The position numbers and the translations under genes were made by a program. The notes under the pieces are model-generated. The model did no database searches, was not told the origin of the DNA, and worked only from the letters and a program-made list of their open reading frames with translations. From Nanobdellati archaeon (lineage in GTDB: Archaea; Nanobdellota; Nanobdellia; Woesearchaeales; JAADFO01), in assembly GCA_013152815.1 (NCBI GenBank), contig JAADFO010000026.1:1-38893 (forward strand): a stretch of 38,893 bases of DNA, read 5' to 3'. Positions within the stretch are counted from its first letter, which is position 1. Each line of letters begins with the position of its first letter. This document shows, piece by piece, positions 1 through 38,893 of the stretch.

Positions 1-1244
1 CCGGTAATGTCCTCGACGTTGCTGGTCGGCTTGTTTTTTGTAGCTTCTGCAATGAGCCGATCGACATATTCCCTGGCCTCCTTTGCCTGTGTCGCGAAGC
101 GTCTGATCTGCTGGGACTTCCGGATCAGCTCTGCCCTCGTCTGGAGATAGCCTGCATCGATATATCCTTGATAATAGTCCTCGATAAGCGCCGGCGTGAT
201 GTAACGGCCGACGCTCCTGAAGGAAGGATCCTGTTCTCCGGTGAGCTTGACTGCCTGAAGGACCAGCTGCTGACCGCTCACCATGGCCGCATAGGCAAGC
301 TCTTCGCCGGCAGCGTATCTGCTGAACATCTGCAGGTCATCCTCGAAACGCCCGATGGCCCAGGCGATGGATTTCTCTGGTTCGAAACGGTCATCGTTAT
401 GCGGCGTGCACTTTGCCTGGGTGCGGCATTGTTCTCCCTGACAGTCGCAGGGGACGATGTTCTCGATGAAAGAGGGATGTGCAGTGATAAGGCTGTAGCA
501 GATGGGGATGATGCCTGCACAGCCAAGATCCTCATCGATATGGAGGGGATCGCCCCTGCTGCTTGCCGCGATAAGAGCCAGGATCTCTGAGCTGTTGGCA
601 AGGCCCCGGCTTTGTTTCTTCAACTGTTCGTCAACCGTTTCTTTGTAAAGGAGACTGACCTTGCGTATCATGTTGCCCTGGTCCTGCGGGATAAGGTATT
701 CATTGAGCGGCTGGCCGGAAAGGCCCATGCGGATGTCCTGTGACGATACGCCCATCACCCTGTCCTGGTCTGCATAGAGATGGAATGTTTTGGCAGGTAT
801 GGTGTCGGGAAAGGCCTGATCAATGTCTGCTTGGAGTCGGGGTGCAAGGTAGGCTGCCAGTGCCTGTCCGGGCGGAGAGCGGAGGCAGCTTGTCTTTTCC
901 CTGTTCCAGAGGTTGAGTCCTGCATAGGTGCCGCAGGGAGAGACAGAGAGGAAACCTCCGTTCCTGCCGAGGGGAAGCGCTGCCTCGAAGACCGCGTATT
1001 TTGCCGTGGAAGCAAGGGTGAACTGGAGCTCTTCACCGGCCTGATAGGTCCTGAAGAGGTCGGTTGATTTCTTGCCGATAGAGACATCGAGCCCTTGTTT
1101 CTCGTCGGTATATTTGTCGTTGAACAGGAAGATGGCTGCGGTGAAGATGAAGAGGACACCTATGAAGATGAAGACGATGAAAAACCGCGCCCGCTTTCCC
1201 AGGGGCCTTCTCTGTTTGTGTTGGTGTTTCATGGCGTTTGCCAT
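1..1244 (-). CDS. Prepilin-like membrane-anchored protein with a degenerate (probably inactive) SLT lytic transglycosylase domain; 3' end runs off the window
   Basis: Not in the ORF track; translated by hand from ATG 1244, open to the window edge: MANAMKHQHKQRRPLGKRA/RFFIVFIFIGVLFIFTAAIFLF...ILALIAASSRG...CAGIIPIC...CDCQGEQCRTQAKCTPHNDDRFEPEKSI...AAMVSG...VLQAVKLTGEQDPSF. Colinear with the SLT domain of 3696..5231, with Ser (codon 563-561) at the catalytic Glu position. Confidence 0.85.
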   Translation of the reverse strand, partial: MANAMKHQHKQRRPLGKRARFFIVFIFIGVLFIFTAAIFLFNDKYTDEKQGLDVSIGKKSTDLFRTYQAGEELQFTLASTAKYAVFEAALPLGRNGGFLSVSPCGTYAGLNLWNREKTSCLRSPPGQALAAYLAPRLQADIDQAFPDTIPAKTFHLYADQDRVMGVSSQDIRMGLSGQPLNEYLIPQDQGNMIRKVSLLYKETVDEQLKKQSRGLANSSEILALIAASSRGDPLHIDEDLGCAGIIPICYSLITAHPSFIENIVPCDCQGEQCRTQAKCTPHNDDRFEPEKSIAWAIGRFEDDLQMFSRYAAGEELAYAAMVSGQQLVLQAVKLTGEQDPSFRSVGRYITPALIEDYYQGYIDAGYLQTRAELIRKSQQIRRFATQAKEAREYVDRLIAEATKNKPTSNVEDIT

Positions 1245-1260
1245 CTTGTTATCGTGGTAT

Positions 1261-1914
1261 TCATATCGGAAATGTGCCTGCGAAGAGCATCCAGGTGGTC
1301 AGTGTTATCTTTATGGGAGTGTGGTCAAGGCCAGGGAGATAGATGACAGCCACGGCCTTGTCGCCCTCTTGCGGAACATAGATGGACGGGCCGGTGGGAC
1401 TGCTGCCGACAGCATTGGATACAGACTCAGCATAGGTCTGGGCCTTGTCCCAGAAATAGGAATAGCCGAAGTTCGCATTGAGGGTGTCGCTGTATTCGAT
1501 ATCGAGGTTCCAGAACTGCCCATATCGCTGGAAGAACATCTCCTTGGCCTTCTCCCTGACGATGGCCAGGCGTTCGTCCTGATATTGGCCGAGGATGATG
1601 AGATCGGCCAGGGTGAGTGTCTTGTCGAAGACATCGGCACCTCCTGCGCCGGCAAAGGCCACGCCAGAACCCTGGTCTGCCGGTGTCCTGAGGAACGTGA
1701 GAAGCGCGGTGTCAGTATTGAGGGACAGAGCATCCTGGTTGATTTTCTGGTCTGGCCGGTCCTTGAAGACAGACAGCATGATGATGAAAAGAGCTGCTAC
1801 GAGGATGATGCCCAGCAAGGCAAAGGAATCAGGCAGGACCGTCGCCTGGGCACGCTTCCTGGTTCTCGTTCTTCCTCTTCGTTCGGGGATTTCTGTTCTC
1901 TTCATACGCATCAT
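1261..1914 (-). CDS. Class III signal peptide (pilin-like) hypothetical protein
   Basis: Basic leader ending RKRA/Q, then hydrophobic helix FALLGIILVAALFIIMLSVF; co-oriented within the cluster. Confidence 0.75.
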   Translation of the reverse strand: MMRMKRTEIPERRGRTRTRKRAQATVLPDSFALLGIILVAALFIIMLSVFKDRPDQKINQDALSLNTDTALLTFLRTPADQGSGVAFAGAGGADVFDKTLTLADLIILGQYQDERLAIVREKAKEMFFQRYGQFWNLDIEYSDTLNANFGYSYFWDKAQTYAESVSNAVGSSPTGPSIYVPQEGDKAVAVIYLPGLDHTPIKITLTTWMLFAGTFPI

Positions 1915-1955
1915 CGGACTTGTTCTGTTATGTTTCGTGTTTCTGATGCCTATGG

Positions 1956-2501
1956 CTAACTGCTGGGCATCAGCACATCAAATTTCAGGTATCCTGGTAT
2001 GAGACGCTGCCGGTAGCGGTCCCAGATGAGGATGTTGCGGGTTTCCCGCACCCTTGCGCTCGAACCCTTTCCAGAGAAGCCCGCGAGGACATCCCATCGG
2101 TCGTACCATCGCCTGTTCAGATAGATGGGCGGAACATAGTCCTTGCGTTCTGGGGATGCCCTGGAACCGGCAGCGTGGAGCGTTATCTTTGCGGCGATGA
2201 TCTTGTTCGGGTGCGTGAAATTGATGGCCTGGGCCAGCCGTCGGTCGGTGAAGTATAAGGGGTCGACGATGCCAGGGTGGCTCGAAAGCCCGTCATCATA
2301 GGTGAAACCGTGGGGGGAGAAGTATATCCGGTTGATCAGTGTGGCAGCCTTTGCCGGCTGGTCGTGCAGGGAGATGTTGGCGAACCACACGATGGCAGCA
2401 TTCGCCAGCACAAAGACGATGACCAGGACCATCAGGTTGATGATCCACCAGGTGAATTCGAAAGCAACTCCTCGCCTGCCCAACCGAAGACGGCTTGCCA
2501 T
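1956..2501 (-). CDS. Class III signal peptide (pilin-like) hypothetical protein
   Basis: MASRLRLGRRG/VAFEFTWWIINLMVLVIVFVLANAAIVWF; start overlaps the upstream stop (TGATG at 2501). Confidence 0.8.
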   Translation of the reverse strand: MASRLRLGRRGVAFEFTWWIINLMVLVIVFVLANAAIVWFANISLHDQPAKAATLINRIYFSPHGFTYDDGLSSHPGIVDPLYFTDRRLAQAINFTHPNKIIAAKITLHAAGSRASPERKDYVPPIYLNRRWYDRWDVLAGFSGKGSSARVRETRNILIWDRYRQRLIPGYLKFDVLMPSS

Positions 2502-3520
2502 CAGGGACCCACCTTCTTTGGGAAATAATCAAGGATTGCCGTGTCGATGGCATGGGCAAGGGGCCCGGGAGATGACGTGATGCTCAGTTGAGGATCCGCC
2601 CGGCTGTTGCCTATCTCGAGATAGACAGCGAGAGGGTTGCCTGCATAGAGTTCTGGTTGGTTCCCCGGCAGGACAGCGGTGCCTTGCAGCTGGGGGAAGG
2701 CGGCCTGTATCTCGTTGAGGATGCGACAGGCAAGATGTTTTGAAGGACGGAAGCGGCTGTCCCGCGGTTGCGGCACATAGGCGACCACGTCCTCAACAGC
2801 CGGATCTGCATTTGCACCCTGGTGGAGGGAGAGCATCACCAGGTTGCCCTGCATCTTCTGGTAACGCTCCTTATCTGTCGGCCGGGACTGCCTCGAACGG
2901 GTGGCAGAGGCAGGATACCCTGTTCCTGTACCGAGCAGCGCACGGGTGATGCTCCAGGTGAGCGCCCGTTCAGACGATGTCGCAAATCCCGGATCGATGA
3001 TCACCTTGATCTGCGCCAGCGGTGTTGATGAACGGCTGCCGCAATCCATCAGACGCAGAGAGACTTTAGGGTCATCCTTGTCGAACACGAGCAGGGTGTT
3101 CTCCTGCTTGGCCATGGCAAGGGAGGTGAGGACCCCCTTGTCGTGCAACGAGTAGGCAGTATCCTGGCCGTAGGGATAACGGAAGGGAAGGATGCTCTTG
3201 TCGTCCCTGATGGAAACGGTATCGTTGGAGAAGTTCAGCGTATATCGGTCGAGAGGCGGAGGGTAGTAGAGCTCAAGATTTCCAGGTGCAGCATAGACCG
3301 CAGAGGTAAGCAGACCGATGTCCCGCACATAGTATATCTTGTTGAAGTAGGTGGAGTCGCTGACACTTGCCATGTTGCCGTAGAGGACGACGACAACCAT
3401 CACCACGAGAACTGTCTGAAGAGCCATGATAAAGAGGTCTGTATCTCCGTCTGCGTCTTTCCGCTTCCATAGCGATGCAGCAGTTGCCCTATTTCCAGCA
3501 TGCCCCTCTTTTGACAGCAT
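2501..3520 (-). CDS. Membrane-anchored pilin-like protein with C-terminal Amidase_3 (N-acetylmuramoyl-L-alanine amidase)-like domain, first Zn ligand lost
   Basis: Start moved to ATG 3520, about 25 nt downstream of a TATA box; the ORF-track extension translates a U-rich terminator. WKRKDA is followed by a TM helix. The C-terminus has Amidase_3 motifs in order: KVIIDPGF (normally IDPGH), SERAL, ATR...ER, LSLHQ, SKHLA, AVYLEIGN, LAHAIDTAILDYF. Confidence 0.75.
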   Translation of the reverse strand: MLSKEGHAGNRATAASLWKRKDADGDTDLFIMALQTVLVVMVVVVLYGNMASVSDSTYFNKIYYVRDIGLLTSAVYAAPGNLELYYPPPLDRYTLNFSNDTVSIRDDKSILPFRYPYGQDTAYSLHDKGVLTSLAMAKQENTLLVFDKDDPKVSLRLMDCGSRSSTPLAQIKVIIDPGFATSSERALTWSITRALLGTGTGYPASATRSRQSRPTDKERYQKMQGNLVMLSLHQGANADPAVEDVVAYVPQPRDSRFRPSKHLACRILNEIQAAFPQLQGTAVLPGNQPELYAGNPLAVYLEIGNSRADPQLSITSSPGPLAHAIDTAILDYFPKKVGP

Positions 3521-3540
3521 GAAGAATTCACAGCAAAGAG

Positions 3541-3560
3541 CATTTAAATACTTTTGGTCG
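3541..3560 (-). promoter_or_regulatory. Putative archaeal BRE/TATA promoter for a leaderless transcript starting near ATG 3520
   Basis: Minus strand reads CGACCAAAAG-TATTTAAATG, about 25 nt upstream of ATG 3520. Confidence 0.55.
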
Positions 3561-3647
3561 GTGGCTGACGCTCCCAAGAACATGACGAGAGGGAGAGAGA
3601 AAGAGCAGAAAGGGATGAAAAAAAAGAGGGGTGAGAGAAACCGGGGC

Positions 3648-3676
3648 AGGAAAGAAAAAGAAAAAAAGAAAAGAAA
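3648..3676 (-). terminator. Putative oligo(U) archaeal terminator
   Basis: Long T/C tract on the minus strand just after the stop of 3696..5231. Confidence 0.5.
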
Positions 3677-3695
3677 CCGAACAGCAGCAGACATG

Positions 3696-5231
3696 TCAGG
3701 TGATGGTGGTGCCTATCTTCTGTTCAGCGAGTTCCTTGTATGCCAGGACCCTGGGGACGTACTGCGCAGTCTCGGCTGGAAGGTATGCTGAGACCTCGGC
3801 GAAAGAGGGGTTGGCCTTTCCGGTCTTTCGGATCGCCTTGATGACAGCGCCGGGTCCTGCGTTATAGGCTGCGATGACGAAGGAAAGATAATCAGGTGAT
3901 GTGTGATATGCAGCGAGATATTGGGTGGCGAGCTTGTTGAGGTAATTGATGCCCGAACGGATGGCCCGGTCGGGATTGAAGCGGTCGTCGTTGGCTGGCC
4001 CGCAGCGGGGACTGATGCATGTCCCTGCAACACGGCTCGCCGGCTTCAGGCAGGAACAGGCCGTAAGGAATGATTCCCTGAAGCCGCCGATGACCCCATT
4101 CTCCTGGGAGTTCTCCTTTGCGGTCGCGTAGGTGAACTGCATAAGCCCCGCAGCGTCTGCAGAGGATACTGCATCGGTTCTCCCCGCGCTCTCAGTGAGG
4201 ATGTGCCCCAGGATAAGAGAGGGGGTGATGCCTTCATAGGAGGGGGCCTGTGTGTGCATCGCATCAAGGATGGTGGGGAGATATGCTGAGATCGCCTGAT
4301 CCATGGTCTTGCTGCTGCCGCTTCCGAGGATGACATTTCCTGCCAAGGGGATGGAGGAGAGCGTGTCGATCTCTTTCTTTCGCGCACCGAGAAAATCCTT
4401 GCTCGCTTCATCCTGGATAGCACCGTAGAGATAGACAAGACCCTGCTGATCCGGATCTGCATAGCGCATGTCCATCTTATCGAGATAGAGTCGCTGGCTG
4501 TTCCAGGTCCCGCATTCATCGCCGTAGATGACAAAGTAACCGTAGGGCGCCTTGTCCAGGACGGCATTGCCGCTCTTTACATCGACCTGACGATGGATGC
4601 CGCAGAATCTTGGCTCCTCCTTCGATCGATAATGGGAGATGAAGATGACCTCGCTGGAAAAGGTCCTGCAGTCGAGGATGTTGGTGTCCTGTTCAGACAG
4701 GGAATTCTCCTTGATGTCACCCTGGTAGAGACAAAGACATGCCTGGTCGCCGCATCGTAACGGCCGGATGATGGGACCGTCGGTATCGCCTTCCTGGACC
4801 AATGCCTGCCCATGGACCTGCAGCGAATCCCAGCCTCTGTCAAAACCGACGATCGCATATCCTGGTGGAAGCGAAAGCGTGGTGGTGGTCTCTTCATATT
4901 GTCGGGTGCTGCCGAGAAGGGCATCGATGTTCCTGGCGAGCCCCTCGAAATTGTTGGTGGCTGCCTGCTGTTCGGAGGAGGATCCTGCGCTCATCGCCTG
5001 GAGCACGTGGGGGACGAGGAAGACGATGAGCACTGCGCCCAGAAGAAGATAGAACGTCTGGTTGAGGAGATAGTGTCCTTCTGCTTTCTTGTCTCCCCTG
5101 TCTCTCCTGCCAGAAAAGGAGAACCTTCTTGAGGGCCGAGAACGACTCCAGGAAACCCGTTGCCCTGTCCGCGGCTGCGTCTGAGGATCGCTCAACTGTT
5201 TTCTGGACTCCTGCCGCGTCAGTAGGTGCAT
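3696..5231 (-). CDS. Prepilin-like protein: conserved six-Cys carrier domain plus C-terminal SLT (GH23) lytic transglycosylase
   Basis: DKKA/EGHYLLNQTFYLLLGAVLIVFLV leader. SLT motifs intact: ILTES (catalytic Glu, codon 4193-4191), AGLMQF, AAYNAG, ETAQYVPRV. Start placed at ATG 5231 (GGAG upstream; overlaps the end of the previous gene). Confidence 0.9.
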   Translation of the reverse strand: MHLLTRQESRKQLSDPQTQPRTGQRVSWSRSRPSRRFSFSGRRDRGDKKAEGHYLLNQTFYLLLGAVLIVFLVPHVLQAMSAGSSSEQQAATNNFEGLARNIDALLGSTRQYEETTTTLSLPPGYAIVGFDRGWDSLQVHGQALVQEGDTDGPIIRPLRCGDQACLCLYQGDIKENSLSEQDTNILDCRTFSSEVIFISHYRSKEEPRFCGIHRQVDVKSGNAVLDKAPYGYFVIYGDECGTWNSQRLYLDKMDMRYADPDQQGLVYLYGAIQDEASKDFLGARKKEIDTLSSIPLAGNVILGSGSSKTMDQAISAYLPTILDAMHTQAPSYEGITPSLILGHILTESAGRTDAVSSADAAGLMQFTYATAKENSQENGVIGGFRESFLTACSCLKPASRVAGTCISPRCGPANDDRFNPDRAIRSGINYLNKLATQYLAAYHTSPDYLSFVIAAYNAGPGAVIKAIRKTGKANPSFAEVSAYLPAETAQYVPRVLAYKELAEQKIGTTIT

Positions 5232-6565
5232 GCATACTCCCCCTTGGCCCTTCGTTCCATCGCCAGGTTCCATTGGGGCGTGCCCATCTCAAAATGCCAT
5301 GGTTCCCCTGAAAACCTGACAAACCCCGCCTGGCACATCACCGATTCCACCCGGGCGGGATCCATGTTGTTGAGGTTCCTTCCTGCGCCGTCATATATGA
5401 CAATGTCGATGGCCCCGCCGCTCATGTGGGGGCAGGGCTGTTGATTGTCGACAGAACCAGGATAGCAAGCAAGGCTGCAATGATACGGCCGGCCATTATG
5501 GTGTTTGGTCTTATAACATTGGTAGAGATCGTTCTGGATGTTCCAGTCCCTGTACGCCTGGGTGATGACCATGCGGTAGTTGTGATGGGAGCTTGTGGGA
5601 TCTTGGAAGTCGGTGGAAAGTTTCTCGAGCGCGTCGCGGACCGGAGGGATGGCCTTGCATATCTTGCCGAAATCGGTATTGGTCTCGTCACAGGTGATGC
5701 CGGGAATGCCCTGGATGCTCACGAGCTGGCTCGTATCGATGGTATAGTGGGTCTGTGGCAGATAGGTTACCAGCGTAGCGATGCGGTCCCTGACGGAATC
5801 ATCCTCTATGGCGCCGTAGATGAATATCCTGGAATCGGTGCTCTCTGGATCGGGATTCTGATCACGGAGCCGCTCAAGATAGAGCTTTTGGGCATCCCAT
5901 TGACCGCATTTATCCCCATAGATGACAAAGTAGCCGTAGGGTCCTGTCTTGAGAGGTTCGTCGAGGCCGGAAAAGACCAGCTGCCTTCGTGTCCCACACA
6001 TGCGTGGCTTAGCATCCTGCTGATCATCAATCGGATCGACAGGCCGCTGATACCTGCTGATGAAGCTCACGTCGCCTGCAAAGGGTATGCACTGCACCAC
6101 ATGGACATCCCGCTGGGACAGATCGTTCTCTTTGATGTCGTCATCATAGAGGCAGATGCACGCTGCATCACCACAGGCGCTGGGTTTGAAAAAAGCTCCG
6201 CCGTTGCGATAACGGTCCGCCTGCGTATGGCTGCCAGAGATGCGTTTCCAGTTCTTGTCAAAGCCGACGATGGCATACCCCCCGCGGAGGCTCAGGGTCG
6301 TATCCCGATAGCCGTAGTCTGGTCCGTCGAGAAGCGCCTGTATGCTGTTGCCGAGACCGTTAAAATTGTCGATGGTTGCCTGGGTCTCTGCATCCTTGGA
6401 ACCCGGAGTCCCGAGAAAGCTCGTTATGATCGGCAGGATCATCAGGATGGCCAGACCCGCGAGCAGGAGTTGCAACACCTCAAACAGCGTTATCGCGCCC
6501 TTTTTTTCATTAGCTCGTCGTCGCACCAGTATCCCCCGTCCTGGCAGGTTCTCCGAGGATGTCAT
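5219..6565 (-). CDS. Prepilin-like protein: same carrier domain plus C-terminal M15-family Zn peptidase (VanX/VanY-like D-Ala-D-Ala or related cell-wall peptidase)
   Basis: EKKG/AITLFEVLQLLLAGLAILMILPII leader. M15 motifs AYR...Q..LY, PHMSGGAID (His and Asp ligands) and GF...EPWHF (catalytic Glu, His ligand) are intact. Exact start uncertain. Confidence 0.88.
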   Translation of the reverse strand: MTSSENLPGRGILVRRRANEKKGAITLFEVLQLLLAGLAILMILPIITSFLGTPGSKDAETQATIDNFNGLGNSIQALLDGPDYGYRDTTLSLRGGYAIVGFDKNWKRISGSHTQADRYRNGGAFFKPSACGDAACICLYDDDIKENDLSQRDVHVVQCIPFAGDVSFISRYQRPVDPIDDQQDAKPRMCGTRRQLVFSGLDEPLKTGPYGYFVIYGDKCGQWDAQKLYLERLRDQNPDPESTDSRIFIYGAIEDDSVRDRIATLVTYLPQTHYTIDTSQLVSIQGIPGITCDETNTDFGKICKAIPPVRDALEKLSTDFQDPTSSHHNYRMVITQAYRDWNIQNDLYQCYKTKHHNGRPYHCSLACYPGSVDNQQPCPHMSGGAIDIVIYDGAGRNLNNMDPARVESVMCQAGFVRFSGEPWHFEMGTPQWNLAMERRAKGEYACTY

Positions 6566-6788
6566 TTAGTGAATCCCTGCTGTGGTCAGATTGTTGGATG
6601 GTCGAATTGATCGTGGGAGCGAGTCCGCCCTGGATGATCTTCTCCCAGAAGAGCGAATAGGTGATGTAGAGCAGGATGCCCAGGACGACAAGGATGAGGA
6701 TCATGTCCCCCACCGTGCTGAAACCGAACATGGCCTTCTTCGGAAGACTCTTCCTTGTATGTTTTGATCGAAATCTCATGACATTCAA
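6510..6788 (-). CDS. Small class III signal peptide (pilin-like) protein
   Basis: PKKA/MFGFSTVGDMILILVVLGILLYITYSLF; GGAGG immediately upstream in the previous gene's end. Confidence 0.7.
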   Translation of the reverse strand: MNVMRFRSKHTRKSLPKKAMFGFSTVGDMILILVVLGILLYITYSLFWEKIIQGGLAPTINSTIQQSDHSRDSLNDILGEPARTGDTGATTS

Positions 6789-7063
6789 CCTCCTTTTTTA
6801 TCCGGAGCAGAGATGCAGCAGATATTTTCTCCTGTGCAGCCTATCTTTCCGAAACGTAATGGCCCGCACTCTGATGGTGCCTTACAGCTGGCGCCTTTGA
6901 ACTTGCTTGGGCAGTCATCGATGCTTGATGAGAAGAGCGATGACTTGTTGACGATGATGGCGATGGTCACGATAAGGACGATAAGGACGATGGCCGCGAT
7001 CACGATGGTGTTGAGGCTGATGCCCTGTGCCTGTTTTTGTTGTCTCAACAGCTGTTTTCTCAT
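6785..7063 (-). CDS. Short pilin with six-Cys head
   Basis: Start moved to ATG 7063 (TAATG overlap, GGGGTGAG SD). MRKQLLRQQKQAQG/ISLNTIVIAAIVLIVLIVTIAIIV, then C-x8-C-x5-C-x9-C-x5-CC; paralog of 10893..11135. Confidence 0.85.
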   Translation of the reverse strand: MRKQLLRQQKQAQGISLNTIVIAAIVLIVLIVTIAIIVNKSSLFSSSIDDCPSKFKGASCKAPSECGPLRFGKIGCTGENICCISAPDKKGG

Positions 7064-7707
7064 TAGCTCACCCCGGTGATGATGCAGGTGTCGCTTGGCC
7101 GCAGGGTATGATCTCCGGCGATGCGCTTGCTGCTGTCCATTTTGATAAGGAGATGATAGTTGTGTTTCAGGAACCCCCATCCTGGCTGATAGATCTTCAG
7201 GGAGATCTTGGAATGGTCATCGGGATCTGCGAACATCGGGCGGAAAAGCGCGGGATCTTCCTCCATCTTGTCACCGAAGACCTCTTGGGGGGTGCTCCAG
7301 TCAGATTCCTTTACGAGGAAGAGCGGGTTGCGATAGGATACCTTGATGTGCATCCAGGGAATCTTTCCGTCGAGAGGGTCATTGAGGTCCTCTGAGAAGG
7401 AAAGCAGGATGGTGTCCTCAGATATCTTGTCCTTGGTCGGCTGGTAGGCAAAATCCTTGACCGTGCAATCCCGCACCGGAAGCTCTGACGGTTCCCTGTG
7501 CAGAAGACAGACATTTTTAGGGAGGCAGGGTCCGCTTAGGTCATCCTGGACTGTATCTGCGAGCCCCACGAGATTAAGGCCCCCTTTCCAAAGGGGGACC
7601 ATATAGGTGGAGATGATGAAATACAGCACCCCCGCAACAATCAATAGGAGAATAAACTTGATGGCAACTCCATAACCCTTCAAGTCTCCTTCTCCTCTTT
7701 TGTTCAT
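7063..7707 (-). CDS. Class III signal peptide (pilin-like) hypothetical protein
   Basis: MNKRG/EGDLKGYGVAIKFILLLIVAGVLYFIISTY; stop coupled to the next start. Confidence 0.8.
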   Translation of the reverse strand: MNKRGEGDLKGYGVAIKFILLLIVAGVLYFIISTYMVPLWKGGLNLVGLADTVQDDLSGPCLPKNVCLLHREPSELPVRDCTVKDFAYQPTKDKISEDTILLSFSEDLNDPLDGKIPWMHIKVSYRNPLFLVKESDWSTPQEVFGDKMEEDPALFRPMFADPDDHSKISLKIYQPGWGFLKHNYHLLIKMDSSKRIAGDHTLRPSDTCIITGVS

Positions 7708-7755
7708 CTTTCATGACCCGCTTATCTTTCTGGCGTTTTCTATCGTTTTTGTCTC

Positions 7756-7920
7756 TTAGTTGCCGAATTGAAACACTCGGACGATGTGATCCATAAGGCT
7801 GACCAGGTCTTTCCTGGTGAGCACGAGGAGACCGATGATAGCAGCAAGAAACCCCAAAGCGACCATCCACTTCACAACAGTGGACTCGAGGAATGCTTTC
7901 CTTCCTTTTATGCGTTTCAT
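7756..7920 (-). CDS. 54-aa mini-pilin (not in ORF track)
   Basis: Hand translation MKRIKGRKA/FLESTVVKWMVALGFLAAIIGLLVLTRKDLVSLMDHIVRVFQFGN*; fills the gap in the cluster; TATA-like CTTTTTATT near 8012-8020. Confidence 0.75.
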   Translation of the reverse strand: MKRIKGRKAFLESTVVKWMVALGFLAAIIGLLVLTRKDLVSLMDHIVRVFQFGN

Positions 7921-8086
7921 GTCGGTTCACTTCGCATGGTCTGTTCAGGCAACATCCTGCCCGAGGACGGGACAGGGCCACTGAAGGCCAAATCATCTAT
8001 CCCGACGCAACAATAAAAAGCTATCGGTGGTTTTAAGCTTGGCCGGCCCCGCTTTTTCCTCGCGACACATATCAGGAATTGCCAAT

Positions 8087-9022
8087 TCAGGACACATCCT
8101 CTGCTGTGAAAGACTGCTTGACAGGGAACTCCCGGCATCCCAGCTCCTTCAGCTTTGCCTTGTCATACTCGATGATGGTGAAGAAGGTGAAATATTCCTT
8201 GTCAGGCCTGCTCCGATCTATGAAATGGTCATAGAGCTGATCAGCAGCAAAGGCCACGCCGCCTGCCACCAATAATGCCCAGCCGATGGGATTTGTCAGG
8301 CTGCCGATGATGAGGACGGCTGCACCTGTTCCGCCCACGACCGATGTTACCACAATGGTCCCCTTGTTGCGGGCTGCCCAGGCAATGGCCTCCTTCATGA
8401 ATTGGATGCCCACTGCATGGATCATGACAAAGGCATATTTTTTTGAGGTGTCAAGCCCTTTGCCTCCTGCAAGAGAAGGTTCCTGGACGAGGGCTTCGCC
8501 GAACTGCTCTGCTGCCTTGGGCGAGACATGACCTTCGCAATAGTCGAGATAGGAAAGGTCACTCTTGCCGACATGCCTGGTCGCCAGATACTCCTGCAAT
8601 CCGTTGATTCTCGTCTTTCCTGGCGGGTCGAAGGACACCACCGAATCGACGGCACAGTATATCCCATCATCCTTGAACAGGGGTTCCTTCCCTCGCAGAT
8701 AATGGTCACAGAGAGGATAATAATAGTCCTCAGCGAGGATCTTCTTGACCTGCTCTGGATCGGTTTGGGTGATGGTGTCGTAGCGGGTGGGGCAGTTGAT
8801 GTTCTCGAAGAGATCGTTGCCAGAGAACTGGCCGAGGAGATGCAGTTCCACGCTCTTTTTGCAACCCAGGGAAGAGGTGATGGAATCTGCCTGCTGGCCG
8901 ACCCTGTTGACGATGGTGACGAGCAGGATGAGAAGCGTGAACAGCCCTATGATGAACCAGACCGTGATCGTCTGCATGGCTTTTCTGCCCATCCTTGGTG
9001 CTGTTGGTATCGTCGATGTCAT
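8087..9022 (-). CDS. Pilin-like Cys-containing protein with C-terminal Gly/Ala-rich hydrophobic hairpin
   Basis: GRKA/MQTITVWFIIGLFTLLILLVTIV; body resembles 9054..9962; C-terminal segment TIVVTSVVGGTGAAVLIIGSLTNPIGWALLVAGGVAFAA. Confidence 0.8.
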   Translation of the reverse strand: MTSTIPTAPRMGRKAMQTITVWFIIGLFTLLILLVTIVNRVGQQADSITSSLGCKKSVELHLLGQFSGNDLFENINCPTRYDTITQTDPEQVKKILAEDYYYPLCDHYLRGKEPLFKDDGIYCAVDSVVSFDPPGKTRINGLQEYLATRHVGKSDLSYLDYCEGHVSPKAAEQFGEALVQEPSLAGGKGLDTSKKYAFVMIHAVGIQFMKEAIAWAARNKGTIVVTSVVGGTGAAVLIIGSLTNPIGWALLVAGGVAFAADQLYDHFIDRSRPDKEYFTFFTIIEYDKAKLKELGCREFPVKQSFTAEDVS

Positions 9023-9053
9023 GGTGTCTTTGGTCCTGCAGCCAGAAGCTTGT

Positions 9054-9962
9054 TCATCGATCTTTCATAGGTGATGGCGCGTTGACGAAGAGGGAGCAGA
9101 AGGGCATCATCATCTTGTCGCCACCCACGATGATCTCCACCGGCTTGGTCGGGGAGAACTCGGGAGGCACGAGGTAAATCCCGCCGATGGCGTGACATTC
9201 TTCGCAATCAGTGAAGGGATAGGTGAGAGGAAACGAGGAAGCCAGGGAACCCCAGAAATCCTCCCAAGGCCATGGCCCGGCATCTGTGATGGAGAAATAT
9301 CTGCTGAGTTTTGTCTGAAGTTTCACCATCTGCAGGATGATCTGCGAGCCATCCTTTACCTCCTGCTCTGTTCCCTTACGGGCATTGCTGAAGTCTGCCT
9401 TTTTCGGATCCTGCTTGTAGAGGTACTGCCAGTAGCTGTGGTCCTTATCGAACGGGCCGTTATGGCCTGTGAGATAGCGTTCCAGGCCAGCTATCTCGGG
9501 TTTCTCCATGGAACGCAGGTAGGGAAGCAGTGATTTATCGAACCAGATAGTGTCGCAATAGAAGCAGATGGGCCTGTCCTTAAGGTTCCAGTCAGAGAAC
9601 GGATCATACTTTCCTGCGCCCACCGTATCCCAGCACTGCGCCATGGCATCGGCGACGAGCTTGTTGGCCTTGTCTGTATCGATTGCCGTGCGCTCTTTGT
9701 TGAGAACATTGTTGGTTCCCTTGGTATCGAGGATAACCTCTCCCGGCTTGCAGTCGACCGAATAGAACGTATTCGACCCCAGCGGATTGACGGATTTCCC
9801 GAGATAGGTCAAAAAGATGCCTCGTTTGCATGCTGCCTTATCGCTTGCCCGGGAGATGGTGTTCAGGCTCTTCCCGAGGATCGGCACATAGATGGCGAAA
9901 CTCAGCAGGAGTATGACCAAGAGGACAGTGAACGTCGATAGGGCCTTCTTCCCCCGGATCAT
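9054..9962 (-). CDS. Pilin-like Cys-containing protein, paralog of 8087..9022
   Basis: Start moved to ATG 9962 (ATGA overlap with the upstream mini-pilin): MIRGKKA/LSTFTVLLVILLLSFAIYV; ADAMAQCW...G.GK..PF...CFYCDTIWFD...GLERYL. Confidence 0.8.
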   Translation of the reverse strand: MIRGKKALSTFTVLLVILLLSFAIYVPILGKSLNTISRASDKAACKRGIFLTYLGKSVNPLGSNTFYSVDCKPGEVILDTKGTNNVLNKERTAIDTDKANKLVADAMAQCWDTVGAGKYDPFSDWNLKDRPICFYCDTIWFDKSLLPYLRSMEKPEIAGLERYLTGHNGPFDKDHSYWQYLYKQDPKKADFSNARKGTEQEVKDGSQIILQMVKLQTKLSRYFSITDAGPWPWEDFWGSLASSFPLTYPFTDCEECHAIGGIYLVPPEFSPTKPVEIIVGGDKMMMPFCSLFVNAPSPMKDR

Positions 9963-10081
9963 GGTGCCGACCCCAGAAATATCTTTTTGACGATGATATA
10001 GACGAAGACAAAGAAGGTTATGATAAGGACAAGATAGATGATGGTCTCCAGACCCGGCACTTGCCCTTTTTTTCTGGTCAT
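9959..10081 (-). CDS. 40-aa mini-pilin (not in ORF track)
   Basis: Hand translation MTRKKG/QVPGLETIIYLVLIITFFVFVYIIVKKIFLGSAP*; GGAGG SD; ATTTAAAT box at about 10128-10135; stop overlaps the next ATG. Confidence 0.8.
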   Translation of the reverse strand: MTRKKGQVPGLETIIYLVLIITFFVFVYIIVKKIFLGSAP

Positions 10082-10241
10082 GGTTGCTCAGCCTCCAAGA
10101 AGCACAACCCATCTGAGGAGTATCCTAATTTAAATGCTGCGATTTATGGGGCGGATCTTACAGGAAAACAGGCAAGGAGGGGGATGAAGATGAGCAGCAG
10201 CGCCAGGAAAAGGATGATGATACTGGAAAAGCGGGCATTGG

Positions 10242-10485
10242 TCAACTCTTGATGCCGAGAGAGATGCAGCATTTCTGGTCAGAGAGCTGACAGTCGGTGT
10301 TGGGAACGATGGGACCCTGGCATGAACCGGTCACACAGCTCCCCCCTTTGGTCGTGCAGGAAACAACATCCTCAGAGAAGATATTGATCTTTCCTGAAAA
10401 GATGGCGACAAGCACCACGAGCACGATAAGAGCGATGGCAGCAACGATGATGGTCGTGATGGATGGAAATGTCGGCTTTTTTCAT
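10242..10485 (-). pseudogene. Short six-Cys pilin, frameshifted (or mis-assembled) just after the signal peptide
   Basis: ATG 10485 gives MKKA/DISI, then TCCATCCATCACG carries a 4-nt duplication. Removing it restores MKKADISITTIIVAAIALIVLVVLVAIFSGKINIFSEDVVSCTTKGGSCVTGSCQGPIVPNTDCQLSDQKCCISLGIKS. Confidence 0.75.
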
Positions 10486-10786
10486 GGGGGCATCATCATA
10501 GGAGCATCGGTTAGCACCACAGAGCATCATGACCTGCAACAGTCCTCGAAGGAGGAACAATCTATCCAACCGCCTGAGGGGGGAAGGATTGTGGGGCCGC
10601 AGGAACTGTCTCCGTTGCTTTGCTTAGCCTTGCATATCCCGCCCTGAGCACCACAGACATTGTCCTGTGTGCCTTCGGTGGTTGAGCTGTATCCTTCAGA
10701 GAAGATATTGATCTTTCCTGAAAAGATGGCGACAAGCACCACGAGCACGATAAGAGCGATGGCAGCAACGATGATGGTCGTGATGG
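10372..10786. repeat. Perfect 91-bp direct repeat (10372..10462 and 10696..10786) encoding the shared pilin N-terminal helix
   Basis: Base-by-base comparison: tcagagaagatattg...atggtcgtgatgg is identical in both copies. Confidence 0.95.
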
Positions 10787-10799
10787 CAGCTCGTTTCAT
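10527..10799 (-). CDS. Short pilin with six-Cys head
   Basis: MKRA/AITTIIVAAIALIVLVVLVAIFSG, then C-x6-C-x10-C-x13-C-x5-CC. Confidence 0.85.
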   Translation of the reverse strand: MKRAAITTIIVAAIALIVLVVLVAIFSGKINIFSEGYSSTTEGTQDNVCGAQGGICKAKQSNGDSSCGPTILPPSGGWIDCSSFEDCCRS

Positions 10800-10892
10800 G
10801 GTGGCATCAGGATTCAGGCACGTCTCGATTCAAATGGACATCATATCGCCGAGGACAACAGATGAAAAGAAAAAAGGAAAAGAGGTGCGATG

Positions 10893-11135
10893 CTATGCCT
10901 TGACACAGCAGACCTGATTGGAATCTGCAGGGCAGGACCAGGCATCATACTGTATCGAATAGGTGCTGTCGCAGGCATCCAGGCATTGGCCTCCTTTGTT
11001 CTGACAATCTGCTGTCTGCTCGGAGAAACTGCCTATCCTTCCCAGGAAGATCACTGAAAGGACCACCAGGACAAGGAGGGCTATGGCTGCAATGATAATG
11101 ACGTTCATAGAAATTCCCTGGGCTTTCTTAAGCAT
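10893..11135 (-). CDS. Short pilin with six-Cys head; candidate major pilin
   Basis: MLKKAQG/ISMNVIIIAAIALLVLVVLSVIF; C-x6-C-x3-C-x12-C-x7-CC; strong SD GAGGTGAT (11148-11141), own TATA box, U-rich tract after the stop (10862-10885). Confidence 0.88.
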   Translation of the reverse strand: MLKKAQGISMNVIIIAAIALLVLVVLSVIFLGRIGSFSEQTADCQNKGGQCLDACDSTYSIQYDAWSCPADSNQVCCVKA

Positions 11136-11174
11136 TGAATATCACCTCGGTATGATGATTTCTTGCATGAACTC

Positions 11175-11187
11175 ATATATAAAGGTT
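11175..11187 (-). promoter_or_regulatory. Putative TATA box heading the pilin cluster
   Basis: AACCTTTATATAT on the minus strand about 40 nt upstream of ATG 11135; the divergent CTATATAAAT at 11303-11312 would serve PCNA. Confidence 0.6.
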
Positions 11188-11364
11188 ATGTTGGGTGCGA
11201 AAGAGAGGCCGTCCTTATCTGAACCCCACATACCTTTCAATATGGAAAAGAATGCCCGGCCCCTGGAAAAAGGTTGAAAACCGTCCAGGAAACAGCAATA
11301 AACTATATAAATCCTCAAGAACCACCCAAACCCGGCATTTTAGTAAAGACCCGGGGGAATCATC

Positions 11365-12105
11365 ATGAAATTGACACTCACTGAACCCAAGTATCTCAAG
11401 GACTCCATCACCATCATCTCTGAGCTCGTCAACGAAGCCAGGTTCAGGGTGACCAAAGATGCTATCGAACTGGTGGCCATGGATCCGGCCAATGTCGCCA
11501 TGGTCATCTTCAAGCTTCTTGCTTCGAACTTCACCGAATATCAGGTCGAGAAGGATGCCGACATCTCCATCAATCTCTCGAACTTCAAACAGATCCTTCG
11601 CCGGCTCAACAGCACAGACATCCTGACCCTGGAACTGGAAGAGAACAAGCTCAAGGTCGAGATGAAGGCAAAGACGAAGAGGACATTCCACCTCCCGCTC
11701 ATAGAGATGGAGGAGAAGGAACAGAAGATCCCTGATCTCAAGTTTCCTGTCAGTGTCACCATCCCCTCGTCGGCATTGAATGAAGCGGTGGAGGATGCCG
11801 ACATCGTCGCAGAATCCCTGGCGTTCATAGCATCGAAAGGCCTGTTTGTCGTGGAAGCAGAAGGCGACCTCAACAAGGCAAGGGTCGAACTGACCGCGGA
11901 TGATGACACCAAGATCGACATAGAAGGGGATGACATCAGATCACGCTACTCCATCGAATATCTCAAGAAGATGATAGCCGGTTCGAAACTCTCTGACAAG
12001 GTAGAGCTTAAGTTCAACAAGGACTACCCGCTCAAGATAGAATACAAAGCACTTGACAAGGTCTTCCTGGGATTCATCCTCGCACCAAGAGTCGAGAATG
12101 ACTAA
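11365..12105 (+). CDS. pcn: DNA polymerase sliding clamp (PCNA)
   Basis: 246 aa; AMDPANVAMV, YSIEYLKKM, DYPLKIEY, FILAPRVE. Confidence 0.97.
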   Translation: MKLTLTEPKYLKDSITIISELVNEARFRVTKDAIELVAMDPANVAMVIFKLLASNFTEYQVEKDADISINLSNFKQILRRLNSTDILTLELEENKLKVEMKAKTKRTFHLPLIEMEEKEQKIPDLKFPVSVTIPSSALNEAVEDADIVAESLAFIASKGLFVVEAEGDLNKARVELTADDDTKIDIEGDDIRSRYSIEYLKKMIAGSKLSDKVELKFNKDYPLKIEYKALDKVFLGFILAPRVEND

Positions 12106-13579
12106 GAGAAGGACGCAAAGGACAAAGCTGATCCTGGTTCTCATCCTGCTCGTCGCCTTTCTTCTTCGTCTGACAGCGCTCGGCGCAGAAGACATCTGGA
12201 TAGATGAAGCGTATTCTGCCGCAGAAAGCCAACACGGCATCGCGAGGATATGGAACAGCAACGACCCCACACCCCCCCTGTATTATGTGTTCTTGTATTT
12301 CTGGATGGGCCTTTTCGGCAGCAGCGTGTTCATGCTTCGTCTTCTGTCGGTATTCTTCGGGACGCTTCTCGTGCTGGCAGGATACGCTCTTGCCCGACAT
12401 CACTATGACGAAAAGACAGGGCTCCTTGCTGCAGCGCTTCTCGCCTGCAGTCCGGGGCTGATCGCAGCATCCCAGAATGCCCGATCCTATGCGCTCTTCT
12501 TCCTCCTTGCGACGCTGTCGACCTATATGTATGTCCGGTGGAAAGAGAGGGATGCCGCAGGAACACGCGGCTGGTATATCTTGACGAGCACGGCAATGCT
12601 CTACACCCATCCCTTCGGCGTGTTTGTTCTCCTGGCCCAAAACCTTCATTTCTTCACGGTCATCGCTCATTCCGAAAAAAAAGAGGCAAAAAAAGAGGCA
12701 AAGAGACAGGAACCCAAACAGGGAATTGCCGGCTGGGCAGGAATACAGGCAGCGATCTTCCTGCTGTTCGTCCCCTGGCTCCTGCGTCTGCCGGGGATCA
12801 TCCAGACCGGAACGCTCGGTTGGCTCCCTCGCCCGACTCTCGCCTATGGCATCACGACAACGCTTACACTCATCGAAGGAACAATCTATTCACGTATCGG
12901 AGCCGTGACAGGAGTTCTTGTCCTGGGGCTCCTTGTATTGCTGTTGAGCCAACGATCGACAGACGAAAAAAAGGGAAACGCAGACGGCCTGTTGCTCTGG
13001 TATTGGCTCCTGGCGTCCTATCTTGTGCCGTTCATCCTGGCACTCATCTTCATACCGGTGTTCACCACAAGATATGTACTCATCGCGGCCATCCCCCTGC
13101 TCATATTGGCAAGCAGAGCGATAATAACGCAGAAAAAGACCGCGCGAAATGTGCTTGCCGTTATGCTCGTCACGTCGCTTCTCCTCATGAGCCTGTTCCC
13201 GTTGCAAAGCACCATGAACCCCCGTTGGAGCGAAGCCGCAAAGGTTCTGGAAGAACGACGGGCAGCAGACGAACCGCTCATCGTGTTGCCTGCCTATGAG
13301 GTGCTGTCATTATCGTACTATCTGTTACCTGCTTGTTTCCAGGCAACCGACCGAGAGCGATGCTACCAGAAAAAGGGTCTGGTGGCACTGCATAGTCCGG
13401 AGCAGGCAAGGCAACTGGAAGGCAGAGACTATTGGCTGGTGCGTACGTCCGGTCTCACGAGCCAGAATATCGGCCTTCTGATGGACACGTTGCAGGAAAG
13501 ATATGATATTGATTCGGTCAGGGCACATCAATCAGGACAACCAACATATGCTGCTTCGTCTTTTCTCCTGGGCCCTTGA
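12098..13579 (+). CDS. GT-C fold membrane glycosyltransferase (PMT/GT39-ArnT-like)
   Basis: LRL..LG...IWIDEAYS, PPLYY, LRLLS, SQNARSYAL, many TM helices; ATG 12098 overlaps the PCNA end. Confidence 0.85.
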   Translation: MTKRRTQRTKLILVLILLVAFLLRLTALGAEDIWIDEAYSAAESQHGIARIWNSNDPTPPLYYVFLYFWMGLFGSSVFMLRLLSVFFGTLLVLAGYALARHHYDEKTGLLAAALLACSPGLIAASQNARSYALFFLLATLSTYMYVRWKERDAAGTRGWYILTSTAMLYTHPFGVFVLLAQNLHFFTVIAHSEKKEAKKEAKRQEPKQGIAGWAGIQAAIFLLFVPWLLRLPGIIQTGTLGWLPRPTLAYGITTTLTLIEGTIYSRIGAVTGVLVLGLLVLLLSQRSTDEKKGNADGLLLWYWLLASYLVPFILALIFIPVFTTRYVLIAAIPLLILASRAIITQKKTARNVLAVMLVTSLLLMSLFPLQSTMNPRWSEAAKVLEERRAADEPLIVLPAYEVLSLSYYLLPACFQATDRERCYQKKGLVALHSPEQARQLEGRDYWLVRTSGLTSQNIGLLMDTLQERYDIDSVRAHQSGQPTYAASSFLLGP

Positions 13580-13699
13580 CTTCAAGACCCTGAACAGAGG
13601 CAACCTTACAATCGAACATCTGAAGAGAAGGCCCGCCACAGGATAAGGAGGAGGGGATGGACCGTATGTTGCGATCATGGACGAACAGGAAAGAAAGGG

Positions 13700-14398
13700 T
13701 CAGTCATATCTCTCGGTCTTGATGGCGTCCTCAGAAAGGCCCCTCTTCTTCAAAGCGGCGACAATATCATCGACCAATGCAGGGGGACCGCAGACATATG
13801 CCAAGACCGCGTCCGGATGTTTTATCTCGATTTGCTGCAGATCTATCCTGCCCTGCAGGCAGCCGGAAACGACTTCCCTGCTCACATATTGCGTGTAGGA
13901 TACGAGGGGAAGCGTTGCTGCGTACCTCTCCAGTTCTTGACGATAGAGAAGATCTCTTGCTTTTCTTGTGCTGTGGATAAGATGGATCCGCCCGGGATAT
14001 TTCTGCAGGACGAGCGTCCGTAACATGCTCAGGAGAGGAGCCAGGCCAGACCCCGCACCGATGAGGCAGACCCCTTTCTCGTCTCCAGCTGACACATCAG
14101 AAAGGACAAACTTGCCGAATGGTCCGCTCAGCTCAAGGACATCCCCCTGCTGTGCAGTATAAAGTCGTGGACTGACCGCTCCTGCATCGACCTTTTTTAT
14201 GAAGAATTCCAGATGCCCTGTTTCCAGAGGAGACGAAGCGATGGAAAAGGCTCGTCTGTCACACAGGGGATCCTCTTTTCTGCGTATCATGACAAATTGC
14301 CCCGCAAGGAAATCAAACGCAGGGGGGCGTTCCACCCGCAACACACAATAGGGATCTGCAGTCTTGTTCTCCAGGACCTTCATGAAGTGCCGGTTCAT
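13700..14398 (-). CDS. Ferredoxin-NAD(P) reductase-like FAD/NAD(P)-binding oxidoreductase
   Basis: AGQF, RAFSIAS, GAVS, GPFG, IGAGSGLAP, YVCGP, terminal ERY. Confidence 0.9.
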   Translation of the reverse strand: MNRHFMKVLENKTADPYCVLRVERPPAFDFLAGQFVMIRRKEDPLCDRRAFSIASSPLETGHLEFFIKKVDAGAVSPRLYTAQQGDVLELSGPFGKFVLSDVSAGDEKGVCLIGAGSGLAPLLSMLRTLVLQKYPGRIHLIHSTRKARDLLYRQELERYAATLPLVSYTQYVSREVVSGCLQGRIDLQQIEIKHPDAVLAYVCGPPALVDDIVAALKKRGLSEDAIKTERYD

Positions 14399-14498
14399 CT
14401 GTGTGAGAAGGACCCGACGGTATATAAAATTGACGCAACACCCCCGCAGGATGCGTTTGCAGTAAACCTTTTTATATCAGCAGAGCATCCGGTCCCTG

Positions 14499-15632
14499 AT
14501 GAAAAGAAAGAGGTGGCTGTTTCTGGTAGGGACCCTGCTTTTTCTGGGGGCCGTCGTACTCACAGGAGTATATTATTATCAGAGGCTCTTCAAGGACACC
14601 ATCGCGGAAAATATCAATGCGTTCTATGGCAAAGCGGGCGTTTATTTCCCCCGGCTGCTCATCATCGTCTTCATCATTTTCGGGACCAAACTGCTGTTGC
14701 ATGTCACGGATAACGTCCTGCATAAATATTTCCATTACATGGACATGGAGCGGGAATACTATTCGTTCTTCACCCTCGTGAAGTACCTGTCATGGTTCAT
14801 CGCCATCCTCGCCTCTGTTTCCATCTTCTTCGGCAACATCGGTGCCTGGCTCACCTCCCTCGGCCTGATGGGCTTCGGTATCACTTTTGCCCTGCAGAAA
14901 CCCATCCTGAATTTCGTGGGATGGCTCACCATCCTCTTTGTGAAGACCTACACTCTGGAAGACAGGATAAGCATCAACGGACTTCGGGGAGACGTGGTCG
15001 AGATCAGGATGATGTATACCGTCCTGGATGGTCTGCTGGAAAACTCGGACGAGCTCTCCGGAAAGACCATAACCGTGCCCAACGAGATGGTCCTGACGTC
15101 TGCGGTGGTCAATTTCACCAAGACCGGCTATTTTGTCTGGGACGAGGTCTCTGTCCAGATCACCTATGAAAGTGATTGGAAGGCGGCATTCACCATGCTG
15201 GAGGACATCACCCAACGCATCATGGAAAGCTATCTGGAGGGGATCCGGCCGAAGATCATCAGCCACCATCACAACCTCGTCGACCTGTTCCATGAACTGA
15301 GGAAGCAGCATTCTGAAGAGGAAGACGAGGAGAAGAAGACCCAGCTGCACCATCAGCTGAAACAGATCCATCACGATAAAGAAAAGGCCGCCTCTGACAG
15401 GGAAAAGATAAACAGCGAACGTTTCAGGAAACCGATCGTCCGGGTAGCCCTCCTCGAGTCGGCCGTGGAACTGAATGTCCGCTATCTGGCCTATTACAAG
15501 AATCTCCGCTCCATCAAATCAGACATCTATCACACGTTCCTGGATCGTACCAAGAAGAGGAAAGACATAGAGATAGCGTATCCTCACCTGCAGCTGGTCG
15601 TCGGGAAAGAAGGAAGGAACATCCTCCGCTGA
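14499..15632 (+). CDS. mscS: MscS-family mechanosensitive channel
   Basis: SLGLMGFGITFALQKPILNFVGW, DRI..GLRGDV, VPN..VL...VVNFT, ITYESDW, IEIAYPH. Confidence 0.9.
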   Translation: MKRKRWLFLVGTLLFLGAVVLTGVYYYQRLFKDTIAENINAFYGKAGVYFPRLLIIVFIIFGTKLLLHVTDNVLHKYFHYMDMEREYYSFFTLVKYLSWFIAILASVSIFFGNIGAWLTSLGLMGFGITFALQKPILNFVGWLTILFVKTYTLEDRISINGLRGDVVEIRMMYTVLDGLLENSDELSGKTITVPNEMVLTSAVVNFTKTGYFVWDEVSVQITYESDWKAAFTMLEDITQRIMESYLEGIRPKIISHHHNLVDLFHELRKQHSEEEDEEKKTQLHHQLKQIHHDKEKAASDREKINSERFRKPIVRVALLESAVELNVRYLAYYKNLRSIKSDIYHTFLDRTKKRKDIEIAYPHLQLVVGKEGRNILR

Positions 15633-15692
15633 AGAGAAGAAAGAAAAGGGGACAGGGACGCGCGGGATGGGATGAAAGACGGTCAGGGCCGG

Positions 15693-16640
15693 TCAGACGC
15701 CGCCGTTGCTTTCCACATACTTCTCTGCCATGAGCGCTGCCTTACAGCCGGACCCTGCCGCGGTGATGGCCTGCTGGTAGACCGGGTCCGCAACGTCGCC
15801 GCCGACAAAGACACCCTCGACGCTCGTCCTGACCTCGTCATGGACCTTGATGAACCCCTTCTCGTCCAGGTCGACAAATCCCTCGATGAATTTGGTGTTG
15901 GGGATGTGGCCGATACCCAGGAACATCCCGTCGACCTTGAGTTCAGAAAGCTTGTCGGTCTTGGTGTTGCGTAGCCTGAGGCCGGTGACACCCACCTCAT
16001 CGCCGAGGACCTCTTGGACAACGCTGTTCCAGACCACCTCGATCTTGCTGTTTTCTTTGAGCCGGTCCTGCATGATCTTTGATGCTCTGAGCGCATCGCG
16101 CCGATGCACGAGATACACCTTGTTGGCGAATTTGCTCAGGGTCCCTGCCTCTTCTATGGCAGCGTCGCCTCCTCCGATCATGGCGACCTCTTTGTCCTTG
16201 TAGAAGAAGGCATCACAGGTCGCGCAGGTGGAGACGCCACGGCCCACATATTTCTGTTCAGAAGGCAGCCCGAGCATCCTTGCGTTCGCACCGGTGCAGA
16301 GGATGATTGTTTTGGTCTTCATGCTTCCCTTTCCATGGAACACCTCGAATCCGCCGTCGATCTTCGTTATCTTGTCTGCGGTACCGGCGATGAACCCTGC
16401 ACCGAACTTCTTTGCCTGCTTCCGGGCATGCTCTATGAGTTGAGGGCCCTTGATGCCGTCGGGGAAACCAGGGAAGTTCTCCACCTCGGTGGTGAGCATC
16501 AGCTGCCCCCCTTCTTCAAGACCTCCGAACACTTTCGGGAAGAGGTTTCCTCGTGCCGCATAGATCGCTGCCGTCAGCCCGGAGATGCCGGCTCCTATGA
16601 TGACGACGTTTTCCATTCCTGTCGTGGTTCTTTCTTCCAT
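15693..16640 (-). CDS. trxB: Thioredoxin reductase
   Basis: GAGISG, GGQL...EVENFPGF, GVSTCATCD, GGGDAA.EE, HRRD, GDV...QAITAAGSG; start chosen by the GGTGAT SD. Confidence 0.96.
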   Translation of the reverse strand: MEERTTTGMENVVIIGAGISGLTAAIYAARGNLFPKVFGGLEEGGQLMLTTEVENFPGFPDGIKGPQLIEHARKQAKKFGAGFIAGTADKITKIDGGFEVFHGKGSMKTKTIILCTGANARMLGLPSEQKYVGRGVSTCATCDAFFYKDKEVAMIGGGDAAIEEAGTLSKFANKVYLVHRRDALRASKIMQDRLKENSKIEVVWNSVVQEVLGDEVGVTGLRLRNTKTDKLSELKVDGMFLGIGHIPNTKFIEGFVDLDEKGFIKVHDEVRTSVEGVFVGGDVADPVYQQAITAAGSGCKAALMAEKYVESNGGV

Positions 16641-16782
16641 GAGCATCACCTTTGCTTGTTTTGTGCATTCGTTGATTTGTTGCGGGTCGTGACCCGCGGA
16701 GCACAGAGGCATCTGTCAGCCGGGGGCATGTCCTGTGGAACCGGCGCCCTCGTGGATGCCCGCCGGATATCCTGGCAGGCAA

Positions 16783-17313
16783 TCAGGGACGCAGCCACTT
16801 GATCTCCCAATAGCTTACATCGCCCTCGTCGTCAACGACACCGATGAGAAGGCGCTTCTTGGTGGAATGAGCGACGCGATTCTTCGCCGCGAACTCATGC
16901 CATGTGAGGGAGGATGTTTCGGCCACGGGATAGACGACCCAGCGAGCATGGTCCTCTCCGGGCTTGATGCCCCGGTCATAGACCCGAAAATCCGCCCCGA
17001 ATTTCAGCGCGGTCTTGACTATGTAACCTCTTTTCCGCAGGTCTGCGAATACGGCGTAGCGGGTATCGAAATTTGCCGTCATCTTTCGCGCCTTTCGAAG
17101 GAACTGGGTTTCATTCATTCGTCGGCCGCTCTTTCCGTGGATGGTGATGCGGCCTTTTTGGAGCAGGAAAAGCGCGTCGAAAAGCGAAAGGTTGACTTTC
17201 TTCCCCTGTATCGCGCCGAAACGTGACTGGTTGTAGAGCTCCCTTGCCTCGTCGCCTTCTTCTGTTAAGACGCCTGCCTCCAGAAGCGTGCTTTTCACGA
17301 TGGTCTTCACCAT
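16783..17313 (-). CDS. endA: tRNA-splicing endonuclease (single-unit, alpha4-type size)
   Basis: DLRKRGYIVKTALKFGADFRVY..G.....HA, RVAHSTKKRL; Tyr/His/Lys triad present; 176 aa. Confidence 0.95.
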   Translation of the reverse strand: MVKTIVKSTLLEAGVLTEEGDEARELYNQSRFGAIQGKKVNLSLFDALFLLQKGRITIHGKSGRRMNETQFLRKARKMTANFDTRYAVFADLRKRGYIVKTALKFGADFRVYDRGIKPGEDHARWVVYPVAETSSLTWHEFAAKNRVAHSTKKRLLIGVVDDEGDVSYWEIKWLRP

Positions 17314-17518
17314 ATCTTCACCATAATATCACCGATATGTGCATAACGATGCATGAGTGCATAACAACGCAAGACAGGGTTACATTTATAAAGCTTATTA
17401 AACTTAATCGTGTTGGCCAGTGAATACCGCAAACGACATAGGCAGGTGAGCCAGCACAAAAAAGAACAGAAAAGAACAGAGAACGAAGAACAGGAAAGAA
17501 CAGAACGGCGTGAATACC

Positions 17519-18409
17519 ATGAAACTGACCTTCCTCGGGACATCCTGCATGGTGCCCACCAAAGAACGGGCCCAGACGGCGATGGTCCTCGAACACAAAG
17601 GAGAGTATCTGCTCATCGATAGCGGCGAGTCTGTTCAGCGGCAGTTCAAGCTTGCGGGGATGAAACCGAGCAAGATAGGGCGGATCCTGCTGACGCACTG
17701 GCACGGGGATCATGTCTTGGGTCTGCCTGGTCTGCTTCAGACGCTTTCGGGATCCGGGCACAAAGGGACACTCGTCATCTATGGCCCGCCAGGCATCAAG
17801 GAGAAGATTGCGCTGATGCTCCGGCTGTATGAGTTCGATAACAAGTTGACCATCAGGGTCGAAGAAGTGCAGAAAGGGGTGTTCTATGAGAACAGGGAAT
17901 ATGCCCTTGAGGCGATCCCTCTCCGGCACCGGATCGCGTGTAATGGCTATGCCTTCCATCTGAAAGACCGACGAAGGATTGATATGAAAAAAGCAGAAGC
18001 GCTGGGCCTGAAAGAAGGCCCACTCCTGGGTGAACTTTCCGTCGGTAAGAACGTCACCCTGGCAGGAAGAGAGATTTCGCCGGATGACGTGACCTATGTG
18101 GTAAAGGGAAAGACCGTGGCGTTCATCTTCGATACCCTGCTTACCGACGCTGCCTGCCGGCTTGCCAAGGATGCCGACATTCTCGTCTGCGAAGCGGTCT
18201 ATACCTCGGACCTTGAGGATAAGGCCAGGGAGCACCAGCACCTCACCGCAGCCCACGCCGCGACCATCGCGAAGAGAGCAGGTGTCAAGAAACTCATCCT
18301 CAGCCACCTTTCCCAGCGTTACAAGGACAAGGCCGTCCTGCTCAAGGAAGCGAAAGCCATCTTCAGTAACACGATGACGGCCAAAGACTTCATGACCCTC
18401 ACCATCTAG
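17519..18409 (+). CDS. rnz: Ribonuclease Z
   Basis: FLGTS..VPT.ER, THWHGDH, exosite GP motif, DT, EA.Y, HLT, HLSQRY. Confidence 0.95.
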   Translation: MKLTFLGTSCMVPTKERAQTAMVLEHKGEYLLIDSGESVQRQFKLAGMKPSKIGRILLTHWHGDHVLGLPGLLQTLSGSGHKGTLVIYGPPGIKEKIALMLRLYEFDNKLTIRVEEVQKGVFYENREYALEAIPLRHRIACNGYAFHLKDRRRIDMKKAEALGLKEGPLLGELSVGKNVTLAGREISPDDVTYVVKGKTVAFIFDTLLTDAACRLAKDADILVCEAVYTSDLEDKAREHQHLTAAHAATIAKRAGVKKLILSHLSQRYKDKAVLLKEAKAIFSNTMTAKDFMTLTI

Positions 18410-18469
18410 GGCGGAGCGTTCGTATTTCCCGGGGAGCGGACAGGAGAAACAACGAAACGGTCAGGAGCA

Positions 18470-18679
18470 TCATTTAGAAGCGAGCTTGATATCCACTGCC
18501 TTGACCGTCTTTCTTCCGGCGTGCTGCGCATATTTCCACGCCTCTGCGCCGATGTCCAGGGCCATCTCTTCAAGCGTCTCTTTCAGTGCTGCTTTTGCGT
18601 CGTCAGACACCCTGGCGGCTCCCGCCTGTTTCAGCAGTTTTTCCATCGCCGCCAGGGGGAGCGTTCTTTTGGAAACCAT
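18470..18679 (-). CDS. Archaeal histone (HMf family)
   Basis: LPLAAMEKLLKQAGAARVSDDA...AQHAGRKTVKAVDI. Confidence 0.95.
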   Translation of the reverse strand: MVSKRTLPLAAMEKLLKQAGAARVSDDAKAALKETLEEMALDIGAEAWKYAQHAGRKTVKAVDIKLASK

Positions 18680-18747
18680 GTTCAATCATGACCTAAAGGA
18701 AATGCTTATATAAAATTTTCGTTCAGGAGTGTGAAGGGTGGTTGAAT

Positions 18748-19179
18748 TTGAGCAAACATTCACAGAGAAAACGGATAGGCACCCTGGCCGAGAATGATCT
18801 GCTGGGTCGTTTCTGGGACCATGGATTTGCTGCGATACGCAGCGCCGGTTCGGGTTCCATGCGCCACCCCGGTCCGGATCTGCTCGTGGGGAAGGGCCGA
18901 AGGGTGTTTGCTGTGGAGTGCAAGAAGACCAAAGAGAAGGTGAAGTATCTTCCCAAAGAAGAGATGGATGCGCTCCTCTCGTTTTCTCGGCTCTTCGGAG
19001 CAGAATCCTATCTTGCTGTCCAGTTCGGTTCGGATGACTGGTTGCTGGTCGCTCTGGAGGATCTCGACCAGACCGGACGGAGTTATCGCATCACGAAAGA
19101 GAAGGCGACGCTGAAGGGCCTCTCTGTTGAGGAATTGGCCCGGTTCGTGGTCGAGTTTGATCTGGAACCTGCTTCCTGA
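18748..19179 (+). CDS. hjc: Holliday junction resolvase Hjc
   Basis: G...E..L......GFAAIRSAGSG, PDLL, VECK; TTG start (18742 or 18748). Confidence 0.92.
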   Translation: MSKHSQRKRIGTLAENDLLGRFWDHGFAAIRSAGSGSMRHPGPDLLVGKGRRVFAVECKKTKEKVKYLPKEEMDALLSFSRLFGAESYLAVQFGSDDWLLVALEDLDQTGRSYRITKEKATLKGLSVEELARFVVEFDLEPAS

Positions 19180-19278
19180 AGAAAGTGATGCAACAGGAGC
19201 GGCCCAGGACAGAAAGAAGGATGAGAAAAAGAAAAAAGGAGAAACCAGAGGAAAAAGAGCGCCTGCGACATGCAAATC

Positions 19279-19515
19279 TCAGCGTCGTTTCTTCGCCCTT
19301 TTCTTCGGCTTCTTTCTTGGCGCCACTCTTCTTTCGATCTTCCGTTCTTCCGCCTCGATCTTCAGCTCTTCTCTTTCGAGCCGGGTCACGATCTTCGTCA
19401 TGTTGATATCGATGCGGGCGATCCTCCGCTCCAGCATGACCAAAATTCTGAGGCTGTACACTATCGCCGCCAATGTACCGATGATAATGCTTAAGATAAC
19501 TGCCAGGATATCCAT
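19279..19515 (-). CDS. Small single-TM coiled-coil protein with basic tail
   Basis: GGAGGTG SD before ATG 19515; MDILAVILSIIIGTLAAIVYSLRILVMLERRIARID...KKRAKKRR. Confidence 0.75.
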   Translation of the reverse strand: MDILAVILSIIIGTLAAIVYSLRILVMLERRIARIDINMTKIVTRLEREELKIEAEERKIERRVAPRKKPKKRAKKRR

Positions 19516-19525
19516 TTTGAGACGC

Positions 19526-20683
19526 ACCTCCCTCTTTTTTCCGTTGGAACAACAATCATGGGTTTGTTCGGTCTGTTGCATGGCTGCAGCGAACAGACTC
19601 ATTCTTTTAAAAGAAGGCTCATATAAAAATCTTTCTCTTTTTGTCTTCAGTCGGTTAAGACACAGACACCTTTGTTTCCTGTGGAGGAGAGGTAGAGGGG
19701 TGGGGGTTGGTCTTGTCTGCCTCTTCTGTTGGTTCGGCAGAAAGGTGTGCTCGGAGCAGAGCTAAAAAAGGAGAGGGCTAAAAGGAGATAGCTGAAAAAA
19801 GAGCGGACACAGAGTAGGCACCGGACGATAGAACGCACAGCATGTGAATCGACGCAGTCTCTGGTTATTTATTATCAATTATTATCAATTATTCATTTAT
19901 TATCATTTATTACCGTGTTATTTTATGTTCATCATTTATGTTCAACAGATCATAAAACAGTCACATCATTATTTCATATTATTGTTTTTTTCATATTATT
20001 GTTTTATATTATTAATATTAATTATTAATATCCCTTTTTCACAGCATTAACATCACCACATCACATATGTTATAAACTATATATTGTGAGTCACATATTA
20101 TGAGACATACCACATAGATTACACATCACATCTTATATATTATACTATATACATCATACTATATATATTATACTATACATTACATATATTATATATTATA
20201 TATTATATATTATTATTTACAATATAGAAAGAAAAAGAAGAGAGGAAAAAAGAAGAAAGAAAGACAAAAAAGAGAAGAAAAAGAAGAAAAAGAAGGACTA
20301 AAAGAAAAAAGAGAGAACAGGAAAACAAGAAAACCGAAAGAGAAAAAGAAAAGAACGAACAAGAAAGAAGGACACCAATGATACGAGATGTCTGATGTCT
20401 GATACCAAAATACCTGAATGGAACCAAAAGGAAAAAAACAGATGAAAAAATGAACAGAAGAAACAAAAGGTGAGACAGAAAAGAAAAAGACGTGAAGACG
20501 AGGGAAACAGGACACGACCAATACAACAAACCGGTGATGCAGCGAACAGCAGGAAAGACACATTCAAAAAAAAAACAGAGAGAGACCACCACCCACCCAC
20601 CTATTCCACAGGAAACCAAGGGGTGGGGCTTTTTTGGTCAAATGGAAAAATATATATATGCTTGAGAAAACCGGACAACCCCC
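19526..20683. other. Probable replication origin (oriC): ORB elements around an AT-rich unwinding element, directly upstream of cdc6
   Basis: About 1.1 kb non-coding; very AT-rich core ~19860-20225. ORB-like TTCCACAGGAAACCAAGGGGTGGGG (20604-20628, +), CTCCACAGGAAACAAAGGTGT (19686-19666, -) and GTTCCAACGGAAAAAAGAGGGAGGT (19550-19526, -). Confidence 0.85.
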
Positions 20684-21886
20684 ATGGGTGAACTGAAGAC
20701 ATTTTTTGAGACCTTCTTGACAAAGAAATCCCTTTTTATCAACAAGAAAGCCATACAGGCCCACTTCATGCCCGGTGAAGTTCTCCACAGGGACGAGCAG
20801 ATCCAGGTCATAGCAAACACGCTGGCCCCTGCTCTCCGCATGGAGAAGCCGTCAAACCTTTTCATCTACGGAAAGACCGGGTCAGGAAAGACACTCTGTG
20901 TCAAGCACGTCATCCAGCAGATGAAAGAGGTGGCTGCGCAGAAGGAATTGCCCCTCCAGATAATCTATCTTAACTGCAAGCTCAAAAAAGTGGCAGACAC
21001 AGAGTATCGGATGGTCGCGCAACTGGCAAGGGAGACCGGAAAAGAGATACCGCCGACAGGGCTTCCTACAGATGAGGTGTATGGTATCTTCTTCAATGCC
21101 ATAGACCAGAAGAGACAGGCGGTACTTATCGTCCTTGATGAGATCGACCAGCTGGTAAAAAAAGCCGGGGACGAGCTTCTTTACAATTTTACCAGGATAA
21201 ACGGAGACCTGAAAAATGCTCACATATCTCTTGTCGGTATTTCCAATGATCTGGTATTCATCGATCTTCTGGACCCACGCATCAAGAGTTCGCTTTCAGA
21301 GGAGGAGCTGGTGTTTCCTTCCTACAACGCATTGCAGATAAAGAGCATCCTCAAGAAGAGAGCGAAGATCGCTTTCAAGGAAGGGACACTTCAACCGGGC
21401 GTTATAGAGAAGTGCGCAGCCTATGCGGCAAGAGAGCATGGTGACGCCCGCAGGGCACTGGAACTCCTTCGGGTTGCCGGTGAATTGGCAGAGCGGCAGG
21501 AACAGGAGACCGTTTCCATAGCAAACCTCGACAAGGCAGAGGAAAAGATAGAGAAAGACAGGGTGAATGAGCTTGTGGAGACCCAGCCAAAGCACCACAA
21601 GGCCGTCCTCTATGCGAGCCTTGCTCTGCCCAAGCAAAGCGGCCAGCCGGTCTATACCGGGGACGTCTATGAGCTCTATCGGGATATCTGCAAGCGCGTC
21701 GGTCTGCGTCCGCTGACCCAACGCCGCGTGAGCGACGTCCTTTCCGAACTGGACATGACAGGCATCCTCAACGCAAAGGTCATCTCCAAGGGACGCTACG
21801 GGCGGACGAGAGAGATCAGCCCAGGAATCCCCCGTTCGATGAAGAACAAGACGCTTTCCTTTTTACAGGACGCACTGAACCTCTGA
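20684..21886 (+). CDS. cdc6: Orc1/Cdc6 replication initiator
   Basis: HRDEQI, Walker A GKTGSGKT, LDEID, GDARRA, winged-helix ISKGRYGRTR; TATATATA about 25 nt upstream. Confidence 0.97.
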   Translation: MGELKTFFETFLTKKSLFINKKAIQAHFMPGEVLHRDEQIQVIANTLAPALRMEKPSNLFIYGKTGSGKTLCVKHVIQQMKEVAAQKELPLQIIYLNCKLKKVADTEYRMVAQLARETGKEIPPTGLPTDEVYGIFFNAIDQKRQAVLIVLDEIDQLVKKAGDELLYNFTRINGDLKNAHISLVGISNDLVFIDLLDPRIKSSLSEEELVFPSYNALQIKSILKKRAKIAFKEGTLQPGVIEKCAAYAAREHGDARRALELLRVAGELAERQEQETVSIANLDKAEEKIEKDRVNELVETQPKHHKAVLYASLALPKQSGQPVYTGDVYELYRDICKRVGLRPLTQRRVSDVLSELDMTGILNAKVISKGRYGRTREISPGIPRSMKNKTLSFLQDALNL

Positions 21887-21897
21887 AGGGCCATACT

Positions 21898-23454
21898 GTG
21901 CTGCAACCCAGCAAGCAGCCCGCCACGAGGGACCCTCACATGATACCCACGGAGCATAAGGAGCAGACAGAGACAGGCGACTCTGCAGAGGAAGCCCTCG
22001 GCCTGATCCGAAAGAAGCTGATCAGCGTCTTTTTCCAACGGCAATTCCTTCTTCCGCCAGAGGTCATCAGGAGCATCAATGAGAGACAGGCCCGCGAGCT
22101 TTCTGCGCTTCTTGCCGATGAGACCCTGACGCAGAAGCAGATAGACCTGTTTCTGCAGGAGAATTATGCTGATGTGCTTCCTCCGCGGCGGGGCAAGGTC
22201 AAGGTACTGCGTTCCTATGTCAAAGATTCAAAAAAACGCGAGGTCAAGGACTTTGTCCAGTATTTCAACGCGAGATATCGCTTCTTGTCCCAGCTCCTCC
22301 GGGGAAGGCAGGAACTCAGATCAGCGACTGCCATCAGCAGGATACAGGGAACAGGAGAGCGCGAGCCGGTCGTGTTCATCGGCTGTCTCTATGAAAAACA
22401 AGAGACAAAGAACCACAACATCATCCTGACGCTGGAAGACCCGACAGGAAAAGCCACTGTCCTGGTCTCTAAATCCCGGCAGGAACTCTTCGGGAAGGCG
22501 AAATCCCTGGTCCACGACGAAGTCATAGGCATCACAGGCATACAGGGAAAAGGGATCATCTATGCCAACAGCATCACCTGGCCGGATATCCCGCTCAACA
22601 AAGAGATGAAGAAGTCGCCGGTCGAGGAGTACGCCATCTTCCTTTCTGATCTGCATATCGGGTCGGTCGATTTTCTGAAGGAGCCGTTCGAACGTTTCAT
22701 CGCATGGCTCAACGGACAGGTGGGCGACGAGGAACAACGCCAGAGGGTGAAGAAGATCAAGTACGCTTTCATAGTCGGAGACATGGTGGATGGCATAGGC
22801 ATCTACCCCCGGCAGGAATCCGAACTGCTCATCCCGGAGATAACAGGACAATACGATGAACTCACAAGATATCTCAGACGTTTTCCGCCGCACATCTCCA
22901 TCATCATCTGTCCCGGCAACCACGATGCCACACGGCTGGCCGAGCCGCAGCCGCCCATCTATGCCGACCTTACCCGGGAGCTCTATGCACTGGACAATGT
23001 CATCATGGTATCGAACCCTTCCATGATCCGTATCGGCGAGCAGGAGGGGTTTGCCGGTGTGGACGTCCTTCTCTACCATGGCTATAGCTTTGATTATTAT
23101 ATCGCGCACGTGGACCATATACGGAACCAGGGAGGGTATGACCGGGCAGACCTGGTCATGAAGTTCCTTCTGCGCAGGCGTCATCTCGCTCCGGCGCACT
23201 CGTCCACACTCTATGTCCCGGTGGCTCCGGACCCCCTGGCCATCACCGAGGTGCCCGACATCTTCGTCTCCGGCCACATACACAAAGCATCTGCTTCGCA
23301 CTATCGCAATGTCACGCTCTTGAGCGGGTCCTGCTGGCAGCGGACGACCTCGTTCCAGAAGAAGGTCGGGCATCATCCCGAGCCGGCAAGGGTGCCCATG
23401 GTCAATCTCCAGAGCCGTGGAGTGAAACTTCTCCGTTTCATGGACGATGAATGA
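21898..23454 (+). CDS. polB: DNA polymerase D small subunit DP1
   Basis: OB fold (LEDPTG), SDLHIGS, GDMVDG.GIYP.Q, PGNHD, YHG, RHLAP, GHIH; start approximate. Confidence 0.95.
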   Translation: MLQPSKQPATRDPHMIPTEHKEQTETGDSAEEALGLIRKKLISVFFQRQFLLPPEVIRSINERQARELSALLADETLTQKQIDLFLQENYADVLPPRRGKVKVLRSYVKDSKKREVKDFVQYFNARYRFLSQLLRGRQELRSATAISRIQGTGEREPVVFIGCLYEKQETKNHNIILTLEDPTGKATVLVSKSRQELFGKAKSLVHDEVIGITGIQGKGIIYANSITWPDIPLNKEMKKSPVEEYAIFLSDLHIGSVDFLKEPFERFIAWLNGQVGDEEQRQRVKKIKYAFIVGDMVDGIGIYPRQESELLIPEITGQYDELTRYLRRFPPHISIIICPGNHDATRLAEPQPPIYADLTRELYALDNVIMVSNPSMIRIGEQEGFAGVDVLLYHGYSFDYYIAHVDHIRNQGGYDRADLVMKFLLRRRHLAPAHSSTLYVPVAPDPLAITEVPDIFVSGHIHKASASHYRNVTLLSGSCWQRTTSFQKKVGHHPEPARVPMVNLQSRGVKLLRFMDDE

Positions 23455-26400
23455 TGCCCGCAGGGAAACAGAAGACACGATGACGAAACAAACGCAGAGC
23501 ACGCCGGCGTCGCCGGAGATGGAAGCCTATTTCCAGGGGATGGACATCGAAGTGAACAAGCTCTATGCTCTGGCAGGAAAGGCACGCGCCCAGGGATTTG
23601 ATCCTGAGGACAAGGTCAGCATCTTCCTCGCCGAGAACATGGCCCAGCGGGTAGAGGGGCTCCTCAGCATCGCCTATCCGCAGCTCAAAGGGACAGGACT
23701 GAACCGCCGCATTGAAGAGCTGGAGAAGAAGTATGGTGCCCTGGCGTGGGAAGTGGCCCTGGTGATCGCGGAAGAGGTGGCCAAAGAGAAGTTCTGCAGC
23801 TTCACCGACAGGAAGGAGGCGTTGGAAGCAGGCATACGTGCAGGGTTTGCGTATCATACGGTGGGCATTGTTTCTGCTCCGCTGGAAGGGTTTATCGAGT
23901 TGCGTATCAAGCGCAGAAAGGACGGGAAAGAGTATCTGGCCCTTTCCTTTGCAGGTCCGATCAGGGGTGCCGGCGGCACCGGCGCGTCGGTCTGCGTCCT
24001 CATCGGCGACTATCTTCGGGGCATCATGGGGTTTGCTGCCTACGATCCTGGTGAAGATGAGATAAACCGGTTCATCATCGAGCTGGACGACTATCATGAG
24101 CGGATCACCAACCTGCAATACCACCCGAGCCCGGAGGAGCTGGGTTTCCTGGTCTCCCACCTGGCCGTCGAGATCGACGGCGAACCGTCTGAGCGGATAG
24201 AGGTCTCCAATTACAAGGACCTGCCCCGGGTTGAGACCAACAAGATACGTTCGGGGGTCTGTCTTGTCCTTTCGATGCTTGCCCTGAAGGCCCCGAAGCT
24301 TCGGAAACGCCTCAAGAAGTGGGGTGCCGACTTTCATCTGGACTGGGATTTTTTGCATGACTTCCTCATCATACAGAAGAAGGCGAAAGCAGGAAGCGGC
24401 ACAACCCAGGGGAACAGTGAATCACCGCGTCTGTCTCCCAATTATACCTACATCGCCGACCTGGTCGCGGGCCGTCCGGTCCTTTCCAATCCCATGGAGC
24501 CGGGTGGTTTCCGTTTGCGTTACGGAAGGACAAGGGCGACAGGATTCAGCGCTGCAGCAATCCATCCGGGGACAGCCCACCTTTTCTATGATTATATAGC
24601 GACAGGCACCCAGCTCAAGGTCGAGCGTCCGGGAAAAGCGGCTGCCATCACGTTCTGTGATGCCATCGAAGGGCCCATCGTCAAGCTCTTTGACGGGTCT
24701 GTGGTGAAGATAACGAGCGAAGACCAGGCCAGACGTCTCGCCATGAAAGTCAAGGAGATACTTTTCCTGGGGGACATCCTCTTTTCCTATGGAGATTTCT
24801 CAGAGAACGGTCACCTGCTCATCCCGGCGGGCTACAACCAGGAATGGTTTGTCAAGGACTTTGAGAAGGGGATCGTCGACCTGTTCGGCTCCCTGGACCT
24901 GGAGAAGGCTGCCGCCCACCTCCGTATTCCTTTTGCCCATCTTCTCCGTCTTCAGAAGCGCCCTCTGGTGACGCGGCTTTCGCTCTTTGCTGCCGTCCGT
25001 TTCGCCTCTGCACTGAACATCCCGCTTCATCCGGACTTCCTTTTCCATTGGAACGCCATCTCTTTGAAGAGTCTTGCAACTCTCCTGGACGCTTTTGCGG
25101 CAGACGCTTCGGCCGGAGAACCAGGAGGCGTCCTGTCCTATGACCCCCTCCATCATCGTTATGTCATGAAAACTTCAGGCGATGTCAAGCGCATACTTGA
25201 GCTGATGGGTGTTCCCCATGGTGTCGACGAGAACCTGGCATCCCTGCTCTTGGGGCGGGACACCCTGCATTCGCTTCTGATCGCGCTCGGTCTTGTGGAA
25301 CTGGCCGATCTGGAGATGTCCGGTTCAGAGGAAGAGATCCTGCGCAGGGTCGGTCCGCTGGCCGAGAGGCGTCTCCGTGTCCTGGATGCCATCATCAAAG
25401 ACAAGGAAAAGAAGGACACGAAGACCTTCTCGCTTGTTGAGCAGTGGTCGACGATCCGGCTGAAAGATAAATCAGGGACCTTTATCGGTGCCAGGATGGG
25501 GCGGCCGGAGAAGGCAAAGCAGCGCAAGATGACCGGTTCGCCCCACACGCTCTTCCCCGTGGGGGAAGAGGGCGGCAGATTGCGCAGCTTCCAGGCGGCC
25601 ATGGCCAGCGGAAAGGTCACTGCGGATTTTCCATGGTATGTTTCAGAGACCGGGGAGGAAGAGCTGTTCAAGCACAATGCAGAGACCGGCAAGCGGAATG
25701 AGCAGCGGTTCATCACCGACGACGGGAGGTTGCTCCCGAAGAAGGAAGCTGAAAAATACGGGAACTGCGCGTCCTTCTCGCGCCGCGCCATCAACATCAA
25801 CCAGCTCTTCCGGAAGACCCTGAAACAGCTGGGGATGTCGGTCTATCCCGATCTCATCAAGGGCGTGAGAGGGACGGCGAACAAGGACCACATCCCTGAA
25901 CATCTTGCGAAGGGCATACTCCGGGCGAAGAACAACATCTTCGTGAACAAGGACGGCACGACCCGGTATGATATGTCCGAGGTGCCGCTGACCCATTTCA
26001 AGCCCCGGGAGATAGGGACGTCCATCGAGAGGCTCAAGGGGATAGGGTATACCCATGATGTCGACGGCAAAACGCTGGTCTCCGACGACCAGGTCATCGA
26101 GCTCAAGCCGCAGGACCTGGTCCTTCCCGGCGGAAAGAGCACCGATGAGTCTGCTGACCAGGTCCTCTTCAAGGTCGGCGGTTTCATCGATGACCTTCTG
26201 GTGAAGCTCTATGGGTTGCCGCCCTATTACAGGTTCCGGACGAAGAAGGACCTTGTGGGTACTCTGGTGATCGGTCTTGCTCCGCACATCTCTGCAGGGC
26301 TCATCGGAAGGATCATCGGTTTCAGCAAGACCCAGGGGTGTTTTGCCCATCCTCTTTGGCATGCGGGTCTGCGGAGGGATTGCGACGGCGATGAGGCCTG

Positions 26401-27133
26401 CGTCATGCTGCTGCTCGACGGGTTCCTCAATTTCTCTGCTCAGTACCTCCCGGACAAGCGGGGAGCCAAGACCATGGACGCCCCTCTTGTGCTCACCAAA
26501 CGGCTGGTCCCGTCAGAGGTCGATGATATGGTGCACGGCATGGATGTGGCCGCATCCTATCCTCTCGAACTCTATCATGCCGCAGAGCAGCTGAAATATC
26601 CCTGGGATGTTGACGTGGACCAGCTGGGGAAGCATCTTGCCGAACCCCGGCAGTATGAAGGCATGCATTTCACCCATCCCGTATCTTCCCTGAATATGGG
26701 CGTGACCTGTTCCGCTTACAAGACCCTGCCGTCCATGGAGGACAAGCTCAGAGGTCAGATGAAGCTCGCGACACGCATACGCGCCGTAGAGGCAAAGGGC
26801 GTAGCGACCCTGGTCATCGAGAAGCATTTCCTCAAGGACATCAAAGGGAATCTCAGGAAATTTTCACAGCAGCAGTTCCGTTGTGTCAACTGCAACCAGA
26901 AATACCGGCGACCGCCGCTTAAGGGCATTTGCCTTTCCTGCGGCGGCAGGATAATCTTCACGGTCTCTGAAGGCAGTGTGGTGAAGTATCTGGAACCCAG
27001 CATCAGTCTCGCCGAAAAATATGGCGTCTCTCCCTATCTGAAACAGACCCTGGAACTTACCCGGAGGAGGATAGAGGACAATTTCGGCAGGGACCAGGAA
27101 AAGCAGACAGGGCTGGGCAAGTGGTTCGGCTGA
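23447..27133 (+). CDS. polC: DNA polymerase D large subunit DP2 (no intein)
   Basis: AGPIRGAGGT, GGFRLRYGR, GARMGRPEKA, KDGT.RYD, GLAPH.SAG, catalytic RRDCDGDE, C-terminal CVNC...CLSC. Confidence 0.97.
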   Translation: MNDARRETEDTMTKQTQSTPASPEMEAYFQGMDIEVNKLYALAGKARAQGFDPEDKVSIFLAENMAQRVEGLLSIAYPQLKGTGLNRRIEELEKKYGALAWEVALVIAEEVAKEKFCSFTDRKEALEAGIRAGFAYHTVGIVSAPLEGFIELRIKRRKDGKEYLALSFAGPIRGAGGTGASVCVLIGDYLRGIMGFAAYDPGEDEINRFIIELDDYHERITNLQYHPSPEELGFLVSHLAVEIDGEPSERIEVSNYKDLPRVETNKIRSGVCLVLSMLALKAPKLRKRLKKWGADFHLDWDFLHDFLIIQKKAKAGSGTTQGNSESPRLSPNYTYIADLVAGRPVLSNPMEPGGFRLRYGRTRATGFSAAAIHPGTAHLFYDYIATGTQLKVERPGKAAAITFCDAIEGPIVKLFDGSVVKITSEDQARRLAMKVKEILFLGDILFSYGDFSENGHLLIPAGYNQEWFVKDFEKGIVDLFGSLDLEKAAAHLRIPFAHLLRLQKRPLVTRLSLFAAVRFASALNIPLHPDFLFHWNAISLKSLATLLDAFAADASAGEPGGVLSYDPLHHRYVMKTSGDVKRILELMGVPHGVDENLASLLLGRDTLHSLLIALGLVELADLEMSGSEEEILRRVGPLAERRLRVLDAIIKDKEKKDTKTFSLVEQWSTIRLKDKSGTFIGARMGRPEKAKQRKMTGSPHTLFPVGEEGGRLRSFQAAMASGKVTADFPWYVSETGEEELFKHNAETGKRNEQRFITDDGRLLPKKEAEKYGNCASFSRRAININQLFRKTLKQLGMSVYPDLIKGVRGTANKDHIPEHLAKGILRAKNNIFVNKDGTTRYDMSEVPLTHFKPREIGTSIERLKGIGYTHDVDGKTLVSDDQVIELKPQDLVLPGGKSTDESADQVLFKVGGFIDDLLVKLYGLPPYYRFRTKKDLVGTLVIGLAPHISAGLIGRIIGFSKTQGCFAHPLWHAGLRRDCDGDEACVMLLLDGFLNFSAQYLPDKRGAKTMDAPLVLTKRLVPSEVDDMVHGMDVAASYPLELYHAAEQLKYPWDVDVDQLGKHLAEPRQYEGMHFTHPVSSLNMGVTCSAYKTLPSMEDKLRGQMKLATRIRAVEAKGVATLVIEKHFLKDIKGNLRKFSQQQFRCVNCNQKYRRPPLKGICLSCGGRIIFTVSEGSVVKYLEPSISLAEKYGVSPYLKQTLELTRRRIEDNFGRDQEKQTGLGKWFG

Positions 27134-27149
27134 AGCGGCGCCTTTCAGG

Positions 27150-27443
27150 TCACAGGAAATAGACCTGTACGAAGGGAACACCCTCTGCCTTCTTTACGCT
27201 TCCTTCTTCCACCAGCCCCTCTGCGACAAGGAGACCGACGCTCTCTCTGCCCACAGCGTTGATGCAGAGACACGATCTCAGGATGTTCGGGAGCTTGGCA
27301 GGGTCTGCCGGTCTGCCTGCATAGAATGATGAACCAAGGTCGAGCAGGACATCTTTCTCTCTGAGTGTCCTGCCAAGTAATGCTTTGTCGCAGATGGCCA
27401 CGAGCTTCCTGCCGTCTTTCGTGTGCTCTTTAAGAAATATCAT
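27150..27443 (-). CDS. DUF424 family protein
   Basis: LVAICDKALLG, FY.G, INAVG..SV, GVP; lies beside aIF-2beta as is common in archaea; start moved to ATG 27443. Confidence 0.85.
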   Translation of the reverse strand: MIFLKEHTKDGRKLVAICDKALLGRTLREKDVLLDLGSSFYAGRPADPAKLPNILRSCLCINAVGRESVGLLVAEGLVEEGSVKKAEGVPFVQVYFL

Positions 27444-27502
27444 GTTTGCTGCTCTTGGCTGTGTCTTTCGTCTTCCCGGCGGAACGAGGGATGTCGCGTT
27501 CC

Positions 27503-27910
27503 TCAGAGACGCTTCCTGATAGGGGACACCGCTCCGCATGCCTGGCATTTCAGGGTGTGTCGGGTTTTCTCTTTCACGATCCTGGTATCGGGGCGGTTGC
27601 AGACAGGACAGAACACGAATGCATACGCATAGTCTTCTATCTTCTGGTTGATCCGTGTGGCTGGGACTTTTGAACCGATGATGGCTGCGTTCTTCTTGAG
27701 GTCTCCGGGTGTCGCAAGTTCCTTGAGCACGAACTTCAGCAGGTGGGCGGGTTCCCGGTGGAGCGCGGAGGCTATCTGGTAAAAGTTGCTGATGACAGTC
27801 CTGACCCCCTGGATGTGGCCACGGACGCGCGGGATCTCAAAACGTTCGTTTGAAACGGTCTTTTCAGGGGACTTCTCTCTTGCTCTGTTCAGGAGTTCAG
27901 CATAATCCAT
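27503..27910 (-). CDS. eif2b: Translation initiation factor aIF-2 beta subunit
   Basis: MDYAELL.RA, ERFEIP, T.I.NF, KELAT.G, CPVC..PDT, CQACGA; TTTATAAAT about 25 nt upstream. Confidence 0.95.
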   Translation of the reverse strand: MDYAELLNRAREKSPEKTVSNERFEIPRVRGHIQGVRTVISNFYQIASALHREPAHLLKFVLKELATPGDLKKNAAIIGSKVPATRINQKIEDYAYAFVFCPVCNRPDTRIVKEKTRHTLKCQACGAVSPIRKRL

Positions 27911-28064
27911 CTGCCAGGTGAACAGTCCACCATTTATAAATCTTATTCGCACAGGACCGATACTCCGGGGTTTCCCGGGAAGTGGTGGTGTGGTGGGATA
28001 AGGGGAGGGATGGGGTGAGTTCGCAGCGAAACATTTATATTCGCCCCGGCCAACGATATCGTCG

Positions 28065-28895
28065 ATGGGAAAACACCATCATGCCCGAAGGGGAGCCACA
28101 CGGACCCATCTCACCCTGAAAGAGCTCAGAGCAAGCTATTTTTCGCGCTTGAACCAGTTAGGGAACGATCGTGAAGCGCTGCTGAAGCTCATCAAGGAGT
28201 TCTTCGTCGACTATTTCGATCTCAAGATACAGATCAGCTTTGACGACCTCCCCGCCATCATCGCCCGGCGGCAGCTGCCTCGGGACATCAAAGAGAAGAT
28301 TGTCAGGTTCACTGAATATCTCATCGAGACAGAATATAGCCCCGCTAACCACGTGGCTTCTTTCTCGGCAGTGGAGGAACGCTTCCGGAAGGTCATCTTC
28401 TTGATCACCATGCGCTCTGAACAGGCTTCCGGGTCAGGGCTCAGGCCTCTGAAGGCAGTCACGCGGCGCTATCTCAGTCCCCTACGGAAGATATATCATC
28501 ATTTCTTCCTTCCTGAAGAGGCAAGCCACGAGCTCAAACGTTTCCTGTTCTTGCAGAAGAAGTGTCTCGGCTTCGCAAAGAGCAAGCAGTATGGCCTTGC
28601 GAAGAAGGAATATGCTGCTGTCCTCCGGCATTATCAGAAGCTTGTTCCTGCAGCACAGGAGACCGCCTATCGGCATCTGCAGGAAGCCCACCGGGCAGTC
28701 CTTCTGAGCATACCGCACGAAGCCCACCTGCAGAAACTCTTGGACAAGGTACCCGCCCGGATCACGGCGAAGAACCGCGAGTCCTGGCGAAGCAGATATT
28801 CCGAGATGGTCAAGCATTACCAATATGTGGAGGAAAGCAAGAAGGAGCGATACTATGATCGGCTGCAGCGTCTCCGAAAAGTCTTAGCATCTTGA
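28065..28895 (+). CDS. Soluble helical hypothetical protein resembling the cytoplasmic tail of 33159..35894
   Basis: 276-aa ORF with TTTATAT box about 25 nt upstream; by-eye similarity to the C-terminus of the 911-aa surface protein. Confidence 0.7.
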   Translation: MGKHHHARRGATRTHLTLKELRASYFSRLNQLGNDREALLKLIKEFFVDYFDLKIQISFDDLPAIIARRQLPRDIKEKIVRFTEYLIETEYSPANHVASFSAVEERFRKVIFLITMRSEQASGSGLRPLKAVTRRYLSPLRKIYHHFFLPEEASHELKRFLFLQKKCLGFAKSKQYGLAKKEYAAVLRHYQKLVPAAQETAYRHLQEAHRAVLLSIPHEAHLQKLLDKVPARITAKNRESWRSRYSEMVKHYQYVEESKKERYYDRLQRLRKVLAS

Positions 28896-28995
28896 ATCTG
28901 GTTTCTCATCACTGCTCTCGCTCTTCTGGACGTTCCCCTGTCGAACATGACGGACGGGCCGCGGGTCATGCTCCTTTCCCTCTGGCAGGGAAGCG

Positions 28996-31900
28996 CTAGC
29001 CGAAAAGGTCATGGAAGAACATCAGCAGGTTCTTCCAGATGCGGGTGAAGAATGCCCCCATGGTCCCGATGATGCCTTCTTTCTTCAACGGGTATTCCAC
29101 ATTGATGTCTTTCTGGTTGATGAGGTATTTGCAGCCCTGGAGCGCCTCGTCGATAAGCTGGCCGGCGGTGCGGAACCGGTTCTCTCCCACTGCCTGTTTT
29201 GCTCGGGAGAGCAGTTCATTGAGCTCGAGGCATTCAGGATTGCTCGCGAAGAGATCCCGGGTGAGCGCTATCCGGGTGTTGAGCTGGCTCCTGTTCTCTT
29301 CTCCCAGCTCCAGGCTGCTCACCAGTATCTTGAGCCGGTCGGTGTATTTCGGTCGGGTGACCCGTCCTTCGATGGTGACCTCGTAGTTTCCGTAATCACG
29401 ATGGGACCCGATGGTCAGGTTGAGGTCCCTCCGTTGGCCTGGTTTCAGTTCGCCGATATTCTCTGGAAAGAATGAGAAGTTGAGGGTCTGGTTGCCGGCC
29501 ACAGCGATGAACGAGATATTATGGAATGTCTTGTTGTCGTGGTTCTCGATGTAGAGCGGTACCTGCATGGTCTGGTTCTCGAAGATGGTGATGACTCCTG
29601 GATTGAGGATCTCCAGCGAGAAATATTTTGTCCTGTTGGATGTCTGGTTGACGAGCTTGGTCTTGGTGATGGTGATGTAGGATGCCCCTCCCGAACTCCC
29701 CCCTCCTGTCGAGCTGGTGGATGAGGTGCTCTCGGGGATGTCTATGAACGTGAGACTGATGTTATTGCTGTAGACGGTCCTGTTCCATGGATCGGTCGCG
29801 CTGAACCGCACCTCTGCTGTCTTTGGACCGTCTGCATAGATGCGGGCGATGTTCGTGCCGGCCTCTATGGCGACCGATATGCTTGCAGGAGCCGAATAAT
29901 TGTAGGTGAGGTTGTCGTCTCCGTCAAGGTCTGAGAAATAATCGTCCAGGTCGACCCAGAGAGTGGTAGTCTTCTCGTTGGCCTCGAAATCATCGATGAT
30001 ATAGTGGATGTTGGCCTGGCTGATGTTCGGGCTCTGCGAGGAATCGTTGGTCGACAGCAAGACCTTGAACTGGAGATATTCCTGTTTTGCTGCGCGGACG
30101 AGGTATCTGCTGTCGTTGTTTTGGGCTCTTGGGGAGATGTTCCATGAAGAGAAGCTGCTCCCGTCTGCAGATGTCCGGACATAAAAGGTGATGTTGGTTC
30201 CGTTGGGCATCCGGCTGCTGACGTCGATCTCGGTGATGTTGAGGTATCCTGCGTCTTCCCTGAGATCGAACGTGGTCGTGTTATACGTGCCTGACATGGC
30301 GAAGCTTCCGTTGTAGAAGAGCCGGAGCCGTGACCCTGACTGTTCGGTGCTGTTGAAATCACCACCTGCCCAGCTGCTGACGTTGACGATGCCGAAACGA
30401 GGGGGCCTGTTGAGGTTGGTGATGTTGACGGTCCATGACGTGCTCGTGTTGTGGACCCCGTCGCTTACCAGGACCGACATGTTCTTTATCCCTGCGGAGG
30501 CGAAGTCGGGTGTATAATTGAACTGGTACTGGTTGCTGATGTTCGTCCCGTCGACGCTCCATATATAGGTCAACGGCTGGCTCTCCGGATCCTGGGCGGT
30601 CACGTTGAAGAGCTGGCTGCTGTTCTCCTGGAGGGTGACTGTCTGTCCGGCGGGGTAGCGGGCATTGATGGTCGGGGGGTTGTTGTTGAACACGATCCGG
30701 AACCGGATGATCTTGGTGATGGTGGTGGTGCCGTCGCTGAGGTTGAAGAGGATGGAGTGGTTGCCGATATCTGCGCTTTGCGGCGTGAAATTGACGAGGA
30801 CAGTGGAATAGTTCACCGGGGTCAGGTTGAAGAGGCTGCTGTTGGTTCCGAACGCCAGACTGTTGTTCTCCTCGTCGCTTCCGCTGATGTACCAGGTGAA
30901 ATTGCTGTTCTCGAAGGTCGTCTGGTTGGTGATGTTCGGATTGAAGTAGGGCGGGTCGTTCACCTCGATGACGGTGAGCATGAAGATGGCCTCATCGGTC
31001 CCGTTCCAACCGTCGCTGATGTTGATGCGCAGGGTATGGTTGCCAACGTTTGTATAGTCTGGGGTGAAGTTGATGATCGCCTGCTCATGCCCCCGAGGTT
31101 CGATGGTGAAGAAGGAGGCGTTCAGCGAGAAGCCGACCGAATCATTGTCCGTGTCGTTGGCCCGGAAGACATGGACATAGTTCTGGTCTTCCGTTGCGGT
31201 GAGGTTGGTGATGTTCAGGAGCAGGGGGCGGGAGTTGTTGAGGATGCTGAAGGTGAACACTTCGATGTCCGAGAGAAGGCCGTCGCTCACGTTGATGATG
31301 ATGCTGTGGTTGCCCAGGTCGGCCTGGCCTGGCGTGAAGTTGATCAGCGCGCTGGTCGAGGAGACAGCAGTCAGGTTGAACATCGTCGTGTTGGTGGTGA
31401 AACTCAGGACGTCGTCGTCAGCATCGCTGGCGGTGATGAGCAAGGTGAACAGGTTGTCTGCCCGCCACTCCTGGTCTCCGATGCTCGCCAGGACCGGGGG
31501 ATTGTTGATGTCTGCTATGGAGAAGATGATGTCGGTATAGTTCGTCGCCCCCCAGCTGTCGTTCGCGGTTATCCTGACCGTGTGGTTTCCCACCATGCTG
31601 TTGTCCGGGGTGAACGAGATCCGGCCGGCGGTGGCATTGAACGTGCTGATGTTGAACAGCGTGCTGTTGTCGGTGAAGGCCAGGGAATCATTGTCGCTGT
31701 CCTGGGCCGTCACATCCATGGTGAACGCCGAGTTCTCGGTGAGGTTCTGGGTGCTGTAGCTGGTGATCGTGGGGGCATGGTTCCTCCGGATGGTGAGGTT
31801 CATGATGCTCGACACGTTGAACTCTCCGTCTCCGACGGTTATGTTGATGGAATAGGTGCCGTTCTGGCCCTCTGCAGGGGTGAAGCTGATGAGGCCCGAT

Positions 31901-33162
31901 CCGGAAACGTCGAAAAGGGTCGTATTATCGTAGTAGAACAGGCTCTGCGTGTCATTGTCCGACGCGTTCACCTGATAGCTGAACAGGCCGTGTTCTGCCC
32001 CTGTGTGGTTGCCGATGGTCTGGATGATCGGAGGGTCATTGACATTGGTGACGTTGAGGATGACCGTGTTGCTGTCCGTCTGGTTCCTGCCGTCGCTCAT
32101 GGTGAAGATGATGGCTTCGGTGCCGTACCAGTTCTTGTCGGGCGCGAACGTGACCGAGAAGTCGGCTTCGTCGATGAAAACATGGACCGACGAGTTCCCT
32201 GTTACGGTGAAGCTGATGTTGTCCTTGTTGCTTCCGCTGCATTCGAGGTTGTCGGCATCATAGAAATGGTCGGTGAGATTGAAGATGTTTGTGAGGTTGG
32301 TGTCCTCTGCCCAGGTGTAGTTGTCGATGGAGGTGTTGAGCACCGGGACGCGGTTGGTGTTGTTCACGCTGATGTTCCAGGTCTTGCTGTCGGTCGCGTT
32401 GTACTCGTCGGAGACGATGAGCGTGACATTGTGGTTTCCTGCATCGCAGAATCCGGGGGTGTACTGCCAGGTGCTGTTCATGGTGATGAGCGTGCCGTCG
32501 AAGGTGTAGGTGTTGCTGAGGCTGTCCACCGGAGGGTTGTGGATAAGGTCATCGTCGCTCGCATTGTAGTCAAAGTTGAACCCCAGGCTGTTGTTCTCGC
32601 TGATGCTGGGGGTGGGGATGGCAGGCGACCATCCGGTGATGTTCGGCGGATCGTTCGTGTTGGTGATGTTGAAGGTGATGAACTGTGAGCTGCCTTCGAA
32701 GGGGGTTCCGGAATCCTGGACAACGATGTTGATGGTGACCACCTGCTGTGCGTCATCATTGCGGGGCGTGAAGTTGATCAGCGCATAGGTGTCGTTATAG
32801 TTCTCCATGTGGAACACCGGCAGCAAGGAAGCCGAGTTGTCCGAGAAATTCAGAGGATATTCTGCATCTGCATCATAGCCGTGCACCAGGTATTCGAAGC
32901 GGGCATCCTCTGCGATGGTGAAATTGGACGGCAGGTCTATGAATACAGGGTTGCTGGCCAGAGCGATGGGCGCCGAGACGAGCAGAACACCTAGAAAGAA
33001 CAATGCGAGAGCCAGATTCCCGCGCCCTTTGGGAAAATTTGCCGGTTCCATGCTTGTCTGTGACCTCTTCCTTTCTTTTCTACACGTCGGGGGTTTTAAT
33101 GCTTTTCTGTGGTTTCCCTGGCATCCCTGCTTCCGCTGTCGCCGGTTGAAGGTTCCTTTCAC
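28996..33162 (-). CDS. Large secreted/surface glycoprotein with tandem cadherin-like/Ig repeats
   Basis: Signal peptide LALALFFLGVLLVSAPIALA; repeated ~95-aa units (N.PP...E...A.D.D.D.L.F...I.FTP...GN....I.VSDG); very many N-x-S/T sequons; S/T/G linker. True start may be the later MEPANF. Confidence 0.88.
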   Translation of the reverse strand: MKGTFNRRQRKQGCQGNHRKALKPPTCRKERKRSQTSMEPANFPKGRGNLALALFFLGVLLVSAPIALASNPVFIDLPSNFTIAEDARFEYLVHGYDADAEYPLNFSDNSASLLPVFHMENYNDTYALINFTPRNDDAQQVVTINIVVQDSGTPFEGSSQFITFNITNTNDPPNITGWSPAIPTPSISENNSLGFNFDYNASDDDLIHNPPVDSLSNTYTFDGTLITMNSTWQYTPGFCDAGNHNVTLIVSDEYNATDSKTWNISVNNTNRVPVLNTSIDNYTWAEDTNLTNIFNLTDHFYDADNLECSGSNKDNISFTVTGNSSVHVFIDEADFSVTFAPDKNWYGTEAIIFTMSDGRNQTDSNTVILNVTNVNDPPIIQTIGNHTGAEHGLFSYQVNASDNDTQSLFYYDNTTLFDVSGSGLISFTPAEGQNGTYSINITVGDGEFNVSSIMNLTIRRNHAPTITSYSTQNLTENSAFTMDVTAQDSDNDSLAFTDNSTLFNISTFNATAGRISFTPDNSMVGNHTVRITANDSWGATNYTDIIFSIADINNPPVLASIGDQEWRADNLFTLLITASDADDDVLSFTTNTTMFNLTAVSSTSALINFTPGQADLGNHSIIINVSDGLLSDIEVFTFSILNNSRPLLLNITNLTATEDQNYVHVFRANDTDNDSVGFSLNASFFTIEPRGHEQAIINFTPDYTNVGNHTLRINISDGWNGTDEAIFMLTVIEVNDPPYFNPNITNQTTFENSNFTWYISGSDEENNSLAFGTNSSLFNLTPVNYSTVLVNFTPQSADIGNHSILFNLSDGTTTITKIIRFRIVFNNNPPTINARYPAGQTVTLQENSSQLFNVTAQDPESQPLTYIWSVDGTNISNQYQFNYTPDFASAGIKNMSVLVSDGVHNTSTSWTVNITNLNRPPRFGIVNVSSWAGGDFNSTEQSGSRLRLFYNGSFAMSGTYNTTTFDLREDAGYLNITEIDVSSRMPNGTNITFYVRTSADGSSFSSWNISPRAQNNDSRYLVRAAKQEYLQFKVLLSTNDSSQSPNISQANIHYIIDDFEANEKTTTLWVDLDDYFSDLDGDDNLTYNYSAPASISVAIEAGTNIARIYADGPKTAEVRFSATDPWNRTVYSNNISLTFIDIPESTSSTSSTGGGSSGGASYITITKTKLVNQTSNRTKYFSLEILNPGVITIFENQTMQVPLYIENHDNKTFHNISFIAVAGNQTLNFSFFPENIGELKPGQRRDLNLTIGSHRDYGNYEVTIEGRVTRPKYTDRLKILVSSLELGEENRSQLNTRIALTRDLFASNPECLELNELLSRAKQAVGENRFRTAGQLIDEALQGCKYLINQKDINVEYPLKKEGIIGTMGAFFTRIWKNLLMFFHDLFG

Positions 33163-35894
33163 TCTTTGCCCGCCTCTTTCGCTTCCCGGACGCCTTTGAT
33201 GATGCTTCCGTGGATCCTCTTTATCTGCTGATAGATCCCGGTCTTGTCTCTTTCGCTGAGCACGTGATAGACTCCCAGCAGCTCCTTATATGCTTCGGCC
33301 GCCTGCTGTATCTTCCCTGCCCGCAACGCCCGTCTCACTTTTCCGAGGAGCATGTTGGCGTTTCCTTTGGTTATCGTGCTGGAAAGGGTCCCCTGCTGTT
33401 CTGCCATGGTGCTGACCAGCTGCTTCGCTTCTCCGAGGATTCTTTCCAGGTGTTCCTGGGCAAGGCCCTCTTCAGAGAAGCGGAGGGTCTCCAGCAGCCT
33501 GAAGAAGCGCTGGATCTTCTGGGCGAGCGCCCCCGGAACCCTGTGGTTCTCCAATTCTTTCCCGAGCTCATCAGGGGTGAAAGCATAGTCGATACCGAGC
33601 ATCAAGGAGACGTATTCCCTCATCTCGGTGACCAGCTGTTCGATGGTCTCGTGGGAGGTGACTGCGGTGATGTGGTCATGGAGCGTTTCGAGCTTGCTGA
33701 AGACAGACTCCACAATATCCTCCGGCTTCCTCGCTTTTGGGGTCATGAGATAATGGACATAGCTCTCGACTTTGTAGGTCGCCCAGCCGTATCCCTGCCG
33801 GAGTTTCTTCCTGGCGATGAAGAGGAGTATCGGCAGCAGCAGGAGAGCGAGGATGGCCCACATGCCCGGGCCACTGCTTCCGAACGGTGCCTCAAGGAAC
33901 GGCCTTTCTGAACACGCTTGGCATGGTCCGCCGCAGTCGATTCCGGTCTCTTCCTGGTTCTGTATGCCGTCTTCGCAGGTGGGGCACGCTTGGCATGGTC
34001 CGCCGCAGTCGATTCCGGTCTCTTCCTGGTTCTGTATGCCATCTGTGCAGCTTGGGCATATGTCGGGGCATGGTCCGCCGCAGTCGATTCCGGTCTCTTC
34101 CTGGTTCTGTATGCCGTCTTCGCAGGTGGGGCAGGGTCCGCAGTGTCCGCCGCAGTCGACGCCGGTCTCCCGCCCGTTCTTGATGTGGTCATAACAGGTG
34201 GGTATGTACGTGCAGTTCTTCTGCGTCGGTGGTTTGTTCACGTCGGTCTGGCAGTCGGTGAGATCGACGCAGGAACGGCTCTTGCTTCCTGAAGGAAAAC
34301 AGTCTGTCCAGTCCTGACAGACCCAATACTCCTCGCATCTGCTGTGGGGTACGCTTCCTCCTCCTGCTCCTCCTCCTGCTCCCTGGGTGGGTTCTGGTTC
34401 ATCTACTGCCTGGACGGTCAGATAGATCAGGTTGGTGGGCGCCGAGTCACCGCTCGGGTCGACGGCAGAATAGATGATGTTCCTGTTGCCGTTGAAATCC
34501 TTCTCAGGCGTGAGGGTGACGACATGGGTGGTGGCGTCGATCTGCACACCGATATTGGCCACCAGCGTCGAATTATAGGTGAGGTTGTCTCCGTCGGGGT
34601 CCATGAAATAGTTGTCCAGGTCCCGCCCGGTGAGGACCGTATCCTCCGGCCAGGTCTCGTTGGGAAGCGTATGGATGAGCACCGGCCGCCGGTTGGTGAT
34701 GGTCACGTTGTCGATGGCACTGATGGAATAGTAATCGCTGCGGTTACAGGTCACGTTCCAGAGATAGGTTCCCGGTCGGGGGATGATGGTCGTATAGGTA
34801 AAAGCTGAGGCGTTCGGGTCGTAGGTCATGTTCTTCTCGATGACGATGTCATGGGGGCCGTAGAGACGTTCCACACAGCTGCCGTCCGTGATGTCTGTCT
34901 CGTTGCCATAGTGGTAATCTGCATAGAAGGTCACGTTCTGGACATTGTAACGGGTGTAGGTGTCCGTGGTGTCGCTCAGGTCTATGTACGCGCTGTCCAG
35001 GACGTAATAATCGGTGAAATGGGCGACGATGACGGTCACGTTTCCGGAACTGTTGACATTTCCGTTATAGGCGGGTGCATCACAGATGTTGGCGGGGCAC
35101 GGCTTTCCCGAGGTGAACATCTTCGGCTGTCTCATGGTCAGGTTGTAGAAGGTCAATGTTGCCCATTTGCTCAGACGGGGAAGCCGGGTCTCGTTGAGAT
35201 AGATGAAAGCATGGGCGATGGTGATATGGCTGTCCAGGTCATAGGTGTTCACGTTGCTCTGGGTGGTGTCGTATCGGATGAGGCCGCGGTCCGGTATGCC
35301 CAGGCGAAGGTCGGTGATGTTATCCCAGCAGGCGAAGAGAGACAGGTTGGTGGAAAGGCTGTTCTTGAACTGCTCCCATGAGGGTTCGATGCAATCGCTG
35401 ATCAGCATGTTTGCCAGGATGTCGGTGCCGCTGTTGCTGCAGCCCGTCTGGTCGTCGACGGTGAACAGGATGCTGTAGTTGCCGAGATCGCCGACAGTCG
35501 GGTTGATGTCCACCCATCCTGATCGGTTCACGTCAAAGAGGGTCGTGTTGTCGTAGTAGGCCAGAGGATTCCCCTCGGGATCTGTCGCATTGATGAAACA
35601 GCTGATGTTCTCTGTATAGAGATAGGTGCCGCTGCAGTTCTCGCTCCCTGTCGGAGGGTGGTTGACGCAGAGGGACACGTCTCCGGTGGCAAGTCCTGTG
35701 GGCGTCCCCTTTATGGGTTCGCTGAAGGTGATGAGATAATAGTTGGTGCTGGTGGAGATGAGGATGAGCAGCAGTGCCAGGGTGGCGATGATGTTGTTGG
35801 AGAGCCTTCGCGCTATCTTTTTCTGCTTCTCTTTCTTCGGTCTTTTCAGCGCCTTCAACGGGCGCATCGTGTGTTGATTATCAACTTCCTTCAT
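33159..35894 (-). CDS. Surface protein: N-terminal anchor, Ig/cadherin-like domains, TSP1-like motif, four Cys-rich repeats, TM helix, cytoplasmic helical tail
   Basis: TM then PTGLATG; DPEG/DPDGD loops; CEEYWVCQDWTDC..GSKSRSCVD; four C.DGIQNQEETGIDCGGPC-type repeats; TM WAILALLLLPILLFIA. Confidence 0.88.
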   Translation of the reverse strand: MKEVDNQHTMRPLKALKRPKKEKQKKIARRLSNNIIATLALLLILISTSTNYYLITFSEPIKGTPTGLATGDVSLCVNHPPTGSENCSGTYLYTENISCFINATDPEGNPLAYYDNTTLFDVNRSGWVDINPTVGDLGNYSILFTVDDQTGCSNSGTDILANMLISDCIEPSWEQFKNSLSTNLSLFACWDNITDLRLGIPDRGLIRYDTTQSNVNTYDLDSHITIAHAFIYLNETRLPRLSKWATLTFYNLTMRQPKMFTSGKPCPANICDAPAYNGNVNSSGNVTVIVAHFTDYYVLDSAYIDLSDTTDTYTRYNVQNVTFYADYHYGNETDITDGSCVERLYGPHDIVIEKNMTYDPNASAFTYTTIIPRPGTYLWNVTCNRSDYYSISAIDNVTITNRRPVLIHTLPNETWPEDTVLTGRDLDNYFMDPDGDNLTYNSTLVANIGVQIDATTHVVTLTPEKDFNGNRNIIYSAVDPSGDSAPTNLIYLTVQAVDEPEPTQGAGGGAGGGSVPHSRCEEYWVCQDWTDCFPSGSKSRSCVDLTDCQTDVNKPPTQKNCTYIPTCYDHIKNGRETGVDCGGHCGPCPTCEDGIQNQEETGIDCGGPCPDICPSCTDGIQNQEETGIDCGGPCQACPTCEDGIQNQEETGIDCGGPCQACSERPFLEAPFGSSGPGMWAILALLLLPILLFIARKKLRQGYGWATYKVESYVHYLMTPKARKPEDIVESVFSKLETLHDHITAVTSHETIEQLVTEMREYVSLMLGIDYAFTPDELGKELENHRVPGALAQKIQRFFRLLETLRFSEEGLAQEHLERILGEAKQLVSTMAEQQGTLSSTITKGNANMLLGKVRRALRAGKIQQAAEAYKELLGVYHVLSERDKTGIYQQIKRIHGSIIKGVREAKEAGKE
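33913..34202. repeat. Four in-frame tandem 72-75 bp coding repeats
   Basis: The core ggcatggtccgccgcagtcgattccggtctcttcctggttctgtatgcc is identical in three units; the fourth is diverged. Confidence 0.92.
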
Positions 35895-35915
35895 CTTATT
35901 GCTCTTTGCTGTTGA

Positions 35916-36452
35916 TTATCCACGTTCATTTCTTTCCTCTTCTTTTCTCTGGTTCCTTTCTTCCGGAAGGTATGTGAGGAACATCCTGGTCTTGACCTTC
36001 CAGGCGTCGAAGAAGGAATTCATCTCAGAGATGTTTCTTACAGGGACCATCAATGCGTTGCGTCCGACCATCCTGGCTCCGAGCTTCTGGAGGGCTCCTT
36101 CTTGGCTGTTCCTGCCTCTGAGTGCGTAGCCGAAGCGGGTCTTCTGGACGTGGTCCAGCCCATCAAGGGCATAGGTGAGAGCCATGGTCGGCACCAGACC
36201 GAGGGCTTTGCCATAGTCCCTCTTGCGAAGCACAGATGTGCTGTCGCAGAAGAGCCTGACCAGCTCTCCGCTGTCCATGAGCTGCTCCAGCGTGATTACG
36301 TGGCGATATCGTTTCCTGAGCCTGTTCAGGGCTGTTGGATCGGGGGTGTTCCGCAGGACAAGCCACTCCTGATTATCGAGAAGAAGAAGATCATACACCT
36401 CTTTTGCATCCAAGTAGGGAAATAACTCGCCCATGTGGTTTATTATCAACAA
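35916..36452 (-). CDS. Hypothetical protein; C-terminal part may adopt a Cas2/PaaX-like ferredoxin fold
   Basis: 178-aa ORF filling the gap; LTYALDGL...KTRFGYALRGR...LQKLGARMVGRNALMVP; the fold is a guess. Confidence 0.6.
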   Translation of the reverse strand: MLIINHMGELFPYLDAKEVYDLLLLDNQEWLVLRNTPDPTALNRLRKRYRHVITLEQLMDSGELVRLFCDSTSVLRKRDYGKALGLVPTMALTYALDGLDHVQKTRFGYALRGRNSQEGALQKLGARMVGRNALMVPVRNISEMNSFFDAWKVKTRMFLTYLPEERNQRKEEERNERG

Positions 36453-36692
36453 GCAGGCTTTTTATAGCTTTTGTTGTTGCTTATCAACACTCCCTCTTCT
36501 TTTTTTTCTTTTTTTTTCTTTCGGGACGCTCGCCTGTTCTCTTCGCTTCCTTTCCTTCTGATGCATTCACCGTTCTCTGCAGGGCTTGTCTGTCCGTCTG
36601 TGCGACCCTGTATCTAAAACTATAAAAGACACCGGTCCCTGCTCCATCACCAGTGTTCAGTGCCCCTGTGTTTGTTATCTGGAGGGAATTCA

Positions 36693-37706
36693 ATGATTCA
36701 GATGCCGTTCGAAAAGATTGTGGAGAAGATTACGCAGGCCGCAGGGCTTTCTGCTGAAGAGATACAAGCCAAGATCACCGAGAAGATGACCCAACTCTCC
36801 GGGCTCATCTCCAAAGAGGGCGCTGCTCACATCATCGCCAATGAACTGGGGGTCAAGCTCTTCGATCTTTCCAAGAAGGTCGCCATCGGGGATCTCCTTC
36901 CGGGCATGCGTGACCTGAAGGTGGCAGGAAAAGTCGTCCAGGTCTTCGAGATCCGGGAGTTCCAGACAGGTGAACGGAAAGGCAAAGTCGGGACATTCGT
37001 GCTTGGAGATCCGACTGGCCAGATGCGGGTCGTGCTCTGGAATGACATGGCAGACAATCTCGAGAAGCTGGTTCCGGGCATGGTGGTGCGTCTTGAAAAT
37101 GTTGTGGTGCGGGACAACCAGAGCAGGACCGAGATCCATCTCAACGATAAGTCAAAGATCCTCCTTGATCCCGAAGGGGAGGTTGTGGGGGACGTTGCTG
37201 CGGTGCAAAAACCCGCGGTCCTGCAGAAGAAGATCAAAGACCTGGCCGAGGCAGATAGCAATGTCTCGTTGCTTGGTACGGTCGTCCAGATATTCGATCC
37301 CCGTTTTTTCGACAGAAACCGGAAAAAACAGGAGACCGATCCTGCTTCCAACCCCCCTGACTGGTCCTATGTCCTCAATGTCTTCCTTGACGACGGTTCT
37401 GACAATATCCGTGTCGTCTGCTTTGGGGATGCGGTCGAGACGCTCACCAAGAAAAGTCGTCAGGAGTTGATGGCCATGAAGGATGATCCCGGCGCCTTTG
37501 AACCGATAAAGACCGAGCTCCTGGGGCAGATCGTCCGCTTCCAGGGGAGGGTGACCAAGAACAAGATGTTCGACCGGCTCGAGTTCATCGCCAACCAGGT
37601 CGAACGCGACCTCGACCCTGAGAAGGAGTTGGCTGTCCTCGAAAAGGAACAGCAGCCCGTTCCTGCGGCTTCCGCTCCTGTTGGCGGTGACCGACAGGAT
37701 GCCTGA
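36693..37706 (+). CDS. rpa: Replication protein A / OB-fold ssDNA-binding protein
   Basis: N-terminal LSGLISKEGAAHIIANELGV; OB folds (GKV...GDPTG.MRVVLW; LDDGSDNIRVVCF); GGAGG SD before ATG 36693. Confidence 0.88.
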   Translation: MIQMPFEKIVEKITQAAGLSAEEIQAKITEKMTQLSGLISKEGAAHIIANELGVKLFDLSKKVAIGDLLPGMRDLKVAGKVVQVFEIREFQTGERKGKVGTFVLGDPTGQMRVVLWNDMADNLEKLVPGMVVRLENVVVRDNQSRTEIHLNDKSKILLDPEGEVVGDVAAVQKPAVLQKKIKDLAEADSNVSLLGTVVQIFDPRFFDRNRKKQETDPASNPPDWSYVLNVFLDDGSDNIRVVCFGDAVETLTKKSRQELMAMKDDPGAFEPIKTELLGQIVRFQGRVTKNKMFDRLEFIANQVERDLDPEKELAVLEKEQQPVPAASAPVGGDRQDA

Positions 37707-38176
37707 TGCGATTCATGAACCATTTCCTGTTCTCTTTGCTCCTTTCACTCGCGGGTCTGATCCTGTTCCGGCCATCCTGGCCTCTCTTGTACCTTTTTTT
37801 GGGGCTTGTTTCCGGGCTCTTGCCTGATATTGACGAATCCCGTTCCTTTCTGGGCAGAAAGATAAGGCCGGTGGGCTGGTTGCTCAAGCATCGTGGCATC
37901 ACCCACAGCGCGCTTCCTGTGTTCTTTTTGGGATTCGGCATCTGGCTGGTCACCAAGGATTTTGTATTTGTCTATATGGTGGCTGTCCCCTATTCAGGTC
38001 ATCTCCTTCTGGACAGCTTTACCAAGGCAGGAATCAAACCCCTCTTGCCCTTTTCAAGACGCTCTGTCCACGGGCCCTTCAGGACAGGAGGTCTGTTCGA
38101 CAGGATGCTTCAGTTTTTTTGGCTTTTTATCATCGCGTTTCTTATGGTGTGGGCTATTCAGCTTTTTCTTCCATAA
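37706..38176 (+). CDS. YdjM-like membrane metal-dependent hydrolase
   Basis: N-terminal His, LLPDID, HRGITHS, HLLLDSFT..GI..L.P. Confidence 0.88.
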   Translation: MRFMNHFLFSLLLSLAGLILFRPSWPLLYLFLGLVSGLLPDIDESRSFLGRKIRPVGWLLKHRGITHSALPVFFLGFGIWLVTKDFVFVYMVAVPYSGHLLLDSFTKAGIKPLLPFSRRSVHGPFRTGGLFDRMLQFFWLFIIAFLMVWAIQLFLP

Positions 38177-38261
38177 CCTTCTTAAAGCGGTGCCTATTCT
38201 GCACATCTTGTTTGGAATTGATTAGAGACCTATCTTAAATTGCTGATGAGGTGGTTTTACC

Positions 38262-38893
38262 ATGGACGATGAGCAGTGTAAGGGTTGTTGCAGACCGAGA
38301 GCGAGAGTTGGTGATGTTGTCGAGAATTTCAAGCTTGAAGCCTACCATGGCGATGAGACCAGGCTGGTGTCGCTTTCTGACTATAAGGGCAAATGGGTCG
38401 TCCTGCTGTTCTATCCGGCAGACTTCACCTTTGTCTGTCCTACCGAATTGTCTGAGGCCGCCGACATGTATGAGCAGTTCCAGAAGGAGAACGCAGAGAT
38501 CCTGTCTGTCTCTACCGACACGGTCTTTGCGCATAAGGCCTGGCACGACACATCTGATACCATCAAGAAGATAAAGTATCCGATGCTTGCCGATCCCAAC
38601 GGCAGGCTGTGCAGGTACTTCGGGACATACATCAAGGGAAGGATGCACGATGTGCAGGAACCCCCTGTCGAAGACCAGGGCCTTTCCTTGAGGGGGACGT
38701 TCATCATCGATCCGAAGGGTGTCTTGAAGAGCGCGGACATCCACGACAATTCCATCGGCAGGAACGCGAAAGAGATCCTCCGCAAGCTGCAGGCAGCGAA
38801 GTTCACAGAAGAGCATCAGGGAATGGTCTGTCCAGCTTCGTGGACTCCCGGCGGCGAGACACTCAAGCCGGGGCTTGACCTGGTCGGAAAGAT
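38262..38893 (+). CDS. ahpC: Typical 2-Cys peroxiredoxin (AhpC); stop lies just beyond the window
   Basis: Not in the ORF track; hand translation MDDEQCKGCCRP...FYPADFTFVCPTE...RGTFIIDP...IGRN...VCPASWTPGGETLKPGLDLVGK. Confidence 0.95.
   Translation, partial: MDDEQCKGCCRPRARVGDVVENFKLEAYHGDETRLVSLSDYKGKWVVLLFYPADFTFVCPTELSEAADMYEQFQKENAEILSVSTDTVFAHKAWHDTSDTIKKIKYPMLADPNGRLCRYFGTYIKGRMHDVQEPPVEDQGLSLRGTFIIDPKGVLKSADIHDNSIGRNAKEILRKLQAAKFTEEHQGMVCPASWTPGGETLKPGLDLVGK

Follow-up and report, generated by a model that had tools for sequence, protein, structure and literature searches.

Positions 1-11135 of contig JAADFO010000026.1 hold one half of a conserved Woesearchaeota operon, whose probable function is to display murein hydrolases against bacteria on the cell surface in dependence on type IV filaments; signal cleavage, filament assembly, enzyme activity and the bacterial target are what we infer for it from the genes. 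The operon suggests that these tiny uncultured archaea come into physical contact with bacteria, to attack them, attach to them or feed on them. The window (the whole stretch of DNA analysed, 38,893 nucleotides) is the entire contig, and the operon's leftmost gene, w1, runs into the contig edge, where it is cut and the readable sequence stops. Fifteen co-directional minus-strand genes fill positions 3-11135, one fewer than the 16 prepilin-like genes counted in an earlier note on this DNA, which had rightly placed them all on the minus strand (15/15). In the list below, motif-positive refers to a signal rule that requires [KR][GA] and, no more than 10 residues after it, an 18-aa window with a mean Kyte-Doolittle hydropathy of >=1.8.

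w1, 3..1244, minus strand: 414 aa, 3' end truncated by the contig end; class-III-like N-terminus, conserved w1-family N-domain, degenerate SLT-like domain
w2, 1261..1914, minus strand: 217 aa, pilin-like, motif-positive; no known domain
w3, 1956..2501, minus strand: 181 aa, pilin-like, motif-positive; conserved in relatives
w4, 2501..3520, minus strand: 339 aa; pilin-like N-domain and divergent Amidase_3 domain
w5, 3696..5273, minus strand: longest ORF 525 aa; long basic leader, KKA site, helix, conserved 'NNF' N-module, SLT lytic transglycosylase
w6, 5219..6565, minus strand: 448 aa; KKG site, helix, N-module as in w5, M15/VanY-type LAS metallopeptidase
w7, 6510..6788, minus strand: 92 aa, pilin-like, motif-positive
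w8, 6785..7063, minus strand: 92 aa, small pilin, six-Cys knob
w9, 7063..7707, minus strand: 214 aa, pilin-like, motif-positive; no known domain
w10, 7759..7920, minus strand: 54 aa, leader and helix only, motif-positive
w11, 8087..9022, minus strand: 311 aa, pilin-like, motif-positive; conserved in relatives
w12, 9054..9962, minus strand: 302 aa, pilin-like, motif-positive; conserved in relatives
w13, 10242..10484, minus strand: small pilin paralogue, beta-defensin-like six-Cys knob
w14, 10527..10799, minus strand: 90 aa, small pilin, six-Cys knob, motif-positive
w15, 10893..11135, minus strand: 80 aa, small pilin, six-Cys knob, motif-positive; the operon's first gene and candidate major subunit

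The database gene call for w5 starts at 5231, against a longest ORF of 3696-5273, and w4 has the length of database protein P0152. The ATG of w13 lies one base off the pilin reading frame, a break that is either an assembly error or the mark of a pseudogene. BLASTP matches to w3 occur at the equivalent operon position in five relatives (1e-18 to 2e-9), those to w11 (5e-16 to 1e-13) and w12 (5e-24 to 1e-9) in three relatives each, and w2 weakly matches one relative's locus (L022:6065-7699, 1.7e-8).

Pilin-type N-termini are strongly enriched in the operon. The signal rule picked out 12/15 of its proteins and 110/1836 other ORFs of the genome (6%; binomial P about 8e-13), the three misses being w4 (Asp at -2), w8 at 6785-7063 (Gln at -2) and the frameshifted w13. 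By eye, a class III signal could be recognised in 14/15 proteins, plus the frameshifted w13. The leaders of w2, w4, w5 and w6 are about 20-40 residues, unusually long for class III signals. The N-modules of w5 and w6 are homologous (E 8e-54, 34% identical) and belong to a family of 293 representatives, in which [KR][GAS] immediately precedes the helix in 117/149 and fusion to a hydrolase is rare (3/146 by Pfam). AlphaFold2 models of w5 and w13 begin with an N-terminal helix and continue into a beta-rich head: w5 has helices at 10-38 and 44-65 and then strands, with block pLDDT values of 84-98 over residues 11-90 and mostly of 84-98 as far as residue 250 (median near 91), apart from two blocks at 91-110 that dip to 60-70, while w13 has a helix at 8-38 and then short strands. 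None of the operon proteins matched a pilin family above cut-off in Pfam or NCBIfam. A pilin fold was not demonstrated, because neither search with the whole 469-aa model of w5 (Foldseek and VIA-align) gave an informative match, helices alone being matched. What the sequences do support is that these are proteins with class III (prepilin-like) signals, fused to real homologues of peptidoglycan hydrolases.

The clearest of the fused heads is the SLT domain (PF01464) of w5, which scored 71.2 bits in Pfam against a cut-off of 21.3, carries a 40-aa insertion with four Cys, and aligns with E. coli MltE at the E-S, GLMQ and AYNAG motifs; the identity of the catalytic Glu of MltE is assumed here. The Pfam scores of w6 were below cut-off (Peptidase_M15, 23.3 bits against 27; VanY, 13.7 bits against 25), and it is classed as an M15/VanY homologue rather than a Pfam member on the strength of profile and motif evidence. 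A three-sequence profile matched YodJ (3e-5), Ply500 (9.8e-4) and VanX (7e-3) with motifs aligned, and H-x(6)-D and E-x-x-H, which we take to be the zinc and catalytic motifs of M15/VanY enzymes, do not vary among w6, P0002 and the L022 orthologue. Although w4 had no direct Pfam match to Amidase_3 (PF01520), it is homologous to that family by hhalign against 12 orthologues that pass the Pfam cut-off (99.9%, E 1e-32, 310 columns). Its first zinc His is replaced by Phe and the other three motif residues are kept, assuming zinc ligands His-Glu-His and a catalytic Glu for Amidase_3; all four are intact in 10/26 aligned members of the w4 family. The SLT-like domain of w1 had no Pfam match but resembles the C-terminal half of w5 (BLASTP, 6e-9), with Ser in place of the catalytic Glu and degenerate GLMQ and AYNAG motifs. 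Of the four domains proposed earlier as wall-active (SLT, M15, amidase, second SLT), only two, the SLT of w5 and the M15 of w6, look catalytically intact, while those of w4 and w1, with the zinc His and the Glu lost, are probably non-catalytic.

The small subunits w8, w13, w14 and w15 end in a six-Cys knob resembling beta-defensins. The similarity is most evident in w13, where the Beta-defensin family (PF00711) scored 23.5 and 22.6 bits against a cut-off of 21, and the cysteines are spaced exactly C-x6-C-x4-C-x9-C-x6-CC. The six Cys align in 26 members of the small-pilin family, in which 1/29 passes the defensin cut-off and four more have sub-threshold matches to defensin families. Foldseek rows for w13 at E<=10 were mostly beta-defensins, the remainder being alpha-defensin 5, crotamine and a tick carboxypeptidase inhibitor, with a best E of only 1.2 (TM 0.56 by target, rmsd 2.4, 31 columns). 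In an Atlas structure search, chordate beta-defensin clusters took 4/10 rows, all below the bar.

A survey of synteny, which the earlier note had called for, showed that the hydrolase-carrying operon recurs across the order. The family of the amidase-bearing member w4 was present in 141/201 sampled genomes, and 16/25 w4 orthologues matched Amidase_3, 12 of them above cut-off. Within 10 kb of w4 and on the same strand, an SLT gene was found in 27 genomes and an M23 gene also in 27, giving at least 49 genomes with one or the other (counted by hand); neither family was matched in any of four archaeal control genomes (0/4). Other hydrolases sit at matching operon positions in relatives (glucosaminidase with VanY, M23, SLT, C39_2), and the orthologue at the w1 position carries SLT in one locus (L025) and M23 in another (L026). 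The other half of the operon was located on contig C30, where four pilin-like genes come after the gene of a 6207-aa Ig-repeat protein, and in relatives four more pilin-like genes, preceded by a giant Ig-repeat protein, lie next to the operon. This arrangement of four pilin-like genes with a giant Ig-repeat protein recalls minor pilins plus an adhesin.

The order-wide recurrence of an operon whose hydrolase heads are interchangeable is evidence for selection on the design, and weighs against a chimeric contig, which the earlier note had listed as a possible refutation. Such an artefact, including bacterial contamination joined to archaeal genes, could be suspected since the hydrolase families are bacterial in origin and the assembly is fragmented into 76 contigs (90.8% complete). 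It is nonetheless extremely improbable: the contig also carries PCNA, which starts 230 bp away from the operon, GC is even across 1-19 kb (0.49-0.59), the contamination estimate is 0.74%, and the orthologous operons of relatives adjoin archaeal RPA and YdjM genes. The archaeal flanks named earlier (PCNA, PolD, histone, EndA) were all identified on the contig, PolD as both DP1 and DP2, and Cdc6 as well; its closest relatives are MAGs of Ca. Woesearchaeota.

Another substrate of the hydrolases might be the cell's own envelope. Bacterial trans-envelope machines often encode an SLT enzyme, the NCBIfam matches include a flagellar lytic transglycosylase, and the genome has one gene of the Mur-ligase family. 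However, neither a PBP transpeptidase nor a SEDS polymerase was found in this genome (90.8% complete), and the Mur-ligase model also finds matches in archaeal control genomes, including M. jannaschii and H. volcanii, neither of which makes murein, so remodelling of the cell's own envelope is very unlikely. Alternatively, free or dead-cell peptidoglycan could be digested for amino sugars and amino acids, live cells not being breached. DPANN genomes are poor in biosynthesis. This poverty, also indicated in the available part of PMC8204110, speaks for scavenging, as does the combination of several bond specificities in one operon. Against it, AnmK, the user of the SLT product 1,6-anhydro-MurNAc, was not found in the 90.8% complete genome, and surface tethering fits contact better than bulk digestion; scavenging is thus an improbable explanation.

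The machinery that a type IV filament needs is encoded elsewhere in the genome, in agreement with the earlier statement that ATPase, platform and prepilin peptidase lie outside the region. There is one A24 prepilin peptidase (PF01478; contig C73, 54.6 bits), while T2SSE ATPase (PF00437) occurs in four places (C44, C33, C27 and C63) and T2SSF platform proteins (PF00482) number four, two each on C33 and C44. Since the prepilin peptidase and two ATPase/platform loci (C44 and C33) are encoded, the refutation by missing type IV pilus assembly genes, also raised in advance, fails. Contig C44 carries about nine pilin-like ORFs as well. Neither an ATPase nor a platform gene adjoins the operon, here or in five relatives examined, and this leaves room for another explanation, namely bindosome-like or membrane-anchored ectoenzymes, in which the pilin-type signal only delivers, anchors or releases proteins, without an extended pilus and with bacterial murein still the target. 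Heads of up to 450 aa, bulky for a shaft, and the lack of a pilin fold match are consistent with this, and class III signals have been documented on sugar-binding proteins of Sulfolobales and proposed widely, according to the part of PMC13705601 available. On the other hand, the operon holds several subunits of 75-90 aa, a size typical of shaft pilins, and the extra genes of relatives behind the giant Ig-repeat protein are like minor pilins with an adhesin. Ectoenzymes are a possible alternative, and the less likely one.

In the preferred reading, that of filament-dependent display, the single prepilin peptidase of C73 would cut each precursor after [KR][GA], and the ATPase/platform machine of C44 or C33 would pull the N-terminal helices from the membrane. 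The shaft would be formed by the small 75-90 aa subunits with their disulphide knob, and the larger proteins would be minor or tip subunits. Of their C-terminal heads, one is a lytic transglycosylase and one a stem-peptide peptidase of the M15 type; the other two, amidase-like (w4) and SLT-like (w1), are derivatives of murein enzymes that are probably non-catalytic and may do no more than bind the wall. Upon meeting a bacterium, the heads would open the peptidoglycan locally, for attachment, access to the cell contents, or killing. Counting against this reading are the lack of an adjoining ATPase or platform gene, the residues lost from two heads, the rarity of hydrolase fusions in the N-module family, the uninformative fold searches, the long leaders, and the use of class III signals on non-filament proteins in Sulfolobales.

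No description of a pilin-type operon displaying murein hydrolases was found in the literature searched, but several known systems share parts of it. We know of no bacterial pilins with murein hydrolase heads. The minor-pilin sets of bacterial type IV pili as well as type II secretion (PilY1-type tip adhesin) are similar in having four pilin-like genes beside a giant adhesin-like protein, small major subunits and one shared prepilin peptidase, but no sequence or fold match between bacterial pilins and the operon proteins was obtained. The Sulfolobales bindosome (PMC13705601, October 2026), as presented in the available part of that paper, consists of substrate-binding proteins that bear class III signals, an example of such archaeal signals serving non-filament surface proteins, and 'functionalised type IV filaments' are proposed there. 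It resembles the Woesearchaeota operon, so far as that part goes, in having functional non-pilin domains that follow a class III signal and a hydrophobic helix, with genes away from the ATPase and platform and a base machine that is presumably shared. It differs, on the same partial account, in that the Woesearchaeota heads are murein hydrolases, not solute-binding proteins, and are encoded together with many small pilins in a single large, conserved operon to which no ABC transporter is linked; peptidoglycan, hydrolase, murein and enzyme have 0 occurrences in the main text. Archaeal peptidoglycan hydrolases were described by Strock et al. 2025 (PMC12352652), with an antibacterial role shown for haloarchaeal enzymes. 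There, too, archaea without murein of their own encode secreted bacterial-type hydrolases, but with Sec and Tat signals only, in contrast to the class III signals found here; 'pilin', 'pili', 'class III' and 'type IV' are absent from the main text, and SPIII, Woesearchaeota and Nanoarchaeota from 12 of the 13 supplementary files. Closest in lineage, enzyme family and suggested wall attachment are the large extracellular SLT-domain proteins of Woesearchaeota and Pacearchaeota, for which Castelle et al. 2021 (PMC8204110), in the part available, suggested attachment to bacterial walls. These form one family of very large proteins, and that part of the paper mentions neither a pilin-type signal nor an operon nor amidase, M15 or M23 partners ('Pili', 0 occurrences).

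A wider and rather doubtful reading would see a contact-dependent antibacterial filament, with beta-defensin-fold knobs on the shaft, interchangeable hydrolase minor subunits (SLT, M15, M23, amidase, glucosaminidase), and a giant Ig-repeat adhesin on four minor pilins that selects the prey. If true, this would make the knob the first non-animal trans-defensin-like domain, one that might bind precursors of the wall, and much of the order would have bacteria, not archaea, as hosts or prey.

Few uncultured archaea are as widespread as the Woesearchaeota, and an order-wide operon gives a concrete, testable mechanism for contact between archaeon and bacterium. For biochemistry, it offers a set of murein hydrolases from archaea and what may be a beta-defensin-like domain from a prokaryote. 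The idea of functionalised type IV filaments would be widened beyond the binding of nutrients to attack by enzymes, and the operon indicates that the hosts or prey of Woesearchaeota are bacteria.

Positions 3 to 11135 of the window hold an operon of 15 genes, numbered here w1 (3-1244) to w15 (10893-11135), all on the minus strand, separated by 0-280 bp or, in four places, overlapping. The earlier note had counted 16 prepilin-like genes on this strand; the strand was correct and the count is 15. Gene w1 is truncated by the contig end, and w10 (7759-7920), at 54 aa, falls under the usual ORF threshold. An ORF at 7574-7996 (140 aa), overlapping w10 in a different frame, was dropped as a probable non-gene, having neither a helix nor a family. 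The genome comprises 1.49 Mb in 76 contigs (completeness 90.8%, contamination 0.74%), and the window is one of these contigs, C26, in full. In substance the original observation was borne out: the operon is conserved, with pilin-type N-termini and murein-hydrolase homologues, and is a real feature, not a chance pattern.

In every product a leader rich in Lys and Arg is followed by a [KR][KR][GA]-type site and then by a hydrophobic helix, which in w13 lies in a shifted frame. A mechanical rule ([KR][GA] and then, at most 10 residues on, 18 aa averaging ≥1.8 in hydropathy) picked out 12 of the 15 proteins, compared with 110 of the 1836 ORFs in the rest of the genome (binomial, about 8e-13). The claim that all of these N-termini are prepilin-like was matched by the rule for those 12; it missed w4 and w8, in which position -2 is Asp and Gln respectively, and w13 with its frameshift. 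The leaders of w2, w4, w5 and w6, at about 20-40 residues, exceed textbook class III signals. In an AlphaFold2 model of w5, helices at 10-38 and 44-65 precede a beta-rich head, with block pLDDT mostly 84-98 as far as residue 250, dipping to 60-70 at residues 91-110; the SLT part was of low confidence (pLDDT 33-55 over approximately residues 300-400) and was left out of use. The w13 model has a helix at 8-38, then a beta-rich head. Family-profile searches found no pilin family match for the operon proteins, and Foldseek and VIA-align searches with the whole w5 model matched helices only, giving no informative pilin-fold match, so the label 'pilin-like' rests on the signal, the predicted helix-plus-head architecture and the operon context. 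A pilus that displays murein hydrolases against bacteria is a plausible reading of these sequences, and the likeliest one. Its main rival, a bindosome-like array at the cell surface that forms no extended filament, is possible and rather unlikely.

Four products carry a C-terminal domain (head) related to murein hydrolases. In w5 this is an SLT domain (71.2 bits, Pfam cut-off 21.3), which retains the E-S, GLMQ and AYNAG motifs when aligned to E. coli MltE, and contains a 40-aa insertion with four Cys. The w6 head lies below the Pfam cut-offs (Peptidase_M15, 23.3 vs 27 bits; VanY, 13.7 vs 25 bits); a profile of w6 and two homologues, which share unvarying H..D and E..H motifs, matched YodJ of B. 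subtilis (3e-5), the phage endolysin Ply500 (9.8e-4) and VanX (7e-3). No direct Pfam match was found for w4, which aligned to 12 orthologues passing Pfam Amidase_3 with an hhalign probability of 99.9% (E 1e-32, 310 columns); Phe replaces its first zinc His, and all four Amidase_3 residues are kept in 10 of 26 aligned family members. The w1 head resembles w5, the SLT protein, in the C-terminal half of the latter (6e-9); Ser stands in place of its catalytic Glu, and its GLMQ and AYNAG motifs are degenerate. PDB sequence searches gave no match for whole w6, the w4-family profile or w1, and word-index protein searches returned two matches for w6 (one self), one for w4 (self) and three for an alignment (A4). 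We take the catalytic and zinc residues to have the roles described in the literature for the SLT, M15 and Amidase_3 families. Because the motifs are kept in w5 and w6, and a catalytic or zinc residue is replaced in w1 and w4, the SLT and M15 heads look active, and the amidase-like and SLT-like heads look like non-catalytic derivatives. The initial description of four peptidoglycan-active domains thus held for the SLT, M15 and amidase homologies and for the motifs of w5 and w6, and failed for w4 and w1 at their key residues.

Hydrolase heads recur in relatives, at equivalent places in the operon. Amidase_3 was matched on 16 of 25 w4 orthologues at E≤0.01, and over the cut-off on 12 of the 25. 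The w1 orthologue has SLT and a weak trypsin-like match at one relative's locus (L025) and M23 at another (L026), while at L029 another protein carries Peptidase_C39_2. Of the 201 genomes in the order sample, 123 have SLT and 92 have M23, and neither matched any of four archaeal control genomes. Among the matches listed, SLT lay within 10 kb of w4 in at least 27 of the 65 genomes with both, always on the same strand and mostly 1.4-4 kb downstream; M23 did so, on the same strand, in at least 27 of 62 genomes, and one or the other was near w4 in at least 49 genomes (union, hand count). These counts are lower bounds, as 89 SLT matches lie beyond those listed and many assemblies are fragmented. 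Scavenging of free murein by such proteins is improbable, and ranks below the bindosome-like array.

The w5 and w6 proteins have in common a 270-aa N-terminal carrier domain, the N-module (34% identity, E 8e-54), with different enzymes behind it; at L022 an N-module protein carries glucosaminidase+VanY. An exhaustive profile search gave 293 representatives at E≤1e-3. In nearly all of the 149 retrieved, the match starts near the protein N-terminus, and in 117 of them [KR][GAS] stands just ahead of the first hydrophobic run. Pfam matches on 146 representatives were SLT in 2 (one the window's own protein), glucosaminidase+VanY/M15 in 1, TPR in 6 and a sub-threshold T4SS_pilin in 1, with no domain in 136; hydrolase heads are therefore uncommon on the N-module. 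A Protein Atlas query with the N-module scored at best 0.82, a lead only, with clusters consisting entirely of Nanobdellota hypothetical proteins, and a pattern search of the genome contigs with the N-module alignment gave 37 pattern matches, none of them confirmed.

Four small subunits carry a knob with aligned cysteines:

10242-10481, minus strand: w13, small pilin-like protein with a six-Cys knob
10527-10799, minus strand: w14, small pilin-like protein with a six-Cys knob
10893-11135, minus strand: w15, small pilin-like protein with a six-Cys knob
6785-7063, minus strand: w8, small pilin-like protein with a six-Cys knob

Together with about 25 relatives they are 75-105 aa long, with a signal, a helix and a knob of about 35 aa in which six Cys align. 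The spacing in w13, C-x6-C-x4-C-x9-C-x6-CC, is that of beta-defensins, and Pfam Defensin_beta scored 23.5 and 22.6 bits against a cut-off of 21; among 29 family members scanned, w13 alone exceeded the defensin cut-off, and four others had sub-threshold defensin-family matches. Foldseek with the w13 model (pLDDT 78.4) gave 22 matches at E≤10 and 0 at E≤0.001. Most were beta-defensins, headed by hBD-1 (E 1.2, TM 0.56 by target, rmsd 2.4 over 31 columns), and the others were alpha-defensin 5, crotamine and a tick carboxypeptidase inhibitor. The ESM Atlas, using its own model of w13, returned chordate beta-defensin clusters in 4 of 10 rows and Nanobdellota/Woesearchaeota in 3 of 10, all under the bar. 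The resemblance of the predicted knob to beta-defensins is a consistent lead, statistically weak in both structure searches, in a domain that is tiny and cysteine-driven. Cis-defensins were only recently reported in bacteria (PMC11561630), and a search of the defensin literature by title or abstract found no archaeal beta-defensin-like domain. The ATG of w13 is 1 base out of frame with its pilin frame (10455-10490). Since its N-terminal coding DNA is nearly a copy of that of w14, w13 appears to be either a recent tandem duplicate with an indel (a pseudogene) or an assembly error.

A synteny survey, suggested in the earlier note, found the same gene order at the loci of eight relatives (L022-L029), with BLASTP homologues of w1, w3, w4, w5/w6, w8, w11, w12 and w13-15, and weak ones of w2. 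Of 201 genomes sampled from the order, one of which is unpublished (G355, with a w4-family match), 141 have the w4 family; of 301 sampled from the phylum, 130 have the N-module. In relatives the operon has a further part directly upstream, made up of a gene for a very large protein followed by four pilin-like genes. In the present genome this part lies on contig C30 (3980-25520), where a 6207-aa protein built of Ig-like, Glucodextran_B and CarboxypepD_reg repeats (3980-22603) precedes four pilin-like genes (22587-25520); the block resembles an adhesin accompanied by four minor pilins. RPA-like and YdjM genes directly follow the operon in L022, L025 and L027 but here lie at the far contig end (36660-38176), so the neighbourhood is rearranged in this genome. 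One to three in-frame TAA stops were seen within some w4-family matches (G038:C1:13201-13737 and G373:C12:6329-6790, both from 0.6-0.7 Mb genomes of the same genus; also G311, G389 and G329), which could be pseudogenes or contain a recoded stop.

The PCNA start lies 230 bp from w15, and the contig also carries EndA, histone, Cdc6 and PolD DP1/DP2, so that the flanking genes named at the outset (PCNA, PolD, histone, EndA) are indeed present and archaeal. The 14 nearest DP2 relatives (45-59% identity) are titled Ca. Woesearchaeota (9), 'uncultured Methanosarcinales archaeon' (3) and 'archaeon' (2). A chimeric contig, raised earlier as a possible refutation, is scarcely credible and well below the bindosome-like array, because the archaeal flanks, an even GC content (0.49-0.59 over 1-19 kb), the orthologous operons of relatives and the spread of the w4 family all uphold the join to archaeal genes. 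Elsewhere on the contig, inverted 20-nt repeats (19666-19685 and 20605-20624), which we take to resemble archaeal origin recognition boxes, flank an AT-rich stretch at 19.8-20.6 kb (GC 0.37-0.46). The stretch, which lies immediately upstream of cdc6/orc1 (20684-21886) and has PolD as a neighbour, is probably the replication origin. Two large surface-type proteins with Big_9, cadherin-like and PKD domains are encoded on the minus strand at 28996-33162 (1388 aa) and 33159-35894 (911 aa).

The assembly genes missing from the window were found genome-wide: one A24 prepilin peptidase (contig C73), four T2SSE ATPase matches, and two ATPase/platform loci (C44 and C33), the former contig holding about nine ORFs with operon-like leader and helix N-termini. 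No ATPase gene adjoined the operon in five relatives checked. Remodelling of the cell's own wall is rejected as very improbable, less likely than the bindosome-like array, because neither a PBP transpeptidase nor a SEDS polymerase was found in the genome (90.8% complete; AnmK was likewise not found), and the model matching its one Mur-ligase-family gene also matches the murein-free controls M. jannaschii and H. volcanii. A further SLT protein (C42:4697-5791) has a Sec/Tat-like, not pilin-type, N-terminus, and an M23 protein (C67:1635-2369) adjoins a masked stretch; murein hydrolases therefore exist outside the operon too.

Archaeal murein hydrolases that kill bacteria are already published (PMC12352652); in the passages and 12 of 13 supplementary files compared, these have Sec and Tat signals only, with pilin-type signals unmentioned, whereas the signals here are pilin-type. 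Large SLT proteins of Woesearchaeota and Pacearchaeota have been published (PMC8204110) and mentioned again (PMC10936187). A census of type IV filaments in archaea, dated October 2026 (PMC13705601), proposed that class-III-signal binding proteins functionalise filaments, and called such systems sparse in DPANN; its main text has zero occurrences of peptidoglycan, hydrolase, murein or enzyme, whereas the heads described here are murein-hydrolase homologues. Literature searches on pilins, type IV pili, peptidoglycan and lytic transglycosylases in DPANN or Woesearchaeota found no description of such an operon. Class-III-signal functional proteins and archaeal murein hydrolases are both known; here the two are combined in one order-wide operon.

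For a pilus of this kind, the leaders would be trimmed by the A24 peptidase and the helices extracted by one of the two ATPase/platform machines. The small knobbed subunits would form the shaft, which the larger ones would join as minor or tip subunits. The SLT head would cut the glycan strand of a touching bacterium and the M15 head its stem peptide. The amidase-like and SLT-like heads, which look inactive, may grip the bacterial wall. In relatives these roles would fall to heads of the M23, glucosaminidase and active amidase kinds.

Follow-up and report, generated by a model that had tools for sequence, protein, structure and literature searches.

In polymorphic toxin systems such as CdiA, Rhs and MafB, a conserved N-terminus is joined to an exchangeable enzymatic C-terminus. 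For the peptidoglycan hydrolases of archaea, a screen has been carried out that reportedly required a catalytic domain together with a cell-wall-binding one. A modular design is also described for bacterial type IV pilins, for which the main text of PMC8179133 speaks of "carrier" and "effector" modules and gives 264 architectures, among them one class with predicted peptidase function. Large murein transglycosylases (fam00969/module 98) are documented for Woesearchaeota and Pacearchaeota in the main texts of PMC8204110 and PMC9723730. As hosts of these archaea, bacteria are proposed in these texts, so far only from the large SLT genes.

The window analysed here, i.e., the whole stretch of 38,893 nucleotides, corresponds to contig C26 in a genome of 1.49 Mb and 90.8% completeness. 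From the NCBI label Candidatus Woesearchaeota borne by the same-order carrier P0144 (G081, locus L056) and by locus L192, we infer Woesearchaeota as the source lineage. As PCNA, Cdc6, the PolD subunits DP1 and DP2 and a tRNA endonuclease are encoded on the same contig as the genes in question, the contig is archaeal and bacterial contamination was ruled out. Its bases 1 to 11135 form a co-directional minus-strand cluster (Table 1) including the two adjacent genes for P0001 and P0002, which share the domain termed carrier in the following. A search of this genome, complete to 90.8%, detected neither a Mur ligase nor a PBP transpeptidase, in line with the earlier assumption of a cell without murein, and a pseudomurein or own-wall role of the cluster was rejected because no Mur ligase was found. 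An A24 prepilin peptidase, on contig C73, and two ATPase/platform loci are present in the genome at a distance from the operon, and no motor or platform gene adjoins it.

The carrier occupies a fixed slot of a Woesearchaeota-type operon. The gene order carrier-D-C-B-A was established for 82 of the 120 fetched loci, with near variants in most others, and the families D, C, B and A are each found in 99-112 of the 120. Downstream of the operon, genes for RPA, YdjM and a RadA-like protein, which we take from its sequence to be RadA, are common in the fetched loci. For all 13 genes checked across the window cluster, the product opens with a basic motif followed by Gly/Ala and then a hydrophobic stretch, and all seven of those checked in the upstream part open with a class III-like motif.

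Table 1. Features of the window operon and, in the last six rows, enzyme tips of related carriers (among the matches listed), which are given by locus.
Feature	Position or locus	Strand	Remarks
Carrier copy 1 + SLT (P0001)	3696..5273	-	525 aa; ORF + Pfam
Class III-like motif KKAEG, copy 1, followed by hydrophobic helix	5076..5090	-	sequence
Predicted pilin-like module, copy 1	4410..5075	-	58-residue helix + beta-strand head, four family-wide Cys
SLT/GH23 lytic transglycosylase domain, copy 1	3750..4260	-	E361, GLMQF, AYNAG, Cys-rich insert
Carrier copy 2 + M15 peptidase (P0002)	5219..6565	-	448 aa
Class III-like motif EKKG/A, copy 2	6494..6508	-	sequence
Pilin-like module, copy 2	5801..6493	-	sister of copy 1 in family tree
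M15 zinc peptidase domain, copy 2, VanX/VanY-like	5222..5746	-	R339, H380, D387, E421, H424
Slot D: prepilin-like + Amidase_3-like tail	2501..3694	-	first zinc His replaced (DPGF)
Slot C: conserved prepilin-like protein	1956..2501	-	
Slot B: conserved prepilin-like protein	1261..1914	-	
Slot A: large prepilin-like + SLT without catalytic Glu	1..1244	-	continues on contig C56, 91-base overlap
Upstream operon part: small pilin-like genes + two slot-E genes (8087-9022, 9054-10112)	6510..11135	-	
Enzyme tip GH73+M15	L162, L163		
Enzyme tip TPR+SLT	L164		
Enzyme tip SLT-like+M23	L058		
Enzyme tip 3D	L151		
Enzyme tip TPR+M15A-like	L056		weak
Enzyme tip SGNH	L071, L165		

Both carrier ORFs were confirmed, and their products match each other in BLASTP at an E value of 8e-54, which excludes chance similarity. 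In the MAFFT alignment, the shared part shows 42% identity across 258 columns, with six aligned cysteines and all of the motifs quoted in the preliminary description. The latter had also given a domain of about 190 aa starting at 4967 and 6382, respectively. While the domain is real and ends, as described, after YGAI.D, where identity falls, the similarity begins earlier and the shared unit, running from the KK..G motif to YGAI.D, amounts to about 230 aa because it also takes in the hydrophobic helix and the basic KK(AE)G motif. Both window copies have a class III signal consisting of basic leader, Gly/Ala and hydrophobic stretch. Of the six cysteines, four are conserved throughout the family (222-229 of 231 rows) and the GD.CG cysteine is present in 105 of 231 rows; a third carrier copy was not found in the genome. 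Regarding the gene starts, the database call for P0001 begins at ATG 5231 (511 aa) and overlaps the end of the upstream gene, and the start of P0002 is ambiguous, with the in-frame ATG at 6565 falling within the upstream gene. A run of A is located at 6501-6512, near the start of copy 2.

For reconstructing the history of the pair, trees were calculated with FastTree from 231 rows (42 of 273 having been dropped for poor coverage) and with IQ-TREE from a subset of 60 rows. The two window carriers are sisters (FastTree 0.96; SH-aLRT 95) and group with P0047, bearing an SLT, and P0024, which has no tail, in a clade of four rows (0.98; 97). The PR.CG cysteine is found in just 4 of 231 rows, a distribution that agrees with this clade. 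The two window copies are a lineage-specific duplication. Deeper branches of the carrier tree are open. On the larger tree, the state enzyme versus non-enzyme changes nine times, a count in which gain and loss are not distinguishable. Exchange of tips between close relatives is seen in family f19, where sister carriers bear M23 versus GH73+M15 (support 84), and in an NlpC/P60 tip nested among M15A-like tips (support 93-96). Accordingly, different hydrolase tips across relatives, as anticipated earlier, are indeed present and extend even to sister carriers.

Of the two window tips, the SLT is strongly matched (PF01464, E 6.8e-20) and was rightly described as intact, with the catalytic E361 lying within LTESAG (4182-4199) and the E-S, GLMQF and AYNAG motifs all in place. 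Among solved structures, MltE/EmtA, MltC and Slt are nearest to it, and a word-indexed search with the region retrieved bacterial proteins of the Slt/MltD type that are only distantly related (about 30% identity). The domain aligns with slot-A domains, and its Cys-rich insert is common to slot-A SLTs. The SLT tree, being poorly resolved, is silent on which slot donated the domain. The M15 domain of P0002 is likewise intact in that all metal ligands are kept, the Pfam match itself (E 6e-5) being below the curated cut-off. It conforms to the M15 zinc peptidase pattern of His-x6-Asp...His ligands, Arg and catalytic Glu, and the residues R339, H380, D387, E421 and H424 are invariant across seven related M15 domains. 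It can be aligned to domains carried by slots A and E, and only itself was matched in a word-indexed search with the region. In a PDB search, a profile of the M15 domains found VanX first (9e-10), then YodJ and VanXY, and as fourth 2vo9, the type of which we take to be M15C, an L-Ala-D-Glu endopeptidase. Before the third zinc ligand, the window M15 reads EPWH, as in VanX/VanY, versus DYPH in 2vo9, and the D-x-P-H motif of the lytic L-Ala-D-Glu endopeptidase is absent from the window domain. With its E-x-W-H, the window M15 sides with VanX/VanY, making it more likely that it would trim D-Ala peptides than lyse walls. The preliminary description had called both tips wall-lytic, which is unproven for the M15 owing to this resemblance.

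The carrier profile, built from 21 rows, matches 187 of 301 genomes of the order and 154 of 251 genomes of a phylum sample, 29 of the latter in other orders of the class, with both tallies counting the genome of the window itself as well as some unpublished ones. Three genomes of the same family (85-90% complete) gave no carrier match. Overall, the carrier family comprises 2,230 clusters at 50% identity. For a census of the tips, 150 listed of the 201 matches of the order search were taken, minus one unpublished genome, resulting in 151 non-redundant carrier-like frames from 143 loci (6 cut by the locus end) and, after removal of the own two, in 149 relatives. Among these matches listed, the carrier ends without a tail (<50 aa) in 69; a Cys-rich tail is present in 33, an enzyme in 8 and a tail of some other kind, in many cases TPR-like or unnamed, in 39. 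The 8 enzyme tips among the matches listed comprise six of peptidoglycan type (SLT, M15, GH73, M23, 3D) and two SGNH esterases, the SGNH tip matching generic GDSL esterases and no named peptidoglycan esterase. The label M15A-like of the TPR-bearing tips is weak (Pfam E 0.0015, no PDB match). The best 150 among the 2,230 clusters supplied 122 further proteins, of which only the 72 longer ones were scanned in Pfam; 70 of the 122 are without tail and 7 have enzymes, namely an SLT (P0047), an M23 (P0057), an NlpC/P60 (P0128), an Amidase_5 (P0072, by Pfam only) and three M15A-like domains recognised by motif. No nuclease, deaminase, ADP-ribosyltransferase or other cytotoxic tip was found in the Pfam scans of the tails, many of which are unnamed. 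Tails are thus neither nearly always absent nor always the same, and tabulating the C-terminal domains of relatives, which had been suggested for probing the idea of interchangeable effectors, bears out that tips vary but not that they are generally enzymes: with 8 of 149 among the matches listed, armed tips are still the exception. In the other loci with two carrier-like hits, none of eight has an enzyme tip (among the matches listed), and therefore the armed tandem pair of the window is unique in this sample.

Exchange of domains is not special to the carrier, as might have been assumed from the preliminary description; slots A, D, B and E and the small pilins swap as well. From slot-A proteins of at least 300 aa, 81 tails were assigned by Pfam to SLT (26), M23 (16), Amidase_2 (4), 3D (3), GH73 (2), NlpC/P60 (2), VanY (2), M15_4 (1) and YkuD (1). 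Slot-D tails are Amidase_3-like in 23 of 72 cases (Pfam E<=0.05; profile match to CwlV at 4e-12), with 5 of 72 keeping all three motif patterns. Among 132 scanned longer proteins of slots D and B and of the small-pilin families, M23, 3D, M15_4, C39_2, DUF2272 or NlpC occur in single cases. As the same enzyme families are commoner on the neighbouring slots than on the carrier slot, modularity belongs to the whole operon. In the window, the slot-A SLT is devoid of the catalytic Glu and the slot-D amidase of the first His, so that the two carriers hold the only intact-looking catalytic sites of this operon. At 44 of 87 loci with complete slot A, a peptidoglycan-type domain besides the amidase-like one was detected by local profiles that do not cover Amidase_2 and some further families; the remaining 43 of 87 show none with these profiles, and wall attack is therefore not the operon's universal job.

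The carrier itself is unnamed, as noted earlier, no Pfam or NCBIfam family covering its N-terminal domain. By a motif test, 146 of 147 carriers have a class III-like start, compared with 0 of 67 RPA, 0 of 29 RadA and 6 of 38 YdjM sequences as controls. An AlphaFold2 model (pLDDT 78.5) consists of a 58-residue helix (3-60) and a beta head. With this model, a VIA structure search gave weak matches, type IV pilins or pseudopilins taking 8 of the top 9 rows (Z 2.9-3.2, rmsd 4.2-6.1, 67-99 residues aligned), and Foldseek found no match in the PDB at E<=0.001. In the proposed fold comparison with pilins, the model thus shows the layout of a long N-terminal helix on an antiparallel sheet and pilins lead the VIA rows, albeit at Z 2.9-3.2 only, while Foldseek stayed blank. 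Searching PDB sequences with the carrier profile yielded helix-level matches only, with the pilin PilE1 at E 0.85; the ESM Atlas returned only unnamed archaeal clusters, under 0.9, and a word-indexed search with the carrier only the own two window proteins. A link to a pilus, as postulated in the preliminary description, is corroborated by membership in a pilus-type operon. However, the carrier brings a class III signal of its own and is modelled with a pilin-like shape, so that a separate adaptor, as had been proposed there, is not supported; it is likely a pilin itself rather than an adaptor for one, and likely a minor type IV pilin in a fixed operon slot.

Taken together, it appears fairly probable that the window genes encode duplicated minor type IV pilins showing wall enzymes on a surface filament, where these would act on bacterial walls at contact. 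The prepilin peptidase would cut after the KK..G motif, and the unlinked machinery would process and assemble the carrier prepilins. The pilin module would then pack into the filament, probably within a complex at the tip that also contains the slot-D, slot-C, slot-B and slot-A proteins, and recombination within the operon may move enzyme domains between pilin C-termini. On contact, the SLT would cut glycan strands and the M15 would trim D-Ala stem peptides, which might locally open or loosen the cell wall of a host or prey bacterium. Speaking against this reading are the best VIA Z value of 3.2 together with the blank Foldseek search and the PilE1 value, the rarity of enzyme tips on the carrier slot (8 of 149 among the matches listed), the 43 of 87 loci negative with the local profiles, the many dead-looking domains, the trimming type of the M15, the distance of motor and platform genes from the operon and the ambiguous start of copy 2. 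Going further, at least five pilin slots of a multi-subunit pilus tip might take wall-cutting domains that are shuffled across slots and lineages to match the wall of each bacterial host, making it a modular siege tool of an archaeon that lives as a parasite or predator of bacteria, an idea which is tentative and which we hold to be somewhat less probable than its opposite.

Adhesion or scavenging would be a different use of the pilin-borne domains, which might trim loose peptidoglycan debris or attach to walls, with live bacteria left unbreached. This is compatible with most carrier tails being absent, Cys-rich, TPR-like or unknown, with the retention of dead SLT and amidase-like domains, with an M15 nearest to a D,D-dipeptidase and carboxypeptidases and with the predominance of adhesins among the known modular pilins in the main text of PMC8179133. 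Nevertheless, intact cutters (SLT with Glu, M23, NlpC/P60, GH73, 3D, Amidase_2) recur across slots, and an intact carrier SLT is kept here despite the dead SLT of slot A, so we consider this use unlikely. More doubtful still is that the carriers are membrane-anchored surface enzymes, employing the prepilin-like N-terminus as anchor and never entering a filament. In favour of this, none of the common neighbour families was recognised as an ATPase or platform gene, the fold match to pilins is weak, and class III signals are also found on archaeal substrate-binding proteins (main text of PMC13705601). In contrast, the commonest form is tail-less (69 of 149 among the matches listed) with a pilin-like helix-plus-sheet model, the 13 of 13 checked cluster genes with such N-termini stand in fixed order, as expected for subunits of one complex, and a location of pilins apart from ATPase/platform genes is usual in Nanobdellati according to the same text.

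The weakest reading, the one originally put forward, in which a dedicated polymorphic-toxin carrier or adaptor loads interchangeable effectors onto a pilus, would account for the tandem genes with conserved N-terminus and swapped catalytic C-termini and for the tips exchanged between sister carriers, but is hardly credible, since enzyme tips are rare (8 of 149, with 69 tail-less, among the matches listed), none of the eight other two-carrier loci among the matches listed is armed, the domain occurs mostly as a single copy and in many cases by itself, enzymes are exchanged more frequently on other slots, and no cytotoxic tip, immunity gene or orphan cassette in the window was found. As to immunity, nothing immunity-like is present in the operon, just as the preliminary description had it: the gene following the carrier is the prepilin-like slot D in most loci and copy 1 or slot D in the window, i.e., no cognate immunity gene. 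Concerning orphan tip cassettes, local SLT/M15 profiles, seeded from the same carrier-operon proteins, detected none in the window, and other matches in the genome are on unrelated contigs.

Regarding significance, wall enzymes are now tied to an ordered prepilin operon with one unnamed core family defined (2,230 clusters), and a tip swap was caught within a carrier duplication. The value is tempered by a carrier slot that is mostly unarmed. The pilin reading preferred here predicts that tip content tracks the host wall type, and the small soluble SLT and M15 domains can be assayed on sacculi.

Compared with the archaeal peptidoglycan hydrolases that kill bacteria (PMC12352652), which in the main text are prominent and diverse in Nanoarchaeota, the window enzymes have the same murein target. 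Their partner module, however, is pilin-like, and "pilin" is absent from that main text, as are the order names from 12 of its 13 readable supplements. The proteins of fam00969/module 98, as presented in the main texts of PMC8204110 and PMC9723730, correspond to the window in lineage, enzyme type and the proposal of a bacterial host or prey. They are large extracellular SLT proteins, though, whereas the carrier is a different, smaller family, and "pili" does not occur in these main texts. Judged by size and SLT content alone, slot A is probably fam00969. With archaeal system 1 (Epd-type) filaments (main texts of PMC13705601 and PMC4858521), the window has in common the many pilins with class III signal, and the separation of ATPase/platform genes from pilins in Nanobdellati (PMC13705601) recurs in the window genome. 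In contrast to pilins called scattered for Nanobdellati in the main text of PMC13705601 (2026), the window operon is an ordered, conserved cluster. The words "peptidoglycan" and "Woese" are absent from both main texts, and the supplements of PMC13705601 may list some of these pilins. Within the literature readable without subscription, and as far as its accessible parts go, no link of Woesearchaeota pilins to wall enzymes was found.

Closest in design are the bacterial modular type IV pilins, such as PilB-vWA and PilC-lectin of Streptococcus sanguinis in the main text of PMC8179133, which like the carrier combine class III signal, small pilin module and grafted C-terminal module. Unlike these, the carrier is archaeal, has no sequence family match to them, a larger head and four conserved cysteines, and its grafted modules are peptidoglycan-type enzymes that are exchanged between several slots within a single operon; the terms peptidoglycan, amidase and archaea are absent from that main text. 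With CdiA, Rhs and MafB, the carrier shares a conserved N-terminus and an exchangeable enzymatic C-terminus, yet such a catalytic C-terminus is found in a minority of members (among the matches listed), the tips are of wall or ester chemistry, and neither an immunity gene nor orphan tips accompany them. With rare enzyme tips, no cytotoxic tip and no orphan cassette in the window, a polymorphic-toxin carrier is therefore not supported, and modular type IV pilins are the better fit. The finding is real and more general than first described, and is better filed under modular type IV pilins than under polymorphic toxin systems.

On the minus strand of the window, the small pilin-like gene upstream ends in a stop codon that shares bases with an ATG (TAATG, 6501-6512). 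Seven A follow directly, and this coupled ATG lies in a different frame from the class III-like motif (KKG/AITL) of carrier copy 2, the gene with the M15 tip. As assembled, the frame of copy 2 requires the ATG at 6565, which is placed 55 bases within the upstream gene. Copy 2 may start with a long leader, or the A-run may represent a slippage site or contain an assembly slip.

Among the conserved prepilin-like genes downstream of the carrier, slot D shows a bimodal length distribution in relatives, with tail-less products of about 150 aa versus products of about 330 aa bearing a mostly degenerate Amidase_3-like tail. Slot A, continued on contig C56 of the same genome, encodes about 1,000 aa in total, with an SLT lacking the catalytic Glu. 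In one slot A protein, that of relative L134 (row 55 of the tail alignment A3), a C-terminal domain like that of T6SS VgrG3 (E 1.8e-32) occurs alongside NlpC/P60.

Location of slots and further genes in the window and on other contigs of the same genome (G000)
Feature	Location	Strand	Remarks
Slot A	window 1-1244 and C56:1235-3115	-	contigs joined by 91-base overlap
Slot D	window 2501-3694	-	
Two neighbouring large proteins (1388 and 911 aa)	window 28996-35894	-	Big_9 and cadherin-like repeats
Short pilin-like gene	C33:22443-22928	+	sequence KRAQ-AAMEFLMTYGW
Second SLT	C42:4697-5788	+	intact-looking E-S motif; N-terminus non-prepilin

Genes for RPA (67 loci), YdjM (38) and a RadA-like protein (28) frequently lie after the operon in the 120 relatives' loci (L052-L171), and this association with recombination genes is conserved; in the window, RPA and YdjM are encoded at 36660-38176, not directly after the operon. 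Two or three places upstream, L067, L072, L076 and L129 possess a gene whose carrier-like C-terminal domain stands behind a different prepilin type of N-terminus, suggesting that this slot holds an older paralog.

The large repeat proteins of the window are likely adhesins. Elsewhere in the genome, an M23-like frame is present on contig C67. The short pilin-like gene of C33 adjoins one of the two pilus ATPase/platform loci and is a candidate for the major pilin; its product is presumably Epd-like.
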